This document shows, one piece after another, positions 1 to 64,000 of a stretch of 64,000 bases of DNA. The number at the start of each line of letters is the position of its first letter. Position 1 is the first letter of the stretch. Both the position numbers and the translations under genes were made by a program. The notes under the pieces were generated by a model. That model did no database searches. It was not told the origin of the DNA and worked only from the letters and a program-made list of their open reading frames with translations. The stretch lies in sequence record NC_106513.1. One strand, 5' to 3'. The stretch comes from Escherichia phage vB_EcoS_ESCO30.

Positions 1-1313
1 GCTTCTGCATCTGTAGAGTCCGCTCCAGTATCTGTCAATTTACCTGTTGGAGTTAAGCCAACATAATCAAACAGAAGAACACGCAGCTGCTTAACAGAGT
101 TTGGGTTAAACGCCTCGTTCTGGTCTTTTTCTAGCTGAACGACTTCTGGATAAGTATACAGTTTCTCACGAGCCTTATTCAGGTTATGGGTTAACTGGTA
201 CTGTGCTTCTTTCAAGCGATCAATAGAAATTGGTACACCACGATCTTCAACACGTTGCAGGAACACGCAACCAGGCATCAAAACATCGTAGTATAGACTG
301 CAAAGTTTTTCATTCTTCTCAATTTTTGGTAAGAAGAAGTTGTGCAAACGTATGGTTGCATCGGTATCTTTTGCAGCGTAAGGCCACATAATATCAAACG
401 GAATTAAATCATAGGTGAAATCTTCTTTCTTGATTTTATGTGCTTTGCAGTAATCATCCTTGAACTTATCTAGTTCAAAGTCATAGTCACCCATATCGGT
501 GTACTTCATTGCTAGAGATTTCAAGCCGTGAGTACCACGACGTTCATCTAGAACATAATGCTGCAACATTGTATCATGGAGCCTGCGTTCTTTATGTGCT
601 TTATCAAAAGTAAGTCCCAGATGGTACTTATAAAAGTGCATATCAAACTTCAAGTTGTGAAAAACAATAGTGTGGTTTTCACTATCCAGAATTTTCTGGA
701 GATAATATACTGCAACCTCTGTGAGACAATCAGAATCGATATACACACCCTGATACTCTTGGTGAGACATAGAAACACCAAGCAGATAACCATCTCGACA
801 GTATAGTGCTGAGGTTTCGGAGTCGAATGCTACAGGTCCGATAACCATATTATACACCATCTTGATATATTCTTCCGCCTCGTCAGGGTCAGTAATAGGG
901 CGGTAATCACCAGCTTTTGCAATCTTCTCGCGACCATTGATAATATCGTGGATATTCTCTACTGTTGCATCAAAAACTGGTTTCATTTCAGGCTTAAAGT
1001 GTAACTGGGCTGGGCTGATACTCGCAATCCAGTTAGCATATCCATTATACTCTACACGTTTACCAGTATAGTCACCAATGCCTTTCTTACCTGCGAAGTA
1101 CAGGAAAGGTTCAGCACCTACTAGTATAACAAAATCGTAATCATTCGGATCAAATGGGTTTTCTGGTGTTCCAATAGTAATATGCTTTTTAAGCAAACGA
1201 CCAGATAACTTCTCGTTACACATATGGAATACATCAACTTCCTCGCCGTATAGCTGGAAATGTTTATCGTAACGAGTGTTGTTTAGCGCTTTATCAACTA
1301 CTGCGATTTTCAA
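1..1313 (-). CDS. DNA polymerase, family A (T5-like), N-terminal part with 3'-5' exonuclease domain; gene continues beyond window start
   Basis: Minus-strand frame open from TTG at 1311-1313 (GAGGAG SD at 1321-1326) to window edge; translation starts MKIAVVDKALNN and contains FDSETSALY exonuclease motif; absent from ORF track because truncated. Confidence 0.8.
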   Translation of the reverse strand, partial: MKIAVVDKALNNTRYDKHFQLYGEEVDVFHMCNEKLSGRLLKKHITIGTPENPFDPNDYDFVILVGAEPFLYFAGKKGIGDYTGKRVEYNGYANWIASISPAQLHFKPEMKPVFDATVENIHDIINGREKIAKAGDYRPITDPDEAEEYIKMVYNMVIGPVAFDSETSALYCRDGYLLGVSMSHQEYQGVYIDSDCLTEVAVYYLQKILDSENHTIVFHNLKFDMHFYKYHLGLTFDKAHKERRLHDTMLQHYVLDERRGTHGLKSLAMKYTDMGDYDFELDKFKDDYCKAHKIKKEDFTYDLIPFDIMWPYAAKDTDATIRLHNFFLPKIEKNEKLCSLYYDVLMPGCVFLQRVEDRGVPISIDRLKEAQYQLTHNLNKAREKLYTYPEVVQLEKDQNEAFNPNSVKQLRVLLFDYVGLTPTGKLTDTGADSTDAE

Positions 1314-1375
1314 ATTTAATCTCCTCTTGGTAAGTAAGTATAACTTCAGTGTTTCTTCTCTAACTTACCAATATA

Positions 1376-2266
1376 TTATACCAAATCTTTAAGCGATTCA
1401 GCAACTAAAATTTCAATACGTTTTGCTAACATATCAATTTCATCTTTGTTTAAATCACCCGGATCTTTACCTTCAGGCAGAAGAAAGTTAGCAACTACAG
1501 GTATTAAACGCGTTTTTGTACGAATTAACTTGGCCAACGCTTGTGCAGCCTTATTACCAGAAGCATCATTATCTAGTAAGATAACAACAACTTTTACACC
1601 AGCAATAATATAAGGGCTGAACTTATCCGCAATGTTATCCGAAGTAAACTGATGTGTACCAAAGCAGCAAGAAGCGTAGTCTATACCACTATCTTCTAGA
1701 TTCAGCATATCAAAGATACCCTCAACTAGAATAAGAACTGGAGTATTATATCGTACAGGAAAAATTGGTGGTGAAACTTGTTTTGGTTTTACTAAGTATT
1801 TAGGAGGGGCAGAACTGTTTATAGAACGACCCAAAAATAGGATATTGCGTCCAACAGCATCTGTGATTGGGAATACAATTCTGCCTTCCCAGTCTGCTTG
1901 GTGTTGGAAAGCAAAATATTTCTTCAAGGTCTTAGAACTTATACCTCGGAAATCACCTTCGAAAAGGTAAGCAGATTCAGGAATTGCAAGATTCGTTGAT
2001 CCATTCCTAATCTCTGAAATCTTTTTACGTACTTGCGATAGCCTTGGGGACTGTCGGTACTGAGTCTCATTAAAATAATGGTAAATGCTCGGTATACCTT
2101 TACCGAAGCCACAACTCAAGCAGTGCATAATACCTGTTTCAGGGTCAATACGCAAACTTGGGTGTTTATCGTCATGATCTGGATTTAAGCAACAGATTAA
2201 AATATCTCCACCAGTATCTTTATACTCAATTCCCTTAAGATCAAGTAATTCTGTTATTCTACTCAT
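1376..2266 (-). CDS. DNA primase (zinc-binding domain + TOPRIM)
   Basis: CxxH...CxxC zinc motif near N-terminus; TOPRIM Glu (LVEGIFD) and DxD (LLDNDASG). Confidence 0.75.
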   Translation of the reverse strand: MSRITELLDLKGIEYKDTGGDILICCLNPDHDDKHPSLRIDPETGIMHCLSCGFGKGIPSIYHYFNETQYRQSPRLSQVRKKISEIRNGSTNLAIPESAYLFEGDFRGISSKTLKKYFAFQHQADWEGRIVFPITDAVGRNILFLGRSINSSAPPKYLVKPKQVSPPIFPVRYNTPVLILVEGIFDMLNLEDSGIDYASCCFGTHQFTSDNIADKFSPYIIAGVKVVVILLDNDASGNKAAQALAKLIRTKTRLIPVVANFLLPEGKDPGDLNKDEIDMLAKRIEILVAESLKDLV

Positions 2267-2793
2267 GAATTTAGCTCCTCCAGTGAAGGATACTTAGTTG
2301 GATCAAAGATCTCTTGAACAGCATTTTCTCCATGTAATTGTAGACGTAGTTCATTGGCTTTAGTGACTGCAAGCTTTAGATCTGCGTAATTAAAGAGCCC
2401 ACCGTGAACTTTTTCTCCCGTAGAATTTACTACTCTTACATGCCATTTGTGATCCCGCTTAAACCAGAAAACTCCCAAGTATCCAGATTTACTTCTAGCT
2501 GTTTTATTTCTACTATTTTCTTGCCGGGTGGATGGCCTAATATTAATCCATCTATTATCCCAAGTAATTCGATTAATATGGTCTACTTCCTCTGGCATAT
2601 ATCCTTCCATATATAGGAAGGCTAGTTGGTGTGCAAAGTATAATTTTCTATCTACCTTTATCCGTATGTATCCACTATCTAGAGTACCCGCAATACTACC
2701 AGCTTTCTGATTGCCTCTAGATACTTTTCTAGTAAACTCCCCAGTCTCTGGGGAGTAGTCAAACAGTTCTTTTAGTCGTTCCTGTGTTATCAT
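2263..2793 (-). CDS. HNH homing endonuclease (HNH_3 + AP2-like)
   Basis: HQLAFLYMEGY...DHINRI...NRW motif; paralog of ORFs at 10169, 26421, 41862, 53980, 57429. Confidence 0.75.
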   Translation of the reverse strand: MITQERLKELFDYSPETGEFTRKVSRGNQKAGSIAGTLDSGYIRIKVDRKLYFAHQLAFLYMEGYMPEEVDHINRITWDNRWINIRPSTRQENSRNKTARSKSGYLGVFWFKRDHKWHVRVVNSTGEKVHGGLFNYADLKLAVTKANELRLQLHGENAVQEIFDPTKYPSLEELNS

Positions 2794-4262
2794 ATATCGC
2801 TGGCCTGTTCACCTGTTGAATTTTCAGTTTTGTCTTTCTTAGCACGTTTAGGTTGAGCCGGCTTATCCTTCTCAATAGGGATAACGAACTCAGCTTCCAT
2901 TTGAGATATATCTTCCATTGCTAGGTTGGTAGTGTTATCCATTCGCAGAGTTTCCCAGTTCATCTTAGGCATAAACTTCACGCTATCAGAAGAACGAGTT
3001 TTAACGAAGTCAAACATAATAGCACCTTGGCCATTATCAGCTTTTGCAGCATTAAGATTAGCAGCCATGTCTGCAGAATCAAGAATCCCCTTTGACATAC
3101 GTGTTCTACCATCTTGATCGATCTGGTAAGGAGCTACGCCAGCCACGTTATGTTTCTGGCAGATAGATTTGAAAGACGAGCTAACAACCATCTGTTCTTT
3201 CCAGTCATACATATCAATGGTTTTAGAATCTGGAAGTCGGGTTTGGTTAATATAGTCCAGTAAAGCTACTGTAACTTTATCACCATATCTAGCAACTAAT
3301 TTATTTAGTTCTACGTCAACTGTTGTAATGGACAGCTCAGGATCATAAACAATAATCATAGGAGTATGTAGTTCATATCCCTCTATTAGCTTACTCTCCA
3401 TATCGTAGAAATCACTCATCTTAGCCATTGTGTACTGTTTAACGAAGTTATCAAAAAGCTCTTCACCTCCATTAAACATTCTAGCTCTAGTTCTGGCCAA
3501 TCTCAACAGAGCTGCACCTTCTAGAGTATTATTACGCATTGCTAATGCTGATACACCAGCTAACATGGCTAGATTACGTCTAAATACTTCATGTTCTTTC
3601 ATCTCAATTGAGAAGTATGGAGCAATATCTCCATTCAAATATTGCTGAACCTGTATGTTTGAACAGATAATGGATTTACCAGTACCACGCCAACCACCAA
3701 GCAGTAACGTTTCTGTGCGAGCTAAACCGATTTGAGCGTCGAACTCATTACAAATACCAAGAGCGATTAAGTTCAGTTTGGTATCTTCTTCTCTCTGGAA
3801 AATACGCATGTTATCTGCGTTGAATACTTTTCCAGTATTCGTTACTTTCTCTTCTAATTTTAAGTGAAGGGAGGCAACTCGGTTGAGAATTTCTCCCTGA
3901 TCCAGCATTGTTAAATCTTGAAGCACGTCTGTTTCTAGAAGCTTCAGGAATAAATCCTGTGTATATTCGGCTTCTAGGACTTCAAGTGCCTGTTCCATGC
4001 TCACTTCTGGAATTTGAGTGTTAGCTAAGACGACTAGAGCTTGAGAAAGGCGGGCGTTCCTATTAGCTTCAAGCATAAGTGCGTCAATGGACGGCATTGT
4101 GTTATATTTTTTATAATAATTCTGGACGGCTTGGTAAATTGAGGAGAAAGCGTCATTAAAATGATCTTTATGCAGTTTTGAGAATGTTTCCAATGCTATT
4201 TGCTTCTGTTCGGAAGCTAGAAGCATCTTCAACACTACAGCTTGCACGTTAAACAAGGTCAT
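2790..4262 (-). CDS. replicative DNA helicase (DnaB-like)
   Basis: Walker A GGWRGTGKS; ATG at 4260-4262 with AAGGAG SD; ORF track extends to 4313 but that start sits inside a GC hairpin. Confidence 0.7.
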   Translation of the reverse strand: MTLFNVQAVVLKMLLASEQKQIALETFSKLHKDHFNDAFSSIYQAVQNYYKKYNTMPSIDALMLEANRNARLSQALVVLANTQIPEVSMEQALEVLEAEYTQDLFLKLLETDVLQDLTMLDQGEILNRVASLHLKLEEKVTNTGKVFNADNMRIFQREEDTKLNLIALGICNEFDAQIGLARTETLLLGGWRGTGKSIICSNIQVQQYLNGDIAPYFSIEMKEHEVFRRNLAMLAGVSALAMRNNTLEGAALLRLARTRARMFNGGEELFDNFVKQYTMAKMSDFYDMESKLIEGYELHTPMIIVYDPELSITTVDVELNKLVARYGDKVTVALLDYINQTRLPDSKTIDMYDWKEQMVVSSSFKSICQKHNVAGVAPYQIDQDGRTRMSKGILDSADMAANLNAAKADNGQGAIMFDFVKTRSSDSVKFMPKMNWETLRMDNTTNLAMEDISQMEAEFVIPIEKDKPAQPKRAKKDKTENSTGEQASDI

Positions 4263-4291
4263 TCTCCTTTGCACGCTTTCGTGCCTTCTAA

Positions 4292-4326
4292 ATGCAAAAA
4301 GGGGAAGGAGCATAGCCCCCTCCCCT
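4292..4326 (-). terminator. rho-independent terminator/attenuator between DNA-binding gene and helicase gene
   Basis: GGGGAAGG...CCTCCCC stem followed on minus strand by TTTTTGCATTT. Confidence 0.5.
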
Positions 4327-4344
4327 TAGGTTTAATTTACCAGA

Positions 4345-5112
4345 TTATTCAGCAGCCGCAGCTTTTGCATCCAGTTTAGCACGCTTAGCGGCACCATCAT
4401 AGTCCTTAGCAACCAGACCACGACGAGACAGCATAGATTTAACACCGCGCTCAGATTTACCAGTTTTCTCAGCGATCTCAGCAACAGTCATGTTAACCAG
4501 ATCCAGGCCTTCTAACAGATCTTCACGAGTTTTAGCACTTGAGGTTTCCTGTACCGGCATAGCAGCGATACGACCTTCACGAAGCAGACTCAGAGCTTTA
4601 CCGCGGATCTGCTTGATATTACGACCGAAGTGAGCAGCGATAGCTTCAATAGTAGCACCAGCAACAACCTGATTAACAAAATCAGTTTCTTCATCCGGAG
4701 TGAAGGAACGAACAGCAGCAGCTTTTTCGGTTGGCTTAACAGAAGCGGTCATTTCCAGACTCAGGATCTTACCCTGTACCTGTTTAGCACCGAACTGACC
4801 ACCAGCTACAGCAGCAGCGATTTCAGCATAGGTATACTGACCAGCATGAGCATTCAGGAAATCAACCAGTTCAGCTTCCTGCTCAGGAGTCCACGGGGAT
4901 TTCTGTACTTCGTTAGCTTTTTGTACTTCGAAACCTTCTTTACGCAGCTTAGAGCCAACAGAGCGAGCGGTAACGTCTTTGCCAGTTTCAGCAGCCAGTT
5001 CAGCGGCGATAGCAGCTACTTGTTCTTGAGAGATTACATCAACACCCAGAGCAGTGGCTTTTGCTTTCAGAGACTCGGTTACACCTTCTACGTTCCAGTT
5101 CAGTTTAGACAT
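4345..5112 (-). CDS. Ala-rich DNA-binding protein with three tandem HTH-like repeats
   Basis: Three repeats of AEIAAxxG...K/RxxxG...LS; locally GC-enriched. Confidence 0.5.
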   Translation of the reverse strand: MSKLNWNVEGVTESLKAKATALGVDVISQEQVAAIAAELAAETGKDVTARSVGSKLRKEGFEVQKANEVQKSPWTPEQEAELVDFLNAHAGQYTYAEIAAAVAGGQFGAKQVQGKILSLEMTASVKPTEKAAAVRSFTPDEETDFVNQVVAGATIEAIAAHFGRNIKQIRGKALSLLREGRIAAMPVQETSSAKTREDLLEGLDLVNMTVAEIAEKTGKSERGVKSMLSRRGLVAKDYDGAAKRAKLDAKAAAAE

Positions 5113-5884
5113 TATTATTTTTCTCCAATAGTTCTTTAATCGACAGGATTTCTATCCCATTCGTTTCGGCTTTCTTATAAGATGAGGAAGAACGCTTCGA
5201 TTCATCCTCACAGATTAGGTATTTGACGTCTTTGGTAACGGATTTCTTAACCGTATATCCTAGACCTTCTAAATAGTTTGTTGCATCCGTTCTATTTGCA
5301 AAATCTTGCAAAGATCCGGTAATACACACCGTGATTCCATTTGGCTGGGCAACTAATTCATCTGTAATGATGTCAGCTTTAGCACCCTTAATACCATTTG
5401 AGAATTTCCACGGTAGTTCGATAACATCCTTGCCTTGTGGGGAACTTAGCCAGGCTTTATAATTTTCTCCAGCCTTGCCGTCAGCCTTCACATCGTGGAA
5501 GCTAGTGCAATTTTGGGATAATTTCTTTGCTGCAACCTCTCCAATTAGAGGGATTCCTAAAGAACCGAGAACTGAACCAAAGTCAATGTCTCCGCGAACT
5601 TTAGTATTTAATTCGCTAATTAACTTAGCGGCAACCTTGCTACCCACGGCTCTAACCAAATCTTCTTCGGTTAGGTAAAACAGTTCTGAAATCTTCGTCA
5701 GCTCCAGCTTCTCAATAGTTTTTGGGCCAAAGCCCTTTAACTTCATTTTTGAACAGAAGTTCTCAATTAACTTACTTGATTGCGCTGGACAGTTGGACTT
5801 ATTCCGACAGAATAATTGTCCGTTGACAAGATCTAGCTTAGAACCACAAGAGGGACATTGTGTTGGAATTTCGATTTTCATCAA
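5105..5884 (-). CDS. NAD-dependent DNA ligase, C-terminal subunit (Zn finger, HhH, BRCT-like)
   Basis: CPSCGS...C...C zinc finger near N-terminus, glycine-rich HhH-like segments, BRCT-like C-terminus. Confidence 0.75.
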   Translation of the reverse strand: MMKIEIPTQCPSCGSKLDLVNGQLFCRNKSNCPAQSSKLIENFCSKMKLKGFGPKTIEKLELTKISELFYLTEEDLVRAVGSKVAAKLISELNTKVRGDIDFGSVLGSLGIPLIGEVAAKKLSQNCTSFHDVKADGKAGENYKAWLSSPQGKDVIELPWKFSNGIKGAKADIITDELVAQPNGITVCITGSLQDFANRTDATNYLEGLGYTVKKSVTKDVKYLICEDESKRSSSSYKKAETNGIEILSIKELLEKNNNV

Positions 5885-5911
5885 ATTTCTTCCTTATCAA
5901 TTTATATAAAT

Positions 5912-5940
5912 ATTATAGCAAGTATTTAAGCATTTAGCAA
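5912..5940 (-). promoter_or_regulatory. sigma70-type promoter (minus strand) for ligase C-terminal subunit gene
   Basis: minus-strand -35 TTGCTA (5935-5940), 17 bp spacer, -10 TATAAT (5912-5917). Confidence 0.6.
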
Positions 5941-6083
5941 CTACAATTTTAACTAACTTTGCTTACCCTCGCCATAACTTTCTATCCCTCAACTGAATGA
6001 TAATAGTATATACCTAAGCGGCGAAAATGTCAATAACCACTTTATAATTCCGATATGGTAGATGGGTAGCAAAGGGTTATGTA

Positions 6084-7055
6084 TTAATCGTATACTCTCT
6101 CTACTATGCACGGGATTACACCACCAGCACGAATCACTCGAATCTGGCAACCGATCTCTAGATCAAGAGAGTTAATATAATCAACGTTATTAAGAGTCGC
6201 TTTAACAATTGTAGCATCATCAATAATTACCGGTTCGAAATAACCAACTGGAGTTACTTTACCAGAAGCCCCTACCTGCCATTCAACTTTAGTAAGAGTT
6301 GTAATCTCGCCTTCTTCATCCTCTTTAATAGCGAATGCCCCGCGAGGGAATTTATTAGTCCAGCCTTCTCGGAAGAATTTGTTGTTGTCATTAATACGAA
6401 CAACTTTACCATCCGTCGGAATCCATTTAAAGAAGGAACGCACATTAACAACTGTTAAGAAGTTCTCATTCTCTAGCCAGAGCATATCTTTTAAATACGA
6501 TTCTGTAATACCTACAGATTCAGCAGAACATTGGATACCGTATGCAACGAAGATTAAACCACCTTCCCCGATACGTTGTGCGAAATCATCGCTATCTTTG
6601 AGGTTAATAGCACCAGAGGCAAAGTTACGTTTATTTTCTACTTCTTTTGTAATTAGAACTTCACCAGTGATTTGAGTAGGTACTTTTTGGGAAATCTTTT
6701 TAGGGATGTTCAGCAATCTTACGTTGCTTGTGACATCATTCCCTAGAATACCATTACCACGAGTTAGCGCTTGAACAAATTCGCCATTAATATATAACAG
6801 AGAAATCGCACAACCATCTAACTTATCAGTTTCTACCTGACCTAATGGGTTAAACGGAGGTTTATCTCCACGATTATAATAAACTTTCTGTAAAGAATAC
6901 ATACGATACAGATGTGGAATATCACCCTTAGGCCCGATCTCTTCCTCTAATGGGAAGCGTTTTACCAGGCGATCATATTCTTCATCAGAGATTAAAGACA
7001 TGCCTTGATAATATGCTTCTTGACAGCGTTTAATAAATTCTTTTACATTGGTCAT
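6084..7055 (-). CDS. NAD-dependent DNA ligase, N-terminal adenylation subunit
   Basis: KxDG adenylation motif (TDKLDGCAIS) and OB-fold-like region; separate ORF from C-terminal half. Confidence 0.75.
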   Translation of the reverse strand: MTNVKEFIKRCQEAYYQGMSLISDEEYDRLVKRFPLEEEIGPKGDIPHLYRMYSLQKVYYNRGDKPPFNPLGQVETDKLDGCAISLLYINGEFVQALTRGNGILGNDVTSNVRLLNIPKKISQKVPTQITGEVLITKEVENKRNFASGAINLKDSDDFAQRIGEGGLIFVAYGIQCSAESVGITESYLKDMLWLENENFLTVVNVRSFFKWIPTDGKVVRINDNNKFFREGWTNKFPRGAFAIKEDEEGEITTLTKVEWQVGASGKVTPVGYFEPVIIDDATIVKATLNNVDYINSLDLEIGCQIRVIRAGGVIPCIVERVYD

Positions 7056-7086
7056 TTATTTATATCTCTCATTAATTTATATAAAT

Positions 7087-7115
7087 ATTATATAACAAAA
7101 CTGAGTTGAAAGCAA
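7087..7115 (-). promoter_or_regulatory. sigma70-type promoter (minus strand) for ligase adenylation subunit gene
   Basis: minus-strand -35 TTGCTT (7110-7115), 17 bp spacer, -10 TATAAT (7087-7092). Confidence 0.65.
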
Positions 7116-7121
7116 ATACAT

Positions 7122-7433
7122 TTATTCTTTTTCCGCCAGGCGTCTAGCTTCTTTTTCTACTTCTAATAAAACCTCACTATTAGACAATATTTTAGTAAAT
7201 GCCTTAAATAAATGAGATGTTGTTTCTAGAGTGTATGGCATACTGAATCCACTTTTTGTTGGAAACCATTCGCCTTCTATATCTTGGAGCCAGTACCTAA
7301 TTCCTAAGTATAGATTCCCCCTAAACTCAGATACAGTTAGCCTAACCTGTTGGCCATCTTCTCTTTCCCAGATAACTATGGACTGATCATCTACATGCCC
7401 AACATAATCCTGATTTACATTATCTCCCGACAT
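7122..7433 (-). CDS. hypothetical protein
   Basis: 103-aa ORF in operon context; no recognisable motif. Confidence 0.45.
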   Translation of the reverse strand: MSGDNVNQDYVGHVDDQSIVIWEREDGQQVRLTVSEFRGNLYLGIRYWLQDIEGEWFPTKSGFSMPYTLETTSHLFKAFTKILSNSEVLLEVEKEARRLAEKE

Positions 7434-8080
7434 TTTATTGCTCCCTGACTTAGGAGATATTCCTCTGCCTCCTCTGGTTGAATATTAAAAAACTCAGTAG
7501 AACCATCAAATATTGATTCTGTAAATATCTGTGTAGTACTAAAAAATCTATGAGCTTTATTTTCTAGATTATACGCTGACTCATCATAAGAGTATACTCC
7601 ATGTATACTCAAGTCCTCCAGATTAGAGTCTTTTTTGATCTCTAAAAGTCTTCTATCTGGACTTTTAGATGTTCCTATTTTTGTTCCTAACCGTGGACTA
7701 TAGAATATATACAAATAGCTTGTAGTTACACAAATAGGACAAGACCTTCCTGCATTTTTAACTTTATCCACGCTACTAGTCCACCTATGCCCCTCTGCAC
7801 ACTCGAATACTGCTTGACTATGTGCATTGATATAGGGAGGTATAAGTTTTATGCCTCTATTGGCTAATTGTTGATTTATTTGCTCTATAGTAAGTTTAGC
7901 TTTACCGCTACAATGTGGGCAACCACTGCCTTTTCTTATATTATTTAGGTATGCCTTCCACTGGTGGCCTTTTGAGCATCTAAATATGGCGGGTGTTCTT
8001 ATGTTAATCCACTCACTTACTATACTAAAACCTCGCGGCTCTAATTCTTTATTTATTTGCTTTACTGTTAACTTTTTCAC
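7415..8080 (-). CDS. T5orf172/GIY-YIG-like putative endonuclease with two zinc-ribbon repeats
   Basis: Two C..GH.W...GxGCPxC repeats, then YLYIFYSP..GTKIGTS..P..RL motif. Confidence 0.6.
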   Translation of the reverse strand: MKKLTVKQINKELEPRGFSIVSEWINIRTPAIFRCSKGHQWKAYLNNIRKGSGCPHCSGKAKLTIEQINQQLANRGIKLIPPYINAHSQAVFECAEGHRWTSSVDKVKNAGRSCPICVTTSYLYIFYSPRLGTKIGTSKSPDRRLLEIKKDSNLEDLSIHGVYSYDESAYNLENKAHRFFSTTQIFTESIFDGSTEFFNIQPEEAEEYLLSQGAIKCREIM

Positions 8081-8127
8081 TATAACCCATATACAGCAAA
8101 GGAGAGCCGAAGCTCTCCTTTTCTTTA

Positions 8128-8418
8128 TTATTTTTTGCCTACTGGCGTAGCTCTATCAAGTTCACTAGACAATGAAGTGATACGTTTCACCTTATTTACA
8201 GGAATAAATCGGAAGCTGTCATTAGTGCGACTAAACACTAGAATTTCGTCATCTTTTGGTTGACGGATACGCTCCTGAGCAAAACGTTTACTTAGGTACT
8301 TATCAGAAAAATCCATAGTACCCTGAAGGTACGTAGTACCTTTTTGGCGTAGTTTCTCATAATGAAGGTAGAACTCATTATGGGCTTCACATGCGGAGAT
8401 AATTTCTTGTTTGTTCAT
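8128..8418 (-). CDS. hypothetical protein
   Basis: 96-aa ORF; no motif recognised. Confidence 0.45.
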   Translation of the reverse strand: MNKQEIISACEAHNEFYLHYEKLRQKGTTYLQGTMDFSDKYLSKRFAQERIRQPKDDEILVFSRTNDSFRFIPVNKVKRITSLSSELDRATPVGKK

Positions 8419-8432
8419 GTATAATCTCCCTA

Positions 8433-8843
8433 TTACTTAGTGATAGCTCGGATCGCTTCTGCCAGATGAGCAGCCGCTTTACCGGTCAGTTTGTCGATAA
8501 TTGCATCATCCAGAAAATCTGGTGCTAAGCCAGCATCAGAGAATGCTGAACGAAGGTCGGCATGGGCTTGAGCTTTGGAGGTACGAGAGCCACCGGAAGC
8601 TTTTTCTCCAGTAGATGCGCTAGATTTAGAAGCAGAACCAGCAGCTTTCTTAATATACAAGCCCGCTTTAGTCAGCTTCATACGAAAACCGTTCGGAGTT
8701 ACACCATTTTCCTGGGCAATTTCGCTAACAATTTCCATGCTAACACTCGGACGTTCATCCTCTGGGAATTGCTCCATACGAGCAACGTATTCGGAAGACA
8801 TTTTTTCGAACAGTTCATCAGTCCACTGAGTTGGAGTAGTCAT
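8433..8843 (-). CDS. hypothetical protein
   Basis: 136-aa ORF with Ser/Ala-rich linker; no motif recognised. Confidence 0.45.
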   Translation of the reverse strand: MTTPTQWTDELFEKMSSEYVARMEQFPEDERPSVSMEIVSEIAQENGVTPNGFRMKLTKAGLYIKKAAGSASKSSASTGEKASGGSRTSKAQAHADLRSAFSDAGLAPDFLDDAIIDKLTGKAAAHLAEAIRAITK

Positions 8844-8949
8844 ATTTTATATTTCCTTAATTAAGAATTAAACAGAATAGTTCTTTCAAACTATGAGAAT
8901 ATTATATCAAGAATTGTAGGATTAAGCAACTGAAATTTTTCGGTAATTG

Positions 8950-9210
8950 CTACACGTCTAGCTCAACAATCTCCCAATCATCCGCTAGAGCTTCATCTAG
9001 AGTTAATTCAACCTCTTCATCACTGGGCAGCAGCGTAGTATCTGAAGGCATCCACACGTACTGGCGTACAGTATTGCTGTCTACGTCAAATTTCAATAGT
9101 ACAGTATACTCTCTATTATTTTCCCAGCTATCCCGCTGGAGATATTTTACTTCCCCATCTTTAAGTAAATCAGTTAGTCTACTCACGGCGTTTTCCTTTT
9201 TCTTTATCAA
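8950..9210 (-). CDS. hypothetical acidic protein
   Basis: 86-aa ORF; no motif recognised. Confidence 0.4.
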   Translation of the reverse strand: MIKKKENAVSRLTDLLKDGEVKYLQRDSWENNREYTVLLKFDVDSNTVRQYVWMPSDTTLLPSDEEVELTLDEALADDWEIVELDV

Positions 9211-9883
9211 GTTTCAAGGCGGCCTTAACAGCTTCGTTAATCAACGTAATGACTTCTTCCCGAGTCCACTTATACCCCAGAGACTTTACATCAACCCCTA
9301 ACTTTTCCAGGTGTTTAACAGAAGCCAGTTCATAATTCATATAATGAACGTTCTGTTGTTTGCCTTCTGATAGAAGCCATACACGGTAACAACCAACAGG
9401 GTTATCCATTGCTTTTTTGATTTCACCGATACACTGGTATCCAGGAACCCAAACAAGCTCACCTACCTCAAATTCTTCTGCTACAGCATCGTCAGGAATA
9501 ATTGGTGGATTCAATGGATCTACAATATCGTTCAAACGAAGTAGAGCACCATATCGTTCCAGAACAGATTTAACCATTGCTACAGAGCGATAATTACGAT
9601 CGGCAATCTCTTCAAAAGAATCACCAGATAAATACTGCTCAATAACGTTGGCTAACTCAATGCCTTCAATGAGTGTGCCACGTTTCTTTTTCTTCATCTC
9701 GGCAACTTGAATTTGGCGATCTTGCCACTCTTCAATCATCCTTTCCATAGTTGGATTGGAGGATACTCCGAGCATTTCACATGCTGCTTTCTTAGTACCA
9801 CCGTTCTCCAGATGCTCTATAACTTTTTTAAAGACTTCATCCGGGATTTCATGGATATGTTTCTTTCTGCGAGAACCAGCCAT
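9179..9883 (-). CDS. putative HTH DNA-binding protein
   Basis: N-terminal HTH-like segment GGTKKAACEMLGVSSNPT; own promoter. Confidence 0.5.
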   Translation of the reverse strand: MAGSRRKKHIHEIPDEVFKKVIEHLENGGTKKAACEMLGVSSNPTMERMIEEWQDRQIQVAEMKKKKRGTLIEGIELANVIEQYLSGDSFEEIADRNYRSVAMVKSVLERYGALLRLNDIVDPLNPPIIPDDAVAEEFEVGELVWVPGYQCIGEIKKAMDNPVGCYRVWLLSEGKQQNVHYMNYELASVKHLEKLGVDVKSLGYKWTREEVITLINEAVKAALKLDKEKGKRRE

Positions 9884-9914
9884 ATTTAAACTCCTCTCTC
9901 AAATTTATGAATCT

Positions 9915-9943
9915 ATTATACAGAAAAATTTTCCTGAAAGCAA
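9915..9943 (-). promoter_or_regulatory. sigma70-type promoter (minus strand)
   Basis: minus-strand -35 TTGCTT (9938-9943), 17 bp spacer, -10 TATAAT (9915-9920), GAGAGGAG SD before ATG at 9883. Confidence 0.65.
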
Positions 9944-9951
9944 ATAAATTT

Positions 9952-10185
9952 TTACGATTCCTTGAGCAAAGAAGAAAGTTCAGCATATACTTTATCTAAT
10001 TCAAACCCTATGCGAAGAGATACGTTAGTCCTCCGTTGTTTAAGTAACCACTCGGATATGTTAGGGATGCCAGCTAGTCTGTGTGGTACCACCCTACATA
10101 GCTTTTCCGAAGTATCGTAAGCAGGAACTTTACGCTCTTTTACTGGAAACTTCCTTGTTTCCCATTTTTTATTCTTCACTGTCAT
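9952..10185 (-). CDS. hypothetical protein (start uncertain)
   Basis: ATG at 10185 with GGAGAG SD; track ORF extends to 10293 but overlaps HNH gene. Confidence 0.35.
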   Translation of the reverse strand: MTVKNKKWETRKFPVKERKVPAYDTSEKLCRVVPHRLAGIPNISEWLLKQRRTNVSLRIGFELDKVYAELSSLLKES

Positions 10186-10699
10186 ATCTCTCCGAGGGAT
10201 TAAATTCACCAAACAGCTCTTTAACTCCCCTAAGGTATAGCTGATGGGCTTCTTCCGGGGTATCTCGTCTACCAAAAATATGCTGCTTTCCATCGCAGTA
10301 AGCGTAGGCCATATACCTATTACCTCGTTTTACAACTCCAGTGAATCCGGTAGAATTAGTAGAACACTTCTTATTCTTTCCATTTTCGGAATAGGTAGCC
10401 TTACGTAAATTATCCCACAAGTTATTTAAACTATCACCGTCTTTATGGTCGATAGTTTTATCTCCAGGATCTTCGCCTGTCTTTATAAACCAGATTATTC
10501 TATGGGCTAAGTAAGCTGTCCGCTCCCCATTTATCGTAAACTCTAGTTGTCTCCCAGTTTTCATTTTGGAGCCCGCTACCTTTCCCTTCCTTGGGCCAGA
10601 TAACCAAATTAAGTCCCCAGTACTTTCGTCATACCTAAGCTTTTCTAGGATAAATGCCATAGGAGGCATTGGTTTATGCGTCTTCATTAGTTGCTCCAA
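10169..10699 (-). CDS. HNH homing endonuclease
   Basis: AYLAHRIIWF...IDHKDGD...NNL...NL HNH-like motif; diverged paralog of other HNH ORFs. Confidence 0.65.
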   Translation of the reverse strand: MEQLMKTHKPMPPMAFILEKLRYDESTGDLIWLSGPRKGKVAGSKMKTGRQLEFTINGERTAYLAHRIIWFIKTGEDPGDKTIDHKDGDSLNNLWDNLRKATYSENGKNKKCSTNSTGFTGVVKRGNRYMAYAYCDGKQHIFGRRDTPEEAHQLYLRGVKELFGEFNPSERYDSEE

Positions 10700-13538
10700 G
10701 TTCTGACAGTACTTCTTCTGCCATAGCCTTCTCTTCCTCTGTCATGAATTTGAAAGGAATCGGCATACACTCGATTTTACAATAGGTTCTGTACCAGTCT
10801 ACTATATTTTCAGTGTTCATATCCTTACCAATACCCATCATACCAAGATACATTCTAGCATATTTTGGGTTAGCACTCTGACCTGTTTTAAGGAAGAAGT
10901 CTTTCTTCTTACCTTTCAGAGCTTCTATGAAGGGTTTAATGGTTACATTTGAACACTTCTTAATGTCTTCCCAGAACATCTCGTGCATCTTATGGAAGAA
11001 TGCAGCTCGATCGTTCGGCTTATCTTTGATATATTGTTCAACATGCTCAACTGTTACATCTTTAATAGACTCAAGATGATAATAGCGAACAAGAAGTAGT
11101 TTAGCTTCATACGCATCCGCATGACGTGGAGCACAATAATCTGGAGTTGAATGCAGAATAGCTTTGATTCGCTCTTCTGTGTACTCTTTACCAGCACCTT
11201 CGATAGTTCCCCAGCTTTCACTGAAAATATCAATAGTTGCACCTTGATCAAGTAAGTAATAACGTAAAGTACTAGTATAGTTCCTAGATTCCAGCTCCCT
11301 GCGACGTGCGTATAATTGCTGTGCTAATTCCAGCCAGCCTTCATCAATATTATATTGTTCAGAACCTGCGGAGAATCCACTCGTAGATTTATCAATAAAA
11401 TAATAGATGTTCTGGGCACCACGGTCGCGCCTGATTGCTTGGAAACGCATGTTCGGCGCTTGATTACTGGTTCTAGTAATAACAAATACGTTATCAAAAT
11501 AGTTGAAGTCAACGCCACTCGTTACGGATGGACTACATAATAAACAGTCAATCTGTTGGTCAATTAGCTCATTAGTTGTATAATCCAGAATACGTCGAAT
11601 ATCCACATCTGAGGTGGAGTTTGAATGGATTTCCTTAACTAACGCACCAGTATTACGACGTAGTGCCATACCCTTCTCATTCAGCTCATCAGGGCCACAA
11701 TCAGATACCAGAATAGATTTCTCACCCATCTCTAGAGAAGTCTGAAGTGCAACCCAAATACTGGATTCATCAGGGAACTCATAAGCATGAGCTTTTGACA
11801 GCATCTTACGGTGATGATTATAGAATGCAACTGGTTTATCGAACTCAATCAAAGAACCATATGCTTCAATTGTTTCCGCACTAATATCACCATCGGATAG
11901 TATAATGATTTTTGCAGTTGCAAGAATATCCCGAAGAACCTGAATACACTCGCGACGTTGCTTAACAACCGGGGCGAATAATAGGTCATTCATTACTGCA
12001 TCACATTCATCAATAAAGATTGCATCAATTTGACCAATAAAACTTTTGAACTTATGTAAAGAGTGAATAGTTGTGGACATACGATCAATAGCACCACGCT
12101 TGAAATTAAGCATATCTACAGACTTATCATATTGTCCTGCACTAAATTTCTTGGCATTTGAAGATACCAGTGCTCTAGTATTTGTAATTGCTAAGAAATT
12201 ACCTTTAATAACCCCTGAATCTAACCAACGCACAACCGCCGTGGTTTTACCTGTGCCTAGACTTGCTTTTACAAAAGTCATATGACCTTCTGGTGGCACA
12301 GTGTTTAATTTCAAGAAATTATCTGTTTCTAGAGAGTTAGTTTCTAGCTTTTTAAGTGGAATACCTTTTAAAACATCAGGTATATCACGTTTAGAATTAT
12401 TAACAAATGCTTTCAGAGCCTGTTTTCGACCGTTATTAAAGTAATCTTGAATATTACGACTATTATCTTTAGTTGCAATATACTCAGATAAAGCTGGGCG
12501 GATCTCCTTCTCTAGCCAACCAAAATCTACACCATCCTCTAACGCTCGGTGATAGAGTTTAGGAATAATACGTAGATACACTCCATCTTCAGCTTCTTCT
12601 AGTTCGCTGATAGTTTCCTCTACTTTATCAGAGGCAGCTTTTTTACCTTTAATTTGATCGAGTAAAGAGTAGAATTCCTCTTTAAACTCTCCTCTAGTTG
12701 TTTCATAGTCAACTAGATTATTAGGTAAATTTACTTTTGAGCCTTTAACAAATACCAGACGTGAAGCACCATCCGCTTTAAACGGATCAACTATACCATC
12801 AGTAAATAAAGGATCTGCAAAATAGTGGAGCTGTACTGAAGAGTAATAAGCTAAGTCGGCAATATCAAAACCATACTTTTGTCTACTACTTTCGTTGATA
12901 GATGTAAATAAGAACTTGATCTGACCCTGTGTAACTTTAACATTAGATTCTAGTATTAAGTGCATTCGGATACCTGGTTTTAGTCCAGCCGAAGACGATG
13001 CATGAGCAATAAACCCTGCATCAAGAGGAAACATATCCTCACTAATACTATTCAACATCCTAATAATATGACGCGCCATGCCAACAAGATCAAACTTGTT
13101 ACAACCTCCTGTATCTACAATACCATCCACATCCATTGCGATTATATGACTTGGATTAGATACATTAAAGTTGCCCTTCTTACGTCGCACATTATTTTTA
13201 GGTGCAAGACATCGACCTCGTACCACAACGATATGAGGGTCAGACGTTAAACGTCTCATAAGAGGAAGCATTTCTACTAGGGTTTGAGGATCAACTTCAT
13301 CAATTACATCAAACTTGAAGGGCATTGAAGCTGGTTTACCTTCAGGATGCTTTGAGGAAAATCTTTTAGCAAAAAGATAATCTTCTGCTTTAACTTCTCG
13401 CCAATTGCCTGTGGCTAAATCGCGATGAAATCCTGCATGACCTTGTAGGATTGAAAACACAACAATACTCCTGTGTTGGAAATGAAATAAATTTTCTTTA
13501 GGACTATTCAGAAAGAATAGAACAACTGTTACTGTCAA
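10674..13538 (-). CDS. putative primase-helicase / replication initiation NTPase (start uncertain)
   Basis: Walker A SLGTGKTT and Walker B IFIDECD; N-terminal DxD-containing region; track ORF starts at TTG 13538, alternative ATG at 13325. Confidence 0.6.
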   Translation of the reverse strand: MTVTVVLFFLNSPKENLFHFQHRSIVVFSILQGHAGFHRDLATGNWREVKAEDYLFAKRFSSKHPEGKPASMPFKFDVIDEVDPQTLVEMLPLMRRLTSDPHIVVVRGRCLAPKNNVRRKKGNFNVSNPSHIIAMDVDGIVDTGGCNKFDLVGMARHIIRMLNSISEDMFPLDAGFIAHASSSAGLKPGIRMHLILESNVKVTQGQIKFLFTSINESSRQKYGFDIADLAYYSSVQLHYFADPLFTDGIVDPFKADGASRLVFVKGSKVNLPNNLVDYETTRGEFKEEFYSLLDQIKGKKAASDKVEETISELEEAEDGVYLRIIPKLYHRALEDGVDFGWLEKEIRPALSEYIATKDNSRNIQDYFNNGRKQALKAFVNNSKRDIPDVLKGIPLKKLETNSLETDNFLKLNTVPPEGHMTFVKASLGTGKTTAVVRWLDSGVIKGNFLAITNTRALVSSNAKKFSAGQYDKSVDMLNFKRGAIDRMSTTIHSLHKFKSFIGQIDAIFIDECDAVMNDLLFAPVVKQRRECIQVLRDILATAKIIILSDGDISAETIEAYGSLIEFDKPVAFYNHHRKMLSKAHAYEFPDESSIWVALQTSLEMGEKSILVSDCGPDELNEKGMALRRNTGALVKEIHSNSTSDVDIRRILDYTTNELIDQQIDCLLCSPSVTSGVDFNYFDNVFVITRTSNQAPNMRFQAIRRDRGAQNIYYFIDKSTSGFSAGSEQYNIDEGWLELAQQLYARRRELESRNYTSTLRYYLLDQGATIDIFSESWGTIEGAGKEYTEERIKAILHSTPDYCAPRHADAYEAKLLLVRYYHLESIKDVTVEHVEQYIKDKPNDRAAFFHKMHEMFWEDIKKCSNVTIKPFIEALKGKKKDFFLKTGQSANPKYARMYLGMMGIGKDMNTENIVDWYRTYCKIECMPIPFKFMTEEEKAMAEEVLSELGATNEDA

Positions 13539-13959
13539 TTTCTCAACAAATTAATCGCAAATACTGAAGTGGGGTGGCAACTTCCACTTTCACGCTACAC
13601 TGCCGCTTCACTATACCGCACAAATCCTTGAGGATGGCCGCTAAGCCAGATTTGCTCACCTAATGCTTCATGTACTAGCTCATACTAGATGTAGTATACC
13701 TTACGTCATCACTTCTCAGAGTTTTTCACTCTTCCCGTCTCACTTCACAACCACCTCACACTAGGTTGCTTCGAGGCCTTACCAGGGTTCCTACGGGATG
13801 TAGATCGCTAAGTATTCTATTAATTATTTGTTTAAAAACTAACACGTAACAGTTAAAACAACCCTTAATGGGGCAGCCTAACTGTTCCGTATCGCGGATT
13901 GTAAACAAGAAAAATTAGCAAAATCAATTTTTACTAATGTCTCTCAATTCAATATAAAT

Positions 13960-13988
13960 ATTATATCAAGATTTTGAGCATCGTGCAA
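13960..13988 (-). promoter_or_regulatory. sigma70-type promoter (minus strand)
   Basis: minus-strand -35 TTGCAC (13983-13988), 17 bp spacer, -10 TATAAT (13960-13965). Confidence 0.55.
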
Positions 13989-14030
13989 GTAAATTTTTAA
14001 AGAGAATGCTATCATTGGTCTTGAGTACGG

Positions 14031-14058
14031 ATAAAACCGAGCCAAAATGACTCGGTTA
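14031..14058 (-). terminator. rho-independent terminator (minus strand)
   Basis: AACCGAG...CTCGGTT stem followed on minus strand by TTTTAT. Confidence 0.5.
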
Positions 14059-14064
14059 CGTGGA

Positions 14065-14262
14065 TTAGACACTTAAAATACTTCTAATCTCTTCTATATA
14101 CTTATCTACTTTTTTAGCATCTACTTTGCTTAGTTTTTCTATATCAAAATTAGGATCAGTAAACATTCTAGCTATCTCTATCTCTAGAGACTTACTAATT
14201 TTCCCTGTAGTATTCCACTTAGAAATCTTCCCTTTTATTTTCCAAAATTCCTTATTCATCAT
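14065..14262 (-). CDS. hypothetical protein
   Basis: 65-aa ORF, last gene of minus-strand operon. Confidence 0.4.
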   Translation of the reverse strand: MMNKEFWKIKGKISKWNTTGKISKSLEIEIARMFTDPNFDIEKLSKVDAKKVDKYIEEIRSILSV

Positions 14263-14644
14263 TTAATCCCGGAACATAAATCCCAACACGATTTAATTGT
14301 TCTTTAGCTTCTGCGAGAATATCTGGAGTGTACTCCCAAATATCATTTTCCACCTGTAAAAGATGGGGCGAACAACCGTCATCAGGCACACGACATATGG
14401 CCAAACCACGTGGATGGAACAAAGAGAAATTTAGTGCAACAATTAAACCCATAGCAGACAACTCATTCCAATCCAATTCCCATTCCCTAGCGTAGCCTGA
14501 TAGGAAAACACCAATACAGGGATAGTCTATTTGCTGCTTCGGAAAAGTGAAGGAAGCTTGTCTTACCCCCAACCAACGTTGTAGCAGCTTCTCCGCACGC
14601 TTCACCAAACTAGGATCAATCTGACGCCAATATACTTGTTCCAT
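14252..14644 (-). CDS. hypothetical protein, paralog A
   Basis: Shares PCIG...W.ELD.MGL..ALN..LF.P...GxxxPGL pattern with adjacent ORF 14654-15082. Confidence 0.5.
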   Translation of the reverse strand: MEQVYWRQIDPSLVKRAEKLLQRWLGVRQASFTFPKQQIDYPCIGVFLSGYAREWELDWNELSAMGLIVALNFSLFHPRGLAICRVPDDGCSPHLLQVENDIWEYTPDILAEAKEQLNRVGIYVPGLNDE

Positions 14645-14653
14645 TGTGCCCCC

Positions 14654-15082
14654 TTAGGCAGTTAAACCAGGAATCTGATAACCAAAACGACGAAGTTTCT
14701 GGATACCATCATTTACCTCTTCCGGCGAGTAAGACCAACCGTAGTGTTCATTAACTTGAAAGCCCGGAGATTCACTGGTTTTATAATTAACAACAATACG
14801 GTGTTTATTGGGCATAAATAGCTTATAGTTTAATGCAAAAACCAATCCCATTTCATCCAGCTCTTTCCATCCGACAATCTCTTCAAGACCATCCTCTACC
14901 TGCACAATTAAACCAATACAGGGAGCCTCTTCAATCTCACCTTTAAAAGCAAAGGAGATTTCATTATTCTCACACCATATTTTCAGAGCATTAATAGCCT
15001 CGTTGTACAGGTTGGCTGGAAGAGTACGCCAAAAATTAACCAATATTGGGTTAGCTTCTTTAGAAAATACATTATTGAACAT
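14654..15082 (-). CDS. hypothetical protein, paralog B
   Basis: Same conserved pattern as 14252-14644; tandem paralogs. Confidence 0.5.
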   Translation of the reverse strand: MFNNVFSKEANPILVNFWRTLPANLYNEAINALKIWCENNEISFAFKGEIEEAPCIGLIVQVEDGLEEIVGWKELDEMGLVFALNYKLFMPNKHRIVVNYKTSESPGFQVNEHYGWSYSPEEVNDGIQKLRRFGYQIPGLTA

Positions 15083-15084
15083 AT

Positions 15085-15591
15085 TTACACCTTAAATTGT
15101 TGTAGGGCTTTACACATTTCAAGATCTGGACTAAATTCTAACATATAGCTAACAGCTCTTAAATCTTGAAGATTTATTCCAGTCCTACCGTTGACTATAA
15201 CCGTTGGATACTGATACATCATAGCACCCGCATCATCAAGCACACACCAATGTTTGAGCTTATGCTTTTCAACGAAACGAAGAACAGAATTACCCCTAGA
15301 TAATCCACCCCCAGTAAAATCCGTTGTACCAAGAAAACGATCGATAAGACCTAATCCGGTCATAATCTGAACGTTCTCCATCTCATTTCTGACAGAGAAC
15401 CAAGATGATACTCCAACAATCATTATCGGAGAAGGACGAATAAAGTCCTGAAAAGCCTTGAGAAGCGGTTTAAAAACCCAGTCACTTCCAAAGAAAATCT
15501 TTTCATCATCAGGTGCATGGTGATGAGAGATGCTCGAGTTGAGTACCCCATCAATATCTAGAAAAATAATTGGAGTATTACTTATTTCCAT
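15085..15591 (-). CDS. HAD-superfamily phosphatase (possible 5'-nucleotidase)
   Basis: HAD motif I FLDIDGVL near N-terminus. Confidence 0.6.
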   Translation of the reverse strand: MEISNTPIIFLDIDGVLNSSISHHHAPDDEKIFFGSDWVFKPLLKAFQDFIRPSPIMIVGVSSWFSVRNEMENVQIMTGLGLIDRFLGTTDFTGGGLSRGNSVLRFVEKHKLKHWCVLDDAGAMMYQYPTVIVNGRTGINLQDLRAVSYMLEFSPDLEMCKALQQFKV

Positions 15592-15760
15592 TTTTGTCCC
15601 TTTCTAAGAACGTATCATACTCAACCGTATCAACATATATGACACCATAGTCATCAGATTTATAGTCCATTTCCCATAGCTCACATCGATAACACCAACT
15701 ACCATCCGCCCATACAAATATATCATCGGGATGTGTATATACAGATTTAACTATGGACAT
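15578..15760 (-). CDS. hypothetical protein
   Basis: 60-aa ORF overlapping neighbours by a few codons. Confidence 0.35.
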   Translation of the reverse strand: MSIVKSVYTHPDDIFVWADGSWCYRCELWEMDYKSDDYGVIYVDTVEYDTFLERDKNGNK

Positions 15761-16583
15761 ATCTGTTTCCCCTCATCTCCGGTACATAAGGTCTACCCTC
15801 TAGATGGGCTTCTACACGAGCAATAAAATCAGGGTCACTGAAAGCATCTACCGCACCTTTACTCCAGTAAGGGATACCGCGTTCTTCCAACTGGTACATC
15901 TCACTACGAGTCATACCTTGATAGCCTGGTTCCGCCGCTAGGGCACTATCGTAGTAGTTAACTACCATAAGTTTCGCAGCAGTACGATTAAGAGTAGGAA
16001 ATAGTTCCCAGTAGAAGTTAATTACTTGGTTAGAGCAACCAACTACAACGATCATATCTTGACTGGTAATACCATCAAAAATATTGTACATTTCTGCGTA
16101 CGCTGGAGCATGCTCACCAAAGAAGATTACATTAGGTTTAACCCATTTATAATCATCTGGGTCAATAGAGTTATACCCAACATCAATAACTCGTTTATTA
16201 CTACTATTGTAGCTGTCAGCTACAACAACCTCTTTTAAATATCCGTGAATGTGCAGAATGTCACTATGTGGAACACCAGCACGCTCAATAAGATCATCAA
16301 CGTTAGTAGTCAAATTTACTACTTGACCCGGATATTTCTTATACCATTCACCAATACGCAGGTGTGCAAGATTGGGTTCAACAGTTTCTAACTCTTCACG
16401 ACGTTTGTTGTAAAACGTGTGGGTTTTATGATAAAAATTACCACGAAAGGCATGAATATTACATATCTCTTCTAAGTCATAATCATCCCACAATGCTTTA
16501 CCACTAGCAGTATCAGTACGGAAGGCTCGTACACCACTTTCAACACTCAAACCTGCACCGCTAATAATAATTAATCTACGCAT
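15747..16583 (-). CDS. SIR2-family (sirtuin-like) NAD-binding protein
   Basis: GAGLSVESGVRAFR, TTNVDDL, LHIHG, NVIFFGE and VVVGCS motifs in sirtuin order; no zinc-ribbon Cys pairs. Confidence 0.7.
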   Translation of the reverse strand: MRRLIIISGAGLSVESGVRAFRTDTASGKALWDDYDLEEICNIHAFRGNFYHKTHTFYNKRREELETVEPNLAHLRIGEWYKKYPGQVVNLTTNVDDLIERAGVPHSDILHIHGYLKEVVVADSYNSSNKRVIDVGYNSIDPDDYKWVKPNVIFFGEHAPAYAEMYNIFDGITSQDMIVVVGCSNQVINFYWELFPTLNRTAAKLMVVNYYDSALAAEPGYQGMTRSEMYQLEERGIPYWSKGAVDAFSDPDFIARVEAHLEGRPYVPEMRGNRYVHS

Positions 16584-16797
16584 TTTTCACCTGTTCTCTG
16601 AAGTTTTTACTAAGGTTATGGAGTATATCAGATACTTCTGGATGGGCTTTCCCAACTACAGAATTAGCCATAATATCCATTATTTTTGCACAAGATTCAA
16701 CCCCATCCTTATACCCAGCCTCCCACTGCTGCATCAATGCATTTTCCAGCGCAGCATTTAAGCCGTTATCGGGTAGCATCGGCTTCGAGAATGCCAT
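16576..16797 (-). CDS. hypothetical protein
   Basis: 73-aa ORF in operon. Confidence 0.4.
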   Translation of the reverse strand: MAFSKPMLPDNGLNAALENALMQQWEAGYKDGVESCAKIMDIMANSVVGKAHPEVSDILHNLSKNFREQVKNA

Positions 16798-16969
16798 AAA
16801 GTTTCTCCTCTAGTTCCATAATACGACTTTCATAAGAAGCACGCAACTTTTCAATTGCTAGCGCACGCACCATAACCTCATTAGAGTTAATAGCTAATTG
16901 AGCTAGCTCTTCAGTTTCCATACGTCCGTTATAGATTAAGCGATATTTAAGGTGTTTTACGTTTTTCAT
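16766..16969 (-). CDS. hypothetical protein
   Basis: 67-aa ORF in operon. Confidence 0.4.
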   Translation of the reverse strand: MKNVKHLKYRLIYNGRMETEELAQLAINSNEVMVRALAIEKLRASYESRIMELEEKLYGILEADATR

Positions 16970-17178
16970 TCTATGTCCTCAAACAATTCAATTTCTGCAT
17001 TTGCAATTAAAAGAGCTGGTTCCGATAAGCATATGCCTGATCTAGGGTCAATCTTCTCCTTATCCATCCAAGTATTTATTAAGCAAAATTTAGTAACATC
17101 TTCTCTTAGAATAGATCCATATGCTCCTGAGTCCATAACAAAATAGATACGATCTTTATCTACCTTATGAATCCTCAT
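16966..17178 (-). CDS. hypothetical protein
   Basis: 70-aa ORF, first gene after promoter. Confidence 0.4.
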   Translation of the reverse strand: MRIHKVDKDRIYFVMDSGAYGSILREDVTKFCLINTWMDKEKIDPRSGICLSEPALLIANAEIELFEDIE

Positions 17179-17206
17179 ATCTTTCTCCTCTCAAATTTAT
17201 AAATCT

Positions 17207-17235
17207 ATTATACATATATTTTTAGCTGAAAGCAA
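17207..17235 (-). promoter_or_regulatory. sigma70-type promoter (minus strand) for SIR2/HAD operon
   Basis: minus-strand -35 TTGCTT (17230-17235), 17 bp spacer, -10 TATAAT (17207-17212). Confidence 0.65.
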
Positions 17236-17277
17236 ATAAAATAAAAGCCAGGTCGACTAGCAACCTGGCTGATTATC

Positions 17278-19104
17278 TTACTTAAGATTTAAGTGTTTTA
17301 CTCTACCAAGCACTTCTTTTTGTTTCCCAGAATTGAAAGGCCTACTGCCCGGGGATCCCAGGTACCCGCAAACCCTACGTGTAACCTCTATTTCTTCAGA
17401 CCCACAACTTGGACATACAAACCCACGCTCAGAGGCAATAGATTCACCCATATATCCGCAGTTGAAACACTCGTCAATCGGTATATTAACACCGATATAA
17501 TGGCTACACTCTAGTCCCTTATCTACTACGTATTCAAGAGCTTTATGGAATTTTTTCATTTGTGGTAATTCCACAAACGATATATTACCCCCATTAGCTA
17601 TTTTGGTAAAATGAGCTTCGTACTCAAATTTAGTATCTGGGGCTACCTTCTCTCTTACGTCCAAATGGTGACTATTAGTAAGATAGCCTTTGTCTGTTAA
17701 CCAAGAATACTCTGGGAATCTACGTTCTAGTAATTTATTAAAACGATTACATAGAGACTCACTAGGAGTAGCGTATAAGCTAAATCCAAGATTAGTCTCA
17801 TTAGCTTTAACTTCGCAACGATTTTTTAAGTGAGTGAGAACTTCCTCTGTAAATTCAATACAGTCCCTATGAGTCTGTGGTAAACTAAACATTATTTGGC
17901 ACATCTCATAGACTCCAATATACCCAAGAGATACAGAAGATCTACCCTCAAAAATAGGCCATACATATTCTTCCCCCTCTAAACGTACACCAAAACCACC
18001 GTGCATATAAAGAATAGGGGCTTGTTTAGCCTTCACTTTCTTAAGTCTATCCAAGAAAAAATCATGAGCTTCAAAAGCCTCATCCACATATTTGTCCAGA
18101 ATATCCCAGAAATCTTCAAAAACCCCATCTGCCTCAGCAGCAACCATAGGTAGATTAATAGACACTACACCTAAATTATTGCGCCCTGCAATTTCTCCGG
18201 AGGGGATAGCAGATAAAAAGCTACGACAACCCATAGGGGCTTTAAAATCACCAGTAACAGCTACAACTTTCTCATAGCTTAAATAGTCTGGGTACATACG
18301 GGTAGCAGAACACTCAAGTGCTAGCTGTTTTATATCGTAGTTAGGATCGCCTGGATTTTTATTTAACCCTTCTTTAACTGAGAATACTAGTTTAGGGAAG
18401 ATAGGGGTTGACTCAGCAGCACCTAAACCTTTAATACGATTTTGGAGGATGGCTTTCTGAATCATCCTTTCCTCCCACTCCTGACCTAATCCAAAGCCAA
18501 GCGTAACAAAAGGGGTCTGCCCATTAGAGTTAAATAATGAATTAGTTTCATACTCTAGAGCTTGGAATGCATCATAACACTCTTTTTCAGTAAGCTCAGT
18601 GGCATACACAGCAGCTTTTCTTTCATCCTTGAGCCAACGTAGCCCACGACCCAGATGTTTATTGTAAGACTTTCTGACATACGGGGCTAGAACCTCGTCG
18701 ATACGATCAATAGAGGTGCCACCATACTGAGCACCAGATACTTGGGCAATAATCTGAGCAGTGATTGCACATGCAGTAGTTATGGATTTAGGAGTTTCAA
18801 TATTTGCATTACCAATTTTAGTACCATTCTTCAGCATGCCACCAAGGTCTACTAAGCAACAGTTAGTGTACCCCTGCGCCCTGTAATCCATATCATGAAT
18901 GTGTATCTTACCTAGATTATGGGCGTCTAATAGATGTTTGGGTAATTCCTGCGATACTAAATACTTGTTGATTTCTCCGGCCAATAAGTCTCTTTGAGTA
19001 TGGAACATCTCACTAGGCTTATTAGCATTATTATGTTGTAAGTCTTTATCCGCAGTTAGAGTGAGCAGACCTTTGCAATTCTCAATTAATTCATTCTCTG
19101 TCAT
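17278..19104 (-). CDS. nrdD: anaerobic ribonucleoside-triphosphate reductase (class III)
   Basis: C-terminal glycyl-radical motif RRVCGYLG and CxxC...CPSC zinc ribbon; 608 aa. Confidence 0.85.
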   Translation of the reverse strand: MTENELIENCKGLLTLTADKDLQHNNANKPSEMFHTQRDLLAGEINKYLVSQELPKHLLDAHNLGKIHIHDMDYRAQGYTNCCLVDLGGMLKNGTKIGNANIETPKSITTACAITAQIIAQVSGAQYGGTSIDRIDEVLAPYVRKSYNKHLGRGLRWLKDERKAAVYATELTEKECYDAFQALEYETNSLFNSNGQTPFVTLGFGLGQEWEERMIQKAILQNRIKGLGAAESTPIFPKLVFSVKEGLNKNPGDPNYDIKQLALECSATRMYPDYLSYEKVVAVTGDFKAPMGCRSFLSAIPSGEIAGRNNLGVVSINLPMVAAEADGVFEDFWDILDKYVDEAFEAHDFFLDRLKKVKAKQAPILYMHGGFGVRLEGEEYVWPIFEGRSSVSLGYIGVYEMCQIMFSLPQTHRDCIEFTEEVLTHLKNRCEVKANETNLGFSLYATPSESLCNRFNKLLERRFPEYSWLTDKGYLTNSHHLDVREKVAPDTKFEYEAHFTKIANGGNISFVELPQMKKFHKALEYVVDKGLECSHYIGVNIPIDECFNCGYMGESIASERGFVCPSCGSEEIEVTRRVCGYLGSPGSRPFNSGKQKEVLGRVKHLNLK

Positions 19105-19954
19105 TGATTATTTCCTCGATAAACTTTATAGCTACTTTTGGTTCAATATTGAAGAATTCCGTAGCGCCGTCAAAATCTTTGTACTGGCAATTCTGCTCTT
19201 TAAAGTAGTTATGGGCTAATTTTTCTATTCGAACTGCACTACTATATTCTCCAATTTCAAATACTTTAATTATTTCCAAATCAGTAAGGTGGCTACTAGA
19301 TCTAATTTGTAGAAGCCTACGCTCTGGGTTGTTAGATCTACCTATTTTAACCCCATGTGAGGGGCTATGCATAATATATATCCTAGTACTTTCTAAATCT
19401 CTATAATTACAGTAAGGACAACCGTTCCCTCTTAATACAGATCCTGGAGTAGCTTCCCACCTATGCCCTGCACCACAAAGAAAGGCGGTCTTAGTATTCG
19501 CGTTACTATACTCACCCACTATTCTGATATTTCTGGCAGCAAGACGATCATTTATAGTATTAACACTAAGTTTTTGTTTATTAGTAGCACAAGATGGGCA
19601 GCCACTACCTCTATTAATTATACTATTAAGTGTAGTAGCCCACTCATGACCACAAACACACCTAAATTTAGTATTTATATCGGCACTATTTTTATAGCCG
19701 TTCAACAATGTAATACCTCTGTCCTGTAATACAGTATTAATTCTATCAATATCTAGTTTACGGCTACTAATAGAGCAAGTAGGACAATTGGTCTTTCCAT
19801 TCCTAATAGCGTCAAATTTAGCTGTCCATTGGTGACCGTATTCACACTGATACGTATGCCTATACCTAGAATTTTGATATGGCTTATCCACCATAGTAAA
19901 ACCACGCTCGGCTAGGCATTTATCTACTTCTTCTTGAGTTAATTTTTTCGGCAT
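19091..19954 (-). CDS. T5orf172/GIY-YIG-like putative endonuclease with three zinc-ribbon repeats
   Basis: Three C..GH.W...G.GCPxC repeats, then IYIMHSP..GVKIGRS..P..RL motif; ATG at 19952-19954 with GGAGAAG SD; track start is GTG at 19996. Confidence 0.6.
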   Translation of the reverse strand: MPKKLTQEEVDKCLAERGFTMVDKPYQNSRYRHTYQCEYGHQWTAKFDAIRNGKTNCPTCSISSRKLDIDRINTVLQDRGITLLNGYKNSADINTKFRCVCGHEWATTLNSIINRGSGCPSCATNKQKLSVNTINDRLAARNIRIVGEYSNANTKTAFLCGAGHRWEATPGSVLRGNGCPYCNYRDLESTRIYIMHSPSHGVKIGRSNNPERRLLQIRSSSHLTDLEIIKVFEIGEYSSAVRIEKLAHNYFKEQNCQYKDFDGATEFFNIEPKVAIKFIEEIINDRE

Positions 19955-20007
19955 TCCACTTCTCCACAGAATTTTTACGGCATTCCACTTCTCCACAGAA
20001 TTTTTAC
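19950..20007. repeat. perfect 2 x 29 bp tandem direct repeat (GGCATTCCACTTCTCCACAGAATTTTTAC)
   Basis: Identical copies at 19950-19978 and 19979-20007; each carries SD + ATG of the downstream minus-strand gene. Confidence 0.9.
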
Positions 20008-20011
20008 ACCT

Positions 20012-20040
20012 ATTATACTAAACATTATCCACTATGTCAA
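20012..20040 (-). promoter_or_regulatory. sigma70 consensus promoter (minus strand) for endonuclease/nrdD unit
   Basis: minus-strand -35 TTGACA (20035-20040), 17 bp spacer, -10 TATAAT (20012-20017). Confidence 0.6.
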
Positions 20041-20177
20041 TTAAAATTTTCTTTCGTCATCTAATACTGTAATATTTCGCATATAAATAAATGATTATCT
20101 AGTATCATATTTCTACCTTTATAAGCAAGTAAATTTTTTACTTAAAAGCAATATCATAGGTTTATTTAAAATTATAC

Positions 20178-20206
20178 TTGCTTTTTGCTGTAAACCTTGT
20201 TATAAT
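20178..20206 (+). promoter_or_regulatory. strong early promoter (TTGCTT-17-TATAAT)
   Basis: -35 TTGCTT 20178-20183, -10 TATAAT 20201-20206, AT-rich upstream. Confidence 0.7.
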
Positions 20207-20282
20207 ATATTTGTAAGTTGATAAACAAGATCTCTTTGTTGATCCTCTGTTAGAAGCGAAGTACACTATAGGAGTGTTATTT

Positions 20283-21035
20283 ATGGGAAAAGCACGTCAA
20301 AAAAGAGAGAACCGCAATGGTTCAAGAAAGCGTGGCAACAAATATGAGAATAACGTAATTCAGGCTGATTTTTCTAATGATTACGCTAATCCAGTTGCTA
20401 AATCCCTAGTAGGTAAAAACCGCGAGCAAAAATCATATATCAATATGATCAAGAACAACACAGTGACTGTGGGTATTGGTGAGCCAGGTACAGGTAAAAC
20501 CTTTATTCCGTCTGTTCTTGCAGCTCAGGAACTCGTAGACATTCACTCAGATATTGAGCAAGTGATCCTCGTACGTCCTAATGAACCTCTAGGTAAGTCT
20601 CTTGGTATGCTTCCTGGTGATCTAGCGGAAAAGCTAGAGCCTTGGTTAGAGCCAATAGCTGATGGTATGAAATGGGCCATCGGTGATCATGCCTATAAGG
20701 GATATGTCGAACGTCAGAAAATTAAATTTTTGGCTATAGAACATGCTCGTGGCAGAACTTTCAACAACTCCTATGTAATTGTCGATGAAGCTCAGAATAT
20801 TTCCGTTGAGGCAATGGTTTGTCTCCTAACTCGTGTAGGACAAGACTGCCGTTTAATTATCTGCGGAGATATAGCTCAGAAAGACATTAAAGGTGACTCA
20901 GGTCTAGCACTACTTATGGAAGTCTATGAGAAATACGAAAATGCCCCATTCTCAATGATCGAATTGATTGATAACGTTCGTTCTGTTGAGTCTAAAGCAT
21001 TCTATGATATTTTTAAAGACATGGGGAAGGTGTAA
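20283..21035 (+). CDS. phoH: PhoH-like ATPase
   Basis: Walker A GEPGTGKTF, Walker B VIVDEAQN; ATG 20283 with AGGAG SD (track starts at GTG 20274). Confidence 0.75.
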   Translation: MGKARQKRENRNGSRKRGNKYENNVIQADFSNDYANPVAKSLVGKNREQKSYINMIKNNTVTVGIGEPGTGKTFIPSVLAAQELVDIHSDIEQVILVRPNEPLGKSLGMLPGDLAEKLEPWLEPIADGMKWAIGDHAYKGYVERQKIKFLAIEHARGRTFNNSYVIVDEAQNISVEAMVCLLTRVGQDCRLIICGDIAQKDIKGDSGLALLMEVYEKYENAPFSMIELIDNVRSVESKAFYDIFKDMGKV

Positions 21036-21037
21036 TA

Positions 21038-21234
21038 TGGGAAACGTCGTACATCTACACCGTAAAACTAAAATACATCGTACTTCACTGAGTGCTGCTA
21101 ATATGATTACACGTAAGGAAGGGGAAGAAAGTCCTAAGACTACCCTAGCGTGGAAAATTGTAACCTCAAATCCAAATCGGCCCTTCAATTATAATGAACT
21201 AAGTACCTCAATAGATATTCTGCTGAGAACTTAA
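21038..21234 (+). CDS. hypothetical protein
   Basis: ATG overlapping phoH stop (TAATATG), GGGAAGG SD; 65 aa. Confidence 0.4.
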
Positions 21235-21261
21235 GTGGCCAAAAACTAGACTGACAACACA

Positions 21262-21296
21262 GAAGGCCTGGGTATGAAAATACTCGGGCCTTTTCT
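21262..21296 (+). terminator. rho-independent terminator
   Basis: AAGGCC...GGCCTT stem followed by TTTTCT. Confidence 0.5.
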
Positions 21297-21379
21297 ATCA
21301 GAAAATTTTATTTGCCAAATGACTGAGAATAAAGTAAACTATTTCCTAAATCCCGATAACCATAAAAAAGGAAAACCAA

Positions 21380-23710
21380 ATGAGCCATCGCATTGAAAAA
21401 GTAATTAAACGTGACGGTACTGTAGAAGACTTTGCTCCTGAAAAACTCAATGGTTGGGCAGAGTATGGTTGCAAAACAGTTGATGTAAGTTGGTCAGCCA
21501 TTACTATGGCTGCTCAAAAAACTCTGCCTAAAGGGGTTGTAGATTCCGATACTCTGATGGATGCGTTAATTAAAGCTGCTGAAAGTCTTATCAAAGATAA
21601 TCCAGCATACGACGTACCAGCAAAGGAACTACGTCTTGCGCAGATGCGTAAACGTCTTTATGATTCCTTCGAACCACCTTCTCTACGCTTCTTCCACGAT
21701 CATATGGTTAGTGTAGGTGCATGGGAAGACATGAGTGCATGGATTACCGATGAGCAGTTTGAGGCTTTGAATCAGGTTATTGACCATGATCGCGACCGAC
21801 TTTTTACTAGTGGTGGACTGAAGCAGTTCTTTGATAAGTATTCCCGTCGTAACATAGCCACTGGTGAAATTTATGAAACTCCGCAGTTTGCCTACATGGG
21901 TATGGCAATGGCGATGCTATCTCAACCTAACTGGACAATTCTAGATGCAATCGACCTCTACAACGCAATGTCACTCCACAAAATCAACGTTCCTACGCCG
22001 CCACTGGTTGGTCTGCGCTCTAGTGACCGTGGATTTGCTAGTTGTTGCCTCGTTGATTCCACTGACACATTGGATTCAATCGACACAGCCGAGCACATCG
22101 TCTTCAAAATGGTCGCAGCCAGAGCGGGAATCGGGTATCATCTTGAAAGCCGATCAATTGCTGATCCGGTGCGAAATGGGGCATTCCCGCATTCCGGAAA
22201 ACTGCCATATTATCGACACATTGACCGCTCAGTAAAGGCCAATACTCAGCAAACTCGTGGTGGTTCTGCTACAGTGTCTTATTCATACTTTGACCCTGAA
22301 ATCATTCAATTGATGCAGGTTAAGCAGCAACGTGCTACAGATGAGAATAAAATCGATAAGATGGATTATTCTCTGAGCTTCAACAATCTTTTGTTAAAAC
22401 GTTATCTGAAAAATGAAGATATTACGCTAATGTCATACTTCTATGCTCCAGAAGTTCATGAAGCGTTTTATAGTGATGACGAGGCTAAATTTGAAGAAAT
22501 CTATGTGGCAGCGGAGAAACGTGTGGCATCTCTTACAAAGATCGACCACGAAGGAAAAACAGTTCCAGCAGCTCCTAAAGTCTCTGCAAAAGAAATCCTA
22601 GATACTTGGCTACGTATCCGAATGGAAACAGGACGTATGTATGCCCACCACATCGGGGAATCTAATCGTCACGGTAACTTCCTTGATCCGATCCGTATGA
22701 CAAACCTTTGTGTTGAGATTACTCAGCCTACACGCCCGTTCCATCATATCACGGAACTGTATAAAACAAAAGAACAACTTGATCAAATGAAGCCGGAGGA
22801 TATTGGTGAAGTATCTCTGTGTAACTTAGGTGGTGTTGTACTTGGACGCATGGAATCTCTGGCTGAGTGGGAAAAAACTTGCTACATCCTTCTGAAATTC
22901 GTTGATACAATTATCGAAATTCAGGATTATCCGTTCCCAACTATGGAATATACGGCTAAGAAACGTCGTAATGTTGGTATTGGCCTAATGAACGCAGCAG
23001 GTGCAATGGCCGCAGAAGGTCTGGCTTACGAAGGTATTGAAGCCCGTAACTGGATTCACCGTGAGGCTGAAAAACTGTCCTACTTCCTGCATAAAGCCTC
23101 TGTACGCCTAGCTAAAGAACAGGGTGCATGTGAGTGGTTTGATCGTACTAAACCATCTAAAGGAATTCTGGTAATCGACACGTACAAGAAAACTGTTGAT
23201 GAACTGGTATCCGTAGGTCTAGAAATGGATTGGGAGTCTCTACGTGCAGATATTCTGAAATATGGTATGCGTAACTCTGTTCTGACTGCTCAGATGCCGG
23301 GAGAAAGTTCTTCTGTTCTGTTAGGTGTTACTAACTCTATCGAACCACCACGTAAGATTGTATCTATCAAGGGTAGTGCAGTAAATAAAGTAATTGCAAT
23401 TGCTCCAGGTGCAACCGATTGGGAAACGTTAATGAGCTATAAACTGGCTTATGATGTAGATCGTATCGAGTGGATCAAATGGGTAGCAACTATGCAGAAA
23501 TTCTTCAGTCAGTCTATCAGTACGAATATGTACTATGACTACACCAAGTTTGAGAATGAAATCATTCCTGGCCCAGTAGTAGTTCGTGATTTCATGACTG
23601 CTGTTAAGTATGGGTGGAAAACCTTCTACTACGCAAACTTCAACACCGAAAATGGTGGGGGTGCTGGAGAAGAAGCAGCCGGTTGTGCATCCGGTGGTTG
23701 TACTATTTAA
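21380..23710 (+). CDS. nrdA: ribonucleoside-diphosphate reductase large subunit (class Ia)
   Basis: 776 aa; N-terminal ATP-cone, NLCVEITQP catalytic motif, C-terminal CASGGC pair. Confidence 0.9.
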   Translation: MSHRIEKVIKRDGTVEDFAPEKLNGWAEYGCKTVDVSWSAITMAAQKTLPKGVVDSDTLMDALIKAAESLIKDNPAYDVPAKELRLAQMRKRLYDSFEPPSLRFFHDHMVSVGAWEDMSAWITDEQFEALNQVIDHDRDRLFTSGGLKQFFDKYSRRNIATGEIYETPQFAYMGMAMAMLSQPNWTILDAIDLYNAMSLHKINVPTPPLVGLRSSDRGFASCCLVDSTDTLDSIDTAEHIVFKMVAARAGIGYHLESRSIADPVRNGAFPHSGKLPYYRHIDRSVKANTQQTRGGSATVSYSYFDPEIIQLMQVKQQRATDENKIDKMDYSLSFNNLLLKRYLKNEDITLMSYFYAPEVHEAFYSDDEAKFEEIYVAAEKRVASLTKIDHEGKTVPAAPKVSAKEILDTWLRIRMETGRMYAHHIGESNRHGNFLDPIRMTNLCVEITQPTRPFHHITELYKTKEQLDQMKPEDIGEVSLCNLGGVVLGRMESLAEWEKTCYILLKFVDTIIEIQDYPFPTMEYTAKKRRNVGIGLMNAAGAMAAEGLAYEGIEARNWIHREAEKLSYFLHKASVRLAKEQGACEWFDRTKPSKGILVIDTYKKTVDELVSVGLEMDWESLRADILKYGMRNSVLTAQMPGESSSVLLGVTNSIEPPRKIVSIKGSAVNKVIAIAPGATDWETLMSYKLAYDVDRIEWIKWVATMQKFFSQSISTNMYYDYTKFENEIIPGPVVVRDFMTAVKYGWKTFYYANFNTENGGGAGEEAAGCASGGCTI

Positions 23711-23718
23711 TAAAAACA

Positions 23719-23746
23719 AGGAGATCTTCGGGTCTCCTTTTTCTTT
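23719..23746 (+). terminator. rho-independent terminator
   Basis: GGAGATC-TTCG-GGTCTCC hairpin followed by TTTTTCTTT. Confidence 0.7.
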
Positions 23747-23756
23747 GAAATTTTAC

Positions 23757-23785
23757 TTGCTAATCGCTATCAGATTTGCTATAAT
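23757..23785 (+). promoter_or_regulatory. strong early promoter
   Basis: -35 TTGCTA 23757-23762, 17 bp spacer, -10 TATAAT 23780-23785. Confidence 0.7.
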
Positions 23786-23816
23786 ATTCCTGAAATAGTG
23801 AGAAAGAGGAAAATCA

Positions 23817-24962
23817 ATGACTACTTTACTAAACCTGAATTGGGATCATACTAACGCTGACCTTTTCCTGGGAGATTCTCTCGGTATCGCAGATTATGTA
23901 CGTGTAGCACATCCAGAACTAGAACGTCTGGCACTTCTGCAACGCTCTCAATTTTGGACTGAGACAGAAATCAGTCTGGAGGCAGATAAGAAACAATGGC
24001 CTAATCTCCCGCGTGAAATTCAGGAAATTACACTCCTGAACTTAGCATGGCAGACTCAAACTGATTCCTTTATCAGTCGTGCCCCTGAAGCAGCTATTAT
24101 GCCACTTGTAAGTCGTCCAGAATTGGAAGGTATGCTCAAACAGTGGAGCTATTTTGAAGACCTGCATAGTCGTGCTTATAGCAATATTATTCGTAATGTG
24201 CTGACTGATCCAGCAGAATTTATTGATTCTGTAACCAAAAACCAAGAAGCATTCGCGCGCATCGCTGATTCTGTTGAACTATTCGATGAACTGTACCAGT
24301 TAGGTCAGTATTTCATCGCAGTACGCGATCATCGTGGCGACAATACATACCCAGAAACGGAGTTCCCTGAAGTTAAACGTGAAACTCAGGCTAAACTATT
24401 AGACGCTTACTTTGCGATCTATGGTCTGGAAGCAATGCAGTTTTACGCATCCTTTGCATGTACCTTTGCATTAGCAGAGAACGATATTCTGCAAGGTATT
24501 GCTAAAAATCTGCAATTAATCGCTAAAGATGAAGCTCTGCACACTCAGATGTCAAAAGCAATCATCCAGATTATGTTTCAGCAATTTGACAAAGATCTGG
24601 TAGATGAGGCAGTGGCTAAAGCACCAGCACAGCTCCTGAAAACTCTGAAAACTGAAATTGAATGGGGTCATTTCATTTTCAAAGGTCGTAGTCTGATTGG
24701 CTTGAATGCAGAACTTCTAGAAGAATATCTGTACTTTGTGGGGCGCAATGCATTTATGCACATCGGTATAGAATGGCCAAGTAATCTGCCGGTAATCACC
24801 AAAAACCCTATTCCGTGGATCATGAACTGGTTGGATACTACTTCTCTACAGCCTGCTCCGCAAGAAATCCAGATTGGTGCAGCTTACCGTGTAGGTCAGG
24901 TAACTGAGACCTCTACTGATACTCTGAAAGATCTGGGCAATGAATTTGGAGATTTCCTATGA
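23817..24962 (+). CDS. nrdB: ribonucleoside-diphosphate reductase small subunit
   Basis: 381 aa; di-iron/tyrosyl-radical family pattern (E...H pairs); follows nrdA. Confidence 0.85.
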   Translation: MTTLLNLNWDHTNADLFLGDSLGIADYVRVAHPELERLALLQRSQFWTETEISLEADKKQWPNLPREIQEITLLNLAWQTQTDSFISRAPEAAIMPLVSRPELEGMLKQWSYFEDLHSRAYSNIIRNVLTDPAEFIDSVTKNQEAFARIADSVELFDELYQLGQYFIAVRDHRGDNTYPETEFPEVKRETQAKLLDAYFAIYGLEAMQFYASFACTFALAENDILQGIAKNLQLIAKDEALHTQMSKAIIQIMFQQFDKDLVDEAVAKAPAQLLKTLKTEIEWGHFIFKGRSLIGLNAELLEEYLYFVGRNAFMHIGIEWPSNLPVITKNPIPWIMNWLDTTSLQPAPQEIQIGAAYRVGQVTETSTDTLKDLGNEFGDFL

Positions 24963-25492
24963 TTACAGCAATGTATGCAGTTGGGCCGAATGGGGAGTTC
25001 GGCCTCCGAGGTAAGCTTCCCTGGGGTTCTTTTAAAGAAGAACTAGATGCTTTTTATTCACAATTAGATGTACTAAATCCTGATAATATTATTATTGGGG
25101 CGGGTACTTATTTAGCTCTTCCATATGCCGTTAGGGAACGTATGATTGGAGCTTCTGACCTATTTATTCGTGCTGATCGTCCACTGCCAGACGATATTAC
25201 ACATGATATTTACACCCCAATTTCTAAGATTGGGGATACATTGCCCACGTTCTTAAAAGATCAACAGACAGTGGTTTTAGGTGGCGCAACATTACTGTAC
25301 GAAATGTATATTCATGGTCATATTGAAAGTGCTTTCGTATCCACAATCTTTAGTAATCAAAAACTAGAGGCAGATGTACATCTGGATAATACGATTCTAG
25401 ATTACAACTATGAATCTACTCGTTTAGTTTACGCAACTGGCGCAAACAGTGATAACAGCCTGCGATTTGTACAGGAATTGGTTACTTATTAA
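24959..25492 (+). CDS. folA: dihydrofolate reductase
   Basis: N-terminal GxxGxLPW motif (GLRGKLPW); 177 aa; ATGA overlap with nrdB. Confidence 0.7.
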
Positions 25493-26346
25493 TGGATCAG
25501 TATATCGAAGTTGGAAAACGTATTCTATCAGAGGGTCAGTGGGTAACGAATCCTAGAACAGGGGTTCGTTGCCTCACTATTATTGACGCAGACTTTACTT
25601 TTAACGTAGGTGCAGGGGAATTCCCCCTTATTACTACTCGTAAGGCGTTTGCAAAACAAGCAATAATGGAAATGATTGGGTATCTACGTGGGTATGACTC
25701 AGCAGCACAATTCCGCGCTATTGGTGTTAACACATGGAATGCTAATGCAAATGAAAACTTAGCTTGGCTAGACAATCCATACCGTAAAGGTGAGGATGAT
25801 ATGGGACGAGTCTATGGTGTTCAAGGACGTCAGTGGACTAATTCCGATGGTCTTATGTTTGACCAATTAGCCAAGATTTATCATAATCTGAAAAAGGGCA
25901 TTGATGATCGTGGGGAAATTCTAACCTTCTGGAATCCTGGAGAGTTCTCGAAAGGTTGCTTACGTCCATGTATGCATACTCATCAGTTCTCTATTTTGGG
26001 GGGTACATTATACCTGAACTCTTTCCAGAGATCTAATGACTTCCTGTTAGGCCAAGTATTTAACATGGTTCAGTGCTATACGCTTCTAGCATTAATGGCA
26101 CAGATTACGGGCCTTAAACCAGGAATTGCACGCCAGAAGATTATCAATCTTCATATCTATGAGGATCAGTATAATGTTTTGATGGAGCACAAGCAATTCG
26201 ATCGTGAACCTTTTGCACTCCCAACTCTAGAAATTAATCCAAATATTAAGACTTTAGATGACGTATTGACTTGGGTAAGTAAGGATGATTTTACTGTTCA
26301 AGGTTATGAACATCATCCAGCTATTGCATATCCATTCACTGTTTAA
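25492..26346 (+). CDS. thyA: thymidylate synthase
   Basis: [12 protein letters not shown] active-site Cys region and QRSND motif; 284 aa. Confidence 0.8.
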
Positions 26347-26359
26347 TTTAAAATATTAT

Positions 26360-26389
26360 TTGCTTTAATCCCAGTACTTATAGTATAAT
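26360..26389 (+). promoter_or_regulatory. strong early promoter
   Basis: -35 TTGCTT 26360-26365, 18 bp spacer, -10 TATAAT 26384-26389. Confidence 0.65.
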
Positions 26390-26420
26390 ATCTCCTATAT
26401 ACATTATAGGAGATATATTT

Positions 26421-26975
26421 ATGATCGTACAAGAGGGGTGGACAAAAGAATCCGCACGTAATAGGTTTATCTATAATCCTCTTACTGGGGAGATTTTAAA
26501 TAGAATTAACAGTGGTAGGGCTAAGAAAGGACAGACAGCCGGGTACCTCGACAAGTCTACTGGATATATTCGGGTAACATTGGCAGGAAAAAGAATGAAA
26601 GGACATCAGTTAGCCTTCTTATACATGGAAGGATATATACCTGATACTATAGATCACATCAACAGAATAAAATCTGATAATAGATGGTGTAATTTAAAGG
26701 AATCTTCACCCCAAGAGAATGCTAGAAATATTAAAGCAAGAAGTAAATCTGGTTATTTAGGGGTTGGGTGGCATAAGCCAAGTCAAAAATGGTGGGTATA
26801 TACTAAAGATGTAAAAGGAGCGCAGATTAATGGTGGTTACTTTGATTATACGAAATTAGAGGAAGCAGTCAATAAAGCTAATGAACTCCGTCAGCAATTA
26901 CATGGACATACTGCTATTTTAGAAGTTTTTAATCCTGATCAACCAATACCTACCATAGAGGAACTTAATAAATGA
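26421..26975 (+). CDS. HNH homing endonuclease
   Basis: HQLAFLYMEGY...DHINRI...NRW motif; inserted between thyA and RNase H. Confidence 0.8.
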   Translation: MIVQEGWTKESARNRFIYNPLTGEILNRINSGRAKKGQTAGYLDKSTGYIRVTLAGKRMKGHQLAFLYMEGYIPDTIDHINRIKSDNRWCNLKESSPQENARNIKARSKSGYLGVGWHKPSQKWWVYTKDVKGAQINGGYFDYTKLEEAVNKANELRQQLHGHTAILEVFNPDQPIPTIEELNK

Positions 26976-27448
26976 GTGTTTTCCACATTTACACAGATGG
27001 TGCTTGTAAGTCTAATCCAGGTCCAGGTGCTTGGGGTTTTATTGTCTATGATGATAACGACGATCGTTTAGGTTCTAAATCTGGTTATAATCCTAAAACC
27101 ACAAATAACGAGATGGAACTCACAGCTATTGTAGAAGCTCTACGTTGGTCCGTTAAAAAAGATAATAGACCAATTGCTATCTATACTGACTCTGCTTATT
27201 GCAAAAATGGTATGGAAAGTTGGATGTTTTCTTGGCAAAAGAAAGGCTGGAAGAAAGCAGATGGTGAAATCCCTCTTAATCTAGAACTTTGGCAAGAAGC
27301 ATTTAAATTAACTCAGCAATACATTAACTTCCACAATACTAATCCTACTTTTATTAAAGTAAAAGGGCACTCAGGAATTAGTGGTAATGAAGCTGTAGAT
27401 GCACTATGTAATACAGTTATTACTGAAGCTGAAATGGCTGAGATGTGA
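26972..27448 (+). CDS. rnh: ribonuclease H
   Basis: YTDGAC...NNEMEL...YTDS...KGHSG...NE.VD catalytic pattern; 158 aa. Confidence 0.8.
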   Translation: MSVFHIYTDGACKSNPGPGAWGFIVYDDNDDRLGSKSGYNPKTTNNEMELTAIVEALRWSVKKDNRPIAIYTDSAYCKNGMESWMFSWQKKGWKKADGEIPLNLELWQEAFKLTQQYINFHNTNPTFIKVKGHSGISGNEAVDALCNTVITEAEMAEM

Positions 27449-27469
27449 TAAATAAATTAAAAATTTTCT

Positions 27470-27497
27470 TGCTTAAAGCCCTTTAATTTAGTATAAT
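27470..27497 (+). promoter_or_regulatory. strong early promoter
   Basis: -35 TTGCTT 27470-27475, -10 TATAAT 27492-27497. Confidence 0.65.
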
Positions 27498-27523
27498 ATT
27501 CGTATTGAAAGTGAGGGGGCTTT

Positions 27524-27802
27524 ATGCGAATTTATAACTCAAATTCATTAGGATTTAAACCGTTGAGAAAACGTGCGCAATCACCTCGTCAAATAAGAAA
27601 GGCTAATATTGGTGAACCAGAAACACGTCTTCCACCTCCCCCAGAACAACGTTTAGTTTATCTGGATGAAGAATTAGCTGAACGCGAAAGAAAAGCTCAA
27701 GAAGAGATTGAGCGTAAGAAAATGTGTACTGCTCCAGCGTATAATAAAGGAGCGTATCAATACGTTTCTGATGAAGAACAAGCTAAGCTGGTCGGCAGAT
27801 AA
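27524..27802 (+). CDS. hypothetical protein
   Basis: 92-aa ORF with own promoter and SD; no motif. Confidence 0.5.
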   Translation: MRIYNSNSLGFKPLRKRAQSPRQIRKANIGEPETRLPPPPEQRLVYLDEELAERERKAQEEIERKKMCTAPAYNKGAYQYVSDEEQAKLVGR

Positions 27803-27818
27803 TTTTTAAAAAATTCAT

Positions 27819-27847
27819 TTGCTAAACGCTTCAAATTCTCGTATAAT
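27819..27847 (+). promoter_or_regulatory. strong early promoter
   Basis: -35 TTGCTA 27819-27824, 17 bp, -10 TATAAT 27842-27847. Confidence 0.7.
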
Positions 27848-27885
27848 ATACTTCATAAATTGATAAACAAAAAGGAAAACAAATA

Positions 27886-28401
27886 ATGGCTAAGCAGAAA
27901 AACGCAAAAACTCAAGCAGCTACTACAGTTAAAACTTTCCCGCAGACTGAGGCTAACCGCAAAGCTCGTCTGGAACGCCACCTACGCAAGCACCCTACTG
28001 ATGCTCAGGCTGCACAGGCACTGAATCGTCCGGCCCCGATTCGTCAAAAGCCGAAGGCTAAGAATGCTACTCGTTCTGTAGCCCGCCTTGTGACCTATGT
28101 ACAGGGTTATGGTCACAAATCTGTTCCAGTAACACTGAGTTTCAATGCTGGAGCTGAATTGTTCTCTCGTAATGGCATGGCCATGAAAGATTATGAGAAA
28201 GCAGTTAACCAGAAACGTAAACCAACGGCAGATGTACTGCGTGATACTCGTGGCCAGTTTGGTTCTGTTAAGCCAAATATCTTTGGCGTAGAATATAGCA
28301 AGGATAATGTTCGTGCTCTGTGTTACGGTGTGGGTATTAAATTCACAGGCGATTCTGCTCGTAAATCTGCTAAACCAGCTCGCAAACGTAAAGTGAAGTA
28401 A
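27886..28401 (+). CDS. hypothetical basic protein
   Basis: 171-aa Lys/Arg-rich ORF with AAAGGAAAA SD. Confidence 0.5.
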   Translation: MAKQKNAKTQAATTVKTFPQTEANRKARLERHLRKHPTDAQAAQALNRPAPIRQKPKAKNATRSVARLVTYVQGYGHKSVPVTLSFNAGAELFSRNGMAMKDYEKAVNQKRKPTADVLRDTRGQFGSVKPNIFGVEYSKDNVRALCYGVGIKFTGDSARKSAKPARKRKVK

Positions 28402-28460
28402 TAGATAGGGGCGAAAGCCCCTACAGTCAACTAATTCTCTAACCAATCAAGGATATTTTT

Positions 28461-28676
28461 ATGTTCTCTAAGAAACCACGTTCCGTTACTGAAATCGTTG
28501 CTTCCTTTACTACTATTACTGATGAACTTCAAGCTCGTATTGAGGCTGATCAGAAAATTGCTGCTGATATTCAGAAACAACAGGAAGAACTTGCCCTGAA
28601 ACTGGCCGAAACTACTAAGAGTGAAAAATCTGCCCAAACTATTATGGAAAATATCCTTAAACTGCTGGGCAAGTAA
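28461..28676 (+). CDS. hypothetical protein (coiled-coil-like)
   Basis: 71-aa ORF. Confidence 0.45.
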   Translation: MFSKKPRSVTEIVASFTTITDELQARIEADQKIAADIQKQQEELALKLAETTKSEKSAQTIMENILKLLGK

Positions 28677-28718
28677 TTTAAGTTAGGGGGCGAAAGCCCC
28701 TCTTAGTTTGGAGAAACT

Positions 28719-28955
28719 ATGCGTAATTTTGTAGCAAAGAATGATTTTAACCGTGCTAGCACTCATAAGTCCGCTAGAGATTATACACGACTTTCTAGTC
28801 ATGAGGTAATGGATACCTGTTATGAAGAGCTGGAAGATAACTGGAATGAATGGCCAGACTTTTCTATGGAAGAAAACTGGGATGTCAGTGAGGATATGCT
28901 TCCTAGTTTTAAAGACCCCAAGAAGTGGGAGTCTATTAAAGAGACAGCTCTTTAA
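28719..28955 (+). CDS. hypothetical acidic protein
   Basis: 78-aa ORF. Confidence 0.45.
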   Translation: MRNFVAKNDFNRASTHKSARDYTRLSSHEVMDTCYEELEDNWNEWPDFSMEENWDVSEDMLPSFKDPKKWESIKETAL

Positions 28956-28983
28956 TAGTTTTCTACACAATAAAGGATAAGTT

Positions 28984-29685
28984 ATGAAAGTAAAACCATT
29001 TGGTATGTTAGATATTGAATCTCTAGGAACCCCAGGAGATTGTGGTACTACTCATATCGTAATGCCTTCTTTCGCTTTTGTGGCTATGCATGGAATTGAT
29101 AAAGATCCTGATCTAGTGTTTGTTACTTTGGATGTACAAGATCAGCTTAATTCTGGAGCCAAAGTTACGGCATCTACTCTAGCATTCTGGATGGATCAAG
29201 CTAAAAATAGCCCATCAGCTCTCCATATTATGGAAGCTATGAAGGAATGCAATCCAAAGCTGATTGCTTTTCAAGATGGTAAACATCACTGTACTAATAA
29301 GCTTGGCTCTAACTATGCAGCTTATTCTATGGCTAAAAACATTATGGAGTTGGCTCTAGGCGAAAATACTTTGTATTATGGCAATGGCCCAGAATTTGAT
29401 ATGACTATCTATTCTGCAAATACGTTCCATGCTGGAACCAATGAAGAGGTAATTCCGTGGAAATTCTGGAATTTGGGTAATGTTCGATCTCTTCGTAATC
29501 TCTGGATGCAAGCTGGATATAGTTACAAAGACCTAGAAGCTGAGGGGATTAGCTGGGCAAAAGCTAAGATGGAGAAGATGGACACCATTCGTTATGGGAT
29601 CTATCCGGTTAAGCATGATCCTGCATTTGATGCCTTAGTTGAAAGCTATTGTGTTGCAGCTATGATCGAAAAAATGAAAATTTGA
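28984..29685 (+). CDS. putative DEDDh-type 3'-5' exonuclease
   Basis: DIESLG (Exo I D-x-E) near N-terminus and H-x4-D (HDPAFD) near C-terminus. Confidence 0.45.
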   Translation: MKVKPFGMLDIESLGTPGDCGTTHIVMPSFAFVAMHGIDKDPDLVFVTLDVQDQLNSGAKVTASTLAFWMDQAKNSPSALHIMEAMKECNPKLIAFQDGKHHCTNKLGSNYAAYSMAKNIMELALGENTLYYGNGPEFDMTIYSANTFHAGTNEEVIPWKFWNLGNVRSLRNLWMQAGYSYKDLEAEGISWAKAKMEKMDTIRYGIYPVKHDPAFDALVESYCVAAMIEKMKI

Positions 29686-29686
29686 T

Positions 29687-29715
29687 TTGCTTCCGGCTCC
29701 AAAATTCTGTATAAT
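29687..29715 (+). promoter_or_regulatory. strong early promoter
   Basis: -35 TTGCTT 29687-29692, 17 bp, -10 TATAAT 29710-29715. Confidence 0.7.
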
Positions 29716-29755
29716 ATATTCATAAATTTGAGAAAACAATAAAAGGAAAACAAAT

Positions 29756-29938
29756 ATGCCAGTATCTAAAAATGTTCGTAAAAATGGTAAGAAAGCTACT
29801 CGTAATCTTGGTATCCGTCGTATGGCTGAACGTCAATCAGGTATCCAGAAAATCTTTGATCTGTTAAATCGTGCTAATCCTAAAATTGATAACAGTAATG
29901 ATACTGTTCTGCGCACTCTGCTGGCAATTGGTCTGTAA
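29756..29938 (+). CDS. hypothetical small basic protein
   Basis: 60-aa ORF after promoter. Confidence 0.45.
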   Translation: MPVSKNVRKNGKKATRNLGIRRMAERQSGIQKIFDLLNRANPKIDNSNDTVLRTLLAIGL

Positions 29939-29991
29939 TAGATCAAATTTAAACAAATTCAAATCTCAAACTTCATATAAGGAAGCAAATA

Positions 29992-30630
29992 ATGACTACT
30001 CGTATTTCTAAAACTCGCGCTCTGGCAACTATCAAATCTCTGGAAGCTAAAATCCGTAAAGCTACTGAACAACAGCTTCTGATCGCTGTTGGTGAAGGTA
30101 AGGATAAAAATAAGGTTGTAGTTGGCGCTGCAATCGAAGTAGACGATCTGTCTAATCGTATTAGGACAGATTTCCAGTCTCTGCTGGATATGATGTCCCA
30201 GCGTGACCGAATCAAAGCAGCTTTGATTAAGAGCAATGCGGAAACAATCGTTGAGATTGGTTCTCGTAAAATGACTGTTGCAGAAGCAATTGAAGCTAAA
30301 CGTTCTATGGAGCTTAAAGCTCAGTTGCTGGCTAATATGCGTAAGCAGTTCCATGCCGCTACGGTTAAGTTTAATACGCAGAAAGCACAGTTTGATGCTA
30401 AATATGAGCGTTTGCAGGATAGCATGGCTACCCGCGATAAGAAAACTTCCGAAGATGAAGTTAAAATGCAGCTCAACCTGCTGGAACTCAAGAATACTCC
30501 ATTCTTGATTGATCCGCTGGAACTGGAGAAGCTGATTAAACAGCATGACGAGGAATACCAGGACTTTGCAACAAATGTTGACTTTGTTCTGTCCGAGTCT
30601 AACGCCTCTACTTTCATTGAAGTAGAGTAA
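29992..30630 (+). CDS. hypothetical protein
   Basis: 212-aa ORF with AAGGAAG SD; antisense ORF 29959-30771 judged spurious. Confidence 0.5.
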   Translation: MTTRISKTRALATIKSLEAKIRKATEQQLLIAVGEGKDKNKVVVGAAIEVDDLSNRIRTDFQSLLDMMSQRDRIKAALIKSNAETIVEIGSRKMTVAEAIEAKRSMELKAQLLANMRKQFHAATVKFNTQKAQFDAKYERLQDSMATRDKKTSEDEVKMQLNLLELKNTPFLIDPLELEKLIKQHDEEYQDFATNVDFVLSESNASTFIEVE

Positions 30631-31013
30631 TAATTTAAAAGCTAGTAAATCGGTAGACGAAAGCCCAAGCATCTTACCTCGCAGCAGCGGTTGAAATACG
30701 AGGTTAAATAAGACCGCTGACCATACTATAAAGTATAATCTATTGGAGATTATGTTTATTACATCAGACATTTAATCTGACACGTAAAAACAAAGCGTCG
30801 TTGATATTACCGACACAACTTCAAAGATCAACATTTAAGTATGAAAGCTGAAAAGTTTAAAGAACTCAAACTTCTAAACTTCTAAAGCTAAAAGATGCAA
30901 AGTATTCGTTGATGATTCAAACCCTAGATCAAAGGTACATGGCTCGTAAGATATGGCCTGTGGCGCCTCTAGGCTGTTTATCGGTTTACTAGTTTCACAA
31001 TTTAAAAATGTAT

Positions 31014-31042
31014 TTGCTAATTTATTAAGTTTTCTGTATAAT
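31014..31042 (+). promoter_or_regulatory. strong early promoter
   Basis: -35 TTGCTA 31014-31019, 17 bp, -10 TATAAT 31037-31042. Confidence 0.7.
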
Positions 31043-31072
31043 ATATTTTTAAATTGATGAAACGAGGCTATT

Positions 31073-31390
31073 ATGACTTTTCATATTTTGATTGATGATG
31101 TGCGTAATCTTCACGGAATGGACATTATCATTCGAACCCCAGAAGCCGCTGTCGAGTTTCTGAATAAAACTGATACCACAGGCCACTTCGTTTATATGGA
31201 TAATGACTTGGCTGTAGATGGTATGGAAGGTTATCAAATTCTTCGTTTACTCTTAGAATTTGGGCAGAGACCAAAGAAAGTGGTACTAGTAACCTCGAAT
31301 CCCGTAGCTAAGCAAACTATGCGTAATGATTTGCTTGACTTGGGATACAAAGAAAACCCCAATCGTATTGAATATGATTGGCAGGAGTAA
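31073..31390 (+). CDS. hypothetical protein
   Basis: 105-aa ORF. Confidence 0.5.
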   Translation: MTFHILIDDVRNLHGMDIIIRTPEAAVEFLNKTDTTGHFVYMDNDLAVDGMEGYQILRLLLEFGQRPKKVVLVTSNPVAKQTMRNDLLDLGYKENPNRIEYDWQE

Positions 31391-31395
31391 AAAGA

Positions 31396-31845
31396 ATGAA
31401 GGCAGCTTTGCTTTTAGTAGCTGCCCTTACCTTCAGCTTTAGTAGTCAGGCATCGCACGATGCAAAAGAAATAGATTGCATTGCTAAAAATATCTATTTC
31501 GAAAGTCGTGGTGAGGGCATAAAGGGAATGACGGCGATTGCACATGTTACTAAAAACCGTGTAAACTCCGGTAAATTCCCAGATTCCTACTGTAAAGTAG
31601 TATATCAGTCTAACCAGTTCTCTTGGGTATCTAAGAGACCAAAAGTTGATAAAACTGATGAGGCTTGGCAAACCGCTAAGAATTTAGCTAGAGTGATATA
31701 CTACGTTGATTTACCACAAGATCCTACATATGGAGCACTTTACTTCCATAGTGGTAAAGATAAACCTTACTGGACAAAGAAGTTTAAGAAAACAACTAAG
31801 ATTAAGGGACATACGTTTTATAAACCTGTTGTCACTAAAACTTAA
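31396..31845 (+). CDS. secreted SleB-like cell wall hydrolase
   Basis: Signal peptide MKAALLLVAALTFSFSSQA; SleB-like pattern AKNIYFESRGE...AHVTKNRV...YCKVVYQ..QFSW; alternative start 31378. Confidence 0.6.
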   Translation: MKAALLLVAALTFSFSSQASHDAKEIDCIAKNIYFESRGEGIKGMTAIAHVTKNRVNSGKFPDSYCKVVYQSNQFSWVSKRPKVDKTDEAWQTAKNLARVIYYVDLPQDPTYGALYFHSGKDKPYWTKKFKKTTKIKGHTFYKPVVTKT

Positions 31846-31853
31846 AAATTTAC

Positions 31854-31882
31854 TTGCTTAAATACTTAAATTTCCGTATAAT
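31854..31882 (+). promoter_or_regulatory. strong early promoter
   Basis: -35 TTGCTT 31854-31859, 17 bp, -10 TATAAT 31877-31882. Confidence 0.7.
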
Positions 31883-31913
31883 ACTTCCATAAATTAATGA
31901 GAGGAAGCGAAAT

Positions 31914-32084
31914 ATGAAATCAGTTGTAATTATTGGTGTTAACACTCGCGGTATTCGTACTACGAAAACTGTTAAAACTTCTAACGTTGCTGAGATCACT
32001 ACGAACCCTAAAAAGTTTGATTTCGCCAAAGTCTCAGCAGTTATGACAGAACAATCTTTTAACCAAGCGTTAGGAATGAAATAA
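31914..32084 (+). CDS. hypothetical small protein
   Basis: 56-aa ORF below track cut-off; GAGGAAG SD; TAATG overlap with next gene. Confidence 0.4.
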   Translation: MKSVVIIGVNTRGIRTTKTVKTSNVAEITTNPKKFDFAKVSAVMTEQSFNQALGMK

Positions 32085-32527
32085 TGGAAGAGAATATTTT
32101 AGATGTTTTGCGTAGAGCTTTGCAGGATTCTAAGTTTAATGGTTCTGATAAAGAAGTCGCTAAAAGCTATCAGACCATAATCGGGGATCTTCAGCGTATT
32201 GATAAAGATTTCATCACTTCTGAACAATTTGTGTCTTATCTCAAAGCTCAACTAAAAAGCATTAACCAGATGAAAGCTAAACTTCATGGTCAAGATCTTG
32301 ATAGTTATAGCTTGCAGTCCGCTCAGTATGAATACATTCTAAATAAGTGGTTGCAGGAGTATCTGCCTCCTCAGTTATCTGATACTGAGATTCGTAAATA
32401 CTTTGCAGAATTAGTTAAGCTAAACCCTGGAATTACAAAAGGTATGCTGATGAAAGCGATTAAGGAAGAATTTCCTGGGCGTTATGATGGTGGTACTGCT
32501 GCTCAGATTGCTGGCGAATTTAATTAA
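32084..32527 (+). CDS. hypothetical protein with YqeY/GatB-like C-terminal region
   Basis: C-terminal ...ITKGMLMKAIKEEFPGRYDGGTAAQIAGEF resembles YqeY-type domain (low certainty). Confidence 0.45.
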   Translation: MEENILDVLRRALQDSKFNGSDKEVAKSYQTIIGDLQRIDKDFITSEQFVSYLKAQLKSINQMKAKLHGQDLDSYSLQSAQYEYILNKWLQEYLPPQLSDTEIRKYFAELVKLNPGITKGMLMKAIKEEFPGRYDGGTAAQIAGEFN

Positions 32528-32535
32528 AAATTTAT

Positions 32536-32564
32536 TTGCTAAATGCTTATAAATTCTGTATAAT
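32536..32564 (+). promoter_or_regulatory. strong early promoter driving ORF-free RNA region
   Basis: -35 TTGCTA 32536-32541, 17 bp, -10 TATAAT 32559-32564; no SD/ORF downstream. Confidence 0.65.
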
Positions 32565-33361
32565 ATATTCATAAATTAGAGAACAGCGAGCCGATTACGC
32601 TGAGTGCAGAATCCCAACCGGAGCGCATTGAATAGAGTCGGTGGGTTAGTTGGAAAACTAGTACACAGGGGGCGGCAATCCCGGTTAGTGGCTAGAACGT
32701 GTAAAATGAGGCGTCTGAAACCTCTCCCCTAAACTCTTCTCTAATTTACTGATAGTGGGGTGTGGAAATCACTTATGTAGTAACACTGCCGATCTAGTAT
32801 AAACGGTATTATCAAGCCGTAACTGGTGGAAGATGTAGGTTCGAATCCTACGGTCGGTAAGAACTGGATAACTGGTGCTTTTAACGTAAAAGCTTCCGAG
32901 GTTAGTTGCGCACTGCCTAAACCACGCGGTAGTTGGTTCCAGACTAACCAACCAGTCTGCTGAATAGTTTTATTACGATTTAACTATGTCCAGGCATAAA
33001 GAAGAACTTTAGAAGGTATTCTAGGTAGTGAAGTTTTTCCTCCATATCGGAGTAGTTTTTCAAGCTATCCACAAAGTGGGAAATGATGGCATGAGAGATG
33101 CCACTAATGGTGCACAATAGCACAGGTAATTCGCGATAACCCCTGTTGAGTAGCAGCAAAAAGGTGGGGAGTCATGACCCTAACCTAACCGAGTCCTCAG
33201 TATACCGCAGGACATAACCACTAAGTCACCTTGACTTAAACTGGAAAATAATAGACGTTACTGTATTTTGTCTTGAAATACTTAATGAGTGAGACTTATG
33301 ACTCTCCCGGTATCGTCTGTATTTTTAAGAGTTTTTACGAGAGTTCTTAAAAATACTTAAA

Positions 33362-33436
33362 CGGGGTGTAGTCTAAGGGAGAGGCAGGAGTCTTCTAAAT
33401 TCCTTTATGCAGGTTCGAATCCTGTCACCTCGGCCA
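33362..33436 (+). tRNA. tRNA-Arg (anticodon TCT)
   Basis: Hand-folded: acceptor CGGGGTG/CACCTCG, D-stem GTCT/AGGC, anticodon loop CTTCTAA, T-arm GCAGG-TTCGAAT-CCTGT, CCA encoded. Confidence 0.65.
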
Positions 33437-33470
33437 ATTTTATTAACTGTAACTAAGACAAAGGAAATAT

Positions 33471-34418
33471 ATGTTTAATACTAAAAATATGAAAGAACTG
33501 ACTTCTGAGCAAAAAGTAATTCGCACTATTAAACGTTGGGGTATTGGTGCTGTAGTTGGTTTAGCAGGTTTAATCCTAGCTTTTAATTCATATACTATTG
33601 TTTCTGATGGTACGGTTAAAACCCAAACATTTCTGGGTAAAGTAGATCCTAACCCAGTATTACCTGGTTTCCATCTTGTAAACCCATTTGCATCTTTCGA
33701 TACTTTTAGTACAAAAGATATTGCTGTAAAATTAGATAAACTTCAGGTTCCTAGCCAGGATAAGTTTAAATCCACTGTTGACCTGACTGTTATGTTACAA
33801 TTTGATGGTTCTAAGGCACCGATCAACCGTATTAACGCAGGTACTCAGGATCAGGCGTTAGATAAGTATGTAACTGAGAAATTGCTATCTACTATTCGTG
33901 AATTTGGTAAGTCTGTTCCTAAAGCACAAGATTTGTTTGACGCTAAAATTCAGGCACAATTGCAAACCGCAATTCAACAGGAAGTTGAAGAGTATGCACG
34001 CCCCTATGGTTACACAGTTAAGCAAGTATTCCTTCAGGATATTACATTGCCACCGGTAATTATGGAACAGGTACAGAATACCAAAGTTCGTGAAGAACAA
34101 GTTAATGCTGCGAAAGCTGAATTGGCTCGTGTTGAACAAGAAGCACAGCAGAAGGTTAAACAAGCAGAAGCAGATCGTGAAGCTCGTAACAACCAAGCTA
34201 TTGCAAACGAACGTGATGCAGATGCTAAACTGTACGCAGCTAAGAAAGAAGCTGAAGCTAACGCTGCTCTGCAACGTACTATTACTCCTGAGATGATTCG
34301 TTGGAAACAACTAGAAGTTGAAATGATTCGTGCTCAGAAATATCAAGGTGGTGTACCGCAAACAGTAGTTGGCACTGGTTACGATGGCCAGATGATTATG
34401 GATATGCGTAACAAGTAA
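33471..34418 (+). CDS. SPFH/band-7 domain membrane protein
   Basis: N-terminal TM helix, SPFH-like core and long Ala/Gln/Glu coiled-coil tail. Confidence 0.65.
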   Translation: MFNTKNMKELTSEQKVIRTIKRWGIGAVVGLAGLILAFNSYTIVSDGTVKTQTFLGKVDPNPVLPGFHLVNPFASFDTFSTKDIAVKLDKLQVPSQDKFKSTVDLTVMLQFDGSKAPINRINAGTQDQALDKYVTEKLLSTIREFGKSVPKAQDLFDAKIQAQLQTAIQQEVEEYARPYGYTVKQVFLQDITLPPVIMEQVQNTKVREEQVNAAKAELARVEQEAQQKVKQAEADREARNNQAIANERDADAKLYAAKKEAEANAALQRTITPEMIRWKQLEVEMIRAQKYQGGVPQTVVGTGYDGQMIMDMRNK

Positions 34419-34442
34419 TACCCACATGTAATATTCGAAGTA

Positions 34443-34477
34443 AGCCCTGCGTTCCCTGGAGAGCGCAGGGCTTTTCT
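34443..34477 (+). terminator. rho-independent terminator
   Basis: AGCCCTGCG...CGCAGGGCT 9-bp stem followed by TTTTCT. Confidence 0.75.
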
Positions 34478-34488
34478 GTATTTAAGGT

Positions 34489-34532
34489 AAAAGAAAAGCC
34501 CCTAAGTCTTTCGACTAGGGGCTTTATTGTTT
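34489..34532. terminator. bidirectional rho-independent terminator between convergent units
   Basis: GCCCCTA...TAGGGGC stem flanked by AAAAGAAAA upstream and TTTATTGTTT downstream. Confidence 0.6.
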
Positions 34533-34742
34533 GGTTCTTTAGAACCATATACTCTTATTACAGCAACCACCCATACGGGAGGCCAATCTTGACTGAAAAT
34601 CTACTCTAGGGGGCAGGATAAGAGTAGGCTTAAAGGCAAAGGGATTGAACGCCGGTATTTGTGTAAACATTGCTGGAGAGCAACAACGTGCTACAGGCAT
34701 TGGGCAGCACGAAACAGATTTTCTGCAACACATAATTCCTCC

Positions 34743-35159
34743 TTAGGAGTTATTATCACCATTTTGAGCTTTTGCAACTTGGCTTTGGCAGAAGCTATTA
34801 AACTTACCCATAAGTGATACAAGCTGTTTCCCATCCTCTGTCTTTGCGAAGTCTTCGAAAAGGGCTAGTACTGCCTGTCCTTCCGCAGAAACCTGCGGTT
34901 GTTGGGTTTGTTGCTGAACTTGCTGCTGAGCCACCTGTTGCTGCATTTGTTGAGGCATTTGCGACTGCCCGCTCATTTGCTGCATCATTTGCATAGGACT
35001 CACACTTCCAGGGTTTTGCTGGAGTTGTTGCTGCATCTGTTGCGCTTCTGCTAAACGCTGTTGCAACTGTTGTAGGTAAGGGTTATCCAGTCCCGGAACG
35101 GGCTGCTGGGAGCCCATTTGTTGATTAAATCCGTTGTTTACAAAACCATATTTACTCAT
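34743..35159 (-). CDS. glutamine-rich low-complexity protein
   Basis: 138-aa ORF, about 30% Gln with QQMQQQ repeats; convergent to neighbours. Confidence 0.5.
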   Translation of the reverse strand: MSKYGFVNNGFNQQMGSQQPVPGLDNPYLQQLQQRLAEAQQMQQQLQQNPGSVSPMQMMQQMSGQSQMPQQMQQQVAQQQVQQQTQQPQVSAEGQAVLALFEDFAKTEDGKQLVSLMGKFNSFCQSQVAKAQNGDNNS

Positions 35160-35180
35160 AATGGGCTCCTCCCCTTAATT

Positions 35181-36161
35181 TTAAGCCGGCAGTTTAGCCT
35201 GCAGACCAGCCAGAGTCTGAGTGATAGCACCAAGACTTACAGCGATTTGGTTGATTACCTGACCGTTTGCACCACTACCTGCAGCGATTGCTTCGCGCAG
35301 ACGGCATTCATTCAGTTCGTCCTGGATACGTGCAGTAGTTACACCAGCGATTGCAGTCTGAAGCTCACAGCAACATTCAGCAAGCTGACGTTCGATAGCG
35401 TTCTGGTTAGCACACATCTGAGCCTGAACAGCGGCAAACTGGTTGTTGGTCTGAATAGACTGCTGGAAAGCAATCTGAGCAGAGTCAAACTTATCTTGAG
35501 CACGTGCTATCTGGTTAGCAGCGAAAGACTGATCCATCTGACGAGAAAGATCGAACTGACCCTGAATAACGTTACGAGTTTCAGCACAGATCTGATTTGA
35601 CAGATTAGCACCTGTACCATAGATAGTAGTCAGAACTTGCTGAGTGCTAGCAGCTTGAGCAGCTCCCACACCGTTTACTGCGCTTAGAACAGCCCCAGTG
35701 CCCTGGTTAGCTTCTGTACGAGTAGTATTGATTGCAGCTAGAATACTTGCAGTATCTTGGTTAGAAAGGATCGCGTCCACAGCAGTTCCTTCAGCGGCAA
35801 CACCAACACCGCGACCAAAACCACCAAAACCACCAAATCCGCCTGTTAATAGAGCACCGATTAGGATAGCTCCGAATAGACCCATACCTTCTCCACCGAA
35901 AGCACTTGCGTTAGCTGGGAATGCACCCATGCCAGGGAAGCCGTTAGTAAATACGTTTACTGGTTCTTGCATTTTATGTTTTCCATATTTATGACAATGT
36001 TCATCATCGTCATCTTCTTCATCTTTATCATCGTGTTCACGATGTTCTTCTTCGTAGGCTTTGACTTTCTCCCACTTTTTCTTATCTGATTCCTCGTGAC
36101 GATGCAGTTCTGCTGCTACGCTAGCGACGGTTTCAGGACTCTTAGCTACTTCTTCTGTCAT
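35181..36161 (-). CDS. Gly/Gln/Ala-rich protein with acidic N-terminus and hydrophobic GGFGGFGGFG segment
   Basis: ATG at 36159-36161 with AGGAGGTG SD; acidic DEEDDDDEH stretch, hydrophobic MGLFGAILIGALLTGGFGGFGGFG, long Q/A/N-rich tail with CCC motif. Confidence 0.5.
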   Translation of the reverse strand: MTEEVAKSPETVASVAAELHRHEESDKKKWEKVKAYEEEHREHDDKDEEDDDDEHCHKYGKHKMQEPVNVFTNGFPGMGAFPANASAFGGEGMGLFGAILIGALLTGGFGGFGGFGRGVGVAAEGTAVDAILSNQDTASILAAINTTRTEANQGTGAVLSAVNGVGAAQAASTQQVLTTIYGTGANLSNQICAETRNVIQGQFDLSRQMDQSFAANQIARAQDKFDSAQIAFQQSIQTNNQFAAVQAQMCANQNAIERQLAECCCELQTAIAGVTTARIQDELNECRLREAIAAGSGANGQVINQIAVSLGAITQTLAGLQAKLPA

Positions 36162-36223
36162 TTTTTGACACCTCCTAGTATATAGAAAATGTGTGTCTCT
36201 TTGATCACTCATCCATAACATAT

Positions 36224-36252
36224 ACTTTACACTACCCCGGCGAAAATGTCAA
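36224..36252 (-). promoter_or_regulatory. candidate promoter (minus strand) for low-complexity gene pair
   Basis: minus-strand -35 TTGACA (36247-36252), 17 bp, -10 TAAAGT (36224-36229), weaker -10. Confidence 0.35.
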
Positions 36253-36368
36253 GGGGTCTTTAAAAATTGCCCCCGGATTTTTAGTGGGGTCACAAATTTT
36301 GGTCCTCACCACTTATCTGCTACCCTTAAGTGCCCTATGATTTTCCCCTAAAAAGTTAAAAAATTTGA

Positions 36369-36397
36369 TTGCTTGAATGCTAAATTCTCTGTATAAT
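36369..36397 (+). promoter_or_regulatory. strong early promoter
   Basis: -35 TTGCTT 36369-36374, 17 bp, -10 TATAAT 36392-36397. Confidence 0.7.
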
Positions 36398-36427
36398 ATA
36401 TCTATAAATTTGAGAGAGGAACCAAAT

Positions 36428-36946
36428 ATGAATGTTGATGAGCTAACACAGCACCTCTTATCTAGGGGATTTGATACTGATAAATATCATTGCTGGTTAA
36501 GTCCGGAAGGATGGCTAACAGTCCCGTTGTATGATTTCTCTGGGATGTTGAGGGGCTATCAAACTTATAATCCTTCTGCTCCAAAAGGTCATGGTAAGTG
36601 CCCCCTTGAAGCTAAATACTTTACTTATTCTACCACCCAGTGTGTATGGGGACTAGAAACTCTCAATGGAGATGAAAAAGTAGTATTGATCGCTGAATCT
36701 GTATTTAAGGCAGTTGCGTTACATAACGCTGGTTATCCAGCCATAGCAATGTTGGGTTCTTCTCCAGGAAAAGCGTTATTAAAGCAACTAAAATTACTAC
36801 CTTTTAAATTGGTAGCTGTTGGTGATAATGATCCTGCTGGTGAAAAATTTGCTAGAAAATTAAACGGTTTTGTTTCTCCCGTAGATGTGGATGAGATGTC
36901 TACCGAAAACTTGAAAAATTTTCTTGCTATGAAGCTAAATTTCTAA
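36428..36946 (+). CDS. small TOPRIM-domain protein
   Basis: ATG 36428 after GAGAGAGGAA SD; TOPRIM-like Glu (VLIAES) and DxD (VGDNDPAG); track start 36377 lies inside promoter. Confidence 0.5.
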   Translation: MNVDELTQHLLSRGFDTDKYHCWLSPEGWLTVPLYDFSGMLRGYQTYNPSAPKGHGKCPLEAKYFTYSTTQCVWGLETLNGDEKVVLIAESVFKAVALHNAGYPAIAMLGSSPGKALLKQLKLLPFKLVAVGDNDPAGEKFARKLNGFVSPVDVDEMSTENLKNFLAMKLNF

Positions 36947-36967
36947 TATAATATATCTTATAAATTC

Positions 36968-37056
36968 GGAAGAATAGCATAACGGTATTGCAGCAGATTG
37001 CTAATCTGTCGGTTTGAAATATAGCCTTGTGGGTTCGATTCCCACTTCTTCCGCCA
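36968..37056 (+). tRNA. tRNA-Ser (anticodon GCT), class II
   Basis: Acceptor GGAAGAA/TTCTTCC perfect, anticodon loop TTGCTAA, long variable arm, T-arm GTGGG-TTCGATT-CCCAC, CCA encoded. Confidence 0.75.
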
Positions 37057-37062
37057 GATTTT

Positions 37063-37140
37063 GGTTCTCAAGCTCATATGGTATGAGCACCCGGCTCATA
37101 ACCGGAAGGTACGTAGGTTCGAATCCTCGGGGAGCCACCA
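37063..37140 (+). tRNA. tRNA with anticodon CAT (Met or Ile-lysidine type)
   Basis: Acceptor GGTTCTC/GGGAGCC, D-stem GCTC/GAGC, anticodon loop CTCATAA, T-loop TTCGAAT but T-stem only 3 bp; CCA encoded. Confidence 0.5.
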
Positions 37141-37160
37141 ACTTAATTAGGGGATTACAA

Positions 37161-37349
37161 GTGGAATTATACATAGTTTATGTTGTGTTCATTCAAGATA
37201 GAGAATACCCTGATGAATATAAAAAAGGATATAGATTAGCCAGAGCTACCTCTGAAGCCCAAGCTATGGATAAAGTGGCAGATTATATGATTACGGTAGA
37301 AAACGTACACTATATCGACTACCTTGAAGCCTCAAAAGTAATTGACTAG
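37161..37349 (+). CDS. hypothetical protein (GTG start)
   Basis: Track ORF 37014-37349 overlaps two tRNAs; trimmed to GTG 37161 after AGGGGA SD. Confidence 0.3.
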   Translation: MELYIVYVVFIQDREYPDEYKKGYRLARATSEAQAMDKVADYMITVENVHYIDYLEASKVID

Positions 37350-37358
37350 GGAGACTAT

Positions 37359-37544
37359 ATGTCTAAGTTTCAAGAACTCAAGCAAGAGCTAGAAGAATGT
37401 GCCTGCCCTGAATGTCTGGGGATTGGAGAAAGTTCTGATGCAGAAGCAGGAGATACTTTTTGCAATATCTGGGTTTGCCCAAATTGCAATGGTACAGGTA
37501 TTAATCCTAACTGTGGTATTTCTCTAGATATTGAAAGAGGATAA
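37359..37544 (+). CDS. hypothetical zinc-ribbon protein
   Basis: CACPECLG...CPNCNGTG Cys pairs; 61 aa. Confidence 0.45.
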   Translation: MSKFQELKQELEECACPECLGIGESSDAEAGDTFCNIWVCPNCNGTGINPNCGISLDIERG

Positions 37545-37646
37545 TACCTGTGAAACTAAAAGATTATTATATTGGTTGGTTTGTGGGACTAGTAGTAGGA
37601 TTTTCACTAGGCTATAATATGTATCAACTAATAAACTGATTACACG

Positions 37647-37723
37647 GGGGGTGTAATCGAATTGGCATAGGTACTGGACTTAAAATTCAGGTTTTGTGGG
37701 TTCGAATCCCACCACCCCTACCA
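37647..37723 (+). tRNA. tRNA, anticodon TAA (Leu-like), type uncertain
   Basis: Acceptor GGGGGTG/CACCCCT, anticodon stem CTGGA/TTCAG with loop CTTAAAA, T-arm GTGGG-TTCGAAT-CCCAC, CCA encoded; D-stem only 3 bp. Confidence 0.5.
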
Positions 37724-37738
37724 AATTAAGGAAATAAG

Positions 37739-37906
37739 ATGTATAGACATCCACCTCCGCCAACACGTCGTTCTAGGGAAGTCATCCTTATGGAATTGAC
37801 TAAAAACTTCAAGGCAACTCTTGAAGATAGAGATCTAGGCACGGATGAAGATATTGATTTTATTTGTAGACTATTAAAGATGAAACTGGAGAAACAACAT
37901 GGCTAA
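37739..37906 (+). CDS. hypothetical small protein
   Basis: 55-aa ORF below track cut-off, AAGGAAATAAG SD. Confidence 0.35.
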   Translation: MYRHPPPPTRRSREVILMELTKNFKATLEDRDLGTDEDIDFICRLLKMKLEKQHG

Positions 37907-38105
37907 TCCTGAAATTACCGCACAACGTTTCATGCTTAAAGGCATGATTGCTGAGGCAGGTATAACTCAAGAGGTTGCAGATTTTCATAAGCAATTTCTT
38001 GACATTATAACTCTAGCTAAAGAGACTGGAGAAAAAGAACATGGAGCGGCAATTATGGCTATATCTCTTATTAGTCTAGACTTGGCTGAAGAATCTGGAG
38101 TTTAG
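37899..38105 (+). CDS. hypothetical protein
   Basis: 68-aa ORF. Confidence 0.45.
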   Translation: MANPEITAQRFMLKGMIAEAGITQEVADFHKQFLDIITLAKETGEKEHGAAIMAISLISLDLAEESGV

Positions 38106-38135
38106 CTCCTCCAAACAGAATTTTTAAAAATGTAC

Positions 38136-38165
38136 TTGCCTTTTGCTTTAAATTTCTGATATAAT
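38136..38165 (+). promoter_or_regulatory. early promoter
   Basis: -35 TTGCCT 38136-38141, 18 bp, -10 TATAAT 38160-38165. Confidence 0.6.
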
Positions 38166-38195
38166 AGTTATATAAATTGATGAAGGAGTTAACGA

Positions 38196-38471
38196 ATGCA
38201 AAATCGTGTTATAGCAGCTGGTATTGAAAGTGCAATCTGTAAATCCTGGGAAGGCTGGGAAGGTGAGATTGAATGGCTTTATTTCTATGATGTAGAACTT
38301 CTGCCGGAAGTTAAAGCTAAATGTGTTAAAGCTGGCATGGCTCCGGATGCAAAAGCTGATATTGATATTTCAATGTCTGAACTTAAAGGTCGTGTAGTTA
38401 CCGTTAGTAATGAGGGGGAAGAAGTTTTCGAACTTCCATTCTCCTTAACTGTCACTCCTAAGTTCGACTAA
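38196..38471 (+). CDS. hypothetical protein
   Basis: 91-aa ORF with AAGGAG SD. Confidence 0.5.
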   Translation: MQNRVIAAGIESAICKSWEGWEGEIEWLYFYDVELLPEVKAKCVKAGMAPDAKADIDISMSELKGRVVTVSNEGEEVFELPFSLTVTPKFD

Positions 38472-38507
38472 CTAATACAGCACTGAGCAAGTTCTTTAAA
38501 ATTTGAC

Positions 38508-38536
38508 TTGCTCAGTGCCTTAAAACTTGGTATAAT
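38508..38536 (+). promoter_or_regulatory. early promoter upstream of tRNA-Tyr, overlapped by 12-bp inverted repeat
   Basis: -35 TTGCTC 38508-38513, 17 bp, -10 TATAAT 38531-38536; palindrome GCACTGAGCAAG...CTTGCTCAGTGC spans 38479-38518. Confidence 0.6.
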
Positions 38537-38601
38537 AGTTATCTAATTTGGAAACATATTTAAAAGTGTTTAAATTAGAATTTTTGAATACTTCTAAATA
38601 T

Positions 38602-38689
38602 GGGCGTTTATTCCGTAAGTGGTAGCGGAGGGGATTGTAAATCCCTGGTCATTGCGACTCGAGTGGTTCGACTCCATTAACGCCCACCA
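38602..38689 (+). tRNA. tRNA-Tyr (anticodon GTA), class II
   Basis: Acceptor GGGCGTT/AACGCCC perfect, anticodon stem GGGGA/TCCCT with loop TTGTAAA, variable arm hairpin, T-arm AGTGG-TTCGACT-CCATT, CCA encoded. Confidence 0.75.
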
Positions 38690-38706
38690 AATTAAAGGTA
38701 AAGGAT

Positions 38707-39198
38707 ATGTATATTGATCGGATAATTCAAGAAGCTGCAAATAGAGGTATTATACAGTTGGGTTCACCAGCTGATATAAATAAAGATCTAATATTAGAAA
38801 GCCTCACATTTGGTACAGCTAACTTTGGTCGCGATAGTAATCGTCGATATAGCTTGAAGTTATCTGCACTATCTTTTATCAAGTATAACAAAAGTATTGG
38901 AGAAAAATCCAGCTGTGGTTTTATTTACGCAATAACTAACCCAGCTTGGGATAACTATGTAAAAATTGGTATGTCTTCTGATCCTAAAACAAGATTAAGA
39001 AATTACCAAACCTATTCTCCTTTACGTGATTATAAGTTAATACATTGGTCATTTTGGTTTAATGCTAGAGAAGCGGAGAAAATGCTTCATAATAGCTTTC
39101 CTGAACGGCTTAATGAATGGGTAGTGTTAGACAGAGGTGTAGACGAAATACTTTCCGAGTTTAACAATTTATCCAATAAGCAATTTAAGTCCTGTTAG
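38707..39198 (+). CDS. T5orf172/GIY-YIG-like putative endonuclease
   Basis: GFIYAITNPAWDNYVKIGMSSDPKTRL motif; 3' end overlaps tRNA-Glu. Confidence 0.6.
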   Translation: MYIDRIIQEAANRGIIQLGSPADINKDLILESLTFGTANFGRDSNRRYSLKLSALSFIKYNKSIGEKSSCGFIYAITNPAWDNYVKIGMSSDPKTRLRNYQTYSPLRDYKLIHWSFWFNAREAEKMLHNSFPERLNEWVVLDRGVDEILSEFNNLSNKQFKSC

Positions 39199-39265
39199 AC
39201 AAACTGGTAAAGTCACTACCCTTTCAAGGTAGGATTTGCGGGTTCGATCCCCGCACAGGACGCCA
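39189..39265 (+). tRNA. tRNA-Glu (anticodon TTC)
   Basis: Acceptor GTCCTGT/ACAGGAC perfect, anticodon stem CTACC/GGTAG with loop CTTTCAA, T-arm GCGGG-TTCGATC-CCCGC, CCA encoded. Confidence 0.75.
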
Positions 39266-39273
39266 ATTTCTGC

Positions 39274-39350
39274 ATTCCTAGAGTGTTACTGGACAGCATG
39301 TCGGTCTCCAAAACCGTACGGTCTAGGTTCGAGTCCTAGTAGGTTTGCCA
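39274..39350 (+). tRNA. tRNA-Trp (anticodon CCA), acceptor stem imperfect
   Basis: Anticodon stem-loop TCGGT-CTCCAAA-ACCGT, T-arm CTAGG-TTCGAGT-CCTAG, CCA encoded; acceptor has two U-U mismatches. Confidence 0.5.
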
Positions 39351-39356
39351 AAATTT

Positions 39357-39431
39357 GCACCTTTAGCTGAGATGGATTAGCGCTTGCCTGAAGAGCTTGA
39401 GAGGTTCGTTCGATTCGAACAGGGTGCACCA
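39357..39431 (+). tRNA. tRNA-Phe (anticodon GAA), anticodon stem imperfect
   Basis: Acceptor GCACCTT/AGGGTGC, anticodon loop CTGAAGA, T-arm GTTCG-TTCGATT-CGAAC, CCA encoded. Confidence 0.55.
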
Positions 39432-39433
39432 AT

Positions 39434-39721
39434 TTGAAGGAGATGCTGATGCATCCTGAAAACTTCTTTATTTACTGCGCGGATAAGTCGCTGAAACGTA
39501 GAATTAATAAAGTCTATCATTATCGTGCTAGTCAACAGCCTTATGTATATGCTTTTGACGGTGATCACATCCCACTAGAACAATTATCTTGTGATTACAT
39601 GATATTGAAGAACTTTGACGAGACGAAGATCTCAAGCGTTCATAATCGACAGAATCCTTTAACGTGGAAATATAAGAGGAAAAAGAAAGGCATCAAATTC
39701 TTAAAAAATGTAGTTGCTTAG
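39434..39721 (+). CDS. hypothetical protein
   Basis: 95-aa ORF directly after tRNA-Phe. Confidence 0.45.
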   Translation: MKEMLMHPENFFIYCADKSLKRRINKVYHYRASQQPYVYAFDGDHIPLEQLSCDYMILKNFDETKISSVHNRQNPLTWKYKRKKKGIKFLKNVVA

Positions 39722-39742
39722 TTTCCAAAAGTTCTGTATAAT
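39714..39742 (+). promoter_or_regulatory. strong early promoter
   Basis: -35 TTGCTT 39714-39719, 17 bp, -10 TATAAT 39737-39742. Confidence 0.7.
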
Positions 39743-39771
39743 AATTACATAAATTGAACTGGAGAAGCGAC

Positions 39772-39996
39772 ATGACAGAACAAGAATTGAATGAACGTAA
39801 GTTGGTAATGCTTCGCTTACTAAATATTTTCTCTGGTATGGATGGTGGAATTGACTTTGTTCATCTACGTTCTTTCGTAGAAGAAGCCGAGGGCGAATCT
39901 ATCACTAAAATCCTTAAACACATGGGATTACTTTTAGACGCTGCTAATGTGGCTACTGAATATAAACTAGAAGATCTACCAGAGCGTGTTAAATGA
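39772..39996 (+). CDS. hypothetical protein
   Basis: ATG 39772 after GGAGAAG SD (track start 39754). Confidence 0.5.
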   Translation: MTEQELNERKLVMLRLLNIFSGMDGGIDFVHLRSFVEEAEGESITKILKHMGLLLDAANVATEYKLEDLPERVK

Positions 39997-40184
39997 AACG
40001 ATTAGTTAGATTTAAGTGTTGTGGTTCCGAGCACATTTTCACACATCTTCGTGAATTTAAAATGTGCGATTGTGGTAAATCAGGCTATGACTCAGGAGAT
40101 GGGTTCTACACCCGTACTCTAGGGAACTTCAATGATCTAGAATTTGAAGATCTCGAAAAACAAGATAAATCGACCGTTGGCTGA
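39993..40184 (+). CDS. hypothetical Cys-containing protein
   Basis: 63-aa ORF with CCGS...CDCG Cys pairs. Confidence 0.45.
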   Translation: MKRLVRFKCCGSEHIFTHLREFKMCDCGKSGYDSGDGFYTRTLGNFNDLEFEDLEKQDKSTVG

Positions 40185-40246
40185 ATGGCTTAGGCGAAGG
40201 ATTGCAAATCCTTTTTATGTGAGTTCAAATCTCATGCGGTCGTCCA
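40171..40246 (+). tRNA. tRNA-Cys (anticodon GCA)
   Basis: Acceptor CGACCGT/GCGGTCG, anticodon stem AAGGA/TCCTT with loop TTGCAAA, T-arm GTGAG-TTCAAAT-CTCAT, CCA encoded. Confidence 0.7.
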
Positions 40247-40398
40247 ATTTGCTGAAAGAATTGTTAAATCAATTCAGGCACGCGTAGGAACACTGTCTCC
40301 GTAATTGAAAGATGAGGCACGGTTTGGAGAGGTATGCCGCTACACGCTACGGTGCTAACTCCGTCTAGGTGAAAATCCTAGTCAGCAATATAAATTTA

Positions 40399-40481
40399 GG
40401 GTCGTTAGCCAAGCGGTTTGGCGGTGGACTGTTAATCCATGTCGAAAGACAACGTAGGTTCGAATCCTACACGGCCCGCCA
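40399..40481 (+). tRNA. tRNA-Asn (anticodon GTT) with extended variable arm
   Basis: Acceptor GGGTCGT/ACGGCCC, D-stem GCCA/TGGC, anticodon loop CTGTTAA, T-arm GTAGG-TTCGAAT-CCTAC, CCA encoded. Confidence 0.65.
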
Positions 40482-40583
40482 AATTCTGTGTAGAGTTAAG
40501 TAAACCGGTAGCCAACCAGCTATCATTGCTGACATCGAATTCAGCCACAGATACCATTTTCATTAATAATTGAGGAAACAAGC

Positions 40584-40769
40584 ATGTCCAAGAATGTAAT
40601 TGCACAGCTAGAAGTTCATCGTGATAGCACTATCAACAATATTGAAGTTGAGAAGAAATACATCGAAGAACTTAAACATGATATACTAGTAAGTCTCAAT
40701 CGTCTTAATGTACGAAAAGAGTTTCTTAAAGAACTTAATGCAGCTATTGAAAAACTCAAAGCTGAGTAA
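40584..40769 (+). CDS. hypothetical protein
   Basis: 61-aa ORF with GAGGAAA SD. Confidence 0.45.
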   Translation: MSKNVIAQLEVHRDSTINNIEVEKKYIEELKHDILVSLNRLNVRKEFLKELNAAIEKLKAE

Positions 40770-40778
40770 ATAAATTAT

Positions 40779-40855
40779 GCGACCGGGGCTGGCTTGGTAA
40801 TGGTACTCCCCTGTCACGGGAGGGAATGTGGGTTCAAATCCCATCGGTCGCGCCA
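40779..40855 (+). tRNA. tRNA-Asp (anticodon GTC)
   Basis: Acceptor GCGACCG/CGGTCGC perfect, anticodon stem CTCCC/GGGAG with loop CTGTCAC, T-arm GTGGG-TTCAAAT-CCCAT, CCA encoded. Confidence 0.75.
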
Positions 40856-40880
40856 AATTAATTTAGTATGAGAATATACT

Positions 40881-41228
40881 ATGCGTAATGCCAAAGAAGA
40901 GTTGTTACTTGCCTTAAAAAATACTAATTCTGAAGTTAAGTGTATTAAAATAGAATTCGGGTATTATGGGGATAAAAAAGTTTGGGTATTACCTTTAGGT
41001 TATACAGAAGAAGACATTGAGGATTTTCTTAATAACCTAGACTTTGAATATGATTCTGGATATGGTGGACAATTACTTTATGGTAATGTATGGTTTGCCG
41101 ACGGAACTTGGCTAGAACGTGGGGAATATGACGGTGCTGAGTGGTGGGAATACAAGGCCACCCCGGCAATCCCAGAGGAATGCCGAACAATTAATGGTGA
41201 AGTAGACAATACTTTACGGTTAAACTAA
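40881..41228 (+). CDS. hypothetical protein
   Basis: 115-aa ORF. Confidence 0.5.
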   Translation: MRNAKEELLLALKNTNSEVKCIKIEFGYYGDKKVWVLPLGYTEEDIEDFLNNLDFEYDSGYGGQLLYGNVWFADGTWLERGEYDGAEWWEYKATPAIPEECRTINGEVDNTLRLN

Positions 41229-41236
41229 TAAAATTT

Positions 41237-41312
41237 CAGTGCGTAGCGCAGTTGGTAGCGTGGGATCCTTGGATGATTCGGGTCGCAGGTTCGAGTCCTG
41301 CCGCACTGACCA
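41237..41312 (+). tRNA. tRNA-Pro (anticodon TGG)
   Basis: Acceptor CAGTGCG/CGCACTG perfect, D-stem GCGC/GCGT, anticodon loop CTTGGAT, T-arm GCAGG-TTCGAGT-CCTGC, CCA encoded. Confidence 0.8.
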
Positions 41313-41318
41313 AACAAT

Positions 41319-41394
41319 TGCGGGTGGGAGGCATAGAGTTCTTCTTAGTCTCATAAGCTAAGTAAGTCCAGGGCAGTACTGGAACCCGCTACCA
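41319..41394 (+). tRNA. tRNA-like gene with anticodon CAT and non-canonical T-loop
   Basis: Anticodon stem-loop TTAGT-CTCATAA-GCTAA, T-arm TCCAG-GGCAGTA-CTGGA (no TTC), CCA encoded; one U-U mismatch at acceptor end. Confidence 0.45.
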
Positions 41395-41412
41395 ATTTCA
41401 AGAAAAACGCAG

Positions 41413-41441
41413 TTGCTTAATGCTTAATTTCTTGTTATAAT
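41413..41441 (+). promoter_or_regulatory. strong early promoter
   Basis: -35 TTGCTT 41413-41418, 17 bp, -10 TATAAT 41436-41441. Confidence 0.7.
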
Positions 41442-41679
41442 ATTTATATAAATTGATGAGGAGAAATCCTCATCATAGTTCACTAAGGTATTAGCTCGAC
41501 CTAGGACTGGCTGCCAAAAAGCACGATCCCTACTATTTGGGAGAAGTTCTAGATTAGTCCACTAGATTCAGCGGCAACTGAATAGTGTATTGGGTTTGCG
41601 AGATGACGCAGTTCCTTCCGCTCGAAGCGAAGGTGCTGTAGTTACGCCGAGCTAATAGCCTTAGTAAACTAAAGAATTT

Positions 41680-41754
41680 GGGCGAATAGTGTCAGCGGGA
41701 GCACACCAGACTTGCAATCTGGTAGGGAGGGTTCGAGTCCCTCTTTGTCCACCA
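41680..41754 (+). tRNA. tRNA-Ala (anticodon TGC)
   Basis: Acceptor GGGCGAA/TTTGTCC, anticodon stem CCAGA/TCTGG with loop CTTGCAA, T-arm GAGGG-TTCGAGT-CCCTC, CCA encoded. Confidence 0.75.
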
Positions 41755-41759
41755 AATTC

Positions 41760-41844
41760 GGGGCTATGCTGGAACTGGTAGACAATACGGCCTTAGATTC
41801 CGTAGCTTAAATGCGTGGGAGTTCGAGTCTCCCTAGCCCCACCA
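41760..41844 (+). tRNA. tRNA-Leu (anticodon TAG), class II
   Basis: Acceptor GGGGCTA/TAGCCCC perfect, anticodon stem TACGG/CCGTA around ...CTTAGAT..., long variable arm, T-arm GGGAG-TTCGAGT-CTCCC, CCA encoded. Confidence 0.65.
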
Positions 41845-41861
41845 ACTCATAGGATTTATGT

Positions 41862-42446
41862 ATGCAGTTTGTACCAGTAAAAGATGCACCAGGGTATTTA
41901 GTAAATGAGGCGGGGGATGTGTTCTCTACATTTACTAATAAAGTTTTATCAAGATATATAGTTGATGGATACCCTGCTGTAAAATTACAGATAAATGGTA
42001 AACAAACCTCTGTACTTATACACCGAATTATTTCTCATGTATTTGGGGACTTATATAATCTATTTGACCCTGAATTAGAGGTAGATCATAAGGATAGAGA
42101 TAGACTGAATCTATCTAAAGATAATCTTCAAGTCCTATCAAAAATAGAACATCAGAGGAAAACTAATAAAGATAATGGGTGGTCTGACAGTAGAGTACCT
42201 TGCCCCCTATGTGGGAGTCTAATGCTTCAGAGATCTGTAACATGTACAAATTGTAAGCCAAAACCTACAGGAAGGTTGATAAAACCAGAATTGTCTTTAG
42301 ACGACATAACTGAAAAGGTTTTATTAATGGGGTGGGTTAAGGCAGCTAAAGAGTTAGAAGTATCAGAGTCCACTTTGCGCAGGAGGTATACTAAACTAAC
42401 TGGATTAAGCCCAAAAGTATTAACAGAACAACGGAAAAGCAAATAG
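41862..42446 (+). CDS. HNH endonuclease
   Basis: HRIISHVFG...EVDHKDRDRLNLSKDNL HNH motif; 3' end overlaps tRNA-Ser 5' end. Confidence 0.7.
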   Translation: MQFVPVKDAPGYLVNEAGDVFSTFTNKVLSRYIVDGYPAVKLQINGKQTSVLIHRIISHVFGDLYNLFDPELEVDHKDRDRLNLSKDNLQVLSKIEHQRKTNKDNGWSDSRVPCPLCGSLMLQRSVTCTNCKPKPTGRLIKPELSLDDITEKVLLMGWVKAAKELEVSESTLRRRYTKLTGLSPKVLTEQRKSK

Positions 42447-42526
42447 ACTGGCGACTAAACCCGATTGGAAATCGGTTGAGTAATAGCAATATTGCCTTAT
42501 GGGTTCAACTCCCATCTTTTCCGCCA
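42433..42526 (+). tRNA. tRNA-Ser (anticodon GGA), class II
   Basis: Acceptor GGAAAAG/CTTTTCC perfect, anticodon stem CCGA/TCGG with loop TTGGAAA, long variable arm, T-arm ATGGG-TTCAACT-CCCAT, CCA encoded. Confidence 0.65.
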
Positions 42527-42533
42527 AACAAAT

Positions 42534-42623
42534 GGAAGATAGGACGTAGTGGTACGTAACTGGTCTTGAAAACCAGCCCGCTGTAGTGATACGGTGATGG
42601 TTCGACTCCATTATCTTCTGCCA
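42534..42623 (+). tRNA. tRNA-Ser (anticodon TGA), class II
   Basis: Acceptor GGAAGAT/ATCTTCT, D-stem ACGT/ACGT, anticodon stem CTGGT/ACCAG with loop CTTGAAA, long variable arm, T-arm GATGG-TTCGACT-CCATT, CCA encoded. Confidence 0.7.
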
Positions 42624-42639
42624 ACTTATAGGGTAATAT

Positions 42640-42822
42640 ATGTCTTTAACGAAAACTGTGAAGGTTACACTAACTGATGGCACAGAGTTTAGTGCACAAA
42701 TAACCTTACTAGAAGACGGTTATTGGGAAGTATATCTTCCACACGTTAATTCTACTGGTAGAGGATGGACTCAACAACAGGCTATTGTTGATGCTTTAAA
42801 TGAGGCTTCCGCTGGTTTATAA
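42640..42822 (+). CDS. hypothetical protein
   Basis: 60-aa ORF. Confidence 0.45.
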   Translation: MSLTKTVKVTLTDGTEFSAQITLLEDGYWEVYLPHVNSTGRGWTQQQAIVDALNEASAGL

Positions 42823-43189
42823 AAATTCTTGGAATATGCCGGAATTGGTAGACGGGACTGCCCAATAGGTTTACTAGGAACATCCACTCCTAGAAATATA
42901 CCTTAAAAGCGGTTGAGTTAAATGGTCTAACTCATGAAGGTTCAAGTCCTTCTGCTTCTTGATACATCTATGGCTCAAAGTGTAACGGTGCTATTTGATG
43001 CTCTTGGAAAGACTTTCCCGACAGGCGTTCGGGGGTAAGCTTCTGAGGCTAGAATAGAAGAGTTTCTGAGAGCCGCCACAATTGAAAATTCGTACTCGTC
43101 TTGAGCTGCGTGCAATAGGAGATAACTTGATTAGTATTCTAGAACATGCTAATTGAGGATGGTTTCGCTAACCCTGCGAGTTTTCAATT

Positions 43190-43266
43190 GTGGCTATATC
43201 ATAATTGGTTAATGATCCTGATTGTGAATCAGGCCTATGTGGATTCGAATTCCACTAGCCACCCCA
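43190..43266 (+). tRNA. tRNA-His (anticodon GTG)
   Basis: Acceptor GTGGCTA/TAGCCAC perfect, D-stem TCAT/ATGA, anticodon stem CCTGA/TCAGG with loop TTGTGAA, T-arm GTGGA-TTCGAAT-TCCAC, CCA encoded. Confidence 0.8.
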
Positions 43267-43291
43267 AATTAACTTAAATAGGAAATAAAAT

Positions 43292-43489
43292 ATGGCTGAT
43301 TTCTGCAAACAATGCTCCATTGATATGTGGGGCAGAGATACTGGTGATCTTTCTGGTTTGATTACAGAAGCCGAAGTCAAAGAAGGTTATGGTGCAGTTG
43401 TGATTTGCGAAGGATGCGGAGTTATTCGAGTAGATCATGAAGGCAAACGTTTAGAAGAACCGGAAAATTTAGGAGAAACAAATGAGTAA
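43292..43489 (+). CDS. hypothetical Cys-containing protein
   Basis: 65-aa ORF with CKQC...CEGC pairs. Confidence 0.45.
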   Translation: MADFCKQCSIDMWGRDTGDLSGLITEAEVKEGYGAVVICEGCGVIRVDHEGKRLEEPENLGETNE

Positions 43490-43718
43490 TGCTTTAATTA
43501 GTGAAATTATGTTAACACGTCTTGCAGAACTGCAAACTCTTCGAGATGAATCTCAGAATAACTTAGCCTATCATAAACAGATGGTAGATACTCTTACTAC
43601 TCGTATTGAAACTTACGAGCGTGATATTGCAGCATTACAAGCTCTTTTCTCTGTATCAGCACCAGATACATTAGAACAGCCTGCCGTATCTCAGCCGGTA
43701 GAAACAGCATCTAGTTAA
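43482..43718 (+). CDS. hypothetical protein
   Basis: 78-aa ORF. Confidence 0.45.
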   Translation: MSNALISEIMLTRLAELQTLRDESQNNLAYHKQMVDTLTTRIETYERDIAALQALFSVSAPDTLEQPAVSQPVETASS

Positions 43719-43727
43719 TAGCATTCT

Positions 43728-43803
43728 TGGAGTGTAGATCAATTGGCAGATCGTCGGCCTCTGACTCCGAAGGTTCCTGGTTCGATCCCAGGCACTCCAG
43801 CCA
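43728..43803 (+). tRNA. tRNA-Gln (anticodon CTG)
   Basis: Acceptor TGGAGTG/CACTCCA perfect, D-stem GATC/GATC, anticodon loop CTCTGAC, T-arm CCTGG-TTCGATC-CCAGG, CCA encoded. Confidence 0.7.
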
Positions 43804-43809
43804 AACAAT

Positions 43810-43885
43810 TGGAGAGTAGTGTAACGGTTAGCACAACGGCCTTTGACTCCGTTAATGGTAGGTTCGATTCCTCCTTCTCCAGCCA
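43810..43885 (+). tRNA. tRNA-Gln (anticodon TTG)
   Basis: Acceptor TGGAGAG/TTCTCCA, anticodon loop CTTTGAC, same architecture as adjacent Gln tRNA, T-loop TTCGATT, CCA encoded. Confidence 0.7.
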
Positions 43886-43893
43886 AACAATAA

Positions 43894-43969
43894 GCGGTTA
43901 AGCACACGGGTTGTGTCGCAGGCCTTCCAAGCCTCGCTGAGTAGGGTTCGATTCCCTCTAGCCGCTCCA
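43894..43969 (+). tRNA. tRNA-Gly (anticodon TCC)
   Basis: Acceptor GCGGTTA/TAGCCGC, D-stem CACA/TGTG, anticodon stem AGGC/GCCT with loop CTTCCAA, T-loop TTCGATT, CCA encoded. Confidence 0.7.
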
Positions 43970-43985
43970 ACTTTAAGGAAACGTT

Positions 43986-44207
43986 ATGCACGTTTTTGAG
44001 TTTCGTAATAAAAGTACCAATAAACGAGTTATTGTTATTGGGGAAACATATCGAGCATATGAACAAACTGACGGCTCTGTTATCTTGAATGATGAGAAAG
44101 GGGGTTTTAGCTTTTATCCAGAAGAAACGTATGAGGGGTTTCGTACTAAGTTTCTTTTACCAGACTGGCTAGCAGTAGCCGAGCAACGAGAATCCGAAGA
44201 TGGCTGA
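43986..44207 (+). CDS. hypothetical protein
   Basis: 73-aa ORF after tRNA-Gly. Confidence 0.45.
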   Translation: MHVFEFRNKSTNKRVIVIGETYRAYEQTDGSVILNDEKGGFSFYPEETYEGFRTKFLLPDWLAVAEQRESEDG

Positions 44208-44364
44208 TAACCTAAAATTAAGAGTTGACAAACAAAAGAAATACGTTGAGGTTGAATTAGGCGAAGAACGCTTAAAGCTAACTTTCGAGTTTCTTCAGCA
44301 GTTGGCTATGACAGTTATGACTGATAAGTCTCCTGTTATTGAAAAAGAAATCCCGTTGAAATAA
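44200..44364 (+). CDS. hypothetical small protein
   Basis: 54-aa ORF below track cut-off; ATGGCTGA overlap with upstream stop. Confidence 0.3.
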   Translation: MADNLKLRVDKQKKYVEVELGEERLKLTFEFLQQLAMTVMTDKSPVIEKEIPLK

Positions 44365-44374
44365 CGGGATTATC

Positions 44375-44449
44375 GCTCCTAAAGCATTGCTGGCGATGCA
44401 GCTGCCTTGTAAGCATCTGAACCGGGTTCGATTCCTGGTGGGAGCACCA
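44375..44449 (+). tRNA. tRNA-Thr (anticodon TGT)
   Basis: Acceptor GCTCCTA/TGGGAGC, D-stem GCAT/ATGC, anticodon loop CTTGTAA, T-arm CCGGG-TTCGATT-CCTGG, CCA encoded. Confidence 0.75.
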
Positions 44450-44464
44450 AATTTAAAAATTCAT

Positions 44465-44493
44465 TTGCCTTCTCTCTTATTTCTTGTTATAAT
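44465..44493 (+). promoter_or_regulatory. early promoter
   Basis: -35 TTGCCT 44465-44470, 17 bp, -10 TATAAT 44488-44493. Confidence 0.65.
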
Positions 44494-44523
44494 ATTTATA
44501 TAAGTTAATGAGAGGGAAACCAA

Positions 44524-44817
44524 ATGAAACGTTATCTTTCTGTTGTGTTCCAAACTGGTGGTCAACGCTATACCTATGAATTTCCTAGCTCTTGGAAGAT
44601 CAAAGAAGGTGATCAAGTAGTAGTGTTAACACCGCGTGAGGGTTTCAAGGTAGTAACGGTTAAGCAAGTATTTCCAAAAGAGCATGAACCAGCTAAAGGC
44701 ATTCGCTATAAGATGATTCATGGTGTAGTTCGTCAAGTACCACGAGTGGAGGTCGAAATCAAAGTAGATAAAGATGGTAAACTTAAATATACCTCTTGCT
44801 TAGACGAGTTGCTATAA
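44524..44817 (+). CDS. hypothetical protein
   Basis: 97-aa ORF with GAGAGGGAAA SD. Confidence 0.5.
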   Translation: MKRYLSVVFQTGGQRYTYEFPSSWKIKEGDQVVVLTPREGFKVVTVKQVFPKEHEPAKGIRYKMIHGVVRQVPRVEVEIKVDKDGKLKYTSCLDELL

Positions 44818-45023
44818 TGAGGATTACTTTTACAGAAAAGATCATGAGTAATGGTGTTATGATCATTACCGCATGGGATGGCAATCAGTGGTGTAGTGTT
44901 TCAGGTATTAAGCCTGAAAAACAAACACTAGAAAATATCTCAAAGATTAAGCGAAGAATGGCAGAACGTGCACGACTTCCAGGTGCACCTAGAAATGGCA
45001 AACGTTCTGCTGTAAAATGTTAA
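44817..45023 (+). CDS. hypothetical protein
   Basis: ATG 44817 overlapping upstream stop (TAATG); track start 44796. Confidence 0.4.
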   Translation: MRITFTEKIMSNGVMIITAWDGNQWCSVSGIKPEKQTLENISKIKRRMAERARLPGAPRNGKRSAVKC

Positions 45024-45024
45024 T

Positions 45025-45101
45025 GCTTCGGTAGCTTAGCGATCTAAAGCACTCGGCTGATAACCGAGAGATCGGGGGTTTAAATCCCTCCCGGAGTACC
45101 A
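45025..45101 (+). tRNA. tRNA-Ile (anticodon GAT)
   Basis: Acceptor GCTTCGG/CCGGAGT, D-stem GCTT/AAGC, anticodon stem CTCGG/CCGAG with loop CTGATAA, T-arm GGGGG-TTTAAAT-CCCTC, CCA encoded. Confidence 0.7.
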
Positions 45102-45197
45102 AATTTAGGAATTAAGACTATGCGTCCAGGAAAGTTTAAAAAAGCTAATTGGACTAAAGAGTATAAAGAATACTTACTTAGCCTAATAAAACATAAT

Positions 45198-45270
45198 AGT
45201 TAGTTGGCAGAGTGGTTATGCACCTCCTTCATACGGAGCGACTACAGTGGTTCAAATCCACTACTAACTA
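45198..45270 (+). tRNA. tRNA with anticodon CAT (Met or Ile-lysidine type), no encoded CCA
   Basis: Acceptor AGTTAGT/ACTAACT perfect, D-stem GCA/TGC, anticodon loop TTCATAC, T-arm AGTGG-TTCAAAT-CCACT. Confidence 0.6.
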
Positions 45271-45310
45271 TCATTAAAAGAGCTAGAGATAGCTAACTTT
45301 AGGAGCAGCT

Positions 45311-45505
45311 ATGTTAACAATTAAAATAATGTCAGCCAAGAATGGGGAACAGATTCATACAGGCAAAAGTGTAAGCTTTAATCCTAGAAATAAAAGATTG
45401 GCTATAGTTGGAGTAGACCAAGCCATCTTTTTAAAAGAAGATGAAGTAGCATATGTCATGAACCAAACTGGTAAGACAGTTTCCGTATACTATGGAAAAG
45501 TATAA
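45311..45505 (+). CDS. hypothetical protein
   Basis: 64-aa ORF with AGGAG SD. Confidence 0.45.
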   Translation: MLTIKIMSAKNGEQIHTGKSVSFNPRNKRLAIVGVDQAIFLKEDEVAYVMNQTGKTVSVYYGKV

Positions 45506-45547
45506 AGAATAAATAGCTGAGCCAAATTCTAACATCGGGGAGATCTA

Positions 45548-45916
45548 ATGAAAGCATATCAAAATCTTAAATCTGGCGTAATTAACCTTGTTCATGAAAA
45601 TCAGATTATTCAGCTATACTCCGACAATGGTGAACTTAAACAGAAAGTTCTAGTTGAAGATCTAGAAGGTATCACACCACAATTCGATCCAGAAGCCTTC
45701 CGTGAAGTCAAAGTGGAAGTCGCCCCTCAAATCGAAGGTGGTCAGCACCTAAATGTCAATGTATTAAGCCGTGATCAGCTTTTGGATGCACAGAAACATC
45801 CTGAAAAATACCCTCAATTAACTATCCGTGTTTCAGGGTACGCTGTACGTTTTAATGCACTGACTCGTGAACAGCAGAACGACGTTATTAGTCGTACATT
45901 TACTCAGGCGATGTAA
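45548..45916 (+). CDS. grcA: autonomous glycyl-radical cofactor (GrcA/YfiD-like)
   Basis: C-terminal [11 protein letters not shown]...[21 protein letters not shown]...[12 protein letters not shown] matches the glycyl-radical domain pattern. Confidence 0.8.
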
Positions 45917-45997
45917 TGGGGTTTGGATACGATTTCTCCGAACTACGTGAGGTAGTCGAGCAAATTCCATTTATCTCCCAAGTTTTAGGAGAAATGT

Positions 45998-46303
45998 GTG
46001 GATCGAGCATTAAGACGCCATCATCGGCAACGTGTGAAGAACAACCGCAAGAAGTATTGGACAGTCTTCCCACATGAAGAAAGCCCTAAGCGGTTAGGTA
46101 TTATCACTACTACTCCTTGCATTTGTTCTTGTTGGATGTGTGGGAACCCTCGCAAATACTATAAAAATAGTAAAGCAGGTATGAAAACCTCGGAGATCAG
46201 GAAAATGGAAGCGATGATTGCGGACATCACCTATACTGGTGGTATTTCAAATGATGAATTTGATGGCTTCGTAGCGTTCGAAGATGAACGTCCCGATCTG
46301 TAA
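45998..46303 (+). CDS. hypothetical protein
   Basis: 101-aa ORF, basic N-terminus. Confidence 0.4.
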   Translation: MDRALRRHHRQRVKNNRKKYWTVFPHEESPKRLGIITTTPCICSCWMCGNPRKYYKNSKAGMKTSEIRKMEAMIADITYTGGISNDEFDGFVAFEDERPDL

Positions 46304-46312
46304 TTAATAACA

Positions 46313-46349
46313 AACCCCAGCTATTGAATAAGTAGTCTGGGGTTTTTCT
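46313..46349 (+). terminator. rho-independent terminator
   Basis: AACCCCAG...CTGGGGTT stem followed by TTTTTCT. Confidence 0.7.
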
Positions 46350-46424
46350 GTATACAGGAAAATAGTTTATGTATAATAAAATTCATCCACATTAGGTTAA
46401 TTTAAAAGACTTAATGGAGGTAAT

Positions 46425-46772
46425 ATGAGCCGTACTTATCGTAGACAATCTGGTGATCAGTGGTGGAAGTCTAAAGAACAATTCTCTCAAGAATATTCTT
46501 TCCTTAAAGAAAATGGCTACTGGATTCGTGTTATTTATGCTAAATCCTGGGATGATGTAGAACAGGAAATGAAGGAAGCAACCATTCGTAATGAGAAAAA
46601 GGATGGTTATAACTGGAATTCTATTAGTAAGAATGTTAAGTGGCATTCTAATAAAATGGTTCGTCAAGGGAATCGTCAAGAACTCCACCGCGTGATGAAA
46701 GATCCAGAAAATGATGATTATAATCGCGATCATGACATGCGTAAGCGTGGGTTATGGTGGCGCTATGACTAA
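46425..46772 (+). CDS. hypothetical protein
   Basis: 115-aa Trp-rich ORF with GGAGG SD. Confidence 0.5.
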   Translation: MSRTYRRQSGDQWWKSKEQFSQEYSFLKENGYWIRVIYAKSWDDVEQEMKEATIRNEKKDGYNWNSISKNVKWHSNKMVRQGNRQELHRVMKDPENDDYNRDHDMRKRGLWWRYD

Positions 46773-46789
46773 ATTCTGAAATAATTCAT

Positions 46790-46818
46790 TTGCTAAACCT
46801 CTCTTTTCTTGCTATAAT
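46790..46818 (+). promoter_or_regulatory. strong early promoter
   Basis: -35 TTGCTA 46790-46795, 17 bp, -10 TATAAT 46813-46818. Confidence 0.7.
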
Positions 46819-46848
46819 ATGTTTATAAATTGATGAGAGAGGTTTGAA

Positions 46849-47130
46849 ATGAAAACTCGTCTAGACTGTGCTGTTCATGTTCTTGAACATGATGTTGCGG
46901 GAACCTGTATGTCTTACCACGAAGCAGGTCGTTTAATTAAAGAACGTGTGGCAGATGTGTGCGGATTGAAGATTACTGCTGAGGAAGCTGATGATCTTTT
47001 AGGTCAAGCACTGGAGAAAACCGAAATGTTTCTCTGCGATTCTTGTTCTTGGTGGTGTGAAGCTCACGAACGTTCTTTCAACGATTATGATGTATGTCGT
47101 GATTGTAGTGGGGAGGATGAAGATGAATAA
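46849..47130 (+). CDS. hypothetical Cys-rich protein with acidic tail
   Basis: 93 aa, ends ...CRDCSGEDEDE. Confidence 0.5.
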   Translation: MKTRLDCAVHVLEHDVAGTCMSYHEAGRLIKERVADVCGLKITAEEADDLLGQALEKTEMFLCDSCSWWCEAHERSFNDYDVCRDCSGEDEDE

Positions 47131-47422
47131 GTTTATTATTGCACTGATGATCTCCGCAGTTAGTTTCGGTTCTCTGGCGTCTACCAAAGTTTCTATGAAA
47201 AATGGTAATGTTAAAGTCCAACAGAACGGCATTATTACAGAGTATGGTAAAGTTCGTGATGTTAAGGAACGTAATGGTAAAGTAGAAATATATACTAATA
47301 AAAACTTCTCTACTCCGGCTGTTACTGTTAGCAAACGTGGTGAGATAACTACTCAACGTACTAATAGCTCTAGTTCTTTTACTTGTCGTTATGATTGCGA
47401 CTTCGAAGGTGAAGATGAATAA
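47123..47422 (+). CDS. hypothetical secreted protein
   Basis: ATG 47123; signal peptide MNKFIIALMISAVSFGSLAS; ends ...CDFEGEDE (track start 47057). Confidence 0.5.
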   Translation: MNKFIIALMISAVSFGSLASTKVSMKNGNVKVQQNGIITEYGKVRDVKERNGKVEIYTNKNFSTPAVTVSKRGEITTQRTNSSSSFTCRYDCDFEGEDE

Positions 47423-47810
47423 TTTAGATCCTAGAATTAAATTTGCAATTACAGAAATCCAAGATCAAATTGATGAGGACTTCACTGTTTGGTCAAGGTC
47501 CGGTAATGGGGAATACTGCCAGCTTTATAGCATGAAAATGGGCATTTCAATCGAGCTTAACATTAACTCTGAAGGTAGAGTAGAAGCCCAACCACTATTC
47601 AGTGTTCCAGGCTTCTCTGGATTTGTTGCAGGTATGAAATTGTGTCTACCAAATAACCATCTTCATCGAGTTATTTGTCAGCTAGAGACTATTAAACATT
47701 TCTTGCCAGAAGGTAACATTAATGACTACTACCATGAAGTTGTAGCAGCTCATATGATGAAAGAACGCAAACGTCGGAGAGAAGAACGTGAAAAAGCTAA
47801 ACATCAATAG
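47415..47810 (+). CDS. hypothetical protein
   Basis: ATG 47415 in a GAAGATGAATAA junction like the previous gene (track start 47391). Confidence 0.45.
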   Translation: MNNLDPRIKFAITEIQDQIDEDFTVWSRSGNGEYCQLYSMKMGISIELNINSEGRVEAQPLFSVPGFSGFVAGMKLCLPNNHLHRVICQLETIKHFLPEGNINDYYHEVVAAHMMKERKRRREEREKAKHQ

Positions 47811-48084
47811 CACAGTGCAGATTCCAGCAACTAAGGACATCTTAACATTCCTGCGTAGTGAGAATACACAATTTTGGCATGACTATATTCAGGAAAATAA
47901 AAATAATCCAGATATAGTGGCTTTTGCCAAAACCCGTATTGGGGAATACAAAGATCCAGAAATTAAAGATGGCATGATTACTATGCAGTTATGGATAGCC
48001 ATGAAAACATTTGGACCTACTATGAGTTTAGGATTTGCCCCTCTGTTTACTAATATTCTAATTAATGAAAAGGATCTGAAATGA
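47788..48084 (+). CDS. hypothetical protein
   Basis: 98-aa ORF, GTG start. Confidence 0.4.
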   Translation: MKKLNINSTVQIPATKDILTFLRSENTQFWHDYIQENKNNPDIVAFAKTRIGEYKDPEIKDGMITMQLWIAMKTFGPTMSLGFAPLFTNILINEKDLK

Positions 48085-48365
48085 TTGTTTCTCCATTTGC
48101 TCTTTGGTTCGTCATCGGCTCTGTGGTTGCTATTTATAGTCTAATAGATGATTTATTCATCTCCAAGAATAGAGATGTGATCTTATATGTTGTACATAAA
48201 ACACGTCCATCAGACCTAGCACCTCTTGATGATAAAACGTTGCTCAGGTGTGCTAGATCTGCAATATTTATTATAGACATTCTTTTAGGCCCAACATCTG
48301 TATTTTTCTATTACCGAAAAACTCGTAATATGAAAAAATTTAAAGCAGAAATGCAGAATAACTAA
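48081..48365 (+). CDS. hypothetical membrane protein
   Basis: N-terminal hydrophobic helix. Confidence 0.45.
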   Translation: MIVSPFALWFVIGSVVAIYSLIDDLFISKNRDVILYVVHKTRPSDLAPLDDKTLLRCARSAIFIIDILLGPTSVFFYYRKTRNMKKFKAEMQNN

Positions 48366-48475
48366 AGAACTCGCGTAGGACCGAGTTGCGTCACCTGCAA
48401 CTGTTACGGATAAGGGAGTCGTGCCCCTTAGTGCGGTAAGTGGTGAGTTGGTCGCTGACCTTAACTGGAGATGAT

Positions 48476-48820
48476 ATGACTATAGTATTAATTCTTGTTA
48501 CCACTTGGTTTTTAATTGGTGCTGGGTATGCAGTAGCCATACTTAGACACTTAGATGAATATTCTGCTGAATGGTTCATTAAACACCTTCGTATAGACAA
48601 CAAGGATCACGAGTTTGAAAACGAAAAACAAAGAAAAGCAGTTGAAGAAATGACAGGCGAAGAATGTTTATTCTATATGCGTGCAATAGGATTCTTAGGA
48701 TTATTTAGTGCTGGCCCACTAGGTTTTACCATAGCTCCTTATAAAGAAACAGTAGACGATATTAAGTTATGGAGAAATGCAGGGGTACTACGCAAAGCTA
48801 GAGAAACTAATATTACATAA
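48476..48820 (+). CDS. hypothetical membrane protein
   Basis: ATG 48476 after GGAGATG; two hydrophobic helices (track start 48440). Confidence 0.45.
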   Translation: MTIVLILVTTWFLIGAGYAVAILRHLDEYSAEWFIKHLRIDNKDHEFENEKQRKAVEEMTGEECLFYMRAIGFLGLFSAGPLGFTIAPYKETVDDIKLWRNAGVLRKARETNIT

Positions 48821-48864
48821 GATTGACACTAAGTCAACTTACTAGCAAAAGCAAATAATGACAA

Positions 48865-48899
48865 AGCCCAGCCTGCACTTTTGCGACTGGGCTATTTTT
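48865..48899 (+). terminator. rho-independent terminator
   Basis: AGCCCAG...CTGGGCT stem followed by ATTTTTG. Confidence 0.55.
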
Positions 48900-48914
48900 G
48901 TAATAAAATTTTAG

Positions 48915-48943
48915 TTGCATAGATGCCCAAACTTTTGTATAAT
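48915..48943 (+). promoter_or_regulatory. early promoter
   Basis: -35 TTGCAT 48915-48920, 17 bp, -10 TATAAT 48938-48943. Confidence 0.65.
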
Positions 48944-48974
48944 ATATTCATAGATTGAGGCAAGAGGATTAAAT

Positions 48975-49673
48975 ATGAGGATCATTTCTAAATTCGCAGA
49001 TGTGTATGATTTGCAGAACAGTTTGTTTGACCCCGATCGTGTTTGGGAGCGTAAAACTGAAGAGTTACTGGTTAAGGTAACTGATGACGCAGAAAAGAAC
49101 ATTGTACATACTCGCCAAGTATTTCGTGAAGGTTCACTATCTTTCCGTGGCGACTTCGAATACTTTGTAAACCCACTGTTTGTTGCAGGTGAAGTTTACT
49201 GGCTACACGAGTTGTACTGCCGGCATCCAGCGTTTAGCTTTAAAACGTTCGACCTCGACACTATGTTCGATAAAATGGAAGAGATGGGGTTGCATGCTCG
49301 CTCCTACTTAATGGATAAGAGTCGTGGAGATGTTCGTGAAACAATGCGTGATTTGCTCGTTGAAGCAAAACCTAAAGCAGAACGTATCTTGTCCGAACTG
49401 CGTGTACCGATTGCATATGTGAAAGGTATCAAGAAGAACGATAACGATGATGTTCGTAACTTCGTGATTCAGACTAACATTCGTTTCCATCAGTCAGGTA
49501 TTCCGTGGCAGGAAATTGAAAGTAACTTATACCGTTTGCACCAAGTTCTCGAACAGTATATCTTCGGTGTACTAGGAACTGGTGAGCCTGATATGATTAC
49601 TGTATCAGATAAAGACCGCCTAGCAGCACATGGATTTGATACGGTTACGTCATTCAGGAATATGAAAAGATGA
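48975..49673 (+). CDS. hypothetical protein
   Basis: 232-aa ORF with GAGGATTAAAT SD. Confidence 0.5.
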   Translation: MRIISKFADVYDLQNSLFDPDRVWERKTEELLVKVTDDAEKNIVHTRQVFREGSLSFRGDFEYFVNPLFVAGEVYWLHELYCRHPAFSFKTFDLDTMFDKMEEMGLHARSYLMDKSRGDVRETMRDLLVEAKPKAERILSELRVPIAYVKGIKKNDNDDVRNFVIQTNIRFHQSGIPWQEIESNLYRLHQVLEQYIFGVLGTGEPDMITVSDKDRLAAHGFDTVTSFRNMKR

Positions 49674-50113
49674 TAAAAAACTTTATTAGTTCTCTATGGC
49701 AAGGTAAATGGTATATCCTGGGAGCTGGTTTGGCGATAGGCATCGGATTCGGTGCTTATCACCTAGTAAATAAGGTTGAGACTCTATCAGGTGATCTTGC
49801 AGTAGCTACTAAAAAGATCTCTTCTCTAGAAACCTCCTTAAACAAGATTAAAGTTGAAAGTGAACAACGTGAAACACGTATGAATCAATATTTCACTTTC
49901 CATAATATTTCTCAACAAGATCTTGATAAGAAGATCTCCCAGCTTGATAAAGCACTTAGTCGTCAAGATATTATAGCTGCAAAGCCTGGATTGGTAACAT
50001 TAATTGCTAAAAAGCAGAGTAAAGAGTTCGAGGAAAGATTAGCATGTTTAACTGGAAGCTTGGAATACTGCTCGCAGCCGCAATCACCGTCACAGGCTGT
50101 GCAGAAACGGTAG
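49670..50113 (+). CDS. candidate i-spanin (Rz-like)
   Basis: N-terminal TM helix YILGAGLAIGIGFGAY then coiled-coil-like periplasmic part; 3' end overlaps next ORF. Confidence 0.45.
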   Translation: MIKNFISSLWQGKWYILGAGLAIGIGFGAYHLVNKVETLSGDLAVATKKISSLETSLNKIKVESEQRETRMNQYFTFHNISQQDLDKKISQLDKALSRQDIIAAKPGLVTLIAKKQSKEFEERLACLTGSLEYCSQPQSPSQAVQKR

Positions 50114-50397
50114 TACCAGAGCCGTCACATGAGTTAAAGCAAGCCCATGTGGATTGGCCTAAAGGACTTCAGCCTTGTAGCTTTGATTTCAAATTCGAAA
50201 AGAAATTAGCTACAAATGGCGAAGATGGCGTAGTAGTTGTTGTACCATATAAAGACTGGAATATGTTGGCAAAATGCCGTGAGGCAGAATATTCATATAT
50301 CTCACGATTGACTAGTATGGTTTGCTTCTATCGCCAAGATTTACAAGAAAAACGTTGCTTAATTTACTATCCACCCATTAACAATAGGAAAGATTAA
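50044..50397 (+). CDS. candidate o-spanin (Rz1-like lipoprotein)
   Basis: Lipoprotein signal LLAAAITVTGC (lipobox Cys); starts inside 3' end of previous ORF in another frame. Confidence 0.45.
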   Translation: MFNWKLGILLAAAITVTGCAETVVPEPSHELKQAHVDWPKGLQPCSFDFKFEKKLATNGEDGVVVVVPYKDWNMLAKCREAEYSYISRLTSMVCFYRQDLQEKRCLIYYPPINNRKD

Positions 50398-51149
50398 TGT
50401 CAGTATTAGTAGGTTTACATGGCGAGGCAGGTGCAGGAAAAGACACTGTTGCAAAATTAATTATCGATTGGTGTAATGACACGTATCCAACGTGTTTACC
50501 TCGTCGTTACAGTTTTGCTAAGCCCGTTTATGAACTTGCATCCGTAATCCTCGGTGTAACTCCAGAGTTTCTAGGAGAGCGCAGGGGGAAAGAGATTAAC
50601 CAATGGTTTACGGTCACACAATCTCAATTGGAGCGAGCTAGAGACGTATGGTTTAAATACGGTATCGATAAGTTTGAAGACTTCTCGTACGTTTGGCCGA
50701 TTTTTGAGGAAAAATATCTTAATCCTCAACAACTTATCTCAGAGAATAAAGAAGACGGACTTTATAGTTTATTTATTTCTCCGAGAAAAATGTTACAGCT
50801 CGTAGGAACAGAGCTAGGAAGGCAGCTGGTACATGAACGCATTTGGCTCATAATTCTGGAGCAATCCATCGCTAAAGACGACCCAGATGTCGCCGTAATA
50901 ACAGATGTGAGATTCCCCAATGAAGGAGAGTTACTCAGAGAAACGAACCATTTAGATATGGATTCTTTACTAGTAAATGTAGTGCCCGCTGAGCAGAAGT
51001 TCACTATTAAATCAGATCATCCATCTGAAAGTGGTATTCCTGCAAAATATATCACTCACGAATTAGTTAATAAATTCGATGGTATCAATAACCTTAAACT
51101 AGAAGTGTATAACTTCTGTGACTTAGAGCTAGAACCACTAGTTGGATAA
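50397..51149 (+). CDS. dnk: deoxynucleoside monophosphate kinase (P-loop)
   Basis: P-loop GLHGEAGAGKDTVA at N-terminus; 250 aa. Confidence 0.6.
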   Translation: MSVLVGLHGEAGAGKDTVAKLIIDWCNDTYPTCLPRRYSFAKPVYELASVILGVTPEFLGERRGKEINQWFTVTQSQLERARDVWFKYGIDKFEDFSYVWPIFEEKYLNPQQLISENKEDGLYSLFISPRKMLQLVGTELGRQLVHERIWLIILEQSIAKDDPDVAVITDVRFPNEGELLRETNHLDMDSLLVNVVPAEQKFTIKSDHPSESGIPAKYITHELVNKFDGINNLKLEVYNFCDLELEPLVG

Positions 51150-51161
51150 TCAAGGATCGCT

Positions 51162-51761
51162 ATGACTAATAAAAAAGAAGAAAAGACTAACCTGTTTCAC
51201 TCCATTCGCCAATCTAACGAGTATACCTTTTTCTTTGATGAAGAACTTGGTCCGCCGGATGAATACCGTGATTTATCAATGGTACTTATGCAGGCAAATG
51301 AGGACGACGAAATTAATCTGATGATTAATGGCCCTGGTGGTTATGTTGATACTGCTGCACAGTTATCTAACTTAATTGCTAATTGCCGTGGAACAGTTAT
51401 AGGACACCTGATTGGTCCTAGTGCTTCTGCTTACTGCACAATTTTCCTATCTTGTCATGGATGGGTAGTACATCCACATGCTACGCTAATGGGACATACG
51501 TTCTCTGGCGGGTTCTGTGAGAAAGGTCAAGAAATCAAGAAAGCCTATGAATCTTACAACAAGTTCGTAGAAGATATGATGCTAGATGTCTACTATCCGT
51601 TCTTCTCAATAGATGAAATCGACGAGATGGTAAAAGACAACAAAAATATCTATCTAGATAGCAAGGAAATTCATAAGCGTATTGAAATCTTGGCAAAATA
51701 TCGATCTGAGCAATATAATAAAACGCAGTTACCTCAATCCGAGGAGCACAACGAAGAGTAA
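51162..51761 (+). CDS. ClpP-like serine peptidase family protein
   Basis: INGPGG motif and GPSASAY Ser region. Confidence 0.5.
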   Translation: MTNKKEEKTNLFHSIRQSNEYTFFFDEELGPPDEYRDLSMVLMQANEDDEINLMINGPGGYVDTAAQLSNLIANCRGTVIGHLIGPSASAYCTIFLSCHGWVVHPHATLMGHTFSGGFCEKGQEIKKAYESYNKFVEDMMLDVYYPFFSIDEIDEMVKDNKNIYLDSKEIHKRIEILAKYRSEQYNKTQLPQSEEHNEE

Positions 51762-51770
51762 GTAATTTTA

Positions 51771-51802
51771 AGCCAGGGTTTAACGACCCTGGCTTTTCTT
51801 TT
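51771..51802 (+). terminator. rho-independent terminator
   Basis: AGCCAGGGT...ACCCTGGCT 9-bp stem followed by TTTTCTTTT. Confidence 0.75.
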
Positions 51803-51864
51803 ATCTAAAATTCTTCTTGACAACGACATAATTTTATGCTCCAAATGTAACATTTAAAAACCCA

Positions 51865-51893
51865 TTGAAATTTTCCTCCAAAATTAGTATAAT
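51865..51893 (+). promoter_or_regulatory. promoter of lysis cassette
   Basis: -35 TTGAAA 51865-51870, 17 bp, -10 TATAAT 51888-51893. Confidence 0.6.
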
Positions 51894-51918
51894 GGTACTG
51901 GTTAGAGGAGGTTACAAA

Positions 51919-52575
51919 TTGGAAAAGTTCTTACAATTATTAACAGTACTGCTCCAAGAAGCGAAAGACCCAGCATCGCTTCTTAAACGTCTGCTAACTA
52001 TCTTAGTTGCTGTCATTATTTTCTTATTTGTTAGTAATACTAGTGAAGTGATGTCATTCTTAAAGACTTTTTCCACGTCTGCAGTTTTACAGGATTTACA
52101 AACCCAGAGGATAGATAACTTCCCTAATGTGGCGAGGGAAAAGAGCATGGTTCTCTTCTCTCAGACGGGTGCAGATGCTGTTTTTGTAGTCAAGTATAAA
52201 CCAGATGCTATCAATGATTATTCCAATATTATTGCATGGGAAAGTAATGCGCAATTAGATAGGGCTGACTTGGCCGATAAAGCGGTAAATAAAACGTCTG
52301 AATTATACAGACGTCATTTAGAGGGCTTTAACTACGCATCGGATTTAAGTGTAAGAGTAAATAAATATATGGGGTTAAATATACCTGCGTTTAAAAACGT
52401 TACTTTTAATTACATATACACTTGTCCATACTTCAATCTAAAAAATATCTATGCTGGGTACATTGGTATTGCTTGGAAAGATAATCCGGTAGATACAGCT
52501 GATTCCGAACAGTTCAAGGAATATTTAGCAAAGCTCTGTTCCCCACAACAGAGATCTTTAGGTAGGTCAATATGA
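51919..52575 (+). CDS. putative holin
   Basis: TTG start at 51919 after GAGGAGG SD; TM segment LTILVAVIIFLFV; stop overlaps endolysin start (track start 51865 lies in promoter). Confidence 0.5.
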   Translation: MEKFLQLLTVLLQEAKDPASLLKRLLTILVAVIIFLFVSNTSEVMSFLKTFSTSAVLQDLQTQRIDNFPNVAREKSMVLFSQTGADAVFVVKYKPDAINDYSNIIAWESNAQLDRADLADKAVNKTSELYRRHLEGFNYASDLSVRVNKYMGLNIPAFKNVTFNYIYTCPYFNLKNIYAGYIGIAWKDNPVDTADSEQFKEYLAKLCSPQQRSLGRSI

Positions 52576-52985
52576 GTTTTAAATTTGGTAAAAATAGTGA
52601 AAAACAATTAGCTACCGTTAAGCCCGAGCTACAAAAAGTAGCTCGTAGGGCTTTAGAACTATCTCCGTATGATTTCACAATCGTGCAAGGTATTCGTACA
52701 GTAGCACAAAGTGCCCAGAACATTGCTAATGGTACTTCATTTCTAAAAGATCCTAGTAAAAGCAAACATATTACTGGGGATGCTATTGATTTTGCTCCAT
52801 ATATTAATGGCAAAATTGATTGGAATGACTTAGAAGCATTTTGGGCAGTTAAAAAGGCTTTTGAACAAGCTGGTAAAGAGCTAGGCATTAAACTTCGTTT
52901 TGGTGCTGATTGGAATGCTTCGGGAGACTATCACGATGAAATAAAACGTGGTACCTATGATGGCGGTCATGTCGAACTAGTTTAA
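52572..52985 (+). CDS. lys: endolysin, L-alanyl-D-glutamate peptidase type
   Basis: 137 aa; HITGDAIDF and GGHVELV metal-binding His/Asp pattern; follows holin. Confidence 0.75.
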   Translation: MSFKFGKNSEKQLATVKPELQKVARRALELSPYDFTIVQGIRTVAQSAQNIANGTSFLKDPSKSKHITGDAIDFAPYINGKIDWNDLEAFWAVKKAFEQAGKELGIKLRFGADWNASGDYHDEIKRGTYDGGHVELV

Positions 52986-52996
52986 TTAATAACTTA

Positions 52997-53019
52997 GGCG
53001 GGAATATTCCCGCCTTTTT
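52997..53019 (+). terminator. rho-independent terminator
   Basis: Perfect palindrome GGCGGGAATATTCCCGCC followed by TTTTT. Confidence 0.8.
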
Positions 53020-53062
53020 AGGCAAAGGGGGCTTTAATAATTTTTGAAGATAGGAGAAAGCC

Positions 53063-53479
53063 ATGTTTGCAGAACTATTCACTATGATGCTGCTAGGTAT
53101 CTGGAAAATAAGTCTAGTAGTATTCGTTTTAATGATAGTCTTTACTATCATTGCATTAACTACCCGAAATAGCTTATTAATAAAGGTTATTCACGGACTA
53201 GAGTATATAATTATGGGTTCATTCGGCGTTTGTAAATGCAATTGCCATAGAGATACGAAATATTGTTGGTTATGGATGGAACTAGAGAATCCTATATCCA
53301 TAGCTTTGGCTGTTTCATTCGGTATGATTCTTATGGCCCTTACTCTAGCATTAATACCTTTGATGTTAGCTGGGGGAGTTACAGCGTATTTCACCCTTTT
53401 CTCCCCGATACTTATGTACTCAATTTACCCAATAACTATGTATCTAGTTAGGAAAAGATTTATACATGCAGTAGATTAA
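53063..53479 (+). CDS. hypothetical polytopic membrane protein
   Basis: 138 aa, several hydrophobic helices. Confidence 0.45.
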   Translation: MFAELFTMMLLGIWKISLVVFVLMIVFTIIALTTRNSLLIKVIHGLEYIIMGSFGVCKCNCHRDTKYCWLWMELENPISIALAVSFGMILMALTLALIPLMLAGGVTAYFTLFSPILMYSIYPITMYLVRKRFIHAVD

Positions 53480-53492
53480 GATAAAAAAGTAG

Positions 53493-53521
53493 TTGACTTT
53501 TAGCCCTAGTTATTGTATAAT
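53493..53521 (+). promoter_or_regulatory. near-consensus sigma70 promoter
   Basis: -35 TTGACT 53493-53498, 17 bp, -10 TATAAT 53516-53521. Confidence 0.7.
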
Positions 53522-53554
53522 ATATACATAAATTAGTTAAGAGAGGTATATAAT

Positions 53555-53983
53555 ATGTCTGATCGTTTCTACACTCAAATGGCGGAACATTTTCGTATAC
53601 CACATTACGAGCTAAACATTGCACTCCGCGATCATGATTCTCCTGAGTACAAAAAGCTCGAAAAGAAAGCGGAAAAATCTATTGATACAAAGGTAGGTGC
53701 TCCTATGTCTAAAGGCAAAAAGTTAACTCGTCTTGATCTTAATAAAATTTTAACTGAACTTTTGGGTACTGATATTGAAGGTGCTAAATTACCACTTCTA
53801 GTACTAGAGACTATGATTAAAAAGGTCAAAAATAAAGAGTATAAGAAGGTAGAAGTCCCAGAAGGCAGATTAAAGGCTCCTTATCAGGAAGCATTAACCG
53901 AGTGTTTGGGTGTAAATCTTGATCTGAGCACCGCAACTGTTAAGTGCATGAAAAATTTCTTAGAAGCTATTAATAAACTATGA
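53555..53983 (+). CDS. hypothetical protein
   Basis: 142-aa Lys-rich ORF. Confidence 0.5.
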   Translation: MSDRFYTQMAEHFRIPHYELNIALRDHDSPEYKKLEKKAEKSIDTKVGAPMSKGKKLTRLDLNKILTELLGTDIEGAKLPLLVLETMIKKVKNKEYKKVEVPEGRLKAPYQEALTECLGVNLDLSTATVKCMKNFLEAINKL

Positions 53984-54510
53984 TTACACAGGATACTCTT
54001 AAACAGATGTTCAATTACGACCCTGAAACGGGAATCTTTACATGGAAAGTAAGTAGAGGACCGAAAAAGAAGGGCGATATAGCAGGAACACTCACTAAAG
54101 ATGGATACATTAGAATAACCGTTAATAAACGCCCTTATTATGCGCAGCAATTAGCATGTCTATACATGACTGGAGAATGGCCAGAGCATGAGATGGACCA
54201 TGAAAATCGCATAACCTATGATAATAGGTGGTGTAATATTCGTAATGCTACTAAACAGGAAAATCTAAGAAATAGGAAAGCATGGAGTAAATCCGGCTAT
54301 TTAGGAGTTTCATGGAATCGAGGTAAGTGGCAAGTCTACGTCGTGAACTCAAATGGAGAAAGTATATCAGGCGGGCGTTTTGAACATAAAGATTTAGAAT
54401 TGGCAGTTAAATCAGCCAATACTTTAAGACAAAAACTACACGGAGAGCGTGCTGTTTTAGAGGTATTTAATGGAGTTATTCCAAGTATTGAGGATTTAAA
54501 TAATGAGTAA
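53980..54510 (+). CDS. HNH homing endonuclease
   Basis: AQQLACLYMTGEW...DHENRI...NRW motif. Confidence 0.8.
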   Translation: MITQDTLKQMFNYDPETGIFTWKVSRGPKKKGDIAGTLTKDGYIRITVNKRPYYAQQLACLYMTGEWPEHEMDHENRITYDNRWCNIRNATKQENLRNRKAWSKSGYLGVSWNRGKWQVYVVNSNGESISGGRFEHKDLELAVKSANTLRQKLHGERAVLEVFNGVIPSIEDLNNE

Positions 54511-54796
54511 TAAATTAGTATATCTATTGAAAGGTTCTACTTGCAATCCTTGCAAAATGTTTGAGCCAGTATTTGATAAAGTAGTCAGTGACTATAATTT
54601 GGAAATCCATAAAGAGACTGATAATACAGAATTAATGCAGAAATTTGGTGTGCGCCAAGTTCCTGTAGTAGTTCTGGCGGATCGCTTACCTAATGGTCGA
54701 GTAGAAGCTAATCATATTTTGATTGGACGTCAGCTTCGTAAAGAAACTATGCACGAAGCTATTAAAAATTTCCTGGATGATAATCCAGAGGACTAA
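54503..54796 (+). CDS. thioredoxin/glutaredoxin-like protein (CxxC)
   Basis: CNPC redox motif near N-terminus; 97 aa. Confidence 0.55.
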   Translation: MSNKLVYLLKGSTCNPCKMFEPVFDKVVSDYNLEIHKETDNTELMQKFGVRQVPVVVLADRLPNGRVEANHILIGRQLRKETMHEAIKNFLDDNPED

Positions 54797-54802
54797 TAAA
54801 CA

Positions 54803-54835
54803 AAGCCTGATCTTAGCTGATCAGGCTTTTATTTT
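54803..54835 (+). terminator. rho-independent terminator
   Basis: AAGCCTGATC...GATCAGGCTT 10-bp stem followed by TTTATTTT. Confidence 0.8.
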
Positions 54836-54837
54836 AC

Positions 54838-54866
54838 TTGCTTTTTGCTAAAAATTTTGGTATAAT
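54838..54866 (+). promoter_or_regulatory. strong early promoter
   Basis: -35 TTGCTT 54838-54843, 17 bp, -10 TATAAT 54861-54866. Confidence 0.7.
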
Positions 54867-54893
54867 AGTTATATAAATTGATTGGAGGATTAA

Positions 54894-55139
54894 ATGTTAG
54901 CGGAACAAGCAAAACGTTTAGCCAGGATAAATAGAGCCGCGTCCCTTAAGAGCCGAAAGAAAACGTATAGATGGGTTAAGCGGAGGATAGTATCTTCTGT
55001 AGAGATTGGGGGTTCTTTTGTACAGCTTAATCGTGACGAAATTAGTTATGAAGCTATAAAAGCCCTCTATAAAGAGGGTTATACTCTCCAACTATCTAAT
55101 GATTATGGCACAACTATTTTAACTGTTATTTGGGAATAA
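54894..55139 (+). CDS. hypothetical protein
   Basis: 81-aa ORF with GGAGG SD. Confidence 0.45.
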   Translation: MLAEQAKRLARINRAASLKSRKKTYRWVKRRIVSSVEIGGSFVQLNRDEISYEAIKALYKEGYTLQLSNDYGTTILTVIWE

Positions 55140-55141
55140 TT

Positions 55142-55993
55142 ATGAAAAAAGAATTTAATGTACATAAAACTCTAGTAGTGCCGGATGACGCTAACTTGTT
55201 TTTCGTTGGTGATATTCATGGATGCAATGATTTGCTAGAAGATGCGTTGAAATTAGCTGGGTATAATAGCAAAAAAGATTGCGTAGTATGTGTTGGTGAC
55301 TTAATTGATCGAGGCACGCAGAACCTACAAGTTCTAGCTAAATTCCTGTATAACCCACGTTTTATCAGTGTCCGTGGTAATCATGATCAATTTATGATTG
55401 TGGGAGATTGGGCTAATTGGATGTATAATGGTGGTATGTGGGCCATGAATGAACTAGATGCTGACACCATTAAAAATATTGCCGAAGATATGGCTGAAAA
55501 AATGCCAGTATTCCTAACTGTTAGACATCGTGGTAAGAAGTTTGGTGTTGTTCATGGTGCGGTTCCCTACAGGCATAAAGGGGATAATAACGTATCTAAA
55601 ATCCCAAATTGGGACACTCTTATTCTGGAGGCAGAGCAGGCCAAAGGGCTTGATTTAGCAGATATTATAGACGATGCTCTATGGGATAGGGATGTGATCC
55701 AAGATGTATTTTCCCATATGTCTGAGGATGCTGACCACCCATATTTTCAAAGATATGCTGGACTTCCAGAAAACTTAATTAATCCCATTCCTAAGGTAGA
55801 AGGAGTAGAATTCGTATTTCACGGGCATACTGGAGTTCCTTACCCAATATTACATAAGAACCGTGTCTATCTTGATACTGGCGGTGTTTTCAACGGGCAG
55901 TTGACGGTTGCGCAAGTTAATGATGAAACTGGCAAAATCACAACATTTACCACGCTTCGAGAAGATAGCTGTGGCATACAGAGGATTCTTTAA
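55142..55993 (+). CDS. serine/threonine protein phosphatase (PPP-family metallophosphatase)
   Basis: GDIHGC, GDLIDRG and RGNHD motifs in order; ATG 55142 (track start 55130). Confidence 0.8.
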   Translation: MKKEFNVHKTLVVPDDANLFFVGDIHGCNDLLEDALKLAGYNSKKDCVVCVGDLIDRGTQNLQVLAKFLYNPRFISVRGNHDQFMIVGDWANWMYNGGMWAMNELDADTIKNIAEDMAEKMPVFLTVRHRGKKFGVVHGAVPYRHKGDNNVSKIPNWDTLILEAEQAKGLDLADIIDDALWDRDVIQDVFSHMSEDADHPYFQRYAGLPENLINPIPKVEGVEFVFHGHTGVPYPILHKNRVYLDTGGVFNGQLTVAQVNDETGKITTFTTLREDSCGIQRIL

Positions 55994-56514
55994 TGAAAGT
56001 CTGCTTTTGGAGTGATCTCCACTTAGGACATGCAAATATTACTAAATTCAGACCAATCTTCTCTACTATGGAAGAGCATGATGAATTTATTATGGATACT
56101 ATTACATCCATGAAAGATAAGCGTACAGTATTTTATATTTTAGGAGATGCATTTGTATCTAGAAATGGTTTGGAGAAGTTTGAAAAACTCTTTAGTAATG
56201 TTAGAACTACATTAGTTTTGGGGAACCACGACTTAGAGCGAGAAGGATTATCTTTCAAAGACTTAGTAGGAGTTGTGGATAACGTACAATCACTAGTTAA
56301 ATATAAAAACTTTTGGCTTTCCCATGCTCCAGTACACCCAGAGGAGCTGAGGGGTAAAAAGAACTTACATGGGCATACCCACTTTGAGTTAATGGGAGAC
56401 CCTCGTTATATTAACGTTTGTGTTGAGTACGCAAAATCACCAGTACGACTGGAAGACATCATGAGTGGTAGGTATACTTCCCATGATAAAACTAGCTGGA
56501 TGTTAAATGTCTAA
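55993..56514 (+). CDS. calcineurin-like metallophosphoesterase
   Basis: SDLHLGH, ILGDAF, GNHD and GHTH motifs. Confidence 0.65.
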   Translation: MKVCFWSDLHLGHANITKFRPIFSTMEEHDEFIMDTITSMKDKRTVFYILGDAFVSRNGLEKFEKLFSNVRTTLVLGNHDLEREGLSFKDLVGVVDNVQSLVKYKNFWLSHAPVHPEELRGKKNLHGHTHFELMGDPRYINVCVEYAKSPVRLEDIMSGRYTSHDKTSWMLNV

Positions 56515-56614
56515 TCACGGATATTATTAAACGTATCATACAAACAGTAGCAATACTTATAATCATTTGTATTGCTATTGGTACAGGATTGGGCATTTTA
56601 ATTAAAAGTTTTAT

Positions 56615-56643
56615 TTGCTAAAATGCTTAAGTTTCTGTATAAT
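56615..56643 (+). promoter_or_regulatory. strong early promoter
   Basis: -35 TTGCTA 56615-56620, 17 bp, -10 TATAAT 56638-56643. Confidence 0.7.
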
Positions 56644-56673
56644 TACTTTATAAATTGATGAGAAGGAATAAAA

Positions 56674-57105
56674 ATGAACAAAGTTGATAAAGCTCTAGTT
56701 TTTGCAGCAGCAGATAAGTTTGAACAAGTTAAAGCTACTTTCCGAACCCTGTTTCAGTCCTACGTTCAGGATAAGTCTAATCCTATCTCTGAACGATTGA
56801 TGGTTTGGGAGTGTCATGCTTGCAATGCCTTGCTAATTGCTGATTACCGCAGTGATATAGATAAAGATCTTTGTGAAACCCTTATCCCCGAGGAAGCAGA
56901 ACGTTATCAGCTAATCTCTTTCCAAGATTTGGCAGAGCACATCATCCCTGACGATCTTTGGGACAGATATTACGGTGATCCTGAAGATGAAGGAATGACT
57001 CCAGAAGCATGTATTGAGTTAATCTGTAAAGATCATCCTGAAATTGCAGAAAAATTTGAGAAAGTTTTTGCTTCTGAGTTCTCTGGTGTTGTTAACGATT
57101 GGTAA
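56674..57105 (+). CDS. hypothetical protein
   Basis: 143-aa acidic ORF. Confidence 0.5.
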   Translation: MNKVDKALVFAAADKFEQVKATFRTLFQSYVQDKSNPISERLMVWECHACNALLIADYRSDIDKDLCETLIPEEAERYQLISFQDLAEHIIPDDLWDRYYGDPEDEGMTPEACIELICKDHPEIAEKFEKVFASEFSGVVNDW

Positions 57106-57121
57106 GGAATTAAAAAATTCA

Positions 57122-57150
57122 GTTGCTTTAAGCCTTAAAATTCTGTATAA
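57122..57150 (+). promoter_or_regulatory. strong early promoter
   Basis: -35 TTGCTT 57122-57127, 17 bp, -10 TATAAT 57145-57150. Confidence 0.7.
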
Positions 57151-57183
57151 TAAGTTCATAAATTAATGAGAGAGGAAATTCTA

Positions 57184-57432
57184 ATGGAAAACATGACTAA
57201 AAATGAAATGGCTAACGTTCTGGCAATTCTCCTCGACATGCAAGGATTTGAGGGGCAACTGATGAAAATGTCTATTCCGGCGATGAAGAAGATGTACGAT
57301 TCTCTTAACAAGAACGCTATGGCCTTTAACTTAGCGAAACAAGAGGCACGATTTGCTAAGGAGCATCAAGCAGTGGCAGAACGCCGAGCAGCTAGCTTTG
57401 AGCGCGAAGTCAAGCAATTAAAGAAAAAATGA
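57184..57432 (+). CDS. hypothetical protein
   Basis: ATG 57184 after GAGAGAGGAAA SD (track start 57166). Confidence 0.45.
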   Translation: MENMTKNEMANVLAILLDMQGFEGQLMKMSIPAMKKMYDSLNKNAMAFNLAKQEARFAKEHQAVAERRAASFEREVKQLKKK

Positions 57433-57965
57433 TAACACAAGAAAGATTAAAAGAATTATTTGAATACCGCCCGGAAACGGGCGAGTTTATAAGGAAAGTC
57501 AGTAGGGGGCGAGGTAAAGCAGGTAGTATTGCTGGCAGTCCTGATAAGGATGGTTATATATTTATTGGAATAAATAGAAAAAGATATGCAGCCCATAGAT
57601 TAGCCTTTTTGTACATGGAGGGGTATATTCCAAATCTAGTACACCACTTAAACAATATAAGAAAAGATAATAGATGGTGTAATTTAAAAGATTGTACGTC
57701 CCAAGAGAATAATCGTAGCAAAATCGCTCAATCTAATTCGGGGTACTTAGGAGTTACCTGGAAAAAAGATCGACAACAATGGAGAGTCCAGGTCAGAAGC
57801 GCCGAAAGTATTACAGTACACGGAGGCTACTTTAGGTATTTAGATTTAGAGTTAGCAGTTCAAAGAGCTAATGAACTACGTTTAGAACTACATGGGTCTA
57901 ACGCTGTTATAGAAACTTTTGATCATACAAAACCATTACCTACTTTAGAGGAATTAAATAAATGA
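57429..57965 (+). CDS. HNH homing endonuclease
   Basis: AHRLAFLYMEGY...NRW motif. Confidence 0.8.
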   Translation: MITQERLKELFEYRPETGEFIRKVSRGRGKAGSIAGSPDKDGYIFIGINRKRYAAHRLAFLYMEGYIPNLVHHLNNIRKDNRWCNLKDCTSQENNRSKIAQSNSGYLGVTWKKDRQQWRVQVRSAESITVHGGYFRYLDLELAVQRANELRLELHGSNAVIETFDHTKPLPTLEELNK

Positions 57966-58243
57966 TTACAGAAATTCTTATTGGGTTACTAGTTCTTACT
58001 ACGCTAGTAGCGATTGGTGGGGTTATTGGTATTGTAAGCATGCGAAAAAATATAGAGAGTATGCTTACTACTAATAGTGGACTTCACTGCCGCTTAATAG
58101 AACAAGAACAAGATATTGAACTAGCACAAAGACGCTCAGATATTCTAAAAGAAAAACTAAACAATATTGAAGCAATAGCTGGGAATAATAAATTACCTGC
58201 TAAAGTAATGCGTACACAGATAATCACGGAGATTAAAAAATGA
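57962..58243 (+). CDS. hypothetical membrane protein
   Basis: N-terminal TM helix. Confidence 0.45.
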   Translation: MITEILIGLLVLTTLVAIGGVIGIVSMRKNIESMLTTNSGLHCRLIEQEQDIELAQRRSDILKEKLNNIEAIAGNNKLPAKVMRTQIITEIKK

Positions 58244-58485
58244 TGATGTTTATTCTAGCATTTTATCTAATCGTGGTGGGAGTTCTAGTTACCAAGCACC
58301 ACACATGGGCACCAAAGAATATAGCTAAGGTAGCATTATTTGTTATTCCAGTCCCACTTATTATACTTTCTATGTTACTGGTGATGTTAATCGGTAAAGT
58401 GACGAAGACCGATGTTAAGCGCATTGTTGACGAATTGCAACAGTCCTGTGATATGATTGAGGATATTCTTAAAGATGAAACTTAA
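58240..58485 (+). CDS. hypothetical membrane protein
   Basis: Two hydrophobic helices. Confidence 0.45.
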   Translation: MMMFILAFYLIVVGVLVTKHHTWAPKNIAKVALFVIPVPLIILSMLLVMLIGKVTKTDVKRIVDELQQSCDMIEDILKDET

Positions 58486-58801
58486 TTTTAGCGAATTAAA
58501 TACTTTGCATGAGTTGTTACAGTTTGTAAATAATAATATTAGTATTCCAGATGACACACTAGAAGTTCTCTTGTTAATTGAGAAAAAGGTAGGGATTGAA
58601 ATTGAGGACTCTTGGAAACCACTTTCTGTATTAACGCCCCTTAATATGAAAGTGATTGTTAAAAATATCAATACCGGAGAAGAACGTGAGATGGTTCGTA
58701 CAGAACTGGCGGATAGTTACTCTCCAACGTCTGTAGTGATGAAACATGATGATGTTTCCGAAGTTCTACAGACAGCTAATTACGTATGGCGTCTCCCATG
58801 A
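58475..58801 (+). CDS. hypothetical protein
   Basis: ATG 58475 (track start 58457). Confidence 0.45.
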   Translation: MKLNFSELNTLHELLQFVNNNISIPDDTLEVLLLIEKKVGIEIEDSWKPLSVLTPLNMKVIVKNINTGEEREMVRTELADSYSPTSVVMKHDDVSEVLQTANYVWRLP

Positions 58802-58944
58802 TTGATTTAGTACCAATTACTGCGGGACTAATAGCACTATTAGTGCTCGCAGTTTTCATTATTGTGGAGCAGGCCAAAGTAATAAGGAGACTTAAAAACA
58901 ATGATAAAACGTCTTGTTTATCAGGCACCAAAGATTGTAACTGA
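58798..58944 (+). CDS. hypothetical small membrane protein
   Basis: 48-aa ORF below track cut-off, ATGA overlap with upstream stop. Confidence 0.3.
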   Translation: MIDLVPITAGLIALLVLAVFIIVEQAKVIRRLKNNDKTSCLSGTKDCN

Positions 58945-59101
58945 GTATTTTGTATTACTGCCTCAGATTGTATTTCTAACAGCATTATTTAATATACTTT
59001 TTCGACATCTAGGAATAACGGAAAATATATTCTATACTTCTGGGTTACTTCCCTTTATGTACGAAGGCATCATTATGGCGATTAACGGGGTTCGTAAATG
59101 A
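58901..59101 (+). CDS. hypothetical membrane protein
   Basis: AAGGAGA SD; hydrophobic 66-aa ORF. Confidence 0.4.
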   Translation: MIKRLVYQAPKIVTEYFVLLPQIVFLTALFNILFRHLGITENIFYTSGLLPFMYEGIIMAINGVRK

Positions 59102-59559
59102 CAGCACTACAACAACTACAGAATTACTGGTTTGATAACCAATTTAACGATCTTTTCATCCAGTTGTTTGTCGAAACGAACGGACGCTTCAACTACCGAT
59201 TCTTTAATAAGTTTCATGAAACAAAATTCTCGCATACAGAAATTAATGCAGCGATCCAAGACCTAACTGGTTCTAAGGTAATTCAGTATCGCGAAGTAGA
59301 CTTTACACCAGATTGTTTTGGATTTGAATTGTTTAAGAAAGCGTATAAATTTGGTAAGTTTGAAGACGCTCGTCAATGGGTTCACGATTTTTGGTATAAC
59401 ACCGATATTGTTCCTAGTCGCGTGCTGATTCTTAACTGGATTGCTAAACAACATCCGCCTAAAACGCAATCATCCTTCTTACCGACTGACACAGGAAACC
59501 TCTACCATGACAGAAAAGAAAAATCCATTATTGGAGCAGATGAAGGAGTGGGAGAGTAA
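59098..59559 (+). CDS. hypothetical protein
   Basis: 153-aa ORF. Confidence 0.5.
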   Translation: MTALQQLQNYWFDNQFNDLFIQLFVETNGRFNYRFFNKFHETKFSHTEINAAIQDLTGSKVIQYREVDFTPDCFGFELFKKAYKFGKFEDARQWVHDFWYNTDIVPSRVLILNWIAKQHPPKTQSSFLPTDTGNLYHDRKEKSIIGADEGVGE

Positions 59560-59878
59560 TATTGAAACTGGTCTAATAGACGGTGAAGATATTGTCAACT
59601 CCATGCTAGAAGTAACAGTAGATAATATTAATCCTATTTTGGCTGGAGAAACCTCAGATCTTATAGGACTCTCTAGCACATTTGATTCTTTGGCTAAATT
59701 AGCTTTAGACGATGAAGAGATAACCAAAGAAGATCTCGCTACAGCTATGAATATGGCTATTAACGCTTACATTGGTAAACGTACCGATGAACTTGGTAAA
59801 CAGATCAATAAGCGTGATACTACGCTAGGTCTTATGGAAACGGCCACTATGTTAAGAAGTGGTAAACAACTTCATTAA
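59507..59878 (+). CDS. hypothetical protein
   Basis: ATG 59507 (track start 59441); overlaps 3' end of previous ORF. Confidence 0.4.
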   Translation: MTEKKNPLLEQMKEWESNIETGLIDGEDIVNSMLEVTVDNINPILAGETSDLIGLSSTFDSLAKLALDDEEITKEDLATAMNMAINAYIGKRTDELGKQINKRDTTLGLMETATMLRSGKQLH

Positions 59879-59884
59879 TTTTAG

Positions 59885-59920
59885 GAGGCCAGGACTTAAT
59901 TGTTCTGGCCTTTTGTGTTT
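59885..59920 (+). terminator. rho-independent terminator
   Basis: AGGCCAG...CTGGCCT stem followed by TTTTGTGTTTT. Confidence 0.7.
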
Positions 59921-59934
59921 TCAAGGAACTTCAA

Positions 59935-60138
59935 ATGCAAGTATATGTCCTTACCAGAGATATAACTGAGTATAATCAGGATGGTGAGTATTTTGTAAAA
60001 GTATTCGCTGAAAAGCCAAGTAAACAACAATTATTAGATGTTGGAGTACCGGAAGACCAAGCTAAGTGTTTACTACAAGATAAAGAGTTTACTGGAGATG
60101 CTTACGAATGTTTCTACCTTAACTGTGAGACTATTTAA
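59935..60138 (+). CDS. hypothetical protein
   Basis: 67-aa ORF. Confidence 0.4.
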   Translation: MQVYVLTRDITEYNQDGEYFVKVFAEKPSKQQLLDVGVPEDQAKCLLQDKEFTGDAYECFYLNCETI

Positions 60139-60139
60139 T

Positions 60140-60586
60140 ATGAGAGAGAAAGTAAATGAATTATTAATCGAGGAAGCTAACAACTTTCCAATAAATAGGT
60201 TCATAAAATCGGATGGGTCTATTAATAGAACTAAAATTAAGCAACTACATCCCGACTTTCAACAAGAAGCACTAAACCTTATATTTATCAAGAAAGCTGT
60301 TGCAGCTCATGGAGCTTTCTTCGGGTATGAGCGTGTAAATTATAAGACAATGCAGCAGCAAGTCGAGATCTATTGCCCAGATCACGATGGTTATTACTGG
60401 CAAACTGCTAGATCTCATTTAGAAGGGCATGGATGTCGACTGTGTGCACACAAGGTTGTGCAGCGTGTCACGGATTATGGAACTTATACCATACCAGCAT
60501 GTTACCATAAATTTGTAATTGACGATAATCACATAGTTTGGTATAATAAGTTTTCAAAGCTAAGAATGGAGATAAGTAGTGAGTAG
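60140..60586 (+). CDS. hypothetical Cys/His-rich protein
   Basis: ATG 60140; CPDHDGYYW...HLEGHGCRLCAH cluster. Confidence 0.45.
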   Translation: MREKVNELLIEEANNFPINRFIKSDGSINRTKIKQLHPDFQQEALNLIFIKKAVAAHGAFFGYERVNYKTMQQQVEIYCPDHDGYYWQTARSHLEGHGCRLCAHKVVQRVTDYGTYTIPACYHKFVIDDNHIVWYNKFSKLRMEISSE

Positions 60587-60869
60587 CTATATTGTATGGT
60601 CAAATCCACTAGCAGCACTTAGTAACAAACTATTTAAAACAACTTGGGGATATAATGAGATAGACTTAGGTAGTCGTCCAATACCAAACAAACACCCTTT
60701 AGTTCCAGAGCTGTATAGGGTAGTGATAAATGGCGCGGAGTATTTGGTTGATAAATTTGACAGAAAACGTTTACTAGAGGGTATCTACGATAATTCTACA
60801 TCGATAAATGAATTAGTAGAACATGCCCAAATATATGATAAAAGCTGGATGTTAATATGGAGATCATAG
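60579..60869 (+). CDS. hypothetical protein
   Basis: 96-aa ORF. Confidence 0.45.
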   Translation: MSSYIVWSNPLAALSNKLFKTTWGYNEIDLGSRPIPNKHPLVPELYRVVINGAEYLVDKFDRKRLLEGIYDNSTSINELVEHAQIYDKSWMLIWRS

Positions 60870-61090
60870 TAATTATTTTAGCAGTTATGTTATTTATTGT
60901 AACATTTGTATCATTTGCTATTATGCGCAGAGCTAGAGAACTAGCGGAAGATATAACAAAATTACGTGGTGAGTTGGCTGCTCTTAAATTACAGCGAGAG
61001 GCTTTAAAGCTGTTTGTGGTTCAGGGTAGCGTAGAACATACAACAGAAGACTTCATCATATACCTCAAACGCTATATGGGAATTAAATAA
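60857..61090 (+). CDS. hypothetical membrane protein
   Basis: N-terminal TM helix. Confidence 0.4.
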   Translation: MEIIVIILAVMLFIVTFVSFAIMRRARELAEDITKLRGELAALKLQREALKLFVVQGSVEHTTEDFIIYLKRYMGIK

Positions 61091-61275
61091 TGGAAACTCT
61101 TTTTCTTTTAATGCTCGTAGGTTCGTTAGTAGTTATATTAGCACTTCTATTAATCTGTAGTATTCTTAATAAGGAGAACCTAGAACTAAAGTGTGAGAAC
61201 CAAATCCTTAATCGTGAACTCAAACAATATAATCTAGCAGCCCATAAACTGTTAGACAAACTGGAGAATAAATAA
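61090..61275 (+). CDS. hypothetical membrane protein
   Basis: N-terminal TM helix. Confidence 0.4.
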   Translation: METLFLLMLVGSLVVILALLLICSILNKENLELKCENQILNRELKQYNLAAHKLLDKLENK

Positions 61276-61877
61276 TGTTTACACAACAACCTATTCAAGT
61301 AGTACCAGACCATGAACTGAACACATGGGATTATAGCTTTAAAGATTTAACTGCTACTGTACAATTCAAATCTATGAAGCTAACCTTTGCACACACTAAT
61401 ATTAGAGCATGTAAAGGTTTTGAAGGTAGGCTCAACAACGCTCGTGAGATTTTTGGCAAGGCTCGCATTCCAGCTGATAACCTTATTAACGCATTAATAG
61501 ATGCTGGCTATAAACTCGTGAAGACTGAGGTGAACCGTCCTAGTACTCCTGTGACTGTTGGAGGTTCCTGGACCAAAAGTGGTATCGCATTTAATCCTAA
61601 AATAACGTCGGAAATGCACAATGTTCCATGCGGTGGCACTATAGAAAATAGTTCCTCATATCGAGTTGGTGAAGATTATGGACCTTCTGCACAGTTGAAA
61701 CATACTCAAGAAGCTTTTGAATCTGATATGCGAAGCGTAGCACCTGCGGATGCTGGAGTTTCTAGGAGTTCTGTTTGTACTATTCATTTTAATAATCCTA
61801 GTAAACATGGAAGTTTAGAAGATGCTATTATGGAGGCATTGGGAGCTGCTATTAACGAGAGTAAAAAAGATCAATAA
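61275..61877 (+). CDS. hypothetical protein
   Basis: 200-aa ORF. Confidence 0.5.
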   Translation: MFTQQPIQVVPDHELNTWDYSFKDLTATVQFKSMKLTFAHTNIRACKGFEGRLNNAREIFGKARIPADNLINALIDAGYKLVKTEVNRPSTPVTVGGSWTKSGIAFNPKITSEMHNVPCGGTIENSSSYRVGEDYGPSAQLKHTQEAFESDMRSVAPADAGVSRSSVCTIHFNNPSKHGSLEDAIMEALGAAINESKKDQ

Positions 61878-61948
61878 AGATCGTTAACTAATTTATAGGT
61901 CTACGCCTCTCCAGACCTTTTAATAGGAGAGGCATATTAGGAGAATTT

Positions 61949-62338
61949 ATGTTACATTATATTATTGCTATAAATCGTCAAATTACTAGCCAAACTCGTG
62001 TTACTGTTCGTAAAGTGGATGCAGGTTATCTTTATCCTGAAGAAACTACTGGAGAGGTAATTGTAGTCGCTTTAGTTACTAACGGAGTTGAGGAAATAAT
62101 CTATGAATCCCCAGTCTTTGAGGTTGATTATATAGATGATGCAGTAGAATTAATCGATGAGCTTATTAACCAACTGATAGAACTAAAACCTAACCGTAAG
62201 ATCTTCAAGGAATCCTTTATTAATGAATTAAGATACATTCAAAAGACAGCATCAGATTGCCTGTCTTTTGAATTCTTTACATTACATTATCAAGCTACCG
62301 AAGATTTCTATACAGAAGATAAAGCTCAGGAGGTTTAA
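61949..62338 (+). CDS. hypothetical protein
   Basis: 129-aa ORF with AGGAG SD. Confidence 0.5.
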   Translation: MLHYIIAINRQITSQTRVTVRKVDAGYLYPEETTGEVIVVALVTNGVEEIIYESPVFEVDYIDDAVELIDELINQLIELKPNRKIFKESFINELRYIQKTASDCLSFEFFTLHYQATEDFYTEDKAQEV

Positions 62339-62340
62339 CA

Positions 62341-63051
62341 ATGAATAAAGCAGAAAAACTAAAGCACCTTATTGCGCTAGCAAAAGAATCAAACCAGAAA
62401 TGTTTCTCCGAGCTAACAGATGAACAAAAATATGCGGTAATGTTCCTATCAGATTATCGTCCTGCACGTTGGGAAGCTCATAAAATTAAATATGATAGGA
62501 ATAGCTCAAAGGTAGTATTAGCAGGCTCCTACGTTGAAACTAATAAAGCATTAAAATCTTTAGATCCTAGTGCGAAAGGTATTAATGCTAGTTCTATTCT
62601 AGTATTGATTGATGAAGTGCTCCCAGCCTATGAAGAAACAGATTTCTTAACAGCATTACTTAGTGATGATAAGATTCCGAGAAAGAAGGGAGAATTTGCA
62701 CATCTTCCTGAGCTAGAGAAACAGAAACCTTCTCTTAATAAGGAAGAAACGTATCGTGGAATTGGCATGACTATAGCGAGTTTGCACGTAGCCATTACCA
62801 AAGATCTAGAATTAACTCCTACAGAGAAAGCCATTCACTATGCGATTCATAGAGATAAAGAAGCATTCAAATCATTATGTAATTCGCTAGGATTGCCAAG
62901 TACTACGATTATTAATCTAGAGCCAGAATATAAGAGGTACGTGAAAGGAACTCTCTCTTACGAAGAGACAGGATCTGCTATGTCCTATTTAGCAACTTAT
63001 ATCTACTTCGCATCTCTTGGTATCAAACTCAAAGCCAAAGTAAAAGAATAA
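62341..63051 (+). CDS. hypothetical protein
   Basis: 236-aa ORF, last coding gene before repeat region. Confidence 0.5.
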   Translation: MNKAEKLKHLIALAKESNQKCFSELTDEQKYAVMFLSDYRPARWEAHKIKYDRNSSKVVLAGSYVETNKALKSLDPSAKGINASSILVLIDEVLPAYEETDFLTALLSDDKIPRKKGEFAHLPELEKQKPSLNKEETYRGIGMTIASLHVAITKDLELTPTEKAIHYAIHRDKEAFKSLCNSLGLPSTTIINLEPEYKRYVKGTLSYEETGSAMSYLATYIYFASLGIKLKAKVKE

Positions 63052-63058
63052 ACGTTAC

Positions 63059-63087
63059 TTGACGTTCATCCATCTGCATGTTATAAT
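63059..63087 (+). promoter_or_regulatory. near-consensus sigma70 promoter with no ORF downstream
   Basis: -35 TTGACG 63059-63064, 17 bp, -10 TATAAT 63082-63087; about 200 nt downstream has no SD/ORF. Confidence 0.55.
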
Positions 63088-63356
63088 AATCACATAGATT
63101 AAAAACAACTCTTGTTTTGAACTCTAGGGGCGATGATTATTACACGAGACTTCGTTAACTCTTTGCGACCGAGCAACAGGGGTATGACAGTCGAGGACTT
63201 ACGTAATTAATCACGCGCCCCACGAGTAAGCACACATGTAATGGGGGCTACTTTACTTTTAATTTACCTTATAATATTTAAAGGCAATATCTGTGTTCAA
63301 GATGATACACCTGTTGCCGCTCTTCTGCTAGGATGGCACAACACTTTCTTCTAGAC

Positions 63357-64000
63357 TCCTAAGTTTCTAGGAATACTCACTCTTTCTAGGGCGGTTCTCC
63401 TAAGTTTCTAGGAACATATACTAGGCGGTTAATACAGGGCGGTTATAGGGAGGGCGGTTATTTCTAGGAGACATTTTTTGAAAACACATTCCCAGAAATT
63501 ACTGTCGGATTTGCACACTGACAAGAGTTTAAAAACTGGTCGGATTTGCACAAACGCCTAAGTTTTTAGGAACTCTTACTCTCCTGAAAATAGCAGCATT
63601 ATTTCGGGCCGAAGGCCCATGATTGCCTGAGTTTTTAGAGCCACAAGAATTTTCACTTGTCAAGCTATTTTGCCCCGTTTTGCTAATAAAATTTTACTTT
63701 TTCTGCACCTATCTCAAATCTTCCCAAATTATCTCAACTCTTCCCCAAAATCCCCGCAAATCAGGTGCTCCGCACCAATCCTGCGCCCACATCCTTCTAG
63801 CCTCCCAAATTTTTCTCGCTCTCTCATCTTCTCCTCAAACCTATACAATCACACACCCTCTCATCGAAGTCACAAAAATCTTGTCGGATTCGCACATCCC
63901 ACCACATGTCGGATTTGCACATACTCTAGCTAATTCCACAGGATTGATGCGCAGCATCGGATTGCTGGAGTTTTTGGGAAAATTCATTGTCGGATTTGCA
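63357..64000. repeat. non-coding array of short direct repeats (continues beyond window end)
   Basis: TGTCGGATTTGCACA x5 (63503, 63540, 63881 variant, 63908, 63986), CCTAAGTTTCTAGGAA x3-4 (63358, 63399, 63557, degenerate 63626), GGGCGGTT x4 (63389-63460), GGGCCGAAGGCCC palindrome, pyrimidine-rich tract 63700-63870. Confidence 0.8.

What the first reader, a model, noticed from the sequence alone, without database searches (positions are those of the whole stretch)
63290..64000. Dense array of three short direct-repeat families plus a pyrimidine-rich tract at the window end
At least five copies of TGTCGGATTTGCACA, three to four of CCTAAGTTTCTAGGAA, four of GGGCGGTT, a GGGCCGAAGGCCC palindrome and a ~170 nt C/T-rich strand-asymmetric tract lie in ~700 bp with no credible ORF. 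This looks like clustered protein-binding sites. In T5-like phages the early region abuts the terminal-repeat boundary and injection stop signal, which is a plausible identity.
Basis: partly seen in the sequence, partly recalled or inferred. Interest (0 to 1): 0.7.

Follow-up and report, generated by a model that had tools for sequence, protein, structure and literature searches.

The report
T5-type terminal-repeat boundary repeat region
This stretch is the well-conserved, non-coding junction between the early genes and the inner end of the left terminal repeat of a T5-like phage: a repeat block already annotated in phage T5, next to (not containing) the presumed injection-stop signal, and whose function has never been tested.

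Summary

The window is a Tequintavirus (94.5% identical to phage VEc33), reverse-complemented relative to the deposited records. The segment is the right-hand part of T5 "Repeat Region 3":
- TGTCGGATTTGCACA is T5's annotated "direct repeat D" (DRD).
- The 63710-63748 pair is "direct repeat A" copies 2 and 3.

Five independent terminal-repeat annotations (T5, Bf23, Sw2, KpGranit, phiR2-01) place the repeat's inner end at window 63638. So 63638-64000 is terminal repeat and 63290-63637 is unique DNA.

The proposed injection-stop core (paired DnaA boxes, DRC/DRE repeats, the 7.9% nick) lies 110-450 bp beyond the window end.

The same module recurs in Klebsiella and Vibrio T5-like phages, although most of the sequence is unalignable. 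Its parts are a one-orientation DRD array straddling the terminus, a GC hairpin about 25 bp outside it, and a C-rich/G-poor tract starting at it.

My best inference, unproven, is a terminus-forming (terminase recognition and cutting) module rather than the stop signal itself.

Verdict: already known as a feature, with moderate interest.

The parts
63283..63350 (.). Nearly invariant non-coding block (TTCAAGATGATACACCTGTTGCCGCTCWTCTGCTAGGATGGCACAACACTTTC). It lies between the terminator of the upstream structured RNA and the repeats. Function unknown.
   Evidence: Conserved from the window to T5 and Sw2 while the flanks diverge. Not found in Klebsiella phage Roth49.
63358..63373 (+). CCTAAGTTTCTAGGAA unit, copy 1 (imperfect palindrome, core TTTCTAGGAA).
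   Evidence: This copy is evolutionarily labile: it is replaced in K15 and VEc33.
63399..63414 (+). CCTAAGTTTCTAGGAA unit, copy 2.
   Evidence: In Bf23 and T5 the same motif sits here in the opposite orientation (TTCCTAGAAACT), which argues for a DNA-level, roughly palindromic site.
63389..63459 (+). GGGCGGTT family: 63389-63396, 63423-63430 (AGGCGGTT), 63437-63444 and 63452-63459. On the canonical strand it reads AACCGCCC.
   Evidence: The pair at -201/-186 from the terminus is invariant in the E. coli/Salmonella phages. It lies at -184/-168 in a further lineage and at -451/-422 in Klebsiella phages, and is absent in Vibrio VF16. The core matches the conserved left-terminus element TAGTCTNNTWACCGCCCC.
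63503..63517 (+). DRD copy on the unique side, equivalent to T5 "direct repeat D" copy 8.
   Evidence: Position -134 from the terminus in all E. coli/Salmonella phages examined.
63538..63552 (+). DRD copy on the unique side (GGTCGGATTTGCACA), equivalent to T5 DRD copy 7.
   Evidence: Position -99.
63557..63572 (+). CCTAAGTTTTTAGGAA unit, copy 3.
   Evidence: Position -82.
63606..63618 (.). GC-rich hairpin/palindrome GGGCC(GAA)GGCCC, 20-32 bp outside the terminal repeat.
   Evidence: Klebsiella phages have CACGGTG(TGT)CACCGTG at the same position and with the same 3-nt loop, but a different sequence. No T-run follows on either strand, and the terminator scan does not call it.
63630..63638 (+). 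AGTTTTTAG, ending at 63638, the innermost base of the left terminal repeat. This base corresponds to the physical right end of virion DNA, so it marks the terminase cut position in a concatemer.
   Evidence: The TR ends of T5 (10139), Bf23 (9743), Sw2 (9816), KpGranit (10100) and phiR2-01 (9901) all align to this nucleotide. The motif belongs to the AGTTTYTAG family, of which 4 of the window's 9 copies lie in this segment.
63638..63709 (.). Conserved terminal block of the repeat. It includes the palindrome ACAAG(N8)CTTGT (63643-63660) and TTGTCAA (63657-63663; TTGACAA on the canonical strand).
   Evidence: This is the only stretch of the segment that blastn still detects in Klebsiella Sugarlandvirus phages (query 343-420). 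TTGACA(A) lies 12-20 bp inside the right terminus in T5, Klebsiella phages, VF16 and IMG contig 2595698685.
63680..63860 (+). C-rich, G-poor tract (C 38%, G 6%). It contains T5 "direct repeat A" copies 3 and 2 (63710-63728 and 63730-63748).
   Evidence: The asymmetry starts at the terminus and runs about 200 bp into the repeat, on the same strand, in the window, Klebsiella Roth49, Vibrio VF16 and Yersinia phiR2-01. The sequences themselves are not alignable.
63882..63896 (+). DRD copy inside the terminal repeat (TGTCGGATTCGCACA), equivalent to T5 DRD copy 6.
   Evidence: Position +245.
63907..63921 (+). DRD copy inside the terminal repeat, equivalent to T5 DRD copy 5.
   Evidence: Position +270.
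63988..64000 (+). DRD copy cut by the window end, equivalent to T5 DRD copy 4. In relatives three more copies follow, then the 7.9% nick site and the injection-stop core.
63741..63981 (.). Imperfect 43-nt inverted repeat (63741-63783 and 63939-63981; 33 of 43 positions complementary) bracketing two DRD copies.
   Evidence: Conservation in relatives was not quantified.

Best explanation
**Identity (near certain).** The segment is the non-coding junction between the leftward early genes and the inner (right) end of the left terminal repeat of a T5-like phage. It is the right-hand two-thirds of T5 "Repeat Region 3". The terminal repeat ends at 63638. In a replicative concatemer this is where terminase must cut to make the right end of the virion DNA.

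**Mechanism (inferred, not shown).** The repeats are cis-acting sites of the terminus-forming machinery:
- The one-orientation DRD array has 2-4 copies outside and 5-7 inside the repeat. I propose it binds an oligomeric phage protein. The best candidate is the small terminase subunit (the T5 sciB gene product).
- The bound protein would position the large terminase subunit on the conserved block ...AGTTTTTAG|AGCCACAAG....
- The GC hairpin about 25 bp outside the cut and the GGGCGGTT/ACCGCCC units are accessory elements. An ACCGCCC unit also sits about 35 bp inside the left terminus.
- The C-rich/G-poor tract just inside the end is a composition-dependent feature of that end.

The injection-stop core lies beyond the window. 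This segment adjoins it and enters the cell at the start of second-step transfer.
For: **Identity**
- 94.5% identical to VEc33 and 444 T5-like records match. A 22-gene tRNA cluster is present.
- The DRD and DRA units are identical to those annotated in AY587007.
- Davison describes Repeat Region 3 as running 270 bp into unique DNA.

**Position of the terminus**
- Five independently annotated TR ends fall on one nucleotide.
- A sixth lineage has its contig end at the homologous junction.
- The discordant annotations (Sugarland, Stubb, AY692264) fall exactly on the nick consensus instead.

**Layout centred on the terminus across lineages**

| Lineage | DRD positions relative to the terminus |
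|---|---|
| E. coli/Salmonella phages | -134, -99 and +245 to +454 |
| Klebsiella phages | -212 to -131 and +117 to +334 |
| Vibrio VF16 | 3 copies outside, 7 inside |
| Vibrio phi 3 | -20 to +236 |

- In every lineage the copies are on one strand only and occur nowhere else in 14-64 kb.
- DRD arrays occur only on 108-122 kb T5-like contigs in IMG/VR.
- The only sequence blastn still detects in Klebsiella phages is the 78 bp at the terminus.
- The hairpin is conserved in position and shape but not in sequence.
- The C-rich tract starts at the terminus in four lineages.

**Other support**
- An ACCGCCC-containing element is conserved 27-45 bp from the left terminus in six phages.
- A small-terminase candidate exists: SciB matches PHROG 3802.
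- The region lies between convergent operons, so promoters are not needed to explain its conservation.
Against: - No protein binding, cutting or packaging assay exists for any of these elements.
- The two cut sites share no obvious motif.
- The array spans about 740 bp, which is larger than known pac or cos sites.
- The innermost DRD abuts the first-step-transfer boundary and nick in every lineage. That fits an injection role just as well.
- Proteus phage Stubb has no clear DRD array although it has both TerS and A2 homologues.
- TerS and A2 homologues are co-distributed, so the binder cannot be told apart by presence or absence.
- Packaging direction in T5 is unresolved. One paper says the left end is packed first, against the general last-in-first-out rule.
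- The window holds only one copy of the repeat, so its own terminus is placed by homology only.
Confidence: 0.45

Rival explanations
1. The DRD array is part of the two-step injection device. It is the first DNA that must move after the pause. Pre-early proteins made during the pause (A2, a DNA-binding dimer, together with A1) would bind the one-orientation array to release or ratchet the DNA for second-step transfer. Alternatively the array helps to hold the DNA at the stop.
For: - The innermost DRD lies 3-4 bp from the 7.9% nick and the first-step-transfer boundary in E. coli, Klebsiella and Vibrio phages.
- The AY692264 "injection stop signal" feature covers the inner DRDs.
- Davison counts the nine DRDs among the three main repeat kinds of the candidate stop region.
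- A2 falls in a PHROG family annotated as DNA-binding protein and is conserved wherever the array is.
- A single orientation suits a directional process.
Against: - The layout is centred on the repeat end, not on the stop point, and 2-4 copies lie outside the repeat.
- During the pause this DNA should still be in the tail or capsid, out of reach of cytoplasmic proteins (inference from the shear point).
- Stubb has A2 but no clear array.
Confidence: 0.25
2. The hairpin and the C-rich tract insulate transcription. They would stop early-region transcripts (window + strand) from running into the repeat against the convergent pre-early operon. The hairpin would act as a terminator and the C-rich/G-poor RNA as a Rho-loading (rut) site. 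This can hold together with either reading of the repeats.
For: - The tract has 38% C and 6% G over about 180 nt on the strand that early read-through transcripts would carry. This strand bias is conserved in four lineages where the sequence is not.
- The flanking operons are convergent.
- The Sw2 record annotates the hairpin as a terminator.
Against: - No T-run follows the hairpin on either strand, and the scan does not call it a terminator.
- The upstream structured RNA has its own terminator at about 63262, and no + strand promoter is predicted between it and the tract. Little transcription should therefore arrive.
- This reading does not explain why the tract starts exactly at the terminus, and it says nothing about the repeat families.
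Confidence: 0.15
3. The DRD units are weak DnaA boxes or sites for another host factor. They would extend the DnaA-box cluster of the stop region, as the first reader suggested testing by EMSA with DnaA or IHF.
For: - ATTTGCACA matches 8 of 9 positions of the relaxed DnaA consensus TTWTNCACA.
- True DnaA boxes lie about 200-300 bp further in.
Against: In 88 unique enteric, 19 Klebsiella and 10 Vibrio copies:
- The "N" position of the box is 100% G.
- Box position 1 is A, position 4 is T or C, and position 9 is C in Vibrio.
- TCGG, outside the box, is invariant in enteric phages but reads TAGA in VF16.
- In the same genomes the real boxes are perfect TTATCCACA.
Confidence: 0.07
4. The direct repeats are iterons of a phage replication origin.
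For: Many direct repeats in one orientation lie in a non-coding region near DnaA boxes.
Against: - Spacing is irregular (25-81 bp) in most lineages.
- There is no adjacent initiator gene and no obvious AT-rich unwinding element.
- Electron-microscopy studies cited by Davison place T5 origins near the genome centre.
Confidence: 0.03

Closest known systems
T5 "Repeat Region 3" with direct repeats D and A (GenBank AY587007, Wang et al. 2005; Heusterspreute et al. 1987; Davison, bioRxiv 10.1101/866236)
   Same: It is the same element. The DRD and DRA units are identical, in the same order, spacing and orientation, and the terminal-repeat end is at the homologous nucleotide.
   Different: - The window has 2 DRD copies on the unique side where T5 has 3.
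- The CCTAAG...TAGGAA copies differ in number and orientation between close relatives.
- The GGGCGGTT and CCTAAG families, the hairpin and the C-rich tract are not named features in the T5 record.
Injection stop signal core of T5: IRD'-spacer-IRC' with paired DnaA boxes, DRE/DRC repeats and the 7.9% nick
   Same: It is the adjacent part of the same non-coding block. One T5 record's "injection stop signal" feature overlaps window about 63713-64000.
   Different: None of the defining elements is inside the window. In relatives they lie at +469 to +760 from the terminus, while the window ends at +362.
Terminase recognition sites with repeated small-subunit boxes on both sides of the cut: SPP1 pacL-pacC-pacR and lambda cosQ-cosN-cosB (from established knowledge, not tested here)
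   Same: Short repeated motifs lie on both sides of a fixed cut site, and a conserved block sits at the cut itself.
   Different: - The region is about 740 bp, against about 200-300 bp.
- All copies are in one orientation.
- The genome has long exact terminal repeats rather than cohesive ends or headful packaging.
- Binding is unproven.
T7 concatemer junction: short-repeat arrays (SRL/SRR) next to the terminal repetition and a hairpin-forming inverted repeat implicated in end processing (Dunn & Studier 1983; Chung, Nardone & Hinkle 1990; recalled from memory, not tested here)
   Same: It is a phage with exact direct terminal repeats, arrays of short direct repeats beside the repeat, and a small palindrome next to a cut site.
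   Different: - The T7 repeat is 160 bp, against about 10 kb here.
- T7 arrays flank both ends of the repeat, whereas the DRD array is at the right end only.
- There is no sequence relationship.

Membership tests
T5-type LTR/unique junction (Repeat Region 3) | T5-like genome context: early genes reading toward the repeat, and a tRNA cluster | tested here: met
T5-type LTR/unique junction (Repeat Region 3) | DRD units (TGTGCAAATCCGACA on the canonical strand) in one orientation, plus DRA copies 2 and 3 | tested here: met
   Window copies correspond to T5 DRD 4-8 and DRA 2-3.
T5-type LTR/unique junction (Repeat Region 3) | The terminal-repeat end lies inside the block | tested here: met
   By homology only. 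Five annotated ends align to window 63638. The window holds one copy of the repeat, so its own terminus cannot be seen directly.
Injection stop signal core (Davison's definition) | IRD'-spacer-IRC' (131 bp) with paired DnaA or DnaA* boxes 3 bp apart | tested here: not met
   No DnaA-type box in the window segment. In relatives they lie at +614 to +760, beyond the window end at +362.
Injection stop signal core (Davison's definition) | Position just left of the first-step shear point and the 7.9% nick | tested here: not met
   The nick consensus GCGCAGG lies at +469 in relatives. Window 64000 corresponds to T5 9777, and the nick is at 9661-9668.
Injection stop signal core (Davison's definition) | cis-acting arrest of DNA transfer | not testable with these tools
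   Needs first-step-transfer assays on mutants.
DnaA-box cluster | Units conserved as TTWTNCACA | tested here: not met
   The conservation profile does not fit. The N position is invariant G, positions 1, 4 and 9 vary, and the invariant TCGG lies outside the box.
Terminase recognition (pac/cos-type) site | Contains the cut that makes a virion DNA end | tested here: met
   By homology to mapped ends.
Terminase recognition (pac/cos-type) site | Repeated sites bound by the small terminase subunit | not testable with these tools
   Repeats flank the cut and a TerS candidate exists. Binding is unknown.
Terminase recognition (pac/cos-type) site | Sufficient in cis for cutting and packaging | not testable with these tools
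   Needs a plasmid transduction or in vitro packaging assay.
Intrinsic terminator (for the 63606-63618 hairpin) | GC-rich stem directly followed by a T-run | tested here: not met
   Not called by the scan. No T-run within 2 nt on either strand in E. coli or Klebsiella phages.
Rho-dependent terminator (rut) (for 63680-63860) | A C-rich, G-poor stretch of at least about 80 nt on the transcribed strand | tested here: met
   C 38%, G 6%.
Rho-dependent terminator (rut) (for 63680-63860) | Transcription enters the tract and ends there in a Rho-dependent way | not testable with these tools
   No transcriptome was found. The upstream RNA has its own terminator.
Iteron-type replication origin | Regularly spaced iterons with an adjacent initiator gene and an AT-rich unwinding element | tested here: not met
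   Spacing is irregular at 25-81 bp. The flanking genes are hypothetical early and pre-early genes. Origins are reported near the genome centre.

The most novel reading that the evidence does not exclude
The DRD array, the ACCGCCC units, the position-conserved hairpin and the terminal block together form the so-far unidentified terminase recognition and terminal-repeat-processing site of long-terminal-repeat T5-like phages. The site would be bound by SciB, the small terminase subunit. The same complex would explain why the major 7.9% nick sits 3-4 bp from the innermost DRD, because nicking would be a side activity of terminase. This would link three old T5 puzzles in one cis module: the nicks, exact long terminal repeats, and the first-step-transfer boundary.
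Probability: 0.3. Interest if true: 0.6.

Novelty: already known. Interest (0 to 1): 0.35.

Why it matters
How T5 stops and restarts DNA injection has been open since the 1960s. How phages with about 10-kb exact terminal repeats recognise, cut and duplicate their ends is also open.

This segment is the cis DNA at the centre of both questions. Its main repeats have been annotated in T5 since 2005, but nobody has tested them.

The comparative map made here gives concrete, cheap targets for binding assays and for mutagenesis:
- the exact terminus nucleotide;
- a one-orientation DRD array straddling it, from E. coli phages to Vibrio phages;
- a structure-conserved hairpin;
- a composition-conserved tract;
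- a matching element at the left terminus.

The unique-side elements are present once per genome, which makes them the easiest to mutate.

The map also shows that some PhageTerm "repeat ends" in this family are really the major nick site. That matters for genome annotation.

Tried and rejected
- **Coding region:** rejected. The 87-aa ORF is frame-broken in close relatives, although several GenBank records annotate hypothetical proteins here.
- **Known RNA family:** no match.
- **DnaA boxes:** rejected from the conservation profile.
- **DRD as a general nick determinant:** rejected. T5 major nicks 2 and 3 have no DRD nearby. The extra DRD copies 10-12 lie in coding sequence, and copies 11 and 12 encode a VQILQ/VQIRQ peptide repeat.
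- **Hairpin as an intrinsic terminator:** rejected.
- **Shared cut-site motif at the two repeat boundaries:** none found.
- **Telling TerS from A2 as the binder by presence or absence across lineages:** uninformative, because both occur everywhere, including in Stubb.
- **TTGACA near the terminus as a promoter:** no usable -10 element, and not called by the scan.
- **Literature:** no functional data on DRD, on T5 terminase recognition, or on transcripts at the junction. Davison 2015 and four classical papers could not be retrieved.
- **Packaging direction:** could not be settled.
Full report

Yes. In 63290-64000 I find the following.
- TGTCGGATTTGCACA is exact at 63503 and 63907, has one mismatch at 63538 and 63882, and a fifth copy is cut by the window end at 63988-64000.
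- CCTAAGTTTCTAGGAA is exact at 63358 and 63399 and has one mismatch at 63557.
- GGGCGGTT occurs at 63389, 63437 and 63452, with AGGCGGTT at 63423.
- The palindrome GGGCC(GAA)GGCCC lies at 63606-63618.
- The tract 63680-63860 has 38% C, 31% T and only 6% G, against 19% C and 20% G window-wide.

All copies of each family are on the + strand. Within the 64-kb window the 15-mer and the 16-mer occur with 0-1 mismatch only here, and no shuffle reaches the observed counts. Four of the window's five GGCGGTT lie here.

The only sizeable ORF (63670-63933, TTG start) is interrupted by 1-nt deletions in the closest relatives. No Rfam family matches.

**2. What genome and what place?**

The segment matches 444 phage records, best VEc33 at 94.5%. 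All are T5-like Demerecviridae, and the match is on their minus strand at about 9.4-10.6 kb. The window carries a 22-gene tRNA cluster. So the window is a Tequintavirus read in reverse orientation.

T5's own record (AY587007) annotates nine copies of a 14-15-nt "direct repeat D" at 9672-10409. The record also annotates "direct repeat A" copies 2 and 3, which are the window's 63710-63748 pair.

Davison (bioRxiv 10.1101/866236) calls this block "Repeat Region 3". He notes that it runs 270 bp past the left terminal repeat into unique DNA, and lists the nine DRDs among its main repeats. He assigns them no function. The DRD sequence does not appear in any held paper.

**3. Where is the terminal-repeat end?**

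Alignment puts the annotated repeat ends on a single nucleotide, window 63638, the G of ...GAGTTTTTAG|AGCCACAAG.... The ends are:

| Phage | Annotated TR end | Method |
|---|---|---|
| T5 | 10139 | as annotated in AY587007 |
| Bf23 | 9743 | PhageTerm |
| Sw2 | 9816 | PhageTerm |
| KpGranit | 10100 | PhageTerm |
| phiR2-01 | 9901 | as annotated |

An IMG/VR genome of a further lineage has its contig end at the homologous junction. K15's annotation is 17 nt off.

The discordant "repeat ends" of Sugarland, Stubb and the Orsay T5 record fall exactly on the nick consensus. This is CCCTGCGC/GCGCAGG, published as R/GCGCRGG. They mark the major 7.9% nick, not the end.

Hence 63638-64000 is the innermost 363 bp of the repeat and 63290-63637 is unique DNA.

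Window 64000 corresponds to T5 9777. The following therefore lie 110-450 bp beyond the window:
- the nick (9661-9668);
- the DRC repeats (9468-9637);
- IRD'-spacer-IRC' with its DnaA boxes (9332-9462), which is the proposed stop-signal core.

The Orsay record's broad "injection stop signal" feature (9140-10144) overlaps window about 63713-64000.

**4. Anatomy relative to the terminus**

Coordinates are in window orientation; minus means the unique side.

| Position | Element |
|---|---|
| -281, -240, -82 | CCTAAG...TAGGAA units |
| -250, -216, -202, -187 | GGGCGGTT |
| -134, -99 | DRD |
| -32 to -20 | hairpin |
| 0 to +72 | conserved terminal block with TTGTCAA |
| +40 to +230 | C-rich tract |
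| +245, +270, +351 | DRD |
| +382, +408, +454 | DRD (in relatives, beyond the window) |
| +469 | nick |
| +614 to +760 | DnaA boxes |

 One AGTTTYTAG motif, the core of the second family, ends exactly at the terminus.

**5. Conservation beyond close relatives**

Klebsiella Sugarlandvirus phages share only about 78 bp with the segment by blastn, and that stretch is the terminal block. Even so, they have the same module:
- two AGGGCGGTT units;
- four tandem DRD-like units (27-bp period) outside the repeat;
- a hairpin at the same distance with a different sequence, CACGGTG(TGT)CACCGTG;
- a C-rich tract;
- five DRD units inside;
- the nick consensus, DRC-type repeats and DnaA boxes.

Vibrio phage VF16 (A1 protein 31% identical) has ten GGTGCAAAT-type units. 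All are on one strand, 7 inside and 3 outside its repeat end, and there are none elsewhere in 16 kb. Its perfect DnaA boxes lie further in.

Vibrio phage phi 3 has eleven TCGGTTTTGCACC units at -20 to +236 and the nick consensus at +258.

The C-rich/G-poor bias begins at the terminus in the window, Roth49, VF16 and phiR2-01.

In IMG/VR, multi-copy DRD hits occur only on 108-122 kb contigs.

Proteus phage Stubb is the exception. It has no clear DRD array and carries other repeats.

**6. What binds DRD?**

The conservation profile shows a unit of about 22 bp: an A-tract followed by TGTCGGATTYGCACA. T-T-G-C-A-C is invariant in all lineages. TCGG is invariant in the enteric and Klebsiella phages and present in phi 3, but reads TAGA in VF16. 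The last base is A in enteric phages and C in Vibrio phages.

As a DnaA box it fails. The free "N" position is always G, while positions 1, 4 and 9 vary. The lineage-specific drift favours a phage-encoded binder.

There are two conserved candidates. One is SciB, the gene upstream of the large terminase gene, which falls in a PHROG family annotated as small terminase subunit. sciA and sciB are the nicking genes. The other is the pre-early DNA-binding protein A2. Both are present in all lineages, so their distribution does not decide between them.

**7. A matching element at the other end**

The physical left end carries TAGTCTNNTWACCGCCCC about 27-45 bp from the terminus in T5, Bf23, Sw2, KpGranit, Stubb and VF16, and also in phi 3. 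Its core is the complement of the GGGCGGT family.

On the canonical strand, an ACCGCCC element therefore lies just to the right of both repeat boundaries. This resemblance is a lead, not a proof. The two cut sites themselves share no motif.

**8. Interpretation**

*Shown:*
- the identity of the region;
- the position of the repeat end, by homology;
- that the region is non-coding;
- deep conservation of an architecture centred on the terminus;
- that the stop-signal core is absent from the window.

*Inferred:* because the right repeat boundary must be cut by terminase in concatemers, and the conserved features are arranged around that nucleotide, the segment most likely serves terminus formation, with DRD as the small-terminase array. 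I give this about 0.35-0.4 for the mechanism. The 0.45 stated for the explanation as a whole includes the near-certain identity.

The main rival is a role for DRD in second-step transfer or the stop, at 0.25. It rests on the invariable contact of the array with the nick and the first-step boundary.

The C-rich tract has the composition of a Rho-loading site, but I cannot show transcription through it.

Packaging direction is unsettled in the literature I could read. The hypothesis does not depend on it.

**9. Novelty and score**

The feature is already known. It was sequenced in 1987, annotated in 2005 and reviewed in 2015 and 2020. The window's phage is a close relative of sequenced isolates.

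What this analysis adds:
- a terminus-centred map;
- its extension to Klebsiella and Vibrio lineages;
- rejection of the DnaA-box reading for DRD;
- the structure-conserved hairpin and the composition-conserved tract;
- the left-end counterpart;
- the annotation artefact at the nick.

Interest is moderate (0.35). The result would not surprise specialists, but it sharpens two old open questions into direct experiments.

Noticed in passing
window 63059-63262 (+): A near-consensus sigma-70 promoter (TTGACG-17-TATAAT with an extended TG, 63059-63087) lies right after the last early ORF. It drives a structured RNA of about 170 nt: a 5' hairpin, a long rod, and a GGGGG hairpin with a U-tract terminator. 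The promoter and the first transcribed bases are conserved as far as Klebsiella phages. The body exists in at least 5 unalignable sequence classes that fold alike (z-scores -2.7 to -7.1), and 9 of 31 consensus pairs show compensatory changes. There is no Rfam match and no mention in the papers searched.
   Followed up: partly
window 63283-63350: A 68-nt non-coding block is almost invariant across Tequintavirus and Epseptimavirus but absent from Klebsiella phages. Function unknown.
   Followed up: partly
L005:27-47, L136, L138, L137, L012:26-44, L013:27-46, L139:38-54 (physical left ends): A conserved left-terminus element, TAGTCTNNTWACCGCCCC, lies about 27-45 bp from the left end of the genome in seven T5-like phages from several genera. 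Its core is the complement of the finding's GGGCGGT units.
   Followed up: partly
L011 (Sugarland 10138), L012 (Stubb 11415), L007 (AY692264 9749): These annotated terminal-repeat ends coincide exactly with the T5 nick consensus (CCCTGCGC/GCGCAGG), not with the conserved terminus. PhageTerm-type calls in this family can mistake the major nick for the repeat end.
   Followed up: yes
window 61606-61620 (+), inside ORF 61275-61877; T5 12073-12086 and 79019-79048: DRD-like units occur inside genes. The window has TCGGAAATGCACA at the position of T5 "DRD copy 10" (ORF019), and several relatives have an exact copy about 1.8 kb from the array. T5 copies 11 and 12 are tandem within exo2 and encode VQILQ/VQIRQ. 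It is unclear whether they are functional or coincidental.
   Followed up: partly
window 63741-63783 and 63939-63981: An imperfect 43-nt inverted repeat (33 of 43 positions) within the terminal repeat brackets two DRD copies. The second arm differs in T5, Bf23 and VEc33.
   Followed up: partly
L012:11560-12510 (Proteus phage Stubb): There is no DRD array. Instead there is a purine-rich tract, GGATTTGCAG x3 in the opposite orientation, a different repeat (AGAATGGTGG/GGGAATAATAGAATGG), and a probable true repeat end near 12170 (CTTGACAAAAATTTACGGGGGTGGC).
   Followed up: partly
L139 (Vibrio phage phi 3) around 7769: The annotated repeat end falls inside a 17-bp-period tandem DRD array and between two copies of a 33-nt duplicated segment. 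The boundary there may be approximate.
   Followed up: no
window 32787-45272 (+): A cluster of 22 tRNA genes, as expected for a T5-like phage.
   Followed up: no
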